A DNA stretch of 44,161 nt from a virus (IMGVR_UViG_3300032280_001176:1-44161), one strand, 5' to 3'; counted from the stretch's first letter, positions 1-44,161 are shown. The notes: generated by a model from the sequence alone, not told the origin. Translations and numbers: made by a program.

Positions 1-7
1 AAGAACA

Positions 8-214
8 ATGTCCAAGAACTTCCGGCCTCAGGCCTCCGATCCCTATGCGCGTAACAACTCGTATGCTCCCCCTGTTTGGGGTTGGGAGACCGTTGAGCCT
101 GAGTATCAGGATGTCGGAGCAAACGACGAGGGGTATTACTATCAGTGGTGCACGCTCTGCGCTTGTCGAACCGAGCACGACTCTTGTGGTTGTATCGCTT
201 GTGAAACCGCCTGA
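8..214 (+). CDS. small hypothetical protein with Cys-rich C-terminus (possible Zn finger)
   Basis: ORF track; C-terminal CxxCxC...CxCxxC. Confidence 0.6.
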   Translation: MSKNFRPQASDPYARNNSYAPPVWGWETVEPEYQDVGANDEGYYYQWCTLCACRTEHDSCGCIACETA

Positions 215-231
215 AATCTGAGGAGTGCAGA

Positions 232-489
232 ATGTCGTTCAATTCCAAGCTCATTCTGACCAAGTATAACGCAACCGTCGAGGCGAAGCTTCTGGAGATC
301 GTTCATTGTACTGATCCTGGATGGCCGGACTACGTCATGTGGATTGTTGAAACGACCTCTGAGGACACTCCTCGTAGGCTTGAGGGCTACTACACCGTAG
401 GTCCAGAGGGACTTGGTGAGCTTCGGGTCGATGATCACGAAAATCGTCAGTCTGTCGTCTGGGACATTCGGGAGCAACCCTATGTCTAA
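232..489 (+). CDS. hypothetical protein
   Basis: AGGAG RBS upstream of ATG 232; 85 aa. Confidence 0.7.
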   Translation: MSFNSKLILTKYNATVEAKLLEIVHCTDPGWPDYVMWIVETTSEDTPRRLEGYYTVGPEGLGELRVDDHENRQSVVWDIREQPYV

Positions 490-733
490 GCAGCTTCTGT
501 TTTCAGGCTTTGTCAGCGTTTCGATCCTCCTGCTGAGCGGTGTCTTCACGTCTGCGTGCGTCAAATCCTACAACCTCCGAACTGATCGTGCATGGACGAT
601 CCATGACTGCGTGATGGAGAAGTGGATTGAAAGCGAGTCAGCCACGGGTATCATGCCTACGCAGAGCAAAGAGCTGCAATGGCGTCGGCAGTGTGCCCAA
701 GAGTGGAGTGCAATGGCTTCCAAGCAGAGTTAG
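482..733 (+). CDS. membrane-anchored hypothetical protein, paralogue of 1563-1811
   Basis: ATG 482 (MSKQLLF) with GGAG upstream; N-terminal hydrophobic stretch; shares DRAWTIHDCVMEKW...QWRxQCxQEWSAM with 1563-1811. Confidence 0.75.
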   Translation: MSKQLLFSGFVSVSILLLSGVFTSACVKSYNLRTDRAWTIHDCVMEKWIESESATGIMPTQSKELQWRRQCAQEWSAMASKQS

Positions 734-780
734 AATAAAGAGGTAAGGTTAAGGAAAAGAAACTTACTGAAGAGGTTCAC

Positions 781-1239
781 ATGAAGACGCACGCTTACAT
801 GGATTCGCAGCGCTGGTCGAACCGCAACACGTTCACTGAGCCGAACGCGAAGTGCATCCTTCACCTTCGCAAGGGTGACTCGATTCCCCTTTTCATTGGC
901 CGCGGCCGAGATGGCGACCGGGTTGGGATGATCGTTCCCGACATCCAGGAAGGCTACGTGGTTTTCATCTACGAGTCTCGCTACGGTGACTCGTTCTCTT
1001 TCCTCTGCAAGAACGAGAACGAAGCAAAGGAGCGCTTGGAGGCTCAAATCAATAGCCCTACCTTCAATGGTGGCTTGGTCTCCGCGAGTATGGTTGTGGA
1101 AAGCAACTTGACTCTCGCTCTCAACGAGAAAGTTGACGCTGGTAAGTTCGAAGAGTTGTTCATGAACACTTTCTCGCGGATCAGCCAGCAGAACAACTGG
1201 ATGATCCGCGATGGGTGGATCATTTTCGAGGAAGTGTGA
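781..1239 (+). CDS. hypothetical protein
   Basis: promoter 708-736, GAGG RBS, 152 aa. Confidence 0.75.
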   Translation: MKTHAYMDSQRWSNRNTFTEPNAKCILHLRKGDSIPLFIGRGRDGDRVGMIVPDIQEGYVVFIYESRYGDSFSFLCKNENEAKERLEAQINSPTFNGGLVSASMVVESNLTLALNEKVDAGKFEELFMNTFSRISQQNNWMIRDGWIIFEEV

Positions 1240-1317
1240 GACGCACAAGATTGTGACTCAAGAAATGTGCAATGCTTGCCAAGCTTAGTTAAGATAATCT
1301 CACCTAAGAGGTGGCAA

Positions 1318-1563
1318 ATGAAAGTGAAGTTCGATGTGGTATGTCCTGAGGGTGACGACAAGTTCAGTTACTACCCGATGGAAGTGGACTATCGACTGAT
1401 CAAAAACATCGTCCTTCCGGGCAGCTGGAGCGGTGGCTGCATGGTCGAGTTGATCACCGGTCAAGCGATCCATGCGTGTGAATCGTTCTCGTGTCTTAGT
1501 GCTCAGTGGGATCGCTGTCGAGATGCTGACACTTACCTTGCATATATTGCAAAGGAGAAGTGA
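1318..1563 (+). CDS. hypothetical protein
   Basis: ATG 1318 (MKVKFDVV) after promoter 1267-1295 and GAGGTG RBS. Confidence 0.7.
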   Translation: MKVKFDVVCPEGDDKFSYYPMEVDYRLIKNIVLPGSWSGGCMVELITGQAIHACESFSCLSAQWDRCRDADTYLAYIAKEK

Positions 1564-1811
1564 TGAGCAAGGGTTTGCAAGACTTTATCTTGAACGGCAT
1601 CTTGATCTTGTCGGCCTGCATGTTTCTTGCTGCACTTGTCATCGCTTACAACAACCGAATGGATCGGGCATGGACGATCCATGACTGTGTGATGGAGAAG
1701 TGGGTTGATCGTGAGACTGCTACGGGCCGCATCCCTACACACCGGGAAGAGCACCAGTGGCGTCATCAGTGTGTTCAAGAGTGGAGTGCAATGCCTACAA
1801 AGCGGGGTTAG
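1563..1811 (+). CDS. membrane-anchored hypothetical protein, paralogue of 482-733
   Basis: AAGGAG RBS; overlapping TGATG coupling; TM segment; conserved C-terminal block. Confidence 0.75.
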   Translation: MSKGLQDFILNGILILSACMFLAALVIAYNNRMDRAWTIHDCVMEKWVDRETATGRIPTHREEHQWRHQCVQEWSAMPTKRG

Positions 1812-1863
1812 AATAAAGAGGTAAGCTAGGTAAGGAAAAGAAACCACCTGAGGTGATACGATC

Positions 1864-2190
1864 ATGATCAAAGAGCTCAAAGAAGCTTTCCAGCATTCTC
1901 AGCATGTTCCTCTCCAAGTGGTCAAAAAGTGTCAGATCTATCCGGGAGAAGGATGGCACTTCCTCACAAATCGCTCGAACCACCCGCTCAGTGCCTACGA
2001 GGTTCTTCGTCCGGAGTTCCACCTCAATCCGGGTAATGTGGTCGTCGCAGTTGGTTTCAAACATGCTGTTGGAAACGACAAAAAGATTGCCTCTGTCAAA
2101 GTCCGACGGGCTGATGGACTTGAGTTCGAGATCTTCACTTCGGATCTCAAACGTTTCGTTCAGATCGTTGATTTGGGTTACAAAACCTGA
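1864..2190 (+). CDS. hypothetical protein
   Basis: promoter 1786-1814, GAGGTG RBS. Confidence 0.7.
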   Translation: MIKELKEAFQHSQHVPLQVVKKCQIYPGEGWHFLTNRSNHPLSAYEVLRPEFHLNPGNVVVAVGFKHAVGNDKKIASVKVRRADGLEFEIFTSDLKRFVQIVDLGYKT

Positions 2191-2268
2191 GTGTAAGTGA
2201 ACATGCAGTGAGTTAGGATAAAGAGGTAAGGAAACGGTTTCAAAACTCTCACAAAAGGAAGTACGATC

Positions 2269-2517
2269 ATGACCATTCGAAACTACGTTTTCATCATTGG
2301 CAGCGCCGACGACTTCACCTCCGTTGAGCATCTTTTGATGGCGTACGGCGATGGAACGATCAATCATTACAACGCCTCTGTCTTTGAGTATGAAGCTCCG
2401 TGTGAAGACGTCGGGAAGATGACGGGCCGCGAGATCGGGCTGCTCATCGGCTTCGGTCTGGCCTTCGAAAATGGGTGGTGCATGGACGATACTGTCTCTT
2501 ACCTCATGGTGGTTTGA
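2269..2517 (+). CDS. hypothetical protein
   Basis: promoter 2191-2219, AAGGA RBS. Confidence 0.7.
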   Translation: MTIRNYVFIIGSADDFTSVEHLLMAYGDGTINHYNASVFEYEAPCEDVGKMTGREIGLLIGFGLAFENGWCMDDTVSYLMVV

Positions 2518-2519
2518 TT

Positions 2520-2720
2520 ATGGATTTCGACACTTTCAGTTCTCAGCTCAGGGATCTCGTCAACGCCTATATGGAAGGAGGTGGCGATCCCACCTTGTGT
2601 GAAGACGTCCTGACTCTGGTCAAGCTTGATGTTCGCACGGTTTTCAGCCCTGACCTGAATGAGGAGCACAGTCAGTGCCCGGGTGCTGCTTGGTACGATA
2701 CGAGCGCTGAGCTGGATTGA
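2520..2720 (+). CDS. hypothetical protein
   Basis: ATG 2520 (MDFDTF), 2 nt after the previous stop; its stop TGA abuts the next promoter. Confidence 0.65.
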   Translation: MDFDTFSSQLRDLVNAYMEGGGDPTLCEDVLTLVKLDVRTVFSPDLNEEHSQCPGAAWYDTSAELD

Positions 2721-2781
2721 GTGCAAAACTCACTTAGCTGAGTTAGGATAATCAGGTAAGGAAACAACAAAGGAGCATAAC

Positions 2782-2928
2782 ATGCGTATCATCGAGATGA
2801 ACACCGGTGCAGAGCTCTTTCGTGGTACTATCGCTCAATGCGAGTGGTGGATTGATGAGAAGGGTTATCGGATCGTTGCCGATAACGACATGGGCGACAC
2901 CTACTGGGTGAAGTCTATCCGACGCTGA
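2782..2928 (+). CDS. 48-aa hypothetical protein (not in ORF track)
   Basis: promoter 2721-2749, AAGGAG RBS, MRIIEMNTG...WVKSIRR*. Confidence 0.7.
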   Translation: MRIIEMNTGAELFRGTIAQCEWWIDEKGYRIVADNDMGDTYWVKSIRR

Positions 2929-2974
2929 GTGCAAAGTCTCACATACTGAGTTAAGATAAAGAAGGGAGGCGACG

Positions 2975-3046
2975 ATGCGATGCTTTGATTCGGTTGAAGA
3001 GCTCTGGGAGTTTATGCAGGAACTTCGTGCTCTCGTTGATGACTGA
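2975..3046 (+). CDS. 23-aa micro-protein (not in ORF track)
   Basis: promoter 2929-2957, GGAGG RBS, MRCFDSVEELWEFMQELRALVDD*. Confidence 0.55.
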   Translation: MRCFDSVEELWEFMQELRALVDD

Positions 3047-3071
3047 TCTCTAAACAAAAAAGAGGTGACAC

Positions 3072-3275
3072 ATGGCATATGTCGTAGGTAATCCCAAGAC
3101 GAAGAAAGCGGCGAAAGAGATGCTCACCAATGGCGGTGTCGAGTTGTTCGAGCCTGGTTTGGGTCGTATCCCTGCCGATGGCGAGGTATATCTCGAAGGC
3201 CCTCATTATCCCGAGCCTCATCGATGGTATGCCACTGCAAAGATCGTAGGTGGTAAGGTGGTGAAGATCACCTGA
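3072..3275 (+). CDS. hypothetical phage protein
   Basis: GAGGTG RBS; 67 aa with GPHYPEPHRWYA motif. Confidence 0.75.
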   Translation: MAYVVGNPKTKKAAKEMLTNGGVELFEPGLGRIPADGEVYLEGPHYPEPHRWYATAKIVGGKVVKIT

Positions 3276-3326
3276 CATCTGCTCGGCCCAGAGAAAATGG
3301 GTCGACTCGACCATGCACTCGAAAAG

Positions 3327-3350
3327 CCCTGCAACCTTTCGGTTGCAGGG
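3327..3350. terminator. hairpin between convergent gene blocks
   Basis: CCCTGCAACC-TTTC-GGTTGCAGGG perfect 10-bp stem. Confidence 0.6.
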
Positions 3351-3418
3351 TAATTCCATGTATAGTTTCCAGTCTACCATTTGTTTTAGCTGAGTATCAG
3401 ATCCGCTCAGCTGATGTG

Positions 3419-3610
3419 TCAGTCCACAAAATCGCCTGACACAGGAAGAAGTTGGGCGAGACCCAAGAACGGAACTTCGTCTTCTTCGACACTTGAGATG
3501 TCTTCTGCAATGACTCGAAGCAGAGCAGCACACTCGAGAGGATGACCCATCTTTTCAAGATAGAGATTCGCCATTTTGACAATCTGATCGCGAACTTCTT
3601 CGTAGTTCAT
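3419..3610 (-). CDS. hypothetical protein
   Basis: promoter 3647-3675, GAGG RBS. Confidence 0.65.
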   Translation of the reverse strand: MNYEEVRDQIVKMANLYLEKMGHPLECAALLRVIAEDISSVEEDEVPFLGLAQLLPVSGDFVD

Positions 3611-3700
3611 TTTGATCGCCTCACGTTGTTCTTCTTTGTGTAAGATATCTTATCATCAGGGATCGTGTTATGCACTCAAACTGTCATCAGCGCAGGGTCG

Positions 3701-3728
3701 AGGGACCGGTGCATTTACAACGGTCCCT
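3701..3728 (-). terminator. hairpin after winged-helix paralogue 1
   Basis: AGGGACCG...CGGTCCCT stem just past the stop at 3734. Confidence 0.45.
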
Positions 3729-3733
3729 GGAGC

Positions 3734-4291
3734 TCAGCTGTTCTTCCGAGCACGGCGAGTCTTTTTACCCTCAACCGGAACCTCAACCGGGGTCTCAACC
3801 GGGACCTCAGCCTCAACCGAAACCTCAACCGGGACCTCAACCTCAACCGGGGTCTCGACCACCGCCGGAGTCCGAGCCTCCTCAGTCAGACGCCAGAAGA
3901 TCTGGAAGTTGTTGTCCGAGAGCTTGACCGACTCCAGGACACCCTCGTCACGAAGGTTTCGCAAGCACTGGAGGATGTTGTCCCGGTGCTTGGACTTGTC
4001 AAGGCCAGAAGCCTTGAGGACATCGTCGAGGCGGAACAACTTCTCGGTTCCACCGGCAGTGGTCGCAACCGCTTCTCGAACGGTATCGGAGATCGCGTCG
4101 ATCTCAGCCTTCCGAGTCGACCGGGTATCACCACGGTTAGCCTTCTTGGACAGGATCAGACTACCCGAGGTGTCCAGCTCGAGGAGACCTTGAGTCGAGA
4201 GCTCGAAGATCTGAGCGGGGGAGAGGTCGCCGATCGAACGGCGAGCGGTGTTGATGGACTCGAGAGTCGAAGGGGAGAGAGGCTTAGCCAT
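3734..4291 (-). CDS. winged-helix-like protein, paralogue 1, with acidic (VE/P) repeat tail
   Basis: MAKPLSP start with GGAG RBS; FRLDDVLKASGLDK..HRDNILQCLR.LRDEG.LESVKLSDNNFQIFW is nearly identical in 3 copies; helix-turn-helix-wing pattern is inferred. Confidence 0.8.
   Translation of the reverse strand: MAKPLSPSTLESINTARRSIGDLSPAQIFELSTQGLLELDTSGSLILSKKANRGDTRSTRKAEIDAISDTVREAVATTAGGTEKLFRLDDVLKASGLDKSKHRDNILQCLRNLRDEGVLESVKLSDNNFQIFWRLTEEARTPAVVETPVEVEVPVEVSVEAEVPVETPVEVPVEGKKTRRARKNS
3769..3862. repeat. intragenic tandem repeat (CCTCAACCGG(G/A) units) encoding VETPVEVEVPVEV
   Basis: seen directly in the sequence. Confidence 0.8.
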
Positions 4292-4380
4292 GATGAACTC
4301 CAAACTACTTGCTGTTTTACCGTGGGGAACCTTTCCCCTTGGTGAGATTATCCTAACTTAGTTGGGAGATATTTACACTT

Positions 4381-5007
4381 CTACTTCCGGCGGTGGGGGT
4401 TGATCGCCACGAATCGTCCAAAGAAGCTCGGGTCCGAAACCCGCGGATCACCAGCCGGGACAAACTCTCGGTCGATGTGGTAGCCCCACGAGTGGCTCGC
4501 ACCCTCAGGAGGAGTGAAGCGAGGACCACAGACCATCACGGTCACAGTACCCGGAAGAACGCTGTCCACCGTGTGGAACTCGTCATAGTACGCAACGTTC
4601 TTGTCACCGGCGAGGTAGGAGCGCTTGGACTGAGCGCCGTTCTTGTACGTGACGGTCTCTTCGTAGCCTCCAGCGATGATATACGAAACGAAGCTCACAC
4701 CGTAAAGCTCGTCTTCCTTGTCATCAATCTTCCAAGAGTGGTTGTGCGGATCCCGCCGGGGGTCGGGAGCAGACCAGTAGTTGATCTTGATGGTCCCGCC
4801 AGGACCGTCATAAACGACCACTTCGGTCTTGTAGGAACCACCGTCAGCGTCGGGCACGTGAATCGGCCGCGCGGTGAAGAGCGGCGCCAAAGTCGCTGCC
4901 CCTGTGGCGACGGTCGAGGAGCCGAAGCTACCCACTCCCATGCGCTCCTCCCGATCCTTGATTTGAGAGTAGGCCTCGTTGATGATGTCGATCACGTTCG
5001 CGTTCAT
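4381..5007 (-). CDS. cupin-fold protein
   Basis: PHNHSW...FVSYIIAGGYEE...FHTV cupin motifs; AAGGAAG RBS before ATG 5007. Confidence 0.7.
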   Translation of the reverse strand: MNANVIDIINEAYSQIKDREERMGVGSFGSSTVATGAATLAPLFTARPIHVPDADGGSYKTEVVVYDGPGGTIKINYWSAPDPRRDPHNHSWKIDDKEDELYGVSFVSYIIAGGYEETVTYKNGAQSKRSYLAGDKNVAYYDEFHTVDSVLPGTVTVMVCGPRFTPPEGASHSWGYHIDREFVPAGDPRVSDPSFFGRFVAINPHRRK

Positions 5008-5072
5008 GTTTCTTCCTTCGGCAGAATCATCTGCCACTGTGGTTGGGGACACTAAACTGTTTGGTTGTTTGT

Positions 5073-5318
5073 TTATCGCCAATCGGCATGTTCAAACTTG
5101 CGCTTGATGATGCGCTCGCGCTCGGCGCGATTCCACCGCCACCGGTTCCAGGTGGTCCGAATCTTGTCATATGCGATCGCGGCGACGACCGAGACGAGCA
5201 CCAGACCGAAAATGTAAACGAACCCTCCTTCTGCCCAAAGGAACTGGTCCGCCATCTGCTCACCATCGTCGCGGTAGACGATAATAGACTCGGTGCTCTG
5301 AATCATGGGACTATGCAT
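5073..5318 (-). CDS. small membrane protein
   Basis: promoter 5357-5385, AGGAG RBS, one TM helix followed by a basic tail. Confidence 0.65.
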   Translation of the reverse strand: MHSPMIQSTESIIVYRDDGEQMADQFLWAEGGFVYIFGLVLVSVVAAIAYDKIRTTWNRWRWNRAERERIIKRKFEHADWR

Positions 5319-5414
5319 GGTAAGCTCCTTTGTTGAAAGGGTGGGAGGATGAGATTATCTTAACTTGGTTAGGAGAGTTTTACACTTACCTGTCCTATCT
5401 TAGAAGATAGGATC

Positions 5415-5714
5415 CTACCGAAGGTTTGACAGAGCCTCCGTGATCGAGGCAGGCAGGCTCTCCACCTGCTCTGTGGAATTGCTACCAGACGGTTTGTAGT
5501 AGATGGTCGGCGTTGCGGTCGCGGCGCGCAGCAGGCCCGCGGCCGTGTCGACGATGACCTCGATGTACACGACCGCGTTGCAGGTCGGGCTGATCGCTGA
5601 GATCAGCTCGGCCACCCCCTTGGGACCCCAGCCTCGAAGGAGTCCCGGGATAACCTCGACTTCGGGTGCCTCTCCGGGGTGACGGATGACGTATTGGGTA
5701 CCGATGGTGACCAT
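5415..5714 (-). CDS. hypothetical protein
   Basis: promoter 5748-5776, AGGAG RBS. Confidence 0.7.
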   Translation of the reverse strand: MVTIGTQYVIRHPGEAPEVEVIPGLLRGWGPKGVAELISAISPTCNAVVYIEVIVDTAAGLLRAATATPTIYYKPSGSNSTEQVESLPASITEALSNLR

Positions 5715-5790
5715 TTGTCTTTCTCCTGAAGGGTGGGAGGATGAGATATCTTACCCTGGCCGGTGGAGGTTTGCACCTCCACCCCGGTTG

Positions 5791-6057
5791 TCAGTTGTTC
5801 TCTACAAGAAAGAGCATGTCAGGAGCATCGGCATGTGACACACGGCGCTCGATCAGTTTCTTCTTCTCGAGAGATTTGACTAACTCTCTCGCTTGGTCAA
5901 GCGTTTGTTTCATACCCGGCGGGGAAATGAATGAGTTGCGCACAATGAACCACAAGAGACCATGGTCATCTTCGAAGACCGCATCAATACCGTGATGGTT
6001 GAAGAACTCCCTCATACGGTTCAACGCGAACATTTCGTGAATCGTGAGATTGTGCAT
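5791..6057 (-). CDS. hypothetical protein, possible winged helix
   Basis: promoter 6088-6117, AAGGAG RBS; ARELVKSLEKKKLIERR resembles a wHTH recognition helix plus wing. Confidence 0.65.
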   Translation of the reverse strand: MHNLTIHEMFALNRMREFFNHHGIDAVFEDDHGLLWFIVRNSFISPPGMKQTLDQARELVKSLEKKKLIERRVSHADAPDMLFLVENN

Positions 6058-6118
6058 AGCAACTCCTTCAAGGTGGGAGGATGAGATATCTTACCCTGGC
6101 CGGGGGGAGGTTTGCACC

Positions 6119-6550
6119 TTAGTCTCTGTCTCCGAAAAAGTCTTCTCCGTCCTTTTCGCATTCGATGATTCGTGCGGTGATCTTAGCTCGACCGGCGTCG
6201 GTGTACCAGTCTTCGTATACTGAAGACCACCGTTCAGCGTTGGTGCCAGTCATCAGGTCAGTGAATGGCTTTGCCAGAGTGGCGATGTCAGGCAGAACTT
6301 CAAACGTCGAGGTGAAGAAGGCAATCCACGACCAAGTGTCGAAGCCCTCCTGACTGTCATTGTACGAGCCGCTGGGGATCCTGACGACTGCTACAAGGCC
6401 GTTTTCCAGCAACCAGATTGGGTCCTTGATCTTCGCGGCATTTTGAACGTCGCGGGCGTCAAAGCCCAAGCTAGACATGTCTTCGACTTTGATCTGTCGA
6501 GAACCCGAAGGCAACATCGAAAGAACGTCATCGATGGTGTAAATAGGCAT
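6119..6550 (-). CDS. hypothetical protein
   Basis: promoter 6587-6615, AAGGA RBS. Confidence 0.7.
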   Translation of the reverse strand: MPIYTIDDVLSMLPSGSRQIKVEDMSSLGFDARDVQNAAKIKDPIWLLENGLVAVVRIPSGSYNDSQEGFDTWSWIAFFTSTFEVLPDIATLAKPFTDLMTGTNAERWSSVYEDWYTDAGRAKITARIIECEKDGEDFFGDRD

Positions 6551-6629
6551 TGCTTGTTCCTTACCTTGAAGCGGGGAGGATGAGATATCTTACCCCGGCC
6601 AGGGGAGGTTTGCACTCACCTGACGCATC

Positions 6630-6836
6630 CTAGAAGATAGGATAATCCCGGTGGTCGTAGGTGATCATCAGTTCGCAAAGGATGTCGTCAACTTCATTCA
6701 CGGTGCTCGCCAGAGGCGACGAGTACACGTTCCACCCAATGTGCTTGTGCAGAAGGTACATCGTCTTGCTGATGAGACAAGAGGTGACGTTCGCAGCAGT
6801 TCCAATGAGCCAGTGCAACTGAGTGTTCGTGGACAT
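6630..6836 (-). CDS. hypothetical protein
   Basis: ATG 6836 (MSTNTQLH) with AGGAG RBS, promoter 6880-6908. Confidence 0.65.
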   Translation of the reverse strand: MSTNTQLHWLIGTAANVTSCLISKTMYLLHKHIGWNVYSSPLASTVNEVDDILCELMITYDHRDYPIF

Positions 6837-6931
6837 ATCGTTCTCCTGAAGAAGGATAGTGGAGCGGGAGGATGAGATTATCTTAGCCCCGCCGGGGGAG
6901 GTTTGCACCTCCACCCGGTCGACCCTGCCTT

Positions 6932-7174
6932 CTACTGGGGGAGGAACTTTTCCACCGCCCAGGCGATCTGGTTGTGCGTCATGCCACCAGCCAGAAGGGC
7001 GGCCTCGAGAGCGTCGGTCACCGGGCAAGGATCAGGCGTACCAGCGATGAACTCGGCGATCGCCTCCACCAGCATGGGGGTGAGCTCGTTCCGCCACTCG
7101 ACGGGGTCGCAGTCACCCTGGCCGGGCACGGTGGAGTTGAACTGGATGTCGTTGTCAATGTCAAGGGAGATCAT
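6932..7174 (-). CDS. hypothetical protein
   Basis: promoter 7227-7256, AAGGA RBS. Confidence 0.7.
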   Translation of the reverse strand: MISLDIDNDIQFNSTVPGQGDCDPVEWRNELTPMLVEAIAEFIAGTPDPCPVTDALEAALLAGGMTHNQIAWAVEKFLPQ

Positions 7175-7276
7175 GTGAGTTTCCTTGGTGTGGGAGCGAG
7201 TGGGGAGGAGTGGGGGAGGATGAGTTATCTTATGCCCGCCGGGGGGAGGTTTGCACCTCCCTGGCGCCTGGGTGAT

Positions 7277-7510
7277 TTATCGGCCTGCGGCGCGCTCTTC
7301 ACGGTAGAGCTTCACGTTGGTCTCCGTGACTCGCTCGTGATACGCCATCTGCTCTTCGTGCACCGCGTCGAGCCAGCGCGCGTAAGTGTCACGGTAGCAA
7401 GACGCAAGCGACGCGTGAGCGAGCGCCGTGCGGAGGTAGATCAGACGCGCAGGAAGAACAACTTGACACTCACGAGCCATACGACTGTAGTAGACGACAT
7501 CGAACTTCAT
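7277..7510 (-). CDS. hypothetical protein
   Basis: ATG 7510 (MKFDVVYY) with AAGGAG RBS. Confidence 0.65.
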   Translation of the reverse strand: MKFDVVYYSRMARECQVVLPARLIYLRTALAHASLASCYRDTYARWLDAVHEEQMAYHERVTETNVKLYREERAAGR

Positions 7511-7575
7511 CTCAGCTCCTTCGTGTAAGTTATCTTGCACCGGCGATCATATGCGTTCGACCCTGCACAGGAGGA

Positions 7576-7595
7576 GCCGGCCCCGAAGGGCCGGC
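7576..7595 (-). terminator. hairpin after winged-helix paralogue 2
   Basis: GCCGGCCC-CGAA-GGGCCGGC; cUUCGg tetraloop on the minus strand. Confidence 0.6.
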
Positions 7596-7607
7596 CCCTC
7601 AAGTCAC

Positions 7608-8024
7608 CTAGCTCAGAGCTTCCGGGCTGAGCTTCCAGAAGATCTGGAAGTTGTTGTCCGAGAGCTTGACCGACTCCAGGTGACCAGCATCCCGGAGATC
7701 ACGGAGGCACTGGAGGATGTTGTCCCGATGGGTGGCCTTGTCGAGGCCGGAGGCCTTGAGGACGTCGTCCAGACGGAAGAGGCGGTCGGTGCCACCAGCG
7801 ACCTTCCCGACGGCCTCCTCCACGGTCATCCGAATCGAGTCGATCGCCTCCTTCTTGGCACTCCGGGTCTCACCGCGGGAGGCTTTCTTCGAGAAGGCCA
7901 GAGCACCAGTGGCGTCCAGCTCGAGGAAACCACCCGTGCTGAGCTCGAAGATCTGGACAGGGGTGAGGTCGGTGACCGGGAGAGCGAGGGCAGCGAGGAC
8001 AGTGGGGGAGAGGGGCTTGGCCAT
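7608..8024 (-). CDS. winged-helix-like protein, paralogue 2
   Basis: MAKPLSP...NNFQIFW; GGAG RBS; promoter 8082-8110. Confidence 0.8.
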   Translation of the reverse strand: MAKPLSPTVLAALALPVTDLTPVQIFELSTGGFLELDATGALAFSKKASRGETRSAKKEAIDSIRMTVEEAVGKVAGGTDRLFRLDDVLKASGLDKATHRDNILQCLRDLRDAGHLESVKLSDNNFQIFWKLSPEALS

Positions 8025-8387
8025 GATGAACTCCAGAGCGACAGTTGGTTCCTCGGGGGAGGATTCCCCTTTGGTGAGATTATCCTAACTCGAACTTTTG
8101 AGATTTGCACCTCATTTCGAGTTACCGAAGAAGTGGACCTCGGGAGGAGCGCGCGGTGCCGATCGACCCTGCCCGCCGTTCCTTTCCTTCCTTTCCTCCT
8201 TCGTGAGAATATCATAAACTGAAGCGGGGATATTTGCACACACCCTGACGGGGAGGACCTAAGCTGCCTCAGCAGATGGGTGTGCAAAGGCTCGGCGGGT
8301 TGTTTATAATAATCTCACCACCACCCCGGTAAGCGAGGAGGTGGCCGCGGCAGCAGGGTCGACCCGAACGAGGTCGGAGGAGCGCAG

Positions 8388-8618
8388 ATGTCGTCAATCC
8401 GCTACACCCACACTCACCAAGAATGTGATGACTGCAACCGAAAGGGCCCTGGCTTCTGGTTTGAAGATCGAGGCATTCCCGTCTACTTCGCTTGCCAACC
8501 CTGTGCGTCCTACAACGTGGCGGGGGCAGTGCTCCGAGACGCGATCGAGTCGCACAAGGAGAAGGCGTTCACTCGCATGGAGAACTCGCAGCGTGCAACC
8601 CGCGAGATCTCAAGTTAG
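8388..8618 (+). CDS. small zinc-finger protein
   Basis: CDDC...CQPC; GGAGGAG RBS; promoter 8282-8310. Confidence 0.7.
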   Translation: MSSIRYTHTHQECDDCNRKGPGFWFEDRGIPVYFACQPCASYNVAGAVLRDAIESHKEKAFTRMENSQRATREISS

Positions 8619-8646
8619 GATAAAGAAGTAATCAGGAGGCTTTGAG

Positions 8647-8910
8647 ATGCGCAATCGCACGATTTGGTTGGCACCTTATCGGCTGTGGGGTCAGCGAGAC
8701 GGATTGTCTCGGCAGAAGGCTGAAGAGAAGCTCGATGCCCTCACCGCCGCCGACTGGTTCTACATTCGCGACGAGTACCTCGAAGCTTCTCTGGTCAGTG
8801 ACTGCGAGTTCTGGTTTGCAGTTCCCTACACATCGATCGGCCGAGTCGAGCTTCACATGGGCTCTCGGGGGATCCGGGTAGACGGCAAATACCTGGGTCA
8901 CTTTTCCTGA
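8647..8910 (+). CDS. hypothetical protein
   Basis: promoter 8593-8621, AGGAGG RBS. Confidence 0.7.
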   Translation: MRNRTIWLAPYRLWGQRDGLSRQKAEEKLDALTAADWFYIRDEYLEASLVSDCEFWFAVPYTSIGRVELHMGSRGIRVDGKYLGHFS

Positions 8911-8973
8911 GTGCAAACTCGGCTCAACTAGGTTAAGATATCTCAGCCAACCACCCCAACAAAAGGAAACGCC

Positions 8974-9129
8974 ATGCTCACGTACTCCATCACCGGTCAA
9001 CGGATTCAGGCGGCGCTCGAAGTGCATCTCTTGATTGGTGAGCTGTTCGTCGGTCTGTTCTCCGGCTCGTATTGCGAGGAGGTAGTGGGTAGTATTCTCA
9101 GCACGTGGGAACCGTGGATCGAAGTGTAA
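8974..9129 (+). CDS. 51-aa hypothetical protein (not in ORF track)
   Basis: promoter 8911-8939, AAGGA RBS, MLTYSITG...PWIEV*. Confidence 0.65.
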   Translation: MLTYSITGQRIQAALEVHLLIGELFVGLFSGSYCEEVVGSILSTWEPWIEV

Positions 9130-9344
9130 TCTCTCCTCAGTTGGCCTGAACGGGTCGACTGAGTCGACCCTGCTGCCGTGCAAACTCCAAGGGGCGGAGG
9201 TATGATAGAATCCTTGCCTGATTCACGAGGTTTGCTTCAGATATCTTAGACAAGCGCCATCTGAGGGTAAAAACAAGCTCACGTCTCCTGTCAATCTGAG
9301 ATCAACAGAGACGTGCAGGTGTGCAGACTGAGCTGCAGGGTCGA

Positions 9345-9362
9345 GCACCCCTTTCGGGGTGC
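9345..9362. terminator. hairpin between convergent units
   Basis: GCACCCC-TTTC-GGGGTGC. Confidence 0.6.
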
Positions 9363-9373
9363 CTTGTCAGGGG

Positions 9374-9538
9374 TTAGTACTCATCACCGTAGATGTAGTC
9401 CTTTCGAGCACGCATCGGAATCTCAACCGGAGGCTCGAGATGCTCATTGATCACCGATCGACCGACACGACGACTGAAGTTGTGGTTCCACTTCTTCGAC
9501 GTTTTCTTTTCGAGAGTCTTGTTCTTGACGAGGCTCAT
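9374..9538 (-). CDS. small basic hypothetical protein
   Basis: ATG 9538 (MSLVKNK) with AAGGAG RBS, promoter 9576-9604. Confidence 0.6.
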   Translation of the reverse strand: MSLVKNKTLEKKTSKKWNHNFSRRVGRSVINEHLEPPVEIPMRARKDYIYGDEY

Positions 9539-9583
9539 TATCGATCTCCTTCTTTGAACCACCGTTGGTGAGAATATCTTATC

Positions 9584-9823
9584 TCAGGTGAGAGCGCTTA
9601 GCACCTTCAGCACCTCAGGTGTGGTCTTGATGCGCAGGTCACCCCCTTCGTCGAAGCTGATCACTGAGCGAACTTCGTCCACCCAGAAGACGAACGCAGT
9701 CTTGTCGTACATGGCCCGCTTGATGAACTCAGAAAGTTCACCGACTTCGTAGCTGTTGTCGAGATAACCGGACGCGTGCAGGTAGGCCGCGGCCTGGATG
9801 TAGGCAGAGAACTTCTGCGTCAT
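9584..9823 (-). CDS. hypothetical protein
   Basis: promoter 9867-9895, GAGG RBS. Confidence 0.7.
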   Translation of the reverse strand: MTQKFSAYIQAAAYLHASGYLDNSYEVGELSEFIKRAMYDKTAFVFWVDEVRSVISFDEGGDLRIKTTPEVLKVLSALT

Positions 9824-9999
9824 AGAGTACCTCGCTTGTTGCGGGAACCTGAGGGGTTATAGAGATATCTTACGCTGGGGTGGAGAGCTTTGCACTCACC
9901 GCCTGATGCATCTTGCGCCCCGCGAAGTTTCCTTCGCGGTGGCCGATTTCCACCGTCCCCTCGTGAGATTATCTTAACTTGCGATTTCAGGATTTGCAC

Positions 10000-10200
10000 T
10001 TTGCGTGATCTTCGCTTGCCGTGTCTTGCGCGTGGCGCTGAAGTTAAGATAACTTGCGCCCGCTGTTCTCTGTGCGCTGAGAGTTGCGCCGTGTAAAGAG
10101 CACGCGTCTTATGTATCTCACGCCCTGCTGTGCACGGCGCAGCTCGTGCCCCGGCGTGCTCTTTCTTTCCGGTCTTTCTCCCTTTCCCTTCGACCCTGCA
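10000..10200. repeat. non-coding repeat element E1 (lacks the conserved head)
   Basis: degenerate RYRTCTYRYR units; tail CTCTTTCTTTCCGGTCTTTCTCCCTTTCCCTTCGACCCTGCA. Confidence 0.75.
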
Positions 10201-10236
10201 CCCAGGAGATATCTTACGCCCGGGAGAGAAGACGAA

Positions 10237-10264
10237 AGGGGTCACCCCCGAAGGGGTGACCCCT
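10237..10264 (-). terminator. hairpin after winged-helix paralogue 3
   Basis: AGGGGTCACCCC-CGAA-GGGGTGACCCCT, 12-bp stem, UUCG loop on the minus strand. Confidence 0.7.
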
Positions 10265-10269
10265 GCCTT

Positions 10270-10683
10270 TCAGGCGAGGAGCTCGTCGGTCGCCTTCCAG
10301 AAGATCTGGAAGTTGTTGTCCGAGAGCTTGACCGACTCCAGGAGGCCTTCGTCGCGGAAGTCGCGGAGGCACTGGAGGATGTTGTCCCGGTGGGTGCCCT
10401 TGTCGAGGCCGGAGGCCTTGAGGACATCATCGAGCCGGAAGAGGCGGTCAGTGCCACCGGCGGAGGTGAGGACCGCCTGGTACACACCGGGCTTGATGGC
10501 CTCGATCGCCTCCTTCTTGGCGGTTCGCTTCTCACCACGCTCGGCCTTCTTGGCGAAGGCGAGGGCACCGTCCTTCAGCTCGAGGAAACCACCGGTGGCG
10601 AGCTCGAAGACCTGCACCGGGGTGAGGTTCTCGATGGAGGTGTTGAGGGCAGCGAGGACAGAGGGGGAGAGGGGCTTGGCCAT
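10270..10683 (-). CDS. winged-helix-like protein, paralogue 3
   Basis: ATG 10683 MAKPLSP with GGAG RBS; promoter 10742-10770. Confidence 0.8.
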   Translation of the reverse strand: MAKPLSPSVLAALNTSIENLTPVQVFELATGGFLELKDGALAFAKKAERGEKRTAKKEAIEAIKPGVYQAVLTSAGGTDRLFRLDDVLKASGLDKGTHRDNILQCLRDFRDEGLLESVKLSDNNFQIFWKATDELLA

Positions 10684-10893
10684 GTTGGACTCCAACTTTA
10701 CTTGTTTGTTACCTTGGGGATCCTTTCCCCTTGGTGAGATTATCTTATCCAGATCCTTTTGGATTTGCACCCATCAGGATTCCGAGGGGTTGTGCTACCA
10801 CTTCGACCGCAGCCGCACCGTGACCACCGCCACCGCCGACCGCCACCGTCCCCTCGTGAGATTATTTTATCTTGAGCTCGGGACGTTTGCACC

Positions 10894-11203
10894 CGACCCT
10901 GCAGCTGAAGATATCTCAGGCTCCGTGTGGCGCTCTGGGAGCGAGATATAATAAGCGTGACGCCGAGGTGGGGATGAGTGCTGCAGGGTCGGGTTCGTCG
11001 TGGCTTGCGCTTCGCGTATCTCGCGCTTCACGTGTCTCGCGTGCCCAAGTAGGTTGAAACGCGCTTATTGCATCTTGCGCTCTGCTGTTTACACTGAATC
11101 TTACACGCGTCTGTGTATGCGACGTCTTGCGCCACGCTGAGTCCGTCGTATCTTACGCGTGCTCTTTCTTTCAGGTCTTTCTCCCTTTCCCTTCGACCCT
11201 GCA
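10894..11203. repeat. non-coding repeat element E2
   Basis: head CGACCCTGCAGCTGAAGATA...GAGATATAATAAG; repeat core; conserved pyrimidine tail ending CGACCCTGCA. Confidence 0.8.
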
Positions 11204-11286
11204 GCCGAGGAGGCCGTCCCTTTCGGGAACAGCCGAGGTCAGGTTCGAACCAGGTGGGAGCAAACCTTTGACTTAGCATTGATCAA

Positions 11287-11324
11287 CTCAGGATGTACCC
11301 CACCGAAGCAGGGTACATCCTGAG
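11287..11324 (-). terminator. 14-bp hairpin after gene 11335-11520
   Basis: CTCAGGATGTACCC-N10-GGGTACATCCTGAG. Confidence 0.6.
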
Positions 11325-11334
11325 GATTTGAGTG

Positions 11335-11520
11335 TTAGTCGATGGAGAGATCGACGGTCACCTCGGAGTTGTCAGCCCACTTCTTGAGGAACTCAGCCAG
11401 GGTGGCGACCTCGTCCGGGTTGCACAGGTTGCCACAGAGAACGGCGAGCTCTTCACCGTTGTAGTTGTCCACGACGATGGCGGTGAAGTCAGTGCCCATG
11501 TTGGTGCGGATGTTGTCCAT
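11335..11520 (-). CDS. hypothetical protein
   Basis: ATG 11520 (MDNIRT) with GGAG RBS; promoter 11564-11592. Confidence 0.65.
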   Translation of the reverse strand: MDNIRTNMGTDFTAIVVDNYNGEELAVLCGNLCNPDEVATLAEFLKKWADNSEVTVDLSID

Positions 11521-11684
11521 ATTGAACTCCGTGCTTTGGTTGGTTGGTTGGATCAACTAGATTATCATATATTGGTTACAAACCAAATACACCGATAATC
11601 CATGCATCGAGGAGATATCCTATCCTTCGGATCATCCATCCCCTCGATGATATTATCTTATCTTGATCCTGTGATATTTGCACC

Positions 11685-12023
11685 CGACCCTGCAGCTGAA
11701 GATACTTTAGGCTCCGTGCAAAATGCTGAGAGTGAGATATGATAAGAGGGACGGCGCATCTCGCGCTCTACTCATCTCGCGCTGAGCGTGGCTTGCGTGC
11801 CTCATGTGTCTTGCGCTCTACTCATCTCGCGCTTCACACAGCTCGCGCTCTGCGAACACACTACATCTCGCACACTCAGCAAACGCACACTGTGTCTTGT
11901 GCGCCGGCCGCATCTCGCGCTCTGACGTGTGCATGCTGTATCTTGCGCGCTGCAGGCAGCAAGCCGCATCTTGCGCTCGCGACCCTTTCTTTCCAGGCTT
12001 TCTCCCTTTCCCTCGACCCTGCA
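11685..12023. repeat. non-coding repeat element E3
   Basis: head CGACCCTGCAGCTGAAGATA...GAGATATGATAAGAGGGA; about 10 RYRTCTYRYRC units; conserved tail. Confidence 0.85.
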
Positions 12024-12093
12024 CCCCTTGGGTGACAGGGAGAAGAGATCGAGAACCGAGGGCCGGGGGACCGTAGCCCCCCGACCAGACTGA

Positions 12094-12426
12094 TCAGACG
12101 TCGCCCATCTCGAGGACAGTAGCCTCAGGGAAGAAGTCGTGACCGATCTTCAGGTTCTTCAGTTTGAGCTCCCGATTGTCGATCAGCTCGCAGCGAGGAG
12201 TGAAGCTCTCATCGATCCCCAGCTCCTTGGCGAAACCGTACCAGTCCTCGAGAATGTAGGTGTGAGTGACGCCCTCGACCTCGACCACGAAGATCCCGGT
12301 CCAGCCAGGGGAGAACCCCTTCTCCTCGTTCGTGTCGAGCCAGTCACCGTGGGACCAGATCTCCTTCTCATCACCACCGAAGAAGGAGGAGAGCTTGACT
12401 TCACTGTTGATCTTCAAGATCATCAT
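12094..12426 (-). CDS. hypothetical protein
   Basis: AAGGAAG RBS; promoter 12512-12540. Confidence 0.7.
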   Translation of the reverse strand: MMILKINSEVKLSSFFGGDEKEIWSHGDWLDTNEEKGFSPGWTGIFVVEVEGVTHTYILEDWYGFAKELGIDESFTPRCELIDNRELKLKNLKIGHDFFPEATVLEMGDV

Positions 12427-12544
12427 ATTGATCTTCCTTTCCTCAAGGATTTTATTTTGAGATCCAAGGAAGATATTTCCTTGGGATTTCTTTTATCTCC
12501 TTGATGAGATTATCTTAACTCGAACTTTTTAAAAAAACACCACC

Positions 12545-12875
12545 CGACCCTGAAGAAATTGTGTTAAGATCTGAGGGCGAGATATGATAAGAGGGACAAC
12601 GCATCTCGCGCTCTGAGTATCTCGCGCTCTACTCATCTCGCGCTCTGCCTGTCTCACACGCCTCATGTGTCTTGCACTCAGCGTGCTCAGTGTGTCTTAC
12701 GCGCCAGCCGCATCTTGAGCTCAGCGGAAGCATACTGTGTCTTATACGCCAGCCGCATCTTGAGCTCAACAGTGCGCACGCGAGCGTGCGCCATCTCGTG
12801 CACCCGGCCACAAGCCGCATCTTGCGCTCTGTGCTCTTTCTTTCAGGTCTTTCTCCCTTTCCCTTCGACCCTGCA
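12545..12875. repeat. non-coding repeat element E4
   Basis: head CGACCCTGAAGAAA...GAGATATGATAAGAGGGA; repeat core; conserved tail. Confidence 0.85.
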
Positions 12876-12951
12876 CACGGCGCGAAGGCGGAAAGGGAGC
12901 AGACCTCTCTCCCGGGAGAGGAGGGGGTGCTGTCCCCCCTCCTGAGATCAC

Positions 12952-13269
12952 CTACTTGACTTCGTGGACACGGTAGGGATGCTCATCCTGGGTCAGAGAA
13001 GACTGGACGATGTTGTCGAACATCCAGTCGTCGTAGTCCTCGAAGGAGGGACCAGCGTGAGTGGAGAGCTCGATCGCGTTGATCGTCGCGAGGATCTCCT
13101 CTTGAGTTCCATACCACATGTAGAACCCGCCGGTGACTTCCTCTTTGAGACCCTTGCCGCGGATTACGGCGATCATCTTGTCGAAGTCCTCCTCGGTGAG
13201 ATTCTCGATATCATAAAACTCCCAGGAGGCAAGGAAGGAATGGAGAGAAGTGGAGAGACGGTACGTCAT
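12952..13269 (-). CDS. hypothetical protein
   Basis: ATG 13269 (MTYRLS) with AGGAAG RBS; promoter 13355-13383. Confidence 0.7.
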   Translation of the reverse strand: MTYRLSTSLHSFLASWEFYDIENLTEEDFDKMIAVIRGKGLKEEVTGGFYMWYGTQEEILATINAIELSTHAGPSFEDYDDWMFDNIVQSSLTQDEHPYRVHEVK

Positions 13270-13388
13270 GTCGATCTTCCTGATTTCAAGGATTTTATTT
13301 TGAGATCCAAGGAAGATATTTCCTTGGGATTTCTTTTTATTCCTTGATGAGATTATTTTATCTTGATTTTTTATAAAAAACACCGAAT

Positions 13389-13666
13389 CGACCCTGAAGA
13401 AACTTGTGCTAAGATCCGAGAGTAAGATATGATAAGAGGGATGGCGTATCTCACACGCTGAGTATCGTGTGCTCTACCTGTCTCGCGCTCAGCGTGTCTC
13501 GCACGCCTCAAGTGTCTCGCGCTCAGCGTGTTCAGTTGAAGCATACAGTGTCTTACGCGCCAGCCGCATCTTGAGCTCAGCTGCGTGCGACATCTCGTGC
13601 AGCCGGCCGTATCTTGCGCTCCGCGCTCTTTCTTTCCAGGCTTTCTCCCTTTCCCTCGACCCTGCA
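13389..13666. repeat. non-coding repeat element E5
   Basis: head CGACCCTGAAGAAA...AGATATGATAAGAGGGA; repeat core; conserved tail. Confidence 0.85.
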
Positions 13667-13706
13667 GTGCTGAGAGATGAAAGACAAATGCGGCACAGAC
13701 ACGAGA

Positions 13707-13738
13707 GTGTGAGAAGAGGACGAAACCTCTTCTCACAC
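13707..13738 (-). terminator. 13-bp hairpin after gene 13748-14023
   Basis: GTGTGAGAAGAGG-ACGAAA-CCTCTTCTCACAC. Confidence 0.6.
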
Positions 13739-13747
13739 CCCTTTGCT

Positions 13748-14023
13748 CTACAGCAGCATCTGGGCGGGCCGGTAGGACTCAGTCTTGTCATCCCACCACT
13801 TGATGTAGACCTCGAAGCCGTCAGGGCCCCAACCGGCTTCTTCGATCTCGCCGCCAACCAGCCGGCGCGAGCCCACGGGCAGATCGACGTCTTCCGGGTG
13901 ATCGACGCGGATGTAGAGCCCCTTCCATGCCTTCATGAATTGCGCAGTGTACTTGCGCTTCCACGCGTCCAGGGCATTGTTCGCTTTGTCGATCTGAAAA
14001 GTACCATCAAACAGCGTATCCAT
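13748..14023 (-). CDS. hypothetical protein
   Basis: ATG 14023 (MDTLFDG) with GGAGG RBS; promoter variant 14041-14069. Confidence 0.7.
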   Translation of the reverse strand: MDTLFDGTFQIDKANNALDAWKRKYTAQFMKAWKGLYIRVDHPEDVDLPVGSRRLVGGEIEEAGWGPDGFEVYIKWWDDKTESYRPAQMLL

Positions 14024-14589
14024 AAACACCTCCTACTTCTATCGTAACACGGTTTGGGTTAGAAAGCACCGAGAGGTTGAACCAGCGAGAGCTCGCCTGG
14101 GGTTGACCGTTGCCACCATCCCCTCGATGATATTATCTTATCTTGACCGGTCGGGCTTTACACTCACGGGCGGTCGAGCCTGAGATGAGAGCTCGGTGTG
14201 GTTGGGAGCGCCCGGGGCTAAGATAAGCAGCTCGACAGCGCTGGAGGGGGCCCCTTCTGCAGAGTGCAGACAGCTGTGCAGAGGGCTATTAGGGGGCTAT
14301 CTGCGAGCTGTGCAGAGCGCCCGGGGCCCCCGCCCAGGGGGCGCGCTAGGCCCCCCGCCAGCCCACCGGCGGGCCCTGGTAGCACAGGCACCCCCTTAGT
14401 CCTCTCTTACTTCTCGGGAAAATCCCAACAACTTTTACTAAACCTGCGACCCACCAGCAGCACTTTTCCCCTCATCTAAAAATATAGACAACCGTAAATG
14501 GCTAAACTTGGTCAAGTCCCAAAAATTTCCGGAGAATTTTTCCAAAACTTTTTATAATTACAACATAATTAGCAAAGAGGATTAAAGTT

Positions 14590-15303
14590 ATGCAAATTAG
14601 CAGAATTAAGCTTAGACGTCTTATTAATGAAATTGTAGATTCTGTTTCGGGTAAGATAAAAGTTTATCATATGTTTGGAGATGACAGACATACTGGTCTT
14701 GAAGGTCTTGGTACTTCATTGACAAAAAATCAAGTTCTTGACAGAGTTAAGACAATTATGACAAAAGGATTTTTACCAGGAGAACTAGGTCTTTTTGGAA
14801 AAGGATTGTATGGCTTTGATGCAGATACGTTTAGAAGTTTATCTGAAGCCGGTAATTACGGAAACTACGCTTTAGAATTCGAAATTAAAGATTTTAGCAG
14901 ATATTTAGTCTTTAACTACGAAAAATCAAGAGATGTAAAAGGAGAAAATTACAGACTTATAGATCAATTTAAGTCTATGGGCATTAATCCAGAAACTGTA
15001 CTCTTTACTCACAAAGAGTCACGTGGACTGGGTGCAAGTTTATCATTTATAGAAAATAAAGTGACTGCAAGAGATTTTTCTAATGATGTGGACATGTATA
15101 ATGAAGAAGGTGATTTAGATGACAACGACGCACTTATGGAATATGTTTCAGCTTTATCAGAAAACAAGAGTCTAGGAATACATGGTTGCTTTATAAAAAA
15201 TTTCTTTGTTTGTTGGAATTTAAAAAGTGTTATTTTGACTGGATATTGCGATGATACTTTTGTAGGAGAAGTTAAACCGCTTCCTAATATCGCTATGCAA
15301 TGA
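14590..15303 (+). CDS. putative ADP-ribosyltransferase (PARP-like fold)
   Basis: VYH...IMTKGF...LFGKGLYGF...S...YGNY.LEF resembles the H-Y-E ART catalytic motif order; N-terminal leader. Confidence 0.55.
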   Translation: MQISRIKLRRLINEIVDSVSGKIKVYHMFGDDRHTGLEGLGTSLTKNQVLDRVKTIMTKGFLPGELGLFGKGLYGFDADTFRSLSEAGNYGNYALEFEIKDFSRYLVFNYEKSRDVKGENYRLIDQFKSMGINPETVLFTHKESRGLGASLSFIENKVTARDFSNDVDMYNEEGDLDDNDALMEYVSALSENKSLGIHGCFIKNFFVCWNLKSVILTGYCDDTFVGEVKPLPNIAMQ

Positions 15304-15317
15304 TAAAAAGTAAAAAT

Positions 15318-15347
15318 CGCGCCGCAAATGCGGCGCGTTTCTTTTTT
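15318..15347 (+). terminator. rho-independent terminator
   Basis: CGCGCCGC-AAAT-GCGGCGCG followed by TTTCTTTTTT. Confidence 0.8.
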
Positions 15348-15504
15348 CACACAAAAATTTCCGGAGAATTTTTCCAAAACTTTTTCGAAACATGCGATCA
15401 TCTGTAGGGGGCATGACGAGAGTAAATCAGGCGAAATTCATCTTATTTTTATTTTTTAATCTGATTAACATATTTAGTCTGTATTAATTTTGAATAGGAC
15501 ACAT

Positions 15505-16239
15505 ATGAAATTAACAAAAGCGCAACTTAGAAAGCTTGTCCGGGCAAATCTTTCAGAAACTCCTTTGATGGACATTCTTCCATTTAAAAACAAGCGGGAT
15601 GATTCGATTAACGTTAGCCCCCGCGCCGGCTCATCGATCGGTTATAGAATTCCTTCAAAAATAAAAGGATCTGAAATAGACAGAAGAAAGCAATTTACTG
15701 ATGCTGCAAAGTTTTTTCTCGAAGATTCAGAAGATAATTGGTACATCATTGTGCTAAAAAATGTTGGACAAGACAAGAACCTTGCTTCTGATACCGTAAA
15801 TTCTCCTGATTTTAAGCAGTGGATAAGTTCTTTGAACATTCCTAAAAAATCTAAAATTCTTGTTGTTGGGCGATCGTCATATTTAGGAGACTTTCTTGCT
15901 CCTGAGTGGCAAATAGTTCATGACATCATCGGGCACACAATTGATTCGTACTATATGCCAAACATTAAATTCTTCAAAGGCTACCAACATTTGCATGGAG
16001 AAATTACTTGGACAACATTGCCAGATGAGTTTAAGATTGCAAAAAGTGATATTGACGATAGGCTTCCAGATATTTTTGCTGCAATCTTTGCAAACAAATT
16101 TGACAGGGAAAAAGCAGTTTCTTTGCTCAATTCAATCAACAAACCAGGCGAAGAGCTTTGCGATGCGCTTTATAATATTGTTGAGTTATGGAAAATGTCA
16201 ATTCCCTATGATAAGCCCACTATAATTTATCCATTTTAA
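15505..16239 (+). CDS. hypothetical protein with HDxxGH motif (tandem paralogue A)
   Basis: MKLTKAQLRK leader; APEWQIVHDIIGH; highly similar to 16262-17044. Confidence 0.8.
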   Translation: MKLTKAQLRKLVRANLSETPLMDILPFKNKRDDSINVSPRAGSSIGYRIPSKIKGSEIDRRKQFTDAAKFFLEDSEDNWYIIVLKNVGQDKNLASDTVNSPDFKQWISSLNIPKKSKILVVGRSSYLGDFLAPEWQIVHDIIGHTIDSYYMPNIKFFKGYQHLHGEITWTTLPDEFKIAKSDIDDRLPDIFAAIFANKFDREKAVSLLNSINKPGEELCDALYNIVELWKMSIPYDKPTIIYPF

Positions 16240-16261
16240 TCTTATTTTGAAGAGGACGCAT

Positions 16262-17044
16262 ATGAAATTAACTAAAGCTCAACTTAGAAAGATTGTCCGA
16301 ACAAATCTTTCAGAAACACCGCTAATGGACATTTTGCCTTTTAAAAATAAGTGGGATTACTCAATTGATGATCTTGACATTGGTCCATCAATTGGATATA
16401 GAATGGCTTCAAAGTTAAAAGGCCCCGAAAAAGAAAGAAGAAAGCAATTTACTGATGCTGCAAAGGTTCTTCTTGCAGACTCGGAAGACAACTGGTATAT
16501 CATCGTGCTAAAAAGTGTCGGAGGTAACCCAAATTCAATGTCTAAAGTGGTTGACTCTCCTGAATTTGTGCAATGGATGAGTTCTTTAAACATTCCTAAG
16601 GGATCTAAAATCTTAGTTCCTGCTCAAACAAGAATGACAGGAGACTTTCTTGCGCCTGAATGGCAAATAGTTCATGACATCATCGGGCACTCGATTTATG
16701 ATCACTACATGAACGAAATTCAAAAAAATTCTAAAGTAAAAGTCAATGCAGATATCGTTAATGATTTTGATGATTACTTTTCTGAGCACACAAAAATTAC
16801 ATGGACATCACTACCAGATGAGTTTAAGATTGCAAAAAGGGATGTTATCGATAGACTTCCAGATATTTTTGCTGCAATCTTTGCAAACAAATTCGATAAG
16901 CAAAAAGCGGTTGAGGCATATGAAAAACTTGAAATTTTTTATATGCCAATGGTAGAAAAATCAATTGATGCCCTTTATAAAATTGTTGATAGTTTTAAAG
17001 AAAGTGTTCCTTACGACAAACCAACTTTGGTGTATCCTTTTTAG
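16262..17044 (+). CDS. hypothetical protein with HDxxGH motif (tandem paralogue B)
   Basis: GAGGA RBS; paralogue of 15505-16239. Confidence 0.8.
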   Translation: MKLTKAQLRKIVRTNLSETPLMDILPFKNKWDYSIDDLDIGPSIGYRMASKLKGPEKERRKQFTDAAKVLLADSEDNWYIIVLKSVGGNPNSMSKVVDSPEFVQWMSSLNIPKGSKILVPAQTRMTGDFLAPEWQIVHDIIGHSIYDHYMNEIQKNSKVKVNADIVNDFDDYFSEHTKITWTSLPDEFKIAKRDVIDRLPDIFAAIFANKFDKQKAVEAYEKLEIFYMPMVEKSIDALYKIVDSFKESVPYDKPTLVYPF

Positions 17045-17247
17045 TTAATTTAAACTTTTGCATTTGCAGCACGATGTCATTTATCAAATGCAAAATAAAA
17101 TTATAATCAATCTGCGATTGCCGATATGCCCTACTTCTGGTAAATCGCAGAGTTAAGTTGCGCGCCGAGGTGGGAGCGGGGCGCAAATTGTTTTTCTTTT
17201 CTTCTTTTCAAAGATATTTATAGTTGATTGTGTTACCAAGGTGATTT

Positions 17248-18105
17248 ATGAAACTTTCTGAAGTGCAAGTTCGTCAAGAGATTCGTGCCCAAATTGTGAA
17301 GCTTCTTAAAGAAGTTCGTGGGTCGGTCGAAGCCGATGTCCTGATGAGTTCTCTTGCTCGTCTGCCGGATGCTCTTAGATCTGCATTTCCAGGTGTTGGA
17401 CATCGTGTTGTTAGAGGGCAAAAAGAGATTTTGCCGTTTGATTTTATTCAAGAATTCGTCAGGTATCCTCCCGTTTTCTTGTCAGGAAGCGAAGTCAGAT
17501 TCGGTATGCATTTAGGTGACGCTTATCGTGAACTCTTGGTTTCAAAAGACGAACTCGCATTGGTCGTCAAATTTATTGGAGAATGGCTTTCTCGAAGAGG
17601 TTGGTACATTTTCTCCTCGGGTCTTGGAGACAGAGGTGAAAGACTTAGTGTTTCTGCACTTCCTAAAAATAATCCTTTTGTCACTCCCGGTGATTTCATG
17701 TATCACCTCACAGACCTCTCTTCAGTAGAGGGCATTAAAAAAAGAGGTCTCTTGCCGCGCGGAAGTGATGAGCGCGGATTTTCGCCGCGCGTTTATCTCT
17801 TCACAAATGTAGATGCACTTAATAGACAGGCCGAAGAAAATCGCGAGGCTTGGGCTGAGACAGGCTTTCGTTGGAATCCTACGCTGACAAAGACACCTGA
17901 AGCTGCTGTTATTGTCTTGGATCCTCGTGCTTTTCGAAAGGGTACCAAGTTTGAAGTAGATCCTGAGTATTTGGGTGACCCCGGGTATGTCTATACTAAA
18001 TCACACATTCCGCCTGATGCTATAGTCAAGATCATCCCGGTGAATGAGAATTACAACAAATTTAGTATTTATGATCAAAATATCAACAAAAGAGAAGAGA
18101 AATAA
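17248..18105 (+). CDS. Tpt1/KptA-like NAD-dependent (ART-fold) domain protein
   Basis: MYHLT...IKKRGLLP...RVYLF...YTKSHIPPDAI matches the KptA C-domain pattern. Confidence 0.6.
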   Translation: MKLSEVQVRQEIRAQIVKLLKEVRGSVEADVLMSSLARLPDALRSAFPGVGHRVVRGQKEILPFDFIQEFVRYPPVFLSGSEVRFGMHLGDAYRELLVSKDELALVVKFIGEWLSRRGWYIFSSGLGDRGERLSVSALPKNNPFVTPGDFMYHLTDLSSVEGIKKRGLLPRGSDERGFSPRVYLFTNVDALNRQAEENREAWAETGFRWNPTLTKTPEAAVIVLDPRAFRKGTKFEVDPEYLGDPGYVYTKSHIPPDAIVKIIPVNENYNKFSIYDQNINKREEK

Positions 18106-18107
18106 AC

Positions 18108-18866
18108 ATGAAACTCACAAGATTAACCCTCCGTAAGCTCATCGAAGAGCAAGTTTTAACAAAGAAAAAGTTCTATGTTCTCGTAGGACCACCTTCAGTT
18201 GGAAAATCTTCTTGGATAAGAAAGTGGAAAGTTGAAAATCAAGAGCAGCCTTTTATTATATCAAGAGACGATATCGTTGAAGAAGTTGCAAAAGATATCG
18301 GTTTTTCAACAGATGAACTCTTTATTCACCCTGACCCTAAAATATCTTCACCTGGAGACGTTTATCCAAAGTATGGTGTTGTGCAGGTTTCACCCACTTG
18401 GATGAAAAATAAACTGTCTTATTCAAATGTGCTTAAAGCGAATGATGAAGTTGAAAATCGTCTCAATGCAAGAAAAGTGGCTGCTGTCAATTCAGGTCAG
18501 ACAATCATACTAGACATGACTAATATGAATAAGAAGTCAAGAGCAAGAGCGTTAAAGATTGTTGCCGGACGAGAAAATGAGTTTGAGAAGATTGCTGTCG
18601 ATTTTAAGTTTCAAGGTGTTGAGTCTGTCATCAAAACTGTTGCCAAGATGAGAGCAAAAGTTGCTGCAGCACAAGGCATTCCAAAAGATGTTCCAGAAAA
18701 CTTTATTGATGACATGATCAATGCCTATGAACCACCCACATTATCTGAGGGTTTTGATCGCATAGAAGTATCAGACAATCGTCAAAAGTTAATTGATATT
18801 GCTAGTAAAGGAGACATCTCAGGTCTCACAAGAGAGTCAAGAAACTATTACAGTTATTATAAGTAA
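18108..18866 (+). CDS. P-loop kinase (polynucleotide-kinase/AAA_33-like)
   Basis: Walker A GPPSVGKS; ISRDD; ILDMTN...R; P..SEGFD. Confidence 0.75.
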   Translation: MKLTRLTLRKLIEEQVLTKKKFYVLVGPPSVGKSSWIRKWKVENQEQPFIISRDDIVEEVAKDIGFSTDELFIHPDPKISSPGDVYPKYGVVQVSPTWMKNKLSYSNVLKANDEVENRLNARKVAAVNSGQTIILDMTNMNKKSRARALKIVAGRENEFEKIAVDFKFQGVESVIKTVAKMRAKVAAAQGIPKDVPENFIDDMINAYEPPTLSEGFDRIEVSDNRQKLIDIASKGDISGLTRESRNYYSYYK

Positions 18867-18932
18867 AAAAGAAACAACTTACATATTTAATCTCAAGCAC
18901 TAAGTGTATTACTTTTAAAAACTAGAGGTAAA

Positions 18933-19814
18933 ATGAAAATTAAAAAATCTCAATTAATAAATTTTATTAGACAGCAATTAAAAGAAATGGCATATGCTGG
19001 AAGATTTAAACCTCGATATGATCCCAAAGAAAGGAGGACGGCATGGGGAGATTTATATCAGAGTGGTGCTTCAGACCTTTTAGATTATGGAACAGGTGAT
19101 GGTCAGAAAAAACATAATTTTGATAATGTTAAAAAATACGCAATGTCAAAAACGTTTGAAAGGCTTGCAAAGAAGCATTTCGCAAATATTCCTTGGAATA
19201 TTTGGATTGCGCCGTTAATTGGAACTTACGAAAAAATAACAGATTACTCTGATGATGACAGAGCAATATTGGAGCCTTTAAAACCTAATGGTGTCAATAT
19301 ACTTAAAGAGATAGGTTATGAAATTCCAGAAAACTTTGGAGACAATGACGTTGTTATTCTTTATTCTTCTTCCGTATTAGAAAAAGATTTTATTGCAACA
19401 CCATGGATGATTTTTCATGCAATGTTTGATAACGAAAACACTGAAGTTTTTAGTGAAACATTCGCACGTGTTATTAAAAATCAACTCATACAGGGCTGGG
19501 CCCGGGAGAACACAAGAGCTCCAGAAAATATAGAAATCTTGACTGCTAATTTAAAAGGAAATTTCTGGTATAACTGGCGTCATGCGCTTACGATGAGATC
19601 TGCAAGAACAGGTGTAATAGGCGTGGAAGCAGATGCTTTTGCAGAAATTATGTGTCAAGAGCTTTTGACAAAATCTGGCTTTACAATTAATGATAATGGA
19701 GCAAAAAAAGAATACATAGAAGCTCTCTATAACCTCAAGCCTATTATCAAAAAGTGTGCAGACGAATTTAGATCGAACATCAGAGGAAAACTGATTATCG
19801 TTGGTGTTAATTAA
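18933..19814 (+). CDS. hypothetical protein, distant relative of 15505/16262
   Basis: leader MKIKKSQL; TPWMIFH aligns by eye with PEWQIVH. Confidence 0.7.
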   Translation: MKIKKSQLINFIRQQLKEMAYAGRFKPRYDPKERRTAWGDLYQSGASDLLDYGTGDGQKKHNFDNVKKYAMSKTFERLAKKHFANIPWNIWIAPLIGTYEKITDYSDDDRAILEPLKPNGVNILKEIGYEIPENFGDNDVVILYSSSVLEKDFIATPWMIFHAMFDNENTEVFSETFARVIKNQLIQGWARENTRAPENIEILTANLKGNFWYNWRHALTMRSARTGVIGVEADAFAEIMCQELLTKSGFTINDNGAKKEYIEALYNLKPIIKKCADEFRSNIRGKLIIVGVN

Positions 19815-19883
19815 GATTGGATAAATTATGAAATTAAGTGAATCAAAGCGTCTGATCTGCATATTTAATCTCAAGGAGATAAA

Positions 19884-20231
19884 ATGAGTCTTTCAAGATC
19901 ACAAATTAGAAAGTTGATAGCAGAAGAGTTGATCACTAGCGAGAAAAGAGAGTCAGAAATCAAAGAGTTTTCAAAAACAAAAAGCGGCAAACGAGTTATT
20001 CAAGCCGGCGCCAAAATGAAATCTTGCTCTTCAGAGATCAGAGAAGTTGCAGATGATCAGACAGGAAGCATGAGAAGTGCTTTAAATAGAATTGCCGAGT
20101 TTGTGGATAAGATTGGATCTTCTCTATCGGGATTAGATTCTGTCACAGAGGGTACAAGCGTCACTGAAAACTTTCCTACTGTTTCAGAACTAAAGCAACT
20201 CGTCAAAGACATCAAAAGACTTGAAGAATAA
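19884..20231 (+). CDS. hypothetical helical protein
   Basis: AAGGAG RBS; leader MSLSRSQIRKLIAEE. Confidence 0.75.
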   Translation: MSLSRSQIRKLIAEELITSEKRESEIKEFSKTKSGKRVIQAGAKMKSCSSEIREVADDQTGSMRSALNRIAEFVDKIGSSLSGLDSVTEGTSVTENFPTVSELKQLVKDIKRLEE

Positions 20232-20247
20232 TAGTGAAGAGATTCTT

Positions 20248-20874
20248 ATGAGTGAAAGAGACGATCGCAAAGTAAAAGGTGGATGCATTCCTGTTCGTAG
20301 AAAGATTGCATCTGGTGGTAAAGAAGGCACTTATGCTGATGCCCGAACAGGTGGCAAGCAAGCATATCTTGCTTTGAAAAAAGAAAAACCTCCAGGATCA
20401 GCTGGAGGTTGGACAAAGAAAAACTGTATTTGTTGTCATAAGTGCAAAAATGATCGATCAGCACCCAATGGATTTGTTTGCATGAATCCTTCACACCTTT
20501 ACTGGGGATCTAAAGCAGACAATACTTATGATCAGAACAGAGGTAACGGTTGGGCAGCGGAAAACAAAAAATCATTAAAAGAAGACACAAATTTTAAAGG
20601 AGATAAAATTATGAAAATATCAAGAGCTAAGCTGAGAAGCATTATTAAAGAAGCTTTTACACAAATGATGATGAGCGATGAAGAGTTGATGGATGTCGCC
20701 CGTGAATATTCATTAGGAATGGATCAAACCGGACAGTTTATTTCATTAGTCAGAAGTGGTATGTTGGTCAGTGATGCTTTATCTTCTGTCGTGAATGGCG
20801 ATTTAAATGACGTGGATGTATATTCATATGACAATGAAATAAATCCTGACTACTATGGATCAGATGAATTTTAA
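20248..20874 (+). CDS. His-Me finger (HNH) nuclease domain in frame with a leader-bearing small protein (internal start 20611)
   Basis: CHKCKN...CMNPSHLYWGSKADN; AAGGAG RBS plus ATG 20611 MKISRAKLRSIIKE. Confidence 0.65.
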   Translation: MSERDDRKVKGGCIPVRRKIASGGKEGTYADARTGGKQAYLALKKEKPPGSAGGWTKKNCICCHKCKNDRSAPNGFVCMNPSHLYWGSKADNTYDQNRGNGWAAENKKSLKEDTNFKGDKIMKISRAKLRSIIKEAFTQMMMSDEELMDVAREYSLGMDQTGQFISLVRSGMLVSDALSSVVNGDLNDVDVYSYDNEINPDYYGSDEF

Positions 20875-21345
20875 TTAATAGAGCGATCCACGAATTGACA
20901 TAATAGAATCTTCGTCATCTGTATCAGTGAATCCAAGAGCATGTCCTAACTCATGCTGAATTAGGATTTCGCTATCATTAAATCTCTCCTGAATGTAGAT
21001 AGAGGCCCTTGTGATCTCTTGAATCTTAGGAGGGATTTTTTCGTTTTTAATGAATCTGTATGCCTCTCCTGCGTTTTCTTCAGGAATTTGATCACCGTTG
21101 TAGATTGCGATTTCGCCGGGCAGAGGATCTTCGGCACAAGACTTTCTCCGAATTGATCCAATTTTTTCGCCGCGAGATTTCCAGTAATTAACTGCTTTTT
21201 GCACAACCTCAGTTTCAATTTCCAAACCGTCACAAATGACTACTTGTGGTGTCGCTGTTTTCCACTTGGCAACTCTTAAATGCTCAAGATTTTCAAAACT
21301 TGCGTCTGCAGTCAGAAGTAATACGGATAAGAAAAAGTTCATCAC
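20875..21345 (-). CDS. metzincin (matrixin-like) metallopeptidase
   Basis: HELGHALGFTD, Met-turn SIM, signal-peptide-like N-terminus. Confidence 0.75.
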   Translation of the reverse strand: MMNFFLSVLLLTADASFENLEHLRVAKWKTATPQVVICDGLEIETEVVQKAVNYWKSRGEKIGSIRRKSCAEDPLPGEIAIYNGDQIPEENAGEAYRFIKNEKIPPKIQEITRASIYIQERFNDSEILIQHELGHALGFTDTDDEDSIMSIRGSLY

Positions 21346-21389
21346 ACTCTCCTACTTATAGTGTATATTATAAGCAAGGAGATTTACAA

Positions 21390-21713
21390 ATGCACTCATT
21401 TGAAGATTACAAGTCAATAGTTGTGCCTATCGGTGGAAGAAATTATATTCTTTATGTAGCCGATGATGATGATAAGAGAAGACGAGGCCTGTCAAAAATT
21501 TCTCGGATTGGATCTAATGAGGGAATGATTTTTACTTATCCGCACCCCGTGCTTCATTCCTACACGATGAGAGAAACTCGATTTCCGCTGCGAATTATCT
21601 TTATTGATCAGCATTTTGAGATCGTGGATGAGTTTGACGCAGCTGCAGGCCAAATAGAAGAAGTCAGACCGAGATCTGACTTCAAATATGTGATTGAGAT
21701 TTTAGGGCGTTAG
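21390..21713 (+). CDS. DUF192 family protein
   Basis: VAD...R.RGL...EGMIF...M.ET.FPL.IIFID; AAGGAG RBS before ATG 21390. Confidence 0.8.
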   Translation: MHSFEDYKSIVVPIGGRNYILYVADDDDKRRRGLSKISRIGSNEGMIFTYPHPVLHSYTMRETRFPLRIIFIDQHFEIVDEFDAAAGQIEEVRPRSDFKYVIEILGR

Positions 21714-21714
21714 A

Positions 21715-22812
21715 TTAGTATCTGCCCCAGTATCTCTCACGCATTAGTGTGGCGTGTGATTTTCCGTATGATTCATTGGTAATGACTTTCCCTTCCCTGA
21801 GAATTTCATTAAACATTTTTTTGTAATAATTTATATTTTCAGGTGTAGTTGTTGCGTCTGGGGCAGGATATTCTATTTTATTACTTGTAATAGAATAATT
21901 ATAAAAATTTCCTTCTTGATCATAAACTAGAATGTTATTGTTTTGTCTATTGAAAAGACATCTTTCATTTTTGAGATTTATATTATCATTAATGTATTTT
22001 TTAAATCCAGGTGCAGCATTAACGAATCTATCTAAGTTTCCTTCCCAAGTATTGTAGTAATAAGTTGTGCCATCATGCTTTATAACTGAAGGTATTGGAG
22101 GCTCACTTGGAGAAGGTGGATTTGGCTTTGGCTTTCCTCCTGTTGATTTTGATGCGGAAGTTTTACATTTATTTTTTAAATCATCACTTCTTGCCCCGGA
22201 ATATTTTTTATCTAAAACATCTGTTGCTCTTTGATTATTTCTTAAAGACAACCATCTGTTGCCGCTTTCTTTTTTCTTAGTTTCCCAGCAACCTGTTTCT
22301 GTATTTACCCGATAGATGAAAGGATCATCTCTGTTTATCGGCTCGTATTGATTCTTATTATCTTTTTCTGATTCGGTGTCTGGAGATTCTGGTTTGGCTT
22401 CTGATTTTTTCTTCTCATCTTCTACAGCAGCAGTAGGTTCAGAATTTTTCTCTTTATTGACAGTAATCTTAAAAGCTCTACCTGCTTTAAGTGCTTCTTT
22501 ATAATCTTTTAAATTTGTATCTGCTTCTAATGCTCTTTCAATTTTTTGTCCTAATTCTTCGGGTTCTGCTCTTGTGACTGCTGTTCTCATTTTACCAATT
22601 GTAATCATTCCACGAAAACTATCATTTGCTGCTACTTTACTTACTATCTGCTTAACTTTATTTTCAATATCAGATTTTAAACGACCTGCTTCTTCTTTAT
22701 TAGGTGTGTTTGTTTTTCTTGCTCCGGCGCCGGCTCCTTGAACATCGCCTTCTTGCTCTCTTAACACTGTCTCAAAGATCATCTTTCTCAACTCATTTTT
22801 GCTTATTTTCAT
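21715..22812 (-). CDS. hypothetical protein with N-terminal leader
   Basis: MKISKNELRKMIFE; GGAG RBS; 365 aa. Confidence 0.75.
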   Translation of the reverse strand: MKISKNELRKMIFETVLREQEGDVQGAGAGARKTNTPNKEEAGRLKSDIENKVKQIVSKVAANDSFRGMITIGKMRTAVTRAEPEELGQKIERALEADTNLKDYKEALKAGRAFKITVNKEKNSEPTAAVEDEKKKSEAKPESPDTESEKDNKNQYEPINRDDPFIYRVNTETGCWETKKKESGNRWLSLRNNQRATDVLDKKYSGARSDDLKNKCKTSASKSTGGKPKPNPPSPSEPPIPSVIKHDGTTYYYNTWEGNLDRFVNAAPGFKKYINDNINLKNERCLFNRQNNNILVYDQEGNFYNYSITSNKIEYPAPDATTTPENINYYKKMFNEILREGKVITNESYGKSHATLMRERYWGRY

Positions 22813-22889
22813 AAATTTTCTCCAAATAGAAATTCGTTAAACATACTTAAATATGTCTTGCAACCCAAATATTCACTCTGATAAAAAAA

Positions 22890-23336
22890 ATGATCACTCA
22901 AATAATCATCGCTTGGATCTGGGGTCATATTTTAGAATATGTTGCACACAAGTATCTGCTGCACAATCGTCATAGATTTTTATTTGCTTTTAAAAACCAC
23001 TTTCAAAAGCACCATCGCACCGCCCGAAAAAATCAAATGTATGATTCGGGCTATGAGTCAATTTTTTCGTCGCGATTCGAAATTCAATCTCTTATTATCG
23101 CAGGTCTCATTCATCTTCCTATCCTCTTCTTTTTTCCTTTTGGATATTTAACACTGATCGTGTCTTTGGTATCTTATTATCTGCTCCACCGCAAATCTCA
23201 CTTAGATCCTGAGTGGAGCAAGAAATGGATGCCTTGGCACTATGCTCACCACATGGGCCCTGATCAGCACAAGAACTGGGGCGTAAGGCTTCCTATTATT
23301 GACTTATTGATGGGAACTTCAGATTTTAAAAGGTAA
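22890..23336 (+). CDS. fatty-acid hydroxylase/sterol desaturase superfamily membrane protein
   Basis: His boxes HKYLLH, HFQKHH, HRKSH, HYAHH; NWGV; TM helices. Confidence 0.75.
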   Translation: MITQIIIAWIWGHILEYVAHKYLLHNRHRFLFAFKNHFQKHHRTARKNQMYDSGYESIFSSRFEIQSLIIAGLIHLPILFFFPFGYLTLIVSLVSYYLLHRKSHLDPEWSKKWMPWHYAHHMGPDQHKNWGVRLPIIDLLMGTSDFKR

Positions 23337-23380
23337 AAACTTTTCTAACACAATAAGTATCATAAAATAGAGGTTTTTGA

Positions 23381-24208
23381 ATGCAAAGTGAAATCATCAG
23401 GCAGATTGTTCGTGAAGAAGTTCGCAAAAAGATTAAAAATCAACAACAGCTAGTTGAACATCGTAAGAACGTGAGAGCCTGTGTTAAGTTTTTAGATCTT
23501 GCAATTGTGGAACAAGGTGATCGAGCTTTAATCAAAGAGTTTGCAGGACTTAGCGACATTACCTCCGGCGTTTCAACATTCATCTCAGGTTTTTTTGATA
23601 ACATTCCTGAAGGCGGGAAGAACTTAATTTATGAAACAGTTACTGGTTTCATTCTTGACTCTATCGCTAATGCATTAGGCATTCCTCAAATTTCAACTGA
23701 CACTGTGTTCGGTAGTTTTTTAAGAAACTTTATTCCAGAGTTTGCTGAAAGAGGCGGAATTGATACAATTACAAGATTTGTGGTCACCAAAGATCCCAAT
23801 GCTTGTAAAGAACTTACTGAGGCAGTTTTTGTTGGATTTATAGAAACAGGCGGAGAAAAAATATTCTACGACAAGATACTTCCAGAAATGTTTTCTTCTG
23901 TAACAAAAGTATTGTTTGATGCTCCAATTCCGCTTGAGTCCGGGCCTTTGCCAACAATACTTAGAGGTGTTGGCAGAGAAACAATAAATGAGTTTATGGA
24001 GCAGTATCTCAGATCAATGATTAATCCTGTTTCAGATTTCCTTTGTGTGCATCAGGATGCAGAAAAGTTTAAGAGCGAGATTATGGGAATGATGAACATT
24101 ACTCCAGACAAATCAAAAAGTTCAGAGAAATCAACTAACGGAGATCGATCTGGTAAAGCATTTAATCAAGAAGATTTTATTAAAGCCTACAAAGGAATTT
24201 CAAGATGA
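23381..24208 (+). CDS. hypothetical protein
   Basis: GAGG RBS; leader MQSEIIRQIVREE. Confidence 0.75.
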   Translation: MQSEIIRQIVREEVRKKIKNQQQLVEHRKNVRACVKFLDLAIVEQGDRALIKEFAGLSDITSGVSTFISGFFDNIPEGGKNLIYETVTGFILDSIANALGIPQISTDTVFGSFLRNFIPEFAERGGIDTITRFVVTKDPNACKELTEAVFVGFIETGGEKIFYDKILPEMFSSVTKVLFDAPIPLESGPLPTILRGVGRETINEFMEQYLRSMINPVSDFLCVHQDAEKFKSEIMGMMNITPDKSKSSEKSTNGDRSGKAFNQEDFIKAYKGISR

Positions 24209-26286
24209 TTTATAACAAAAGTGTCGTTAGAAAATTAATACTACTTGAAATAAAAAATAGATTAATTTTCGAGCAGGCGGCGCAATCAGCAACACCAGCT
24301 GTTACTTTTAGTACCGAAGAAGACAAACAAAATATGCTTCAAGGAATGGACAAGCTTATCAATGCACTTAAAGGAGAAGTACAAACTATAAGTGAAAGTG
24401 AAGCTTCTAAATATGAGCAAAGATTATACAAGGCAACAAAAGAAGGCTTTGGATTTGGAACAGATGAAGAAGAAATTGAAAAAGTTTTAACTGAAATTCC
24501 TACAATTGTTGATGTGTCATATGTTTCAGCAAAATTTGAAAAAACTCATCAAGGTGCCTGGACATTTACACCTACTTTAGAGTCTGTTTTTTCAAGTGAA
24601 CTTGATGACACTGACATGGAAAGGCACGTCAATACAGTCATAAATGATAAAATGAAGACGAGCTTTATTAAATTAGGTGAGTTTGGTGTCTTAGGCAGAG
24701 ATCAATTTTTTGATTTAATAAAAAGCGGAAAAGAATTTCAAGACGCAGGTCTTAAAGATCCTTCCTCTGTGTTTAAAGGAAAAGCTAAAAGCGGAGGAGT
24801 TGCAGCGTCAGGTGTTCTTTCAGCATTAGACGCTTTAAATGACGACGACCCGAGTACAGAATTTTATATTGCTCCTGCTGTGGATCAATTAGCAGTTCCT
24901 GCTGCAGCCGGCGCCGCCGCCGATGTCGGTGGTTCCATAAATCCTGTTACTGCTACTAAAGAGCTTGGTTCAAAAGTCGGCGGCGTCGCCAAAACAGCCG
25001 GAGAAGAATACAGAAAGGCCGCCGACGCCGCCGGAGAGGCAGCTAAAAAGGCTGCCGGAGAGGCAGCTAAAAATGTGGGCGAAGATGCGGCCGAAGCGGC
25101 CGCCAAAAAGGCCGCAAAGAAAGCCTCGCTAAAAGCAGGAGCGAAAGCAGCTGGAATGACGCTTTTAAAGTCTATTCCTCAAGTAGGATTGAAAGCTATA
25201 CCAGTTTTAGGTTGGGCACTTTTAGCTGCTGAGCTAGCTGATTGGGCAATGTCAGGAAATATTCAAGAAGATACTGCACTGGCACTTGATTCAAAACTCT
25301 ATCTTAAAATTAAAGATATGTTTAGGCAGGTTTTGCCAGGACTTGAAGCCTCCAGGGCTGCAATGGCTGGTACACCAGTTTTAGAAGCAAGTGAAGAAGC
25401 CGGCGCTGATGAAAGTAAATCTACTTCACTCGGCTGGGGTCTCGAGCAACCCTATGTTCTTAATATCATTAAGACAATGAATGCTTATGCATCCAAAAAG
25501 AGTCTTGAAGGATATACACCTCCTCCAGAAGAAAACAAATGGAGCCCAGTCGTTCAAGAAGCCTGGCTCAAGTTTGCTCCTCACGCACTGGCTAACTGTG
25601 GTCTTTATAGCCAATTTAAAATTAGCAATGTTGATAACTGGAAAAATATGTCTGCTGCAATGAAATCTAAGTATCCAGGATACACACCAAATCCTAGAGG
25701 CTGCTTAGCATTTTGTTTAGATGCATACTACTGTGAGCTTAGATACGGTAATGAGGCACCTTCTTCTTCTTCGGGTCGAGGTGGTCGTGGAGGCGGAGGA
25801 GGAGGAGGTTCAGGTGAGGATGATACAAAAAGGGGTAAAGAGACGAAAGGCTCATCAAAGAAAATAACTGTGAAGCTTAACCAGACAGGAAAAAATTTCA
25901 AATCATCAGGATTTAGTTTGTCAGATAACAGAGATCCAGATGAGCTTATGATAAAAGCAATTTTAAATGAAATGAGTGCTCAATCTGTGCGAGCCGGATA
26001 CCCAGGCGGGCAAGTAACATTTTTCTTCGTGCTTGATAAAAATAATAAAATTGTAGATGTTCAAAATGAACTTGGCGGCGGTCAAAATGCAGGATTAAAC
26101 TTACCTCTTAAAAATATTAGAAACGCATTAGAAGACATTGCAAAAGGTTTAATTTTCCCTACAGGCACAGGTGTTTCATATTCTAAAGATGATGAAATTT
26201 TTGATAATCCTAAAAGATTTAGAAAAAAAGCCATTAAAGTTACTTTCAACATTCCTGCAGGTAACGTAAAAGATCTTCGCCCTTAA
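24205..26286 (+). CDS. large protein with an annexin-like repeat and an Ala/Lys-rich region
   Basis: LYKATKEGFGFGTDEEEIEKVL; AAGEAAKK repeats; hydrophobic AIPVLGWALLAA; Gly-rich linker. Confidence 0.7.
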   Translation: MIYNKSVVRKLILLEIKNRLIFEQAAQSATPAVTFSTEEDKQNMLQGMDKLINALKGEVQTISESEASKYEQRLYKATKEGFGFGTDEEEIEKVLTEIPTIVDVSYVSAKFEKTHQGAWTFTPTLESVFSSELDDTDMERHVNTVINDKMKTSFIKLGEFGVLGRDQFFDLIKSGKEFQDAGLKDPSSVFKGKAKSGGVAASGVLSALDALNDDDPSTEFYIAPAVDQLAVPAAAGAAADVGGSINPVTATKELGSKVGGVAKTAGEEYRKAADAAGEAAKKAAGEAAKNVGEDAAEAAAKKAAKKASLKAGAKAAGMTLLKSIPQVGLKAIPVLGWALLAAELADWAMSGNIQEDTALALDSKLYLKIKDMFRQVLPGLEASRAAMAGTPVLEASEEAGADESKSTSLGWGLEQPYVLNIIKTMNAYASKKSLEGYTPPPEENKWSPVVQEAWLKFAPHALANCGLYSQFKISNVDNWKNMSAAMKSKYPGYTPNPRGCLAFCLDAYYCELRYGNEAPSSSSGRGGRGGGGGGGSGEDDTKRGKETKGSSKKITVKLNQTGKNFKSSGFSLSDNRDPDELMIKAILNEMSAQSVRAGYPGGQVTFFFVLDKNNKIVDVQNELGGGQNAGLNLPLKNIRNALEDIAKGLIFPTGTGVSYSKDDEIFDNPKRFRKKAIKVTFNIPAGNVKDLRP

Positions 26287-26297
26287 AAGGATTAATC

Positions 26298-27041
26298 ATG
26301 ATTATAGATGAAAAACACATTAGAGAGATCATCAGAAATAGCCTTATCAAGGAAATAGGATTTTCAAGTATTAAAAGCAGCGCTTCGTCAAGCTCATCAA
26401 GTTCTTCTAGCTCTGATTTTCAAGAAGATGAAAAATTAGGTGAAGAAGGGGCTCATTTAAACTTTAAGTATGTTTCTATCCCAAACGAACAGGCAGCTAG
26501 AAAAGCAGAATCTGAAATGGCTGCTTGGGCCGGAAAAAAAGAAAACGATCCTACTGTTAAAGAAAAACTTACAGCTTACTGGTCAAACATCAAAGACATC
26601 TTCAAACAAGATCCAGAAGTATCTATAAACAAGAGCGAACCCTGGAGCGCTGCTTTTATATCTTATGTAATGAATGATCCTTTTTTTAGAAGTTCTGCAC
26701 ATATAACTTGGAAGAACAAAGCTGAGAAGAACACACAGGCAGTAAAAGCTAATCCTGCTTCTTTTGCTGGAAAAGAAACTTACATTTTACTTCCAATTGA
26801 TAATAATGTCAAGCTAGAAAGAGGAGATAATGTTTGGGCGCCTCGTGAAGGCGGTCCGAACAAAAGTCACTCAGATGTTGTTGTTTCTCCTACAGAAGTA
26901 ATTGGCGGAAATGTTTCTGATTCGGTTGGAAAGAAAAAAATAAATCATCCTTTTGTAATCAAGAAAGTTAAAATTATTGGGCCTGTAGAAAATTCAAACG
27001 CTGCTTCTAGTGAAGAAGCTAAAAAGCCTAGCGTCGCTTAG
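26298..27041 (+). CDS. DUF2272-like (CHAP/NlpC-related) protein
   Basis: YW...PWSAAFISYVM...SAH...GD...SHSDVVV...IGGNVSDSV. Confidence 0.7.
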   Translation: MIIDEKHIREIIRNSLIKEIGFSSIKSSASSSSSSSSSSDFQEDEKLGEEGAHLNFKYVSIPNEQAARKAESEMAAWAGKKENDPTVKEKLTAYWSNIKDIFKQDPEVSINKSEPWSAAFISYVMNDPFFRSSAHITWKNKAEKNTQAVKANPASFAGKETYILLPIDNNVKLERGDNVWAPREGGPNKSHSDVVVSPTEVIGGNVSDSVGKKKINHPFVIKKVKIIGPVENSNAASSEEAKKPSVA

Positions 27042-27435
27042 CCTCATAAATTCTTTCTCTGCCGGGTGAGCTTTTAGCAAATAGCTTTAAGAGCTCACCT
27101 GCTTTCGCATTTGCTTGATCCTCGTGAAATCCACCAGCATCTCTTATCGGTCCACGGATCAATCCTGATTGATTTTGCATCATATGAGTTAGTTCATGTG
27201 CAACTGATCTCATAATGTCAGGAACTGCTCTATTTTTACCATAGATGTAGCAACATTGATCTTCCATGTTAAAAACAGCAGTTGTTGAGATGTTATAAGG
27301 AGCTCGCTCTGAAACAATATAGATCGAGAAATCTCCCTCTATTGGAAGCATTTCTGCACAAAAAAGGCAAAACTCGCCTACCAATCTTGTCTTTTCTGAA
27401 TCAATACCTAAGTTTTTATCCATATAAAGCTTCAT
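27028..27435 (-). CDS. HExxH zinc metallopeptidase-like protein
   Basis: RSVAHELTHMMQ...EDQANAKAG. Confidence 0.7.
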   Translation of the reverse strand: MKLYMDKNLGIDSEKTRLVGEFCLFCAEMLPIEGDFSIYIVSERAPYNISTTAVFNMEDQCCYIYGKNRAVPDIMRSVAHELTHMMQNQSGLIRGPIRDAGGFHEDQANAKAGELLKLFAKSSPGRERIYEAKRR

Positions 27436-28205
27436 GATGAATACTCTCCCATTTTTTTCTCAAATATTGAAGAGTCAATAATCTTTAAAGTTCCATCTTC
27501 AAAACTTTGTCCGATATTCCCTTCACTAAGGTCATTAGCATCTACTCCAAATCTTTGAATCGCTTTTGATAAATCTAAAAACCAGCCTTCATAATAAATT
27601 CCAAAGTTAAAAATATAATCAATCATTTCATTGTAAGTTTCTTTTGGAATTTTTAAAGATGATATAGGATCATAAAAAATTTCACTTTTTGTCTTTGAAG
27701 CGATTGATGCAAGTATCAATATAAAAAGTTTATAATGACTCAAGTAAGCGTAATTAACGCCTTTTTCTGCTTCGAACTTCGGAAAAATCTCATTTTTAAT
27801 ATAATCTAAGAGTCGTGGCATGCTGTTTTGAAGCCCTATTTTCCACTTTTCGTCGTCCTCTTCTAATAAAATATCACATTTTTCAGATACAATCCAGAGA
27901 TAGTCAGTGTGAGATGCATAAACTTTTGGAAAAATAGATGGAAAATTGTCACTCACAACCTTTTCAGCATAGTTGGAAAAGTTAGATTCTTCTTTAGAGA
28001 GTTTAATGACATGATTGCTGTCAGACAAGTGTTCAAATACTTCTCTATATCCGCCGCTTCCTAATCTTTTAAATTGTTTTGATTTTCTTATACTTGTTAC
28101 AACATCGTCGTAATCATCACCTGATAGTATGTCAATCCAAGGAAAGTATTTGCTTTGACTTTCTTTGAGAAATTTTCTCCATTCTTTTAATAACTCTTTC
28201 ATCAC
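27432..28205 (-). CDS. protein-kinase-like fold protein
   Basis: LGSGGYREVF, VIKL, DLSEGNIG catalytic loop, LKIID. Confidence 0.7.
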   Translation of the reverse strand: MMKELLKEWRKFLKESQSKYFPWIDILSGDDYDDVVTSIRKSKQFKRLGSGGYREVFEHLSDSNHVIKLSKEESNFSNYAEKVVSDNFPSIFPKVYASHTDYLWIVSEKCDILLEEDDEKWKIGLQNSMPRLLDYIKNEIFPKFEAEKGVNYAYLSHYKLFILILASIASKTKSEIFYDPISSLKIPKETYNEMIDYIFNFGIYYEGWFLDLSKAIQRFGVDANDLSEGNIGQSFEDGTLKIIDSSIFEKKMGEYSS

Positions 28206-28993
28206 TACCTCACATGTTTATCATACATTTCTTTAACTATTTCTAATCTTGTTCCTCCTGTAATTTGATGAAAATCAATTACAGAAACATCAAGTATTGA
28301 AACAAGTTCTCCTTTTTTATTTAGGACACCAGAGCCAGAACTTCCTTGAACACCAGGAATAGTATAGAAGCAGTATTTAAGATTCTGATCGCAACCAGAA
28401 AATCTACCACTGAAGATTAGTCTAAGTGTGTGTGAAAACATTCCAAGTGGTGAAGATGAAGTAAAAACTTCTTCACCTATTTCTGGATATCTACTTGATG
28501 GTTTGATCTTTTTAACCTTGTAGGCGTAAGGAGAACTGAAAGTAATTACACATATGTCATTAACCATATCTGAAAATATTTCTTCTATGTAATAGAACTC
28601 CCCGTAAAATGCAACTCTTTTCTCAATCTTGTAAGTATTATCAGGATTTATTAGTGCCATTGTCTTGATAACACTCAAATAGCTTTCATCATCAGCACTA
28701 CACCAATGACCAGCAGTAAAAGCATAAACTTTGTTTAACGATCCTTTGACAGCAATTCCAGATGCTGAATTTAGAGTTTGTCCGGCTTCAACTCCGTTTT
28801 TTGCTGTGACTGCTAGGTAAGTGTCTAAATATAAGAAATTTTGGACAGGATAGGGCGTATTACTTACATCATAAAGATTATTAAATTGTGAGATGTGTGT
28901 AGATGTTTTTCTTGAACTTTCAAGTTGAGTGCAAAGTAAGGCAAACAATGTTACAATAAGTGAGTAAATCATAAGTTTTTTAGCCAGTTCCAT
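28205..28993 (-). CDS. trypsin-like serine protease with N-terminal membrane anchor
   Basis: TAGHWC, NDIC, GSSGSGVLN..GELV; GGAGGA RBS before ATG 28993. Confidence 0.8.
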   Translation of the reverse strand: MELAKKLMIYSLIVTLFALLCTQLESSRKTSTHISQFNNLYDVSNTPYPVQNFLYLDTYLAVTAKNGVEAGQTLNSASGIAVKGSLNKVYAFTAGHWCSADDESYLSVIKTMALINPDNTYKIEKRVAFYGEFYYIEEIFSDMVNDICVITFSSPYAYKVKKIKPSSRYPEIGEEVFTSSSPLGMFSHTLRLIFSGRFSGCDQNLKYCFYTIPGVQGSSGSGVLNKKGELVSILDVSVIDFHQITGGTRLEIVKEMYDKHVR

Positions 28994-29053
28994 ATTTCCT
29001 CCGACAAAAGTTTTAAACATTACTGATATTAAATATCAGAGGACAGATCAAAA

Positions 29054-30022
29054 ATGAAAAATTTTACTGATGGGATTAAAAGTATTCAGTTTGGTTATGC
29101 ATGTATTAATCTTACGCTGCAAGAGGCCAAAAAGAACAAGGTTACTTGCAACAGAACTATGATTAAAAAGACCTTCGATGCCAAAGGTAAAGAGTATGCT
29201 TCAGAGCTGGCAGAATTAAACACAAGAGATCTTCTACCTATTCTTGATTGGAACCACAAGAATGGTATTCGTGTGTTTAGAATGACATCCTCGTTGTTCC
29301 CATGGGCTTCTGAATACATGCTTGAAGACCTTCCTGGGTTTGAAAAGATTTCTAAAAATCTTAAGGCTGCAGGAGATTACGCAATTCAACACGGAATTCG
29401 CCTTTCTTTCCATCCCGGTCCTTTCAACATTCTTACTTCAACAAAGTCTGACGTTGTCAAAAATTCTGTTGTGGATTTGGCAATCCATGGAAAAATTATG
29501 GATCTTATGGGCTTGCCTAGAAGTCATTGGGCAAAAATTAATATTCATATCGGTGCTTCTTATGGCGATCGCGCATCAGCAATCGATCGGTGGGTTAAAA
29601 ACTTTGATCTACTCCCCGACAGTGTTAAAACTCGCTTAACTGTCGAGAATGACGATAGAGAAAGCTTATTTTCAACCAAAGATCTCTACGAAGGCATTTA
29701 TAAGAAGTTAGGAACTCCAATTGTTTTTGACTATCACCATCATAAGTTTAGAAATGACGGCGAGTCTGAAGAAGAATGTCATGCCATGGCTTTTGAATCC
29801 TGGGGTAAAATTCGGCCTTGCTTCCACTATTCAGAATCTGCTGCTCAAAAAGAAAGTGCTGATAAGAAAGACAATGCACATAGTGAATATGTTTATGACA
29901 AAATCGAAGACTACGGAAAAGATTTCGATGTGGTAATCGAAGCAAAAGCAAAAGAGTTGGCACTTCTTAAATACAGATCAATTCACAACATTATTCCTTC
30001 ATCGCTTCTGTCTTCTTTTTAG
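29054..30022 (+). CDS. uvsE: UV DNA damage endonuclease
   Basis: FGYACIN, FRMTSSLFPW, RLSFHPGPF, LTVENDD, VFDYHHH, EAKAKE. Confidence 0.93.
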   Translation: MKNFTDGIKSIQFGYACINLTLQEAKKNKVTCNRTMIKKTFDAKGKEYASELAELNTRDLLPILDWNHKNGIRVFRMTSSLFPWASEYMLEDLPGFEKISKNLKAAGDYAIQHGIRLSFHPGPFNILTSTKSDVVKNSVVDLAIHGKIMDLMGLPRSHWAKINIHIGASYGDRASAIDRWVKNFDLLPDSVKTRLTVENDDRESLFSTKDLYEGIYKKLGTPIVFDYHHHKFRNDGESEEECHAMAFESWGKIRPCFHYSESAAQKESADKKDNAHSEYVYDKIEDYGKDFDVVIEAKAKELALLKYRSIHNIIPSSLLSSF

Positions 30023-30305
30023 AAGCATCTTTTCTCTGCTCAGCGTAATCTAATGCTCTTTTTAGGCGAGATTTAACTTCAGGATCTTTAGCATTTTCAT
30101 ATGCTGCTCTGACTCTCTGATGTATGAGATTTATTATCTGTGATTTTCGAGCGTGAGATTTTGATTTAAATGTTTCTTTAGAAAGAGTATCTTGAATATC
30201 TGATGCAGTTCTAAATTTTACGCTAACTGTGTCTTTAGGATTTTCATCTGTATAAAGCCTGCGGCTACTGCCAGCGGGCTTTTTTCCTGTGCCTATCTTA
30301 GGTTC
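29991..30305 (-). CDS. start-less reading frame, probable -1 frameshift extension of 30293-31063
   Basis: 104 open codons EPKIGTGKKPAGSSRRLYTDENPKDTV...EAMKE*; no upstream start codon; joins the upstream gene at the A9 run. Confidence 0.65.
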   Translation of the reverse strand, partial: EPKIGTGKKPAGSSRRLYTDENPKDTVSVKFRTASDIQDTLSKETFKSKSHARKSQIINLIHQRVRAAYENAKDPEVKSRLKRALDYAEQRKDASKKKTEAMKE

Positions 30306-31063
30306 TTTTTTTTTGACTCTTCTAAAGTTTCTATAGAAACAGACTCGTTTTTGCTTCTATGGTTTTGAACTTTCTTCCATTCACTCTTGTCGACTGATCT
30401 TGTCTTTCCGCCTCTGATGAAGGAATTAACTCTTGCCATCGCCCAAGCGTGCTGAGGAATACCTTGTCTATGTCCAGTAAGCCAAGCAGCCAAACCTTTT
30501 CTATAAACAGATGTTAGTGCTCCTAAAGGCATGTTTGCATTTTTTGCTTTTTTTGAAAGAGTTTTTTTAACTTTTGCAGAGATACCTTCGTCAAGTTTAA
30601 TTTCTTTGATTTCATTTATTAAAGATTCAATTTCTTCTAAAGATTCTTTCATCTTCTTTGACTTTTTATAAGACTTGTCAGCAGTCCATTCATCATAGCA
30701 GCTTTTGGGTGGGTTAGGATCTGAGCACTTATTAATCTCTTTTGCCATTTGCGAGTTTGATTTCTTAGTGCCTTTATAGTAGTTCGGGTTGCCAGGTCGC
30801 TTATTTTTCTTCTCATCTAAGTTTAAATCTTCTTCGCTGCTATTTACAACTTCTGCAACTTCATTTTGCTCTTTATCATCAGCGATCTTTTTTAAAGCTT
30901 TCGAAGGGAGAAAATCCATTCTTGTCACATTAGAGTTTTTATCTGCGCCAAATTTAACGCTTCTTTCACCTCTTTCAGCATCTTTCTTTTCTTCTAACTG
31001 ACTATTTGATTCAATCAGTTGTAAATCTTCCTCTAATTTTCTTAAGATACTTCTATAAATCAT
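30293..31063 (-). CDS. hypothetical viral protein (VYRKGLAAW.TGHR.G...WA.ARV domain)
   Basis: ORF track; motif recalled from large-virus hypothetical families. Confidence 0.7.
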   Translation of the reverse strand: MIYRSILRKLEEDLQLIESNSQLEEKKDAERGERSVKFGADKNSNVTRMDFLPSKALKKIADDKEQNEVAEVVNSSEEDLNLDEKKNKRPGNPNYYKGTKKSNSQMAKEINKCSDPNPPKSCYDEWTADKSYKKSKKMKESLEEIESLINEIKEIKLDEGISAKVKKTLSKKAKNANMPLGALTSVYRKGLAAWLTGHRQGIPQHAWAMARVNSFIRGGKTRSVDKSEWKKVQNHRSKNESVSIETLEESKKKNLR

Positions 31064-31131
31064 CTTCTTCCCTTATTTAATTAAATTTCAAAATATATAT
31101 TATGTATGCAAGCGATTTATCGGGAGAAATA

Positions 31132-32301
31132 ATGTCAGTTTTTAGAACTCATAAAACTATAGCTGATCGTTCAGCAACAGATCGATCAAGACATAAGAAG
31201 AAAATTGAAAAAGCTATTAAAGAAGGGATTCACGATATTGTTGCTGAAGAGTCAATTATAGGTCAAGACGGCAAAAAGCAGATTAGGGTTCCGGTTCGAG
31301 GTATTAAGCAGTATAGATTCGTTTATGGTTCAGGTACGGGTTCAAAGGGTGTAGGATCAGCGCAAGGTAAAGACGTTAGAAAAGGTCAAGTAATCAAAGA
31401 AGGTAGTCCTCCAGGTCAAGGACAAGGTCCAGGAAAAGGTGGAAAAGAAAAGGGAGAAGAATTCTACGATGTAGAAATTTCTCTCGAAGAATTAGCAAAG
31501 TATTTGTTTGATGATCTAAATCTACCAGATTTAGACAGAAAGAAAGCAGATGCCATTTTCTCTGAAAAATTAAAGAGAAAAGGTTACAGAAGTGAAGGTA
31601 TTAGAGTTCGTCTTTCTAAAAAAGAAACTCTTAAAAATAAGATAAGAAGACAAAAAAGTGCTGAGAGAAATGGAACTTATGATCCTGAAGAGGATGAAAG
31701 CTTTCCTTTTCATCAAGATGACTTAATGTATAAACACATTGATGTCAAGAAGAAGCCTATTACAAGTGCTGTAATTTTCTTCATCATGGATGTGTCAGGG
31801 TCAATGGACAAGCACAAGAAGTTTTTAGCAAGATCTTTCTTCTTCTTGCTATATCAGTTTATTAGATACAAGTATGAAAAAGTAGATTTGGTATTTATCT
31901 CTCACACAACTGAAGGTAAAGAAGTAAATGAAAATGACTTCTTTAAGAGTGCCTCCACTGGCGGAACGATGATATCTTCAGGATTACAAACAGAAATCTC
32001 TGCTGTAGAAGACAGATATCCAACCAGTGCATGGAATATTTATAGCTTTCACTGTAGTGACGGAGAAAACTTTGAAGAAGATAATCCGAAGGCACTTAAA
32101 GCAATGGAAAAAATTATTGGATTTTCTCAAATGACAGGCTACATTCAGATTAATCATTCTGGAGAAAAGATTTATGGTCAAGAAATGACCAAAATCTTTG
32201 CGCCGTTAGAAAGTGAAAAGTTTAAGCTTGTTAAGATTGTAAAGAAAGAGGACATATGGCCTCAGTTTAAGAAACTTTTTGGAGGAGGTATCGATGTCTG
32301 A
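31132..32301 (+). CDS. yeaH: YeaH/YhbH (DUF444) vWA-domain protein
   Basis: DRSRH, IRVPVRGIKQYRF, Gly-rich linker, MDVSGSM MIDAS, SDGEN; GGGAG RBS before ATG 31132. Confidence 0.9.
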   Translation: MSVFRTHKTIADRSATDRSRHKKKIEKAIKEGIHDIVAEESIIGQDGKKQIRVPVRGIKQYRFVYGSGTGSKGVGSAQGKDVRKGQVIKEGSPPGQGQGPGKGGKEKGEEFYDVEISLEELAKYLFDDLNLPDLDRKKADAIFSEKLKRKGYRSEGIRVRLSKKETLKNKIRRQKSAERNGTYDPEEDESFPFHQDDLMYKHIDVKKKPITSAVIFFIMDVSGSMDKHKKFLARSFFFLLYQFIRYKYEKVDLVFISHTTEGKEVNENDFFKSASTGGTMISSGLQTEISAVEDRYPTSAWNIYSFHCSDGENFEEDNPKALKAMEKIIGFSQMTGYIQINHSGEKIYGQEMTKIFAPLESEKFKLVKIVKKEDIWPQFKKLFGGGIDV

Positions 32302-33613
32302 TTGGTCATTAGAACAGCTCAAGCTTTGGGATGATAAAATTTGTGAAAAAGCAAGAAGCTATGGTCTCGACTGGTATCCAATAGATTATGAAATCTGTGA
32401 CTATTATGAGATGATAGGTCATATGTCTTATCACGGCATGCCTTCTTACTTTAATCACTGGTCATTTGGTAAATCATTCGAAAGAACACATTTCATGTAC
32501 AATGCCGGAGCTGAAGGGCTACCTTACGAGCTCATTATCAACAGTGATCCTTCAATTGCTTATCTGATGCGTCAAAATGAACTCTTTCTACAGATTTTAA
32601 TTATGGCTCACTGTGTAGGACATAGTGACTTTTTCAAGAACAACAGGTGTTTTAAAGACACAGATCCTAAAAATGTTGTTTCAAGAATGAGAAATGCAAA
32701 AAAGAGAATACAGGGATATGTTGAAAACCCAAACATTGGTATCGATCAAGTAGAATCTTTCATAGATAATTTGCAAGCACTCTCATTTCAGACAAACAGA
32801 TATGGAATTCCTAGAAAGTCAAAGCTAGAGATCAAGAACTCAGAAATTGAAAGATATAACCTTTTAAAAGAAAAAGGAATAAATCTTGATCAAAAGCATT
32901 TAGACAAAAAACTTTTGCAACCTGACTATGATCTTTTTGCATTCTTTCAAGAGTATTCTTCTGAAAAATTTACTGATTGGCAACTTGATATTTTTGATAT
33001 CATGCATAGAGAATCCTTGTACTTTATTCCACAAATTAAAACTAAAATTTTAAATGAAGGATGGGCAAGCTTCTGGCATTACAAGATTTTACACGATCTT
33101 GCACTTGAAGATGAGTATCATCTTCCTTTCTTAAAACTACACAATGCAGTAGTTAGACCTCACATAGGTGGTCTAAACCCTTATCATATTGGATTCTATA
33201 TCTTTAATAAGATTGAAAAAGAACATGGTTTGGAAGCATGTTTCGAAGCCAGAGAAATTCATGATGATGTTTCTGCATGTAGAATTTATCTTGACGAAGA
33301 AGACATGAGAGAACTCAATATCTTCTCATTTGTCAGAAATAAGCACGGAGAAGTAAAAATCTCTGAAGTTGCTGACGAAGATGACTGGACAGTAGTTAAG
33401 AAAGAAATGCTTCGAAGCATAGGCATAGGAAGTATTCCTCAAATTTATGTAGAAAGAATTGAAAAAGACGGAACACTGGTTCTTAAGCATGAATATGATG
33501 GAAGAGATTTAGACTTAGAACATGCGACAAAAGTTGTCGGTCACATTAAGGATCTATGGAAAGACAATGTTCGTCTATACACGATTTTAGAAGATGAAGT
33601 TTGGGAAATATGA
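32294..33613 (+). CDS. spoVR: SpoVR/YcgB family protein
   Basis: HWSFGK, YELIINSDP, AHCVGHSDFFKNN, TKILNEGWASFWH, NPYHIG. Confidence 0.92.
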   Translation: MSDWSLEQLKLWDDKICEKARSYGLDWYPIDYEICDYYEMIGHMSYHGMPSYFNHWSFGKSFERTHFMYNAGAEGLPYELIINSDPSIAYLMRQNELFLQILIMAHCVGHSDFFKNNRCFKDTDPKNVVSRMRNAKKRIQGYVENPNIGIDQVESFIDNLQALSFQTNRYGIPRKSKLEIKNSEIERYNLLKEKGINLDQKHLDKKLLQPDYDLFAFFQEYSSEKFTDWQLDIFDIMHRESLYFIPQIKTKILNEGWASFWHYKILHDLALEDEYHLPFLKLHNAVVRPHIGGLNPYHIGFYIFNKIEKEHGLEACFEAREIHDDVSACRIYLDEEDMRELNIFSFVRNKHGEVKISEVADEDDWTVVKKEMLRSIGIGSIPQIYVERIEKDGTLVLKHEYDGRDLDLEHATKVVGHIKDLWKDNVRLYTILEDEVWEI

Positions 33614-33659
33614 TTAAACGACACTATTTATATACGTTATGATTAACCCAGGAGAAAAA

Positions 33660-35594
33660 ATGGCCAACAAAGATTTTTTAAGTGTTATCAAAAATAAGAG
33701 AAACCAAAAGAAGGAAGAAAAGTTTAAAGGAACTTTTCTTGACTATCTAAACTTGTTAAGTGAAAATCCAGAAATTGTTAAATTGGCACATAAGCGTCTT
33801 TACGAGTCAATTGAAAAAAAGGGCACGAGAGTTCTCGATGTAGATTCTCCTGAGTACAGGCCTATTTTTAATGGCGACAAACTAAGAGTTTATGACTATT
33901 TCGCATCAGAATTTTATGGAATGGAATCAGTCATAAATAAGCTGCTGAGATTTTTAAAGTCAGCTGCACATAAGGGTGAAGAAAGTCGTCAAGTACTTCT
34001 TCTCATGGGACCTGTTGGCGCAGGCAAGTCAGCTCTAATTGATGCTGTTAAGAGAGCACTTGAGGATGCAGATAATCACTATCATCTCGATGGTTGCCCT
34101 GTAAGAGAAGAGCCTCTACATTTGCTTCCAAGAAGTTTAAGAGCTGAGTTTGAACAAATGCTCGGTATTCACATTGAAGGTGATCTTTGCCCAATTTGCC
34201 GTCATCGCCTAATGGAAGAGTTTGATGGTGAATACGAAAGATTCCCAGTAGTAGTCAGTTCTTTCTCACAACGTGGCCGCCGCGGCATTGCTGTAGTACC
34301 TCCAATGGATGCAAACTCTCAAGACGTTAGTGTTCTTATTGGAACTGAAGACATTAGTAAGCTTGATAAATATTCAGAAGATGATCCAAGAGTTTTATCA
34401 CTAAATGGTGCATTTAACGTAGGAAACAGAGGTATCGTAGAATTCGTAGAAGTATTTAAGAACGAAATCGAATTTTTGCACACCATGCTTACTGCAACGC
34501 AAGAAAAGCGTGTTCCTTCTCCTGGCAAAAATGATATGATTTACTTTGATGGCGTAATTCTATCACACTGTAACGAAAGTGAGTGGAACCGATTCAAAGG
34601 CGAGCATACCAACGAAGCTATTCTCGACCGCGTTCTTAAAATTGAAGTGCCTTATGTTCTTGAGCTAGATCAAGAGCAAAAGATTTACGAGAAGATGATT
34701 CGTAGATCTGATTTTAATGGAGCACATATTTCACCTCACACTTTGAAAGTGGCAGCAATGTTCTCAGTAATGAGTCGTCTAACGCCTTCAAATAAGTGCG
34801 ATATCTTGACTAAGATGAAGATTTACAACGGCGACAAGATCATAGAGAAGGGTCGTGTTAAGAAAGTTGACATCAGAGATCTAAAGGCTGAGGCCGCAGA
34901 TGAAGGTATGGATGGTGTTTCTACAAGATTCATCATGAAGGCACTCGATGCTGCTCTTTCAGATTCTGATGCCAACATGATCACACCTATCAATGTAATG
35001 GACAGCTTGATTAAGCAGATTTCTGAACAGATCGTTGATAAAGACACCAAGACTCGCTATCTTGAGATTGTTCAGAATACCATTAGAGAAGAGTATCTAA
35101 AGATTCTTGAGAATGAAATTGCAAAGGCATTCGTCACCGCTTATGACGAACAGGCACAATCACTCTTTGACTCTTACATGGATAATGCCGAAGCCTTTAC
35201 AACTAAGTCAAAATTCAAAAACAAGATTACTCGTGAAGAAAGTGAACCTGACGAGAGATTTATGAGATCAATTGAAGAAATGATTGGTGTTGTAGGAACT
35301 GCTCGTGATGGATTTAGATCAGATGTAACAGCTTTCATGTTTAGTAAGCTTCGTAAGGGTGAAAAAGTTAATTACCAGTCTTACGGACCACTAAAAGAAG
35401 CTGTTCAACAGTATTTGATCAACTCCGTTAAGGATATCGCAAGAATCGTTACAAGATCGAAGTCACGTGATGACGACCAGAAAAAGAAGTACAGCGACAT
35501 GGTAAAAACGCTTATTGAAGAGTACAATTACAATGAGCATTCTGCCGAGGAAATCCTAACATATGCATCAAACAACTTGTGGCGAGACTCATAA
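33660..35594 (+). CDS. prkA: PrkA/YeaG AAA+ serine kinase
   Basis: LMGPVGAGKS, GCPVREEPLHL, NRGIVEFVEVFK, NEAILDR, EGMDGVSTRF; AGGAG RBS. Confidence 0.92.
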   Translation: MANKDFLSVIKNKRNQKKEEKFKGTFLDYLNLLSENPEIVKLAHKRLYESIEKKGTRVLDVDSPEYRPIFNGDKLRVYDYFASEFYGMESVINKLLRFLKSAAHKGEESRQVLLLMGPVGAGKSALIDAVKRALEDADNHYHLDGCPVREEPLHLLPRSLRAEFEQMLGIHIEGDLCPICRHRLMEEFDGEYERFPVVVSSFSQRGRRGIAVVPPMDANSQDVSVLIGTEDISKLDKYSEDDPRVLSLNGAFNVGNRGIVEFVEVFKNEIEFLHTMLTATQEKRVPSPGKNDMIYFDGVILSHCNESEWNRFKGEHTNEAILDRVLKIEVPYVLELDQEQKIYEKMIRRSDFNGAHISPHTLKVAAMFSVMSRLTPSNKCDILTKMKIYNGDKIIEKGRVKKVDIRDLKAEAADEGMDGVSTRFIMKALDAALSDSDANMITPINVMDSLIKQISEQIVDKDTKTRYLEIVQNTIREEYLKILENEIAKAFVTAYDEQAQSLFDSYMDNAEAFTTKSKFKNKITREESEPDERFMRSIEEMIGVVGTARDGFRSDVTAFMFSKLRKGEKVNYQSYGPLKEAVQQYLINSVKDIARIVTRSKSRDDDQKKKYSDMVKTLIEEYNYNEHSAEEILTYASNNLWRDS

Positions 35595-36813
35595 GATAGA
35601 AATATTTGAAGGTTCGAACGTTTCAAACTTCTTACTTAAAGAAAAAGAGACGTTCGAACTTTATAAAGAAAACAGCAACTGTCTTTATTCGAACACAAGA
35701 ATAATTGACAATCCAACTGTCAATTATCTAAATGAGTTTTTTAGTAAAAGTGTTCATCTTCCTGAATACCAACTTAAGTCAATTCTTAAGAAAGAGTATG
35801 ATGATTGTGAGAAGATCTATCCTTATCTTGGAGAAGTATTTTTAAACCTCTTCTTTGATAAGGATCTTCTTGCTGATAAAAATGTTCATCTTTTTAGAAA
35901 AGATACTGTTGAAGAGTTTTTAGAAACATCTAAAGATGAAAATGCAAAAAGCATAGTTAGATGGATTGTTCAAAACTCTTCAACAGATAGAATTGTAGAG
36001 ATTGAATCTTCTTTTGGCGAATCTATCTCTATTAAAAAAGAAGATGACATATTTGTAAAAATAGAATTTGATTCTTCATTTTTAGGAAATAAAAAATCTT
36101 TAGAAATGAAAGACTATCGATTTGCTATCATAGATGGTTACATTGAGTCTGTAAGTGAAATACATCATATGCTTCATTTTGCTGCGATGAACAAGGAACC
36201 TCATGTTCTCTTTTGTTTCGGAATGTCAGACGAAGTTAAAAATGTTATTATTCAAAACAATGCTAAGAAAATAACTCAAATTTTTCCTGTCTCTATGAAA
36301 GTAACTGAAGATACAATTAACATCATGAATGATATTGCTCTTCTTCATAGTTCTGACATTATTTCTTCTCTTAAAGGTCAGACAATATCACAAGAGATGA
36401 GAAAAGAGTTAAAAAAAGGAAACACGATTACTTTTGCCAGAGACGGATTTAAAATAGCACCACTTTGTAGTCTTAATGATATCAAGATTCACATAAACTT
36501 CCTTCAGAATAGAATCAAGAACTCAGCACCTGATGCAAATATTGAGCTTATTGAAAACAGAATTAAAAACTTAAATAGCAAAGTTCTTAAAGTTTATGTT
36601 CCAGAAGAGCTTAAGAAAGATATTGGTTTCAATCGAGATCTAGATTATCTTTTAAGAATGTTAGACACATCGCTTAGAGGTTATGTTAAATTGTCATTTG
36701 ACAAAAGAAATGTCATGGTTCCTAGAATTTTATACAGTTATGCGATTAAAAAGGTTAACGCTACAAAATTGTTATTCTATAATATTGACAAGATTCTAAT
36801 CAGAAAGGAGTAA
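35563..36813 (+). CDS. degenerate chaperonin (GroEL-like apical region)
   Basis: IESVSEIHHML...EP...NN..., MNDIALL and RIKNLNSKVLKV resemble the GroEL apical/intermediate region; no GDGTT motif; start uncertain. Confidence 0.5.
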   Translation: MHQTTCGETHKIEIFEGSNVSNFLLKEKETFELYKENSNCLYSNTRIIDNPTVNYLNEFFSKSVHLPEYQLKSILKKEYDDCEKIYPYLGEVFLNLFFDKDLLADKNVHLFRKDTVEEFLETSKDENAKSIVRWIVQNSSTDRIVEIESSFGESISIKKEDDIFVKIEFDSSFLGNKKSLEMKDYRFAIIDGYIESVSEIHHMLHFAAMNKEPHVLFCFGMSDEVKNVIIQNNAKKITQIFPVSMKVTEDTINIMNDIALLHSSDIISSLKGQTISQEMRKELKKGNTITFARDGFKIAPLCSLNDIKIHINFLQNRIKNSAPDANIELIENRIKNLNSKVLKVYVPEELKKDIGFNRDLDYLLRMLDTSLRGYVKLSFDKRNVMVPRILYSYAIKKVNATKLLFYNIDKILIRKE

Positions 36814-36815
36814 AA

Positions 36816-37019
36816 ATGGCAAGTCAATCAAAAGTCATGGGATCAGTTACACAAACCGTTCGTTTTATCATTGAGCGTCTACAGGCAGAAATTGCTGAAA
36901 ACAGAGGCACTCTTTCATTGAATGAAAATCAGACCCGTGTACTTGTAAGTATGGTAGAGAAGTCTGTTCAAGATTCTTACAATAGATCTATGAATCAAAT
37001 CATTAAAACTATCGATTAA
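36816..37019 (+). CDS. hypothetical protein
   Basis: AAGGAG RBS. Confidence 0.7.
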   Translation: MASQSKVMGSVTQTVRFIIERLQAEIAENRGTLSLNENQTRVLVSMVEKSVQDSYNRSMNQIIKTID

Positions 37020-37020
37020 A

Positions 37021-37494
37021 ATGAAAGGAATAAAACATCTCATAGAATGTCATTGTTTCTTAAAGATCTTTGACAAGGGTGAAAAGAAAATAAATCATAA
37101 GTTTCCTGTTTACTCAAAGTTTGATGAGAATGACAACGTAGTTCCTAAATTAGTCAAATGTAACAACTGCGAATCTTTACACTATGTTTATGATGTTTTT
37201 AAGTCTGAGTTAAGACCCGGAAAAGAAGATATCACTTCAATTCTCAATATAGAAGATATTGTTCAAATGCTTCCAGAAAAGATAAGCACTGTTCTTACCT
37301 CTAACAGAGCAGACATTGCTGATTATGAACATGCTCTTGATATTGTAGAAAATCAATTGTGGGGAAGCATGATTGTTTTGAAAAGATCGATCGTCGGTGA
37401 ATCTGAAAATGTCAAAGTGTTACAAATTGAATCAGAAAGTAAGATTAAAATATTAAACAAAGAAATCAATACTATTGTTATGAGCAAAAAATGA
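37021..37494 (+). CDS. hypothetical protein, possible Zn-binding
   Basis: ECHC...CNNC..H. Confidence 0.7.
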   Translation: MKGIKHLIECHCFLKIFDKGEKKINHKFPVYSKFDENDNVVPKLVKCNNCESLHYVYDVFKSELRPGKEDITSILNIEDIVQMLPEKISTVLTSNRADIADYEHALDIVENQLWGSMIVLKRSIVGESENVKVLQIESESKIKILNKEINTIVMSKK

Positions 37495-37736
37495 ATGATA
37501 TAAAAATGCTTCAAACTGTAAAAAGAAAGAAAGAATCAAGAGATATTGTAAAGCAGATTTTAGACTTTGGAGTAAATGAAGATCAAAAGATCGACATAAT
37601 GTTTAATATTGCTTTGACAATCGAAAACAATACAGCAATGAAAGAAATAACTTCGACATTAAAAAAATATATAGAAAACATTAACAAAGATGAAGAAGTT
37701 AATAATAATAACGAAAGAGCAAAGCTCTTAATATAA
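37491..37736 (+). CDS. hypothetical protein
   Basis: ATGA overlap with the previous gene. Confidence 0.7.
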   Translation: MNDIKMLQTVKRKKESRDIVKQILDFGVNEDQKIDIMFNIALTIENNTAMKEITSTLKKYIENINKDEEVNNNNERAKLLI

Positions 37737-37747
37737 AGGAGAATAAA

Positions 37748-37936
37748 ATGAGTGATCTACAAGAATTAGTTGAAAAATTTGAAGTGTTGAGAACCCTAGT
37801 TGAGTCACTTCGCGCCGACGTTGTTAAGCATGCTTCAGGGAATAAGACTGCAGGCCTAAGAGTTCGTCGTGGTCTACGCGATGTTAAAAAGCTATCTTCT
37901 GATATCGTAAGAGAGTCAGTTGAGCTAAGTAAGTAA
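37748..37936 (+). CDS. histone H1-like (Hc1 family-like) small protein
   Basis: D..K...GNKTAGLRVRRGL..K motif; AAGGAG RBS. Confidence 0.65.
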   Translation: MSDLQELVEKFEVLRTLVESLRADVVKHASGNKTAGLRVRRGLRDVKKLSSDIVRESVELSK

Positions 37937-37969
37937 AATTAAATTAAATTAACGATCTTTATAATAGAA

Positions 37970-37995
37970 AGCCCGGTAGCAAAAACTACCGGGCT
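37970..37995. terminator. hairpin between convergent genes
   Basis: AGCCCGGTAG-CAAAAA-CTACCGGGCT. Confidence 0.7.
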
Positions 37996-38016
37996 CCCTC
38001 GTTTTTAAAGCAAGAT

Positions 38017-38247
38017 TTAAATCTTTTCACTTATAAATTTAAGTTTTTTAACAGCCATCTTTTCTATCTGACATATTCTCATTCTTGTAACGCCAAAGAT
38101 CTTTCCTACGTCTTCAAGAGTGAGATTAGAATTTTTCTTACAAAGATTTAAACAGCACATCTGTGAATCTTTACAGTCAATCCAATATCTACAATTCATT
38201 TTTTCGCACTCAGCACCTGTTTTATTGTGATATTCATAGCATTTCAT
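38017..38247 (-). CDS. Cys-rich domain plus sigma70 region 4 HTH protein
   Basis: LTLEDVGKIFGVTRMRICQIEKMAVKKL compared with sigma70 region 4.2 [27 protein letters not shown]; AGGAG RBS. Confidence 0.8.
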   Translation of the reverse strand: MKCYEYHNKTGAECEKMNCRYWIDCKDSQMCCLNLCKKNSNLTLEDVGKIFGVTRMRICQIEKMAVKKLKFISEKI

Positions 38248-38313
38248 ATTTTACTCCTATAGGCGATATTTAGTATTATAGACATAAGTTCTTTAATGAA
38301 CAACAGGAGTAAA

Positions 38314-39660
38314 ATGTCAGTTAACAGCAGAAAGCTTTTTGTAGTTGATACCAATGTTCTTCTTTACGACAAAGAGGCAATTCATTCTTTCCCAGGAAAT
38401 AATGTCGTTGTTCCGCTAGTCGTACTAGACGAACTTGATAGATTTAAAGATAAAAGCGGAGTAATTGGAGAATCTGCGAGGTATGTTAATAGATTTCTTG
38501 ACGAGCTAAGAGAAAAAGGTGATCTTAGTCATGGTGTCTATTTAGAGAAGAATGATCAAAATCTAAGAGTAGAAATCAACGGTTCCACTAGTAATATTCC
38601 AGAGTTTTTAGATAAAAACTGTGCAGATAATCAGATTATTTCTTGCGCACTTTATACACAAAGCAAGTTTCCTGAATCAAAGACAATTGTTGTTACAAAA
38701 GACATTAACTTTAGAGTTAAGTGCGATGCAGTTGGTCTAAAAGCTGAAGACTATTACAGAGATCGTGTTCTCGATTCAGACGACGAGATGTACAAAGGTT
38801 ATCTCGATATTGAAGTAGATTCTAAAGAAATCATTGATGATCTTTATGAAAACATTACTAATCATTCTCTGGCAACTGAACTTTGTGAGAGAGTCAATAG
38901 CTTTATTGATCGAAAGTTTTATGAAAATGAGTTTCTATGCATCAAGCACGATAAGGCATCCTACATTGGCGTTCACAAAAAAGGTGTCATTACAAAGTTA
39001 AAGAATGAAAAAGATTTCAAGACGATGTTTTCATGCTCAGCTAAGAACAGAGAACAGCTCTATGCTTTAAACGCATTGTTAGATCCAAACATTAGCTTGG
39101 TAACAATTACAGGCTTGGCAGGTTCTGGTAAGACATTTATTACTTTAATGACTGCTGTTGCAGGATTGAATGAAGGAAAGTATGACAGAATTGTTATTAC
39201 TAGAAATGTTCAACCTGTTGGAAAAGACATTGGATTCTTGCCTGGTGATCTAAAAGAGAAGATGCTTCCATGGATGTCTCCTATTATGGATAACTTCCGT
39301 CATGCTTTCAAAGATAAAGACTTAAGCTACTTTGAAATGCTTTTAGACAAAGGAACTATTGAGATTGCACCTTTGTCTTACATGAGAGGTAGAACTTTTA
39401 GTAATACATTCTTAATCTTTGACGAAGCACAGAACTCAACAATTCATGAAATTAAAACAGTTATAACTAGAATTGGTGAAAATTCAAAGATAGTTATGCT
39501 TGGTGACACAGATCAAATTGACACTCCTTACATCGACTCTCTGTCGAATGGTTTAACAATTGTTGCAGAAAAATTTAAAAATGAGCATGTTGCAGCACAT
39601 ATTAAGCTTAAAAAAGGAGAAAGGTCATATTTATCTGCAATAGCTGCAAAAATCATCTAG
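38314..39660 (+). CDS. phoH: PIN-domain PhoH family protein (PhoH2-type)
   Basis: VVDTNVLL PIN domain; GLAGSGKT; IGFLPG; MRGRTF; DEAQN; GDTDQID. Confidence 0.9.
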   Translation: MSVNSRKLFVVDTNVLLYDKEAIHSFPGNNVVVPLVVLDELDRFKDKSGVIGESARYVNRFLDELREKGDLSHGVYLEKNDQNLRVEINGSTSNIPEFLDKNCADNQIISCALYTQSKFPESKTIVVTKDINFRVKCDAVGLKAEDYYRDRVLDSDDEMYKGYLDIEVDSKEIIDDLYENITNHSLATELCERVNSFIDRKFYENEFLCIKHDKASYIGVHKKGVITKLKNEKDFKTMFSCSAKNREQLYALNALLDPNISLVTITGLAGSGKTFITLMTAVAGLNEGKYDRIVITRNVQPVGKDIGFLPGDLKEKMLPWMSPIMDNFRHAFKDKDLSYFEMLLDKGTIEIAPLSYMRGRTFSNTFLIFDEAQNSTIHEIKTVITRIGENSKIVMLGDTDQIDTPYIDSLSNGLTIVAEKFKNEHVAAHIKLKKGERSYLSAIAAKII

Positions 39661-39667
39661 GGTAAAA

Positions 39668-40015
39668 ATGCCAACAGTTTACAGTTTCACAAGAAAAGAC
39701 AAGAACAGGTACAGGAAAGTATACAGGTTTATTCGAAAGAAGCCTGTATATGAGTACTGTTCAAATGAAGAGTTTGAGATGATAGCTGGTTATCTAACTT
39801 TTACAAACTCTTCTGGACCAGAAACTTATACTTTTCCTGGAACTGTAAGTTTTTTGAATGTGCCAATAGTCAATGTGACATCAGTAGATTCTGAGAGTAA
39901 TGAGCAGGCAAACGTAAATGCTTTTGTGACATCAATCACTACGACCTCACTTTCAGTGTCTGTAAGCGCTCCATTTACAGGCAGAGTTCATTTTATAATT
40001 ATGGGTCAAGACTAA
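39668..40015 (+). CDS. hypothetical beta-rich protein (possibly virion/tail)
   Basis: ORF track; P.V...NAFVTSITTT pattern shared with the next ORF. Confidence 0.6.
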   Translation: MPTVYSFTRKDKNRYRKVYRFIRKKPVYEYCSNEEFEMIAGYLTFTNSSGPETYTFPGTVSFLNVPIVNVTSVDSESNEQANVNAFVTSITTTSLSVSVSAPFTGRVHFIIMGQD

Positions 40016-40251
40016 TGAGTTCGATTCCATTTTTAACAATGTTTGCAGGCTCTGAAAATGCATTAAATGCAGATTATATTGATATCAACTTCACAGTTGC
40101 AGTATTTTCATTGCCTCCAATTATTACTGCCTCTATAGAACAAAATATAAAAGTTTATGTCACAAACATCACAACAACAACAGCAAGAATAAACTTTTCT
40201 TCAAATTACACAGGAAAAGTTTATTTCTTGATTAGACCTGCAACCACCTAG
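40015..40251 (+). CDS. hypothetical beta-rich protein
   Basis: F..PPIITAS...VTNITTT; paralogous pattern to 39668-40015. Confidence 0.6.
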   Translation: MSSIPFLTMFAGSENALNADYIDINFTVAVFSLPPIITASIEQNIKVYVTNITTTTARINFSSNYTGKVYFLIRPATT

Positions 40252-40259
40252 AGAAAATA

Positions 40260-41498
40260 ATGGCAAAAGATTTTAGAACATCACAGATAGAAGTCACAAA
40301 AATAATACTTTCAGGTGGAATTGGAACGTCCGGAATAGGAGGTCTAATCTATAGCGGTTCTGTTGCAACAAATAGAGAAGGAGGAATTCCTGCTGCAATG
40401 TTAAGCAATGTCGGACCCGACACAATGCTTTTCGTTTCAGGCGTTATTGGTGGAAAAGGAACTTCTGGTGTTGTTGTATTTGGTGGAGATGTTGTTGCAA
40501 GTGGCTCTTTGACGATAGGCACAGGTTCAATTACAATTACTTCCAATGAAATTAAATTTTTAGGTGGAAATGCAAAAATAAACTCTGGATCAGGTGGACT
40601 TACATTTTTTGACTCTGGAAATCCTGCAGGGGTTACACTAAGCAGCTTAGTAGCCGGCGGCAGCACAGCTCCTGAATACTGGTCATCTTCAACTAACAAA
40701 GCTATTTTTACCACAGGATCAGCAGCATTTGTAGGCGATGATGTAGGCTTTGATTCACCTCAAGATAAAGGAAGTGATGTATTCTTCTATGTTTCAGGAA
40801 CTATGGGCGGATTTGGTGGCTTTCAAAACGCTATGTCTTTGTTCGGCGGTGACGTTGTTATATCTGGTAGTTTAAGACAAGGAAGTTTAAATAACGCAAA
40901 AGGTCAATATTCACACGCTCAGGGTATAGAAACTACTGCATTAGGAAACGCTTCACACACTGAAGGTGTTTATACGATTGCTTCTGGATCAGGTCAACTC
41001 GTTATTGGAAAATATAACAAAAGAGGTAATGACTTCTCTCTGTTTGTAATTGGTGATGGTTCTGGCGACGCTGATGCGAATAGAGGTGACATCTTAAGAG
41101 TAAATTCTGGATCTACACCTGGAAATGGACGAATAGAAGTGTCTGGCTCATTGATTGTTTCAAGCTCTGAATACACAATGAGTTCTGTTTTTAGAAAGAC
41201 TTCTTCTCACAATAGCAGTTTTAACGTAGCTGCAGAAAGTCATTATATGCTAATTAGTTTAAACAGCACTTTGACAGCTTCTCTACCAACAGCAGCTAAC
41301 GCAGGTTCTGGAAGAGAGCTCATATTCAAAGATGTTTCTGGAAACGCTTCTTCAGGCACAACACTTGTAATAGAAATATCGGCTGGATCTGGTGACACAA
41401 TAGATAGTGCCACAAGTTTAAAAATAACAACTGCTTACGGATCAGCAAAGTTGATTTCTAATGGCACAGACAAATATCATATCGTAGGAACTAACTAA
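40260..41498 (+). CDS. tail-fibre/adhesin-like structural protein
   Basis: Gly/Ser-rich; repeated FGGDVV.SGS; YadA-head-like SHAQG..T.A.G.ASHTEG; C-terminal LP.A...GREL..KD domain. Confidence 0.65.
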   Translation: MAKDFRTSQIEVTKIILSGGIGTSGIGGLIYSGSVATNREGGIPAAMLSNVGPDTMLFVSGVIGGKGTSGVVVFGGDVVASGSLTIGTGSITITSNEIKFLGGNAKINSGSGGLTFFDSGNPAGVTLSSLVAGGSTAPEYWSSSTNKAIFTTGSAAFVGDDVGFDSPQDKGSDVFFYVSGTMGGFGGFQNAMSLFGGDVVISGSLRQGSLNNAKGQYSHAQGIETTALGNASHTEGVYTIASGSGQLVIGKYNKRGNDFSLFVIGDGSGDADANRGDILRVNSGSTPGNGRIEVSGSLIVSSSEYTMSSVFRKTSSHNSSFNVAAESHYMLISLNSTLTASLPTAANAGSGRELIFKDVSGNASSGTTLVIEISAGSGDTIDSATSLKITTAYGSAKLISNGTDKYHIVGTN

Positions 41499-42250
41499 TG
41501 TCTAGTTTATATCTATCTGGAACCTCTTGGGTGCTCGCTGATGATGTTTCAAATAAAACAAGATCTTTGGGCAACTTGAACGGCGGCACGTATAGTTTTT
41601 CTGATACTGCTGCTGTGGCACTGTCAAGTTATAGCTATGATGCAGGAACTGATACACACACTTTTAACACCAACACTATTGGTGTAGGTAACGAAACATA
41701 TAGTCTCATTAGCGGAGCAAACTTCACGTCTCCTAAGTGGAGAGCACCTCTTACATATTCAGATGGTTCTTCAGTTCTTGTCGGTGATGCTTTTAGTCTT
41801 GATGTCCGTTTTGACAACTTCTCTGTAGGTGCATCTCGAAACTATCTTGTTGCTGTCTGCGTAGTTGAAAGCGCGTCAAGCACTGTTATCGGAACAATGC
41901 GGCCCAGTGGTGTGTATGGTTTAACAACATCAGTTGGAACGCCAGGCGTTGGTATTGTTGCTGATAACTTTGGAGCTGCTGGAACTGTTGCTTCAATGTT
42001 ATCGGGTGTAGGTACTGTAGCGTTTACAGGTGGTAGCGCAATTGGTTCGTGTGTTAAAGCCGGCGGCGCTTGTGCTGCAAGAAGCGCAACTACAGGTGCG
42101 GCAACCACGCGCGCTGATGGTAACACCTGGGCAAGTGCAGCCTCTTCTCAGCTTGCGCTTGCAATTATGTTGTCTACTAACGGTACTGTTGCCACCACAG
42201 GTGGCGCACTTGCAATGCGGATTAAATATAATATTGTAAAACTTAGCTAA
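41498..42250 (+). CDS. putative structural protein
   Basis: Ser/Thr/Gly/Ala-rich; coupled to the previous gene. Confidence 0.6.
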   Translation: MSSLYLSGTSWVLADDVSNKTRSLGNLNGGTYSFSDTAAVALSSYSYDAGTDTHTFNTNTIGVGNETYSLISGANFTSPKWRAPLTYSDGSSVLVGDAFSLDVRFDNFSVGASRNYLVAVCVVESASSTVIGTMRPSGVYGLTTSVGTPGVGIVADNFGAAGTVASMLSGVGTVAFTGGSAIGSCVKAGGACAARSATTGAATTRADGNTWASAASSQLALAIMLSTNGTVATTGGALAMRIKYNIVKLS

Positions 42251-42256
42251 GGATAA

Positions 42257-42466
42257 ATTAGGCGTGTAGATGTTTGTAGTGCCGGCTACTTTCAGTGTAA
42301 TGATGACAAATACGAAGATGGTTTCTCTATCACGTTTGTGATGTCTGAAGAGGAAGTAAATGTGCTGTTGACGGGTTACGACCCCAATAGTAGCAAAAGT
42401 CCAACTGATTTAGTTAGTCTTTCCATTGCTAAACCTATTGCAGAAGCACTTCGCCAGAAATTATAG
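42257..42466 (+). CDS. possible small protein (start uncertain: ATT 42257 or ATG 42341)
   Basis: open frame of 69 codons fills the gap between genes. Confidence 0.35.
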   Translation: MRRVDVCSAGYFQCNDDKYEDGFSITFVMSEEEVNVLLTGYDPNSSKSPTDLVSLSIAKPIAEALRQKL

Positions 42467-42579
42467 ATATTATAAAAGCGTTGCAAGTTGATTTTAGATA
42501 AATTCTAAGACGACTTAGCAACCAATATTTAAAACAAAAACTTTTTACTTATAATTCTTGCACAACCGCAAGGAATTAA

Positions 42580-44161
42580 ATGAAAAGTCCTTTTGATAAC
42601 AGTATAGAAAATACTTTTGAAAATTCAAAGATAGTCTTCGTCTCAGACTTTAGTGTTAAAGATTATGCTGGAGGTGCCGAGTTATCTACGTCTGCACTTA
42701 TGGAGTCTTCAACACTTGGTACACCTTTCTTTCTAAGAAGTAAAGAACTTACTAAAGAGCACATTGCTAATGGAACTCAAAAGATTTGGGTCTTTTTTAA
42801 TTTTGGAAGCATGGATCTTAGTCTTGTTCCCACTGTAGTTGCTAATTGTCATTACTTTATTGTTGAATATGACTATAAATTTTGCAGATATAGATCAATA
42901 GAAAAACATCAAATTGAAGAAGGAAAAGCTTGTGACTGTCACAAGACACAATTTGGTCTTTTTATGTCTTCTTTCTTTGCAGGTGCAGAACACATCTTTT
43001 ATATGTCAGAACTGCAAAGAAAAATTCAAGTAGCAAGATTTCCATTTTTAGGTGAAGAAAAATCTTCTGTTTTAAGCTCTGTATTTGATGTAAAAGATCT
43101 AGAATTTATCGAGCGTCTAAGAAACACCAGACAAAGTGTCAGAAATGCATATGCAATTATGGGATCTAATTCCTGGATCAAAGGCGTCAAAGAAGCGCAG
43201 AATCATCTACGTGACCTCCAGATCCACTTTGATGTGATAGGCGGTTTACCTTACCATGACATGCTTAGAAAGTTATCTGAGTACAACGGGTTGTGTTTCA
43301 GACCACTCGGTGGTGATACTTGCCCAAGACTCGTAATAGAGGCAAAGCTTTTAGGTCTTGAGTTAGATATCAATGAAAATGTGCAGCACGCTTTAGAAGA
43401 CTGGTTTAACAAAGATGTAGATCAGATTGAATCTTATCTTTTGGATGCACATAATAGATTCTGGAATAAAATAGAATCTTTTGTCGCAAAACTACCTTCA
43501 TTTAGCGGCTACACAACAGTTAGAAATGTTGAAACTCAAGGATACCCATGGCGAAAATCTATATCTTCTCTTCTTCAATTTTGTGAAGAAGTTGTTGTTG
43601 TAGATTGTGGTTCAGATGATGGATCTTTTGAGCACTTACAAGAATGGTCAAAAAAAGATAACAGAATTAAACTGTATCAAAAAACAATCGACACCAGTGA
43701 TCCTTCTTTTGCAGTCAAAGTAGATGGTGAAATGAAGGCTTACGCAAGAAACCTTTGTACACAAGACTGGTGCTGGCAGCAAGACATTGACGAAGTTGTT
43801 CATGAAGACGACGCACAGAAAATTAAATCTCTTGCTGCCAACATGCCAAAATCAGTTCATTTAGTTGCGCTTCCTGTAATTGAATACTGGGGCGATAAAG
43901 GCAAAGTAAGAGTTGATGTCAATCCTTGGAAATGGAGAATGAGTCGAAACTTATCACATATCACTCACGGCGTTCCAAATGAGCTTAGAAGATATAATGA
44001 CAAAGGTGAGATGTATGCAGCTCCAGGAACTGACTCCTGTGACTACATCGACAAAGACACCGGAGAAAGAATACCTTTTTCATCTTTCTACACACAGCAA
44101 GTTCATAATGCTAGAATGGCTGCTTTGCAAGGAAATTCCGAAGCTTTAAAAAGCTATGAAG
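42580..44161 (+). CDS. two-domain glycosyltransferase (GT-B-like plus GT2), truncated by the window end
   Basis: AAGGA RBS, ATG 42580; VFVSDF...GGAELST; DTCPRLVIEAKLLG; SGYTTVRN...EVVVVDCGSDDGS; WQQDIDE (DxD). Confidence 0.8.
   Translation, partial: MKSPFDNSIENTFENSKIVFVSDFSVKDYAGGAELSTSALMESSTLGTPFFLRSKELTKEHIANGTQKIWVFFNFGSMDLSLVPTVVANCHYFIVEYDYKFCRYRSIEKHQIEEGKACDCHKTQFGLFMSSFFAGAEHIFYMSELQRKIQVARFPFLGEEKSSVLSSVFDVKDLEFIERLRNTRQSVRNAYAIMGSNSWIKGVKEAQNHLRDLQIHFDVIGGLPYHDMLRKLSEYNGLCFRPLGGDTCPRLVIEAKLLGLELDINENVQHALEDWFNKDVDQIESYLLDAHNRFWNKIESFVAKLPSFSGYTTVRNVETQGYPWRKSISSLLQFCEEVVVVDCGSDDGSFEHLQEWSKKDNRIKLYQKTIDTSDPSFAVKVDGEMKAYARNLCTQDWCWQQDIDEVVHEDDAQKIKSLAANMPKSVHLVALPVIEYWGDKGKVRVDVNPWKWRMSRNLSHITHGVPNELRRYNDKGEMYAAPGTDSCDYIDKDTGERIPFSSFYTQQVHNARMAALQGNSEALKSYE

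Follow-up and report, generated by a model that had tools for sequence, protein, structure and literature searches.

Very few cases of phage-made decoy RNAs are known to us. Polar direct repeats that adjoin the gene of a winged-helix protein are exemplified by the P2 Cox and TubR-tubC arrays.

In CsrB-type sponges the copy number of the short motif is variable (PMC7652899), and the pseudo-ToxI repeats of phiTE expand (PMC3475682). The five related non-coding elements described here (E1-E5) come from a large, uncultured freshwater phage and lie in a window of 44,161 nucleotides, the whole stretch of DNA that was analysed. We put a probability of roughly 45% on these elements being multi-site decoy RNAs, CsrB- or pseudo-ToxI-like, with a new motif.

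Layout of the elements and their terminal-repeat setting

An earlier note, made from the sequence alone, had claimed five elements alternating with single small genes, and their coordinates and layout were confirmed. The features used below are as follows.

1..14400, no strand: long terminal repeat and early-gene region of a large phage, from read depth, GC content and promoters
3734..4291, minus strand: third winged-helix paralogue, which has a C-terminal repeat extension; inverted CGACCCTG (3693-3700) just beyond its stop
7608..8024, minus strand: second winged-helix paralogue, 75% identical, then one unit (7529) and CGACCCTG (7558)
9165..9400, plus strand: related non-coding unit without an array; CGACCCTG at 9165, promoter 9178-9206, inverted CGACCCTG 9336-9343
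9908..9918, plus strand: perfect unit standing alone between two leftward promoters, in no predicted plus-strand RNA
9971..9999, minus strand: leftward gene promoter adjoining E1, by sequence signature
10000..10200, plus strand: E1; promoter-like site 10021-10050 with its -35/spacer overlapping a unit, two further units, tail
10237..10264, no strand: terminator-like hairpin right of E1 (predicted fold)
10270..10683, minus strand: 137-aa cassette protein with a predicted C-terminal winged helix (predicted structure, pLDDT 91)
10864-10892, 11655-11683, 12512-12540 and 13355-13383, minus strand: leftward promoters adjoining E2, E3, E4 and E5, back to back with the heads
10894..11203, plus strand: E2; CGACCCTG head, promoter 10925-10952, inverted CGACCCTG 10984-10991, 7 units, tail
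11335..11520, minus strand: cassette gene of the E2-E3 interval, without Pfam or PHROG match
11685..12023, plus strand: E3; head, promoter 11716-11743, 9-10 units, tail
~12058-12081, 12919-12943 and 13707-13738: similar hairpins (predicted folds), with only a weak one after E2
12094..12426, minus strand: cassette gene of the E3-E4 interval, without Pfam or PHROG match
12545..12875, plus strand: E4; short head, promoter 12561-12588, 11 units, tail
12952..13269, minus strand: cassette gene of the E4-E5 interval, absent together with E4 from the related locus L051
13389..13666, plus strand: E5; short head, promoter 13406-13433, 8 units, tail
13748..14023, minus strand: last cassette gene, right of E5

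The right boundary of the terminal repeat lies at ~14.3-14.5 kb. In the DNA run X1, whose depth covers positions from 9000 onward, the contigs of 9000-14145 have a depth of ~20-21 versus 10.3-10.5 in most bins of 16.3-28.9 kb, a 2:1 ratio between the repeat and the remainder; we infer that positions 1-9000 also belong to the repeat. The GC content is 50-62% in the repeat and falls to ~35% beyond it, and 36 distinct promoter matches of the GTGYAA-N17-TAAGAT type are located below 15 kb. No core virion or replication genes were recognised in the window by Pfam and PHROG, and no tRNA or tmRNA was found. Four features go beyond the earlier note: the location in a terminal repeat, promoters in divergent pairs, shuffled cassettes and a linked family of winged-helix genes.

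Each module is ordered as leftward gene promoter, CGACCCTG site, rightward promoter, unit array, pyrimidine tail and hairpin. The heads of E2-E5 begin at CGACCCTG as described (10894, 11685, 12545, 13389); this site is not limited to the elements, being present in 17 copies, four of them inverted, in 3693-13664. The degenerate core RYRTCTYRYRC reported for the arrays occurs 26 times on the plus strand and never on the minus strand of 10000-13666 (mean 0.2 and maximum 2 in 200 shuffles), with four further copies in 1-9999 and one in 14500-44161. The array unit itself is YGY-RTCTY-GCGC, present in 1-12 copies per element and always in one polarity. Its spacing is irregular (16, 18, 25-28 nt); the commonest spacer, 16 nt, accounts for 32 of 105 distinct spacers, and none falls at 10-13 or 19-22 nt. 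The promoter-like head stands at its sites in E2-E5 but is not peculiar to them, as E1 has its own plus-strand site. The pyrimidine tail (~45 nt) with CGACCCTGCA ends all five elements, in three alleles rather than the two proposed, E1 being one base off E2/E4. Mechanical ORFs such as 11739-12035 do overlap the elements, but any frame is broken between homologues, whose arrays vary by units of 16 and 25 nt.

The inner-end position in a repeat comprising ~7% of a roughly 200-kb genome, together with the single unit polarity, would suit a genome-end DNA-traffic signal: a transcription-activated replication origin, packaging-initiation sites or an injection stop comparable to the T5 iss, which is itself non-coding, rich in repeats and located in the same place (10.1101/866236). 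We give this explanation a very slim chance: the five modules are interchangeable and variable in number and order, in contrast to the single T5 iss block of conserved order, and the region has neither a match to the DnaA-box consensus in 1-14500 nor an AT-rich unwinding element, the GC content of the elements being 57-61%.

Comparison with metagenomes yielded 40 distinct homologous elements from 54 stretches, where a stricter pattern gave 73 matches, 41 after removal of duplicates and 40 after L059 was dropped. This locus and L039, L044, L052, L063, L069 and L082 were chance matches without arrays, as were the hits of loose pattern scans of viral contigs (31 loci in one scan, 12 of 13 in another); the head pattern had no hits in viral contigs. 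The 40 elements have eight closely related variants of the tail's last 34 nt, a conservation that is partly built in because the homologues were retrieved by a tail pattern. The tail variants include those of a lineage with winged-helix genes only ~50% identical. The isolated unit at 9908 is also present in L042, L053 and L076, and the array-less unit at 9165..9400 has homologues too.

The possibility of collapsed or misassembled repeats was addressed with independent pieces, which agree with the window to the extent tested. Identity is 99.1% between L043 and 11156-12548 and 99.6% between L051 and 13286-14369, and contigs of X4, a DNA run from a study other than that of X1, cover 11174-11665, 11997-12471, 12847-13315 and 13637-14145; among the pieces listed, none crosses the interior of E4.

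In relatives, both the unit number and the order of the intervening genes vary, as the suggested comparison of copy number and neighbours revealed. L051 has one cassette fewer, with the junction inside a duplicated promoter segment. The elements have 30-45 identical bases in common in heads and tails, which are likely crossover points for adding, dropping and reordering single-gene cassettes. The same observations could be taken to mean that the elements are only recombination anchors similar to PeSLs, namely promoter-terminator modules homogenised by gene conversion with neutrally expanding arrays. We credit this least among the readings considered, as within-genome conversion does not preserve tail and motif almost intact across lineages at 50% protein identity, and it leaves unexplained the motif in a coding gene and the extra promoter facing no gene.

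Promoters, RNA-run contigs and unit structure

In all 14 head-type elements, exactly 16 nt separate RTGYNN from the TA[TAC][AG]AT that follows; heads were chosen by the -10 pattern, and the independent part of this agreement is the -35 box and the spacing. A plus-strand promoter match is found in 25 of the 40 distinct elements, including 12 of 12 arrays with at least 7 units and full context, and in none of the sequence of the control region 3600-8100. The remaining 15 comprise five that are cut off, eight of a sister type located 3' of a plus-strand gene (the gene being seen in seven), and two without a promoter.

X17 and X19, two runs of one study that were retrieved with words from 9000-16000 and whose labelling as RNA is a guess, provide strandless contigs, five of eight of which coincide with E2, E3 or E5. 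An element contains at least 90% of the length of three of the six genuine X17 contigs (P ~0.005) and of both X19 contigs (P ~0.003), each relative to random placement in 9000-14400. E2 is represented by an X17 contig (10965-11192, depth 7.1), E3 by contigs of X17 (11808-12014, depth 9.5) and X19 (11755-11983, depth 3), and E5 by contigs of X17 (13436-13657, depth 27.1, the highest) and X19 (13436-13660, depth 5.1). Both E5 contigs start at 13436, only 3 nt past the -10 box; the 3' ends 13657 and 12014 are exactly 30 nt into the stretch common to E3 and E5 and are assembly breaks. A further X17 contig (9205-9400, depth 8.4) covers the array-less unit. E1, E4 and 1-9 kb have no X17 or X19 contig, which we do not read as silence, and no genuine contig of these runs falls in 14.3-28.9 kb. 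X18 and X20, which are recorded as RNA, cover terminal-repeat genes at a depth of 2-5, but neither has a discrete contig on an element; one X20 contig leads out of an E3 variant, across the tail and on into the gene that follows. Given the rightward promoter on all large arrays and the RNA-run contigs on E2, E3 and E5, it is likely that E1-E5 are transcribed as discrete small RNAs; the predicted RNA of E1 is ~145 nt.

The Rfam search of the whole window returned no match at the gathering score, and none of Csr/Rsm or ToxI type; the two weak matches in 9000-14500 were far under threshold and outside the elements. The layout is undescribed in the literature searched (open-licence PMC, bioRxiv). 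Two structural expectations were not borne out. Pairing of the 5' AAGAGGGA with the tail did not stand out, cognate duplexes being no better than shuffled or non-cognate ones, and AAAGAGG/AAAGAAG is also present 3' of the -10 box in ordinary gene promoters (708, 1786, 2191, 2929, 8593). Nor was there covariation about RTCTY, the core of the units: with 137 distinct ones compared, observed and expected pairs were 123 and 121 at the first position and 104 and 104 at the second. For the proposed multi-site ncRNA family, the absence from Rfam, the conserved dedicated promoter and the RNA-run contigs speak in its favour; the head-tail pairing and a conserved unit structure are unsupported.

Folding z-scores for 26 elements average -1.5 on the plus strand, a value driven by the sister type, and -1.0 on the minus strand (E1: -3.3 and -3.2); they are inconsistent, and the array elements lack a uniform tendency to fold. 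Unit cores are predicted to be unpaired with a value of 0.64-0.87 versus 0.30-0.38 elsewhere, and equally so on the minus strand. The sister type has a hairpin followed by the tail, in which 12 of 43 pairs are changed on both sides, a number reached in 0 of 500 shuffles, while slid controls give 1-3 pairs; G-U intermediates occur on the plus strand. Covariation alignments had 1-4 sequences each for three further subtypes as well as for E1 and the unit of 9207-9400, too few to be informative.

Variation at four unit positions is almost exclusively C/T or A/G. It could reflect G-U wobble against one fixed target if the elements were multi-seed antisense RNAs whose units pair with GCGCGAGAUG in leftward phage mRNAs or a host RNA, and all nine sites in a sister-lineage gene are perfect complements, GCGCGAGATG, in mRNA sense. 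We regard this possibility as slim, since T is not tolerated at the other C positions, the sites at 9908 and 7529 are imperfect targets, and a PWM scan detected no target in the genes of this terminal repeat.

Under the preferred interpretation as decoy RNAs, the gene-free promoter-array-tail modules would produce stable RNAs of 145-290 nt, in which the repeated RUCUYGCGC motif would soak up a sequence-specific binding protein. The region would be expressed early from host-type sigma-70-like promoters, and two copies of it per genome would supply ten templates with ~4-11 sites each and hence ample capacity for titration early in infection. The motif would be recognised as a linear sequence and not as a covarying hairpin, with the invariant tail as a possible second conserved contact. 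The target may be a host RNA-binding or defence protein, or else a phage winged-helix protein whose DNA sites are competed by the RNA. Against decoy RNAs, units are also kept where no plus-strand RNA is predicted (at 9908 and 7529, in promoter -35/spacer regions and antisense to the sister-lineage gene). The variable unit number, which we count in favour of the decoy reading, parallels CsrB-type sponges and the expanding pseudo-ToxI repeats.

Winged-helix genes and the motif in DNA

The 137-aa winged-helix protein is a candidate binder of the motifs. Its best structural match (Z 9.1, rmsd 1.9, 65 aligned) is to MarR/PadR-type regulators and is a generic fold match to a single winged helix; one search gave nothing at E<0.001, and neither Pfam nor PHROG had a match. 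Among GenBank phages both the region and the protein had no match, and a single-protein scan of viral contigs was likewise negative. Homologue searches aimed at the host gave one 29% hit in bacterial genomes and 31-34% hits in phages, and no taxa were obtained from homologues.

Within 260 nt downstream of the gene, CGACC[CT]TG is found for 19 of 20 distinct winged-helix copies versus 2 of 10 other leftward genes of the window, and a unit for 18 of 20 versus 1 of 10, a linkage that is biased because the loci were selected by the tail. Arrays are absent from two distant phages that share the promoter class and have a single remote homologue. In 12 of 14 heads, CGACCCTG is placed between back-to-back -35 boxes, in DNA transcribed by neither promoter, and it is likely a DNA-level protein site. 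In the sister lineage, a gene contains GCGCGAGAT twice per copy with identical codons in its four full-length leftward copies; these codons are identical in 30 of 30 same-residue pairs versus 191 of 285 outside (per-position p ~0.03), one site is shifted in L068, and the sole flipped paralogue has none.

These data would fit units that act as DNA, in polar arrays of direct repeats to which the winged-helix paralogues bind cooperatively, CGACCCTG being a further operator. Such a complex would serve to repress the divergent early promoters on either side or to set their timing, with the RNAs as stable by-products or a means of array clearing. Winged-helix initiators do bind direct repeats (PMC4980987), and the preference for 16-nt spacing with its empty classes is in line with this scheme. 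We consider this scheme, which is the strongest alternative and keeps the earlier note's DNA-array idea in play, possible but doubtful: taken alone, it leaves the dedicated promoter at every large array and the RNA-run contigs unexplained, the match of the predicted fold is a generic one, and 16 nt is ~1.5 helical turns, a half-turn offset of the kind that abolishes plasmid-iteron cooperativity (PMC4980987). Helical phasing of the units was dropped as evidence because no single period emerged, 9-9.5 and 13 fitting as well as or better than 10.5.

It is unlikely, but conceivable, that one motif serves as both DNA operator and RNA decoy. In such a dual-use circuit the expanded winged-helix family would bind the motif at promoters and within genes, and shufflable array RNAs from the terminal repeat would titrate this protein or one of host defence, at a dose tuned by the unit number.

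If the elements are indeed decoy RNAs, five paralogous multi-site RNAs with a motif outside Rfam would point to a new host or phage nucleic-acid-binding protein, for which the motif is a ready bait, in a widespread group of freshwater phages. If the arrays act as DNA, a new winged-helix regulator would be defined together with its site. Either reading would extend gene shuffling of the PeSL type to a terminal repeat and to far more elaborate spacers.

Comparison with known systems

Like CsrB, CsrC and RsmZ, the elements appear as promoter-driven non-coding RNAs of a few hundred nucleotides with many degenerate copies of a short motif and several paralogues per genome; in the bacterial RNAs these copies are in weak hairpin loops or single-stranded regions (PMC7652899). 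The traits of own promoter, non-coding nature and multi-copy motif are found here, the promoter by its sequence signature. Unlike CsrB, the elements are phage-encoded, end in an invariant pyrimidine tail and contain RUCUYGCGC instead of GGA, and their motif also occurs in DNA contexts. GGA is present 0, 1, 0, 1 and 0 times on the plus strand of E1-E5, and 2-4 times on the minus strand, all or mostly in the tail.

Pseudo-ToxI (PMC3475682) and AbiF RCd22 (PMC12373285) are likewise phage-borne repeat ncRNAs, which neutralise a protein by direct binding and change in copy number by expansion and recombination. The present elements differ from type III antitoxin RNAs by the lack of an Rfam ToxI match, by 11-16-nt units with irregular spacing and no covariation, and by their five loci.

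Iteron arrays are also polar direct repeats beside a winged-helix protein gene (PMC4980987), the fold being a prediction here. In contrast to iterons, the arrays are irregularly spaced, have no AT-rich unwinding element or DnaA boxes, are each traversed from a promoter, and are interleaved in five copies with genes. Non-coding DNA with many repeats also occupies the inner end of a long terminal repeat in the T5 injection-stop region; there it forms one conserved block with DnaA boxes (10.1101/866236), in contrast to the several shuffled modules without them in this phage.

The PeSLs of T4-like phages are repeated intergenic modules of a terminator and an early promoter between small genes, and are sites of gene gain, loss and exchange (PMC4122927), as the modules here appear to be. 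In PeSLs the stem-loop is just upstream of a single promoter (PMC4122927), whereas 200-330 nt separate the hairpin from the gene promoter in this terminal repeat, and these intervening nucleotides hold an opposite promoter, a motif array and a conserved tail.

Layout and genomic setting of the elements

The unit arrays that the earlier note described are real: 26 copies of RYRTCTYRYRC lie on the + strand of 10000-13666, against 0.2 expected, and a check against assembly artefact recovered most of the arrangement in contigs from independent assemblies.

10000-10200, 10894-11203, 11685-12023, 12545-12875 and 13389-13666: E1-E5, non-coding elements with promoter, array and tail

The promoter-like site reported for the heads of E2-E5 holds, and E1 too has its own rightward site (10021-10050); the pyrimidine tail is shared by all five, in three alleles rather than the two first counted. 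From left to right, each module comprises the leftward promoter of the left gene, CGACCCTG, a rightward promoter, the array, the tail, which terminates in CGACCCTGCA, and a hairpin, past which the next leftward gene ends. CGACCCTG occurs 17 times across 3693-13664, four times inverted. A homologue search by tail pattern yielded 54 metagenome stretches; a stricter pattern applied to these, the window and the locus L001 gave 73 matches, 41 of them distinct, or 40 after removal of one chance match. Arrays contain 1-12 units with the consensus YGY-RTCTY-GCGCTC (137 distinct units), most often spaced by 16 nt (32 of 105 distinct spacers), followed by 25, 18, 26, 28, 34 and 54 nt.

The window is one 44-kb virus record; one relative is a 196-kb viral contig, and the samples containing relatives are from river, lake, estuary and wastewater. 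The first 14.4 kb (50-62% GC) are dense in small genes of no assigned function, each preceded by a promoter of the type GTGYAA-N17-TAAGAT, which matches at 36 distinct sites below 15 kb, and the remainder (~35% GC) carries PrkA/YeaG, DUF444, SpoVR, PhoH and UvdE genes.

22890-23336: fatty acid hydroxylase
29054-30022: UvdE
31102-35594: phage-borne DUF444-SpoVR-PrkA/YeaG operon
38296-39660: PhoH-PIN

In the DNA run X1, contig depth is 20-21 in 9000-14145 versus 10.3-10.5 in most bins of 16.3-28.9 kb, a 2:1 step that is the expected signature of a long direct terminal repeat and thus points to one. X1 depth covers 9000 onward; composition and promoter class suggest that 1-9000 also belongs to the repeat. 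At its boundary (14196-14400), a final rightward promoter-like site, kept in about ten related loci, precedes a very GC-rich stretch, possibly a packaging or end-formation signal. Several body proteins (window 14590-17044, and L001) share an N-terminal peptide, MK(L/I)T/S...LR(K/R)L(I/V), which we take to resemble a capsid-targeting leader. The distant relative L033 has a tRNA-like gene cluster (11036-17346) behind the same promoter class as the window; at 17387-17821 it has a tandem repeat of 87 nt. That E1-E5 form a T5-like genome-end signal, as outlined in 10.1101/866236, is very improbable, there being no DnaA box in 1-14500.

Evidence on transcription

RTGYNN lies exactly 16 nt upstream of TA[TAC][AG]AT in all 14 head-type elements. 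A looser pattern, widened after the TTGATG subtype had been observed, finds a rightward promoter in 25 of 40 elements, including all 12 with at least seven units and full context, and has no match on the + strand of a 4.5-kb leftward gene block used as control. Contigs inside E2, E3 or E5 make up three of the six genuine contigs in run X17 (P ~0.005) and both of those in X19 (P ~0.003), leaving out partial foreign fits (three and one, respectively). Both are wastewater runs of a single study, with a guessed RNA label; they were retrieved using words from 9000-16000, their contigs are strandless, and no genuine contig of either falls within 14.3-28.9 kb. E5 is the deepest element in the RNA-labelled runs (27), with X17 and X19 contigs both starting at 13436. 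Two contig 3' ends sit 30 nt into the 39 nt common to E3 and E5 and are assembly breaks, the assembly word length being presumably 31. X18 and X20, which are RNA on record, cover terminal-repeat genes and contain no discrete element contig.

The proposed ncRNA family is thus supported by conserved promoters and by RNA-labelled contigs in E2, E3 and E5, but not by covarying structure in the units. We give somewhat less than even odds (about 0.45) to E1-E5 making multi-site decoy RNAs, a reading we favour because other readings do not easily account for a promoter that faces no gene yet is kept before every large array, or for RNA-run contigs that follow the outline of the elements. Copying of ~40 sites into many transcripts would make titration effective.

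9165-9400: second candidate non-coding transcript, with CGACCCTG, a promoter (9178-9206), no array, an inverted CGACCCTG and a hairpin

This candidate is kept in five related loci (L036, L042, L053, L072 and L076), carries an X17 contig (9205-9400, depth 8.4) and has its stronger predicted fold on the - strand (z -3.4 versus -1.6 on +).

RNA structure and DNA-level sites

Bases beside the RTCTY core show no pairing beyond the level set by their composition, and folding z-scores of array elements spread around -1 on both strands. The duplex once proposed between AAGAGGGA and the tail does not outperform shuffled or non-cognate pairings, and this purine run also occurs behind the -10 box in promoters of ordinary genes. 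The unit is read as a linear sequence motif. A point in favour of an RNA comes from a sister lineage, in which this tail sits behind a long hairpin located 3' of a rightward gene.

L037:2285-2560 and seven homologues: sister-lineage element with covarying long hairpin and tail, where rightward and leftward genes converge

In this hairpin, with G-U intermediates on the + strand, 12 of 43 pairs changed on both sides, a count that none of 500 shuffles reached and that is also above the slid controls, for eight related sequences and a structure drawn from that same alignment.

Other observations favour a use of the sites at the DNA level. CGACCCTG stands between two back-to-back -35 boxes in 12 of 14 heads and upstream of other promoters (e.g. 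9165/9178); conservation extends to the units at 9908 and 7529, and units also overlap promoter -35 boxes and spacers. Within 1267-9999, the -10 box and following bases often form a near-palindrome (TAAGATATCTCA), half of which resembles the array unit; it may be an operator overlap or the source of the unit. A sister-lineage gene bears the unit twice within its coding sequence, on the antisense strand.

L046:721-1017 (also L055, L057, L062 and L068): 81-aa gene with in-coding unit

Codons are identical in 30 of 30 same-residue pairs within the units versus 191 of 285 outside them (per-position p ~0.03). The one flipped paralogue lacks units; in the convergent paralogue pair of L062, only the leftward gene keeps the unit. 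Antisense seeding by the units is a weaker, improbable reading.

10270-10683 (-): predicted winged-helix gene between E1 and E2, 137 aa
7608-8024 (-) and 3734-4291 (-): its second and third paralogues

In the window the winged-helix gene is present as three paralogues, and its homologues number 196. The protein model (pLDDT 91) has a predicted winged helix at its C-terminus; Foldseek returned nothing at E<0.001, and MarR/PadR-type regulators head the structural matches (best VIA Z 9.1; RNA-binding SelB 7.2-7.4). Within 260 nt downstream, CGACC[CT]TG follows 19 of 20 distinct copies versus 2 of 10 control genes, and the unit 18 of 20 versus 1 of 10, counts biased by selection of loci by tail. 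Arrays are absent from two distant phages that share the promoter class and carry a remote homologue. Units acting as DNA operators are a close rival to the decoy RNAs, doubtful in itself: according to PMC4980987, winged-helix initiators bind direct repeats, which favours operators, but their cooperativity is broken by half-turn offsets. In the leader of the second paralogue (8164-8200), CGACCCTG and then a pyrimidine run reproduce both tail parts in reversed order; in the third, 12- and 18-nt coding repeats (3769-3870) give a Pro-Val-Glu-rich C-terminal extension. A small Lys/Arg-rich ORF at 9374-9538 (-), which encodes 54 aa counted from ATG and has its homologues in seven loci, is a candidate second nucleic-acid binder.

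Gene shuffling and comparison with known systems

Gene order between elements varies among relatives, and the related locus L051 lacks E4 and its gene, with the junction within a duplicated promoter segment. Such shuffling is compatible with every reading considered, decoy RNA and rivals alike; neutral recombination anchors are the least probable of these. PMC4122927, pointed to in PMC4503421, describes PeSL-mediated gene shuffling in T4-like phages, which is similar, although the E1-E5 modules are far larger. No Rfam family matches the elements, GenBank phages gave no match, and no description of the layout or the motif was found in the mostly open-access literature, supplementary predicted-phage-RNA catalogues aside. 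According to PMC7652899, the repeated motifs of CsrB sit in the loops of weak hairpins or in single-stranded stretches; decoy RNAs would act alike, as they would like the phage phiTE pseudo-ToxI with its expanding repeats (PMC3475682) and RCd22 (PMC12373285), but 0-1 GGA per element, no Rfam match and no covariation set the elements apart from all three. The modules would combine known kinds, decoy RNA and PeSL-type module; a single motif that serves as a DNA operator as well as an RNA decoy, if it proves to do so, would be new in kind.
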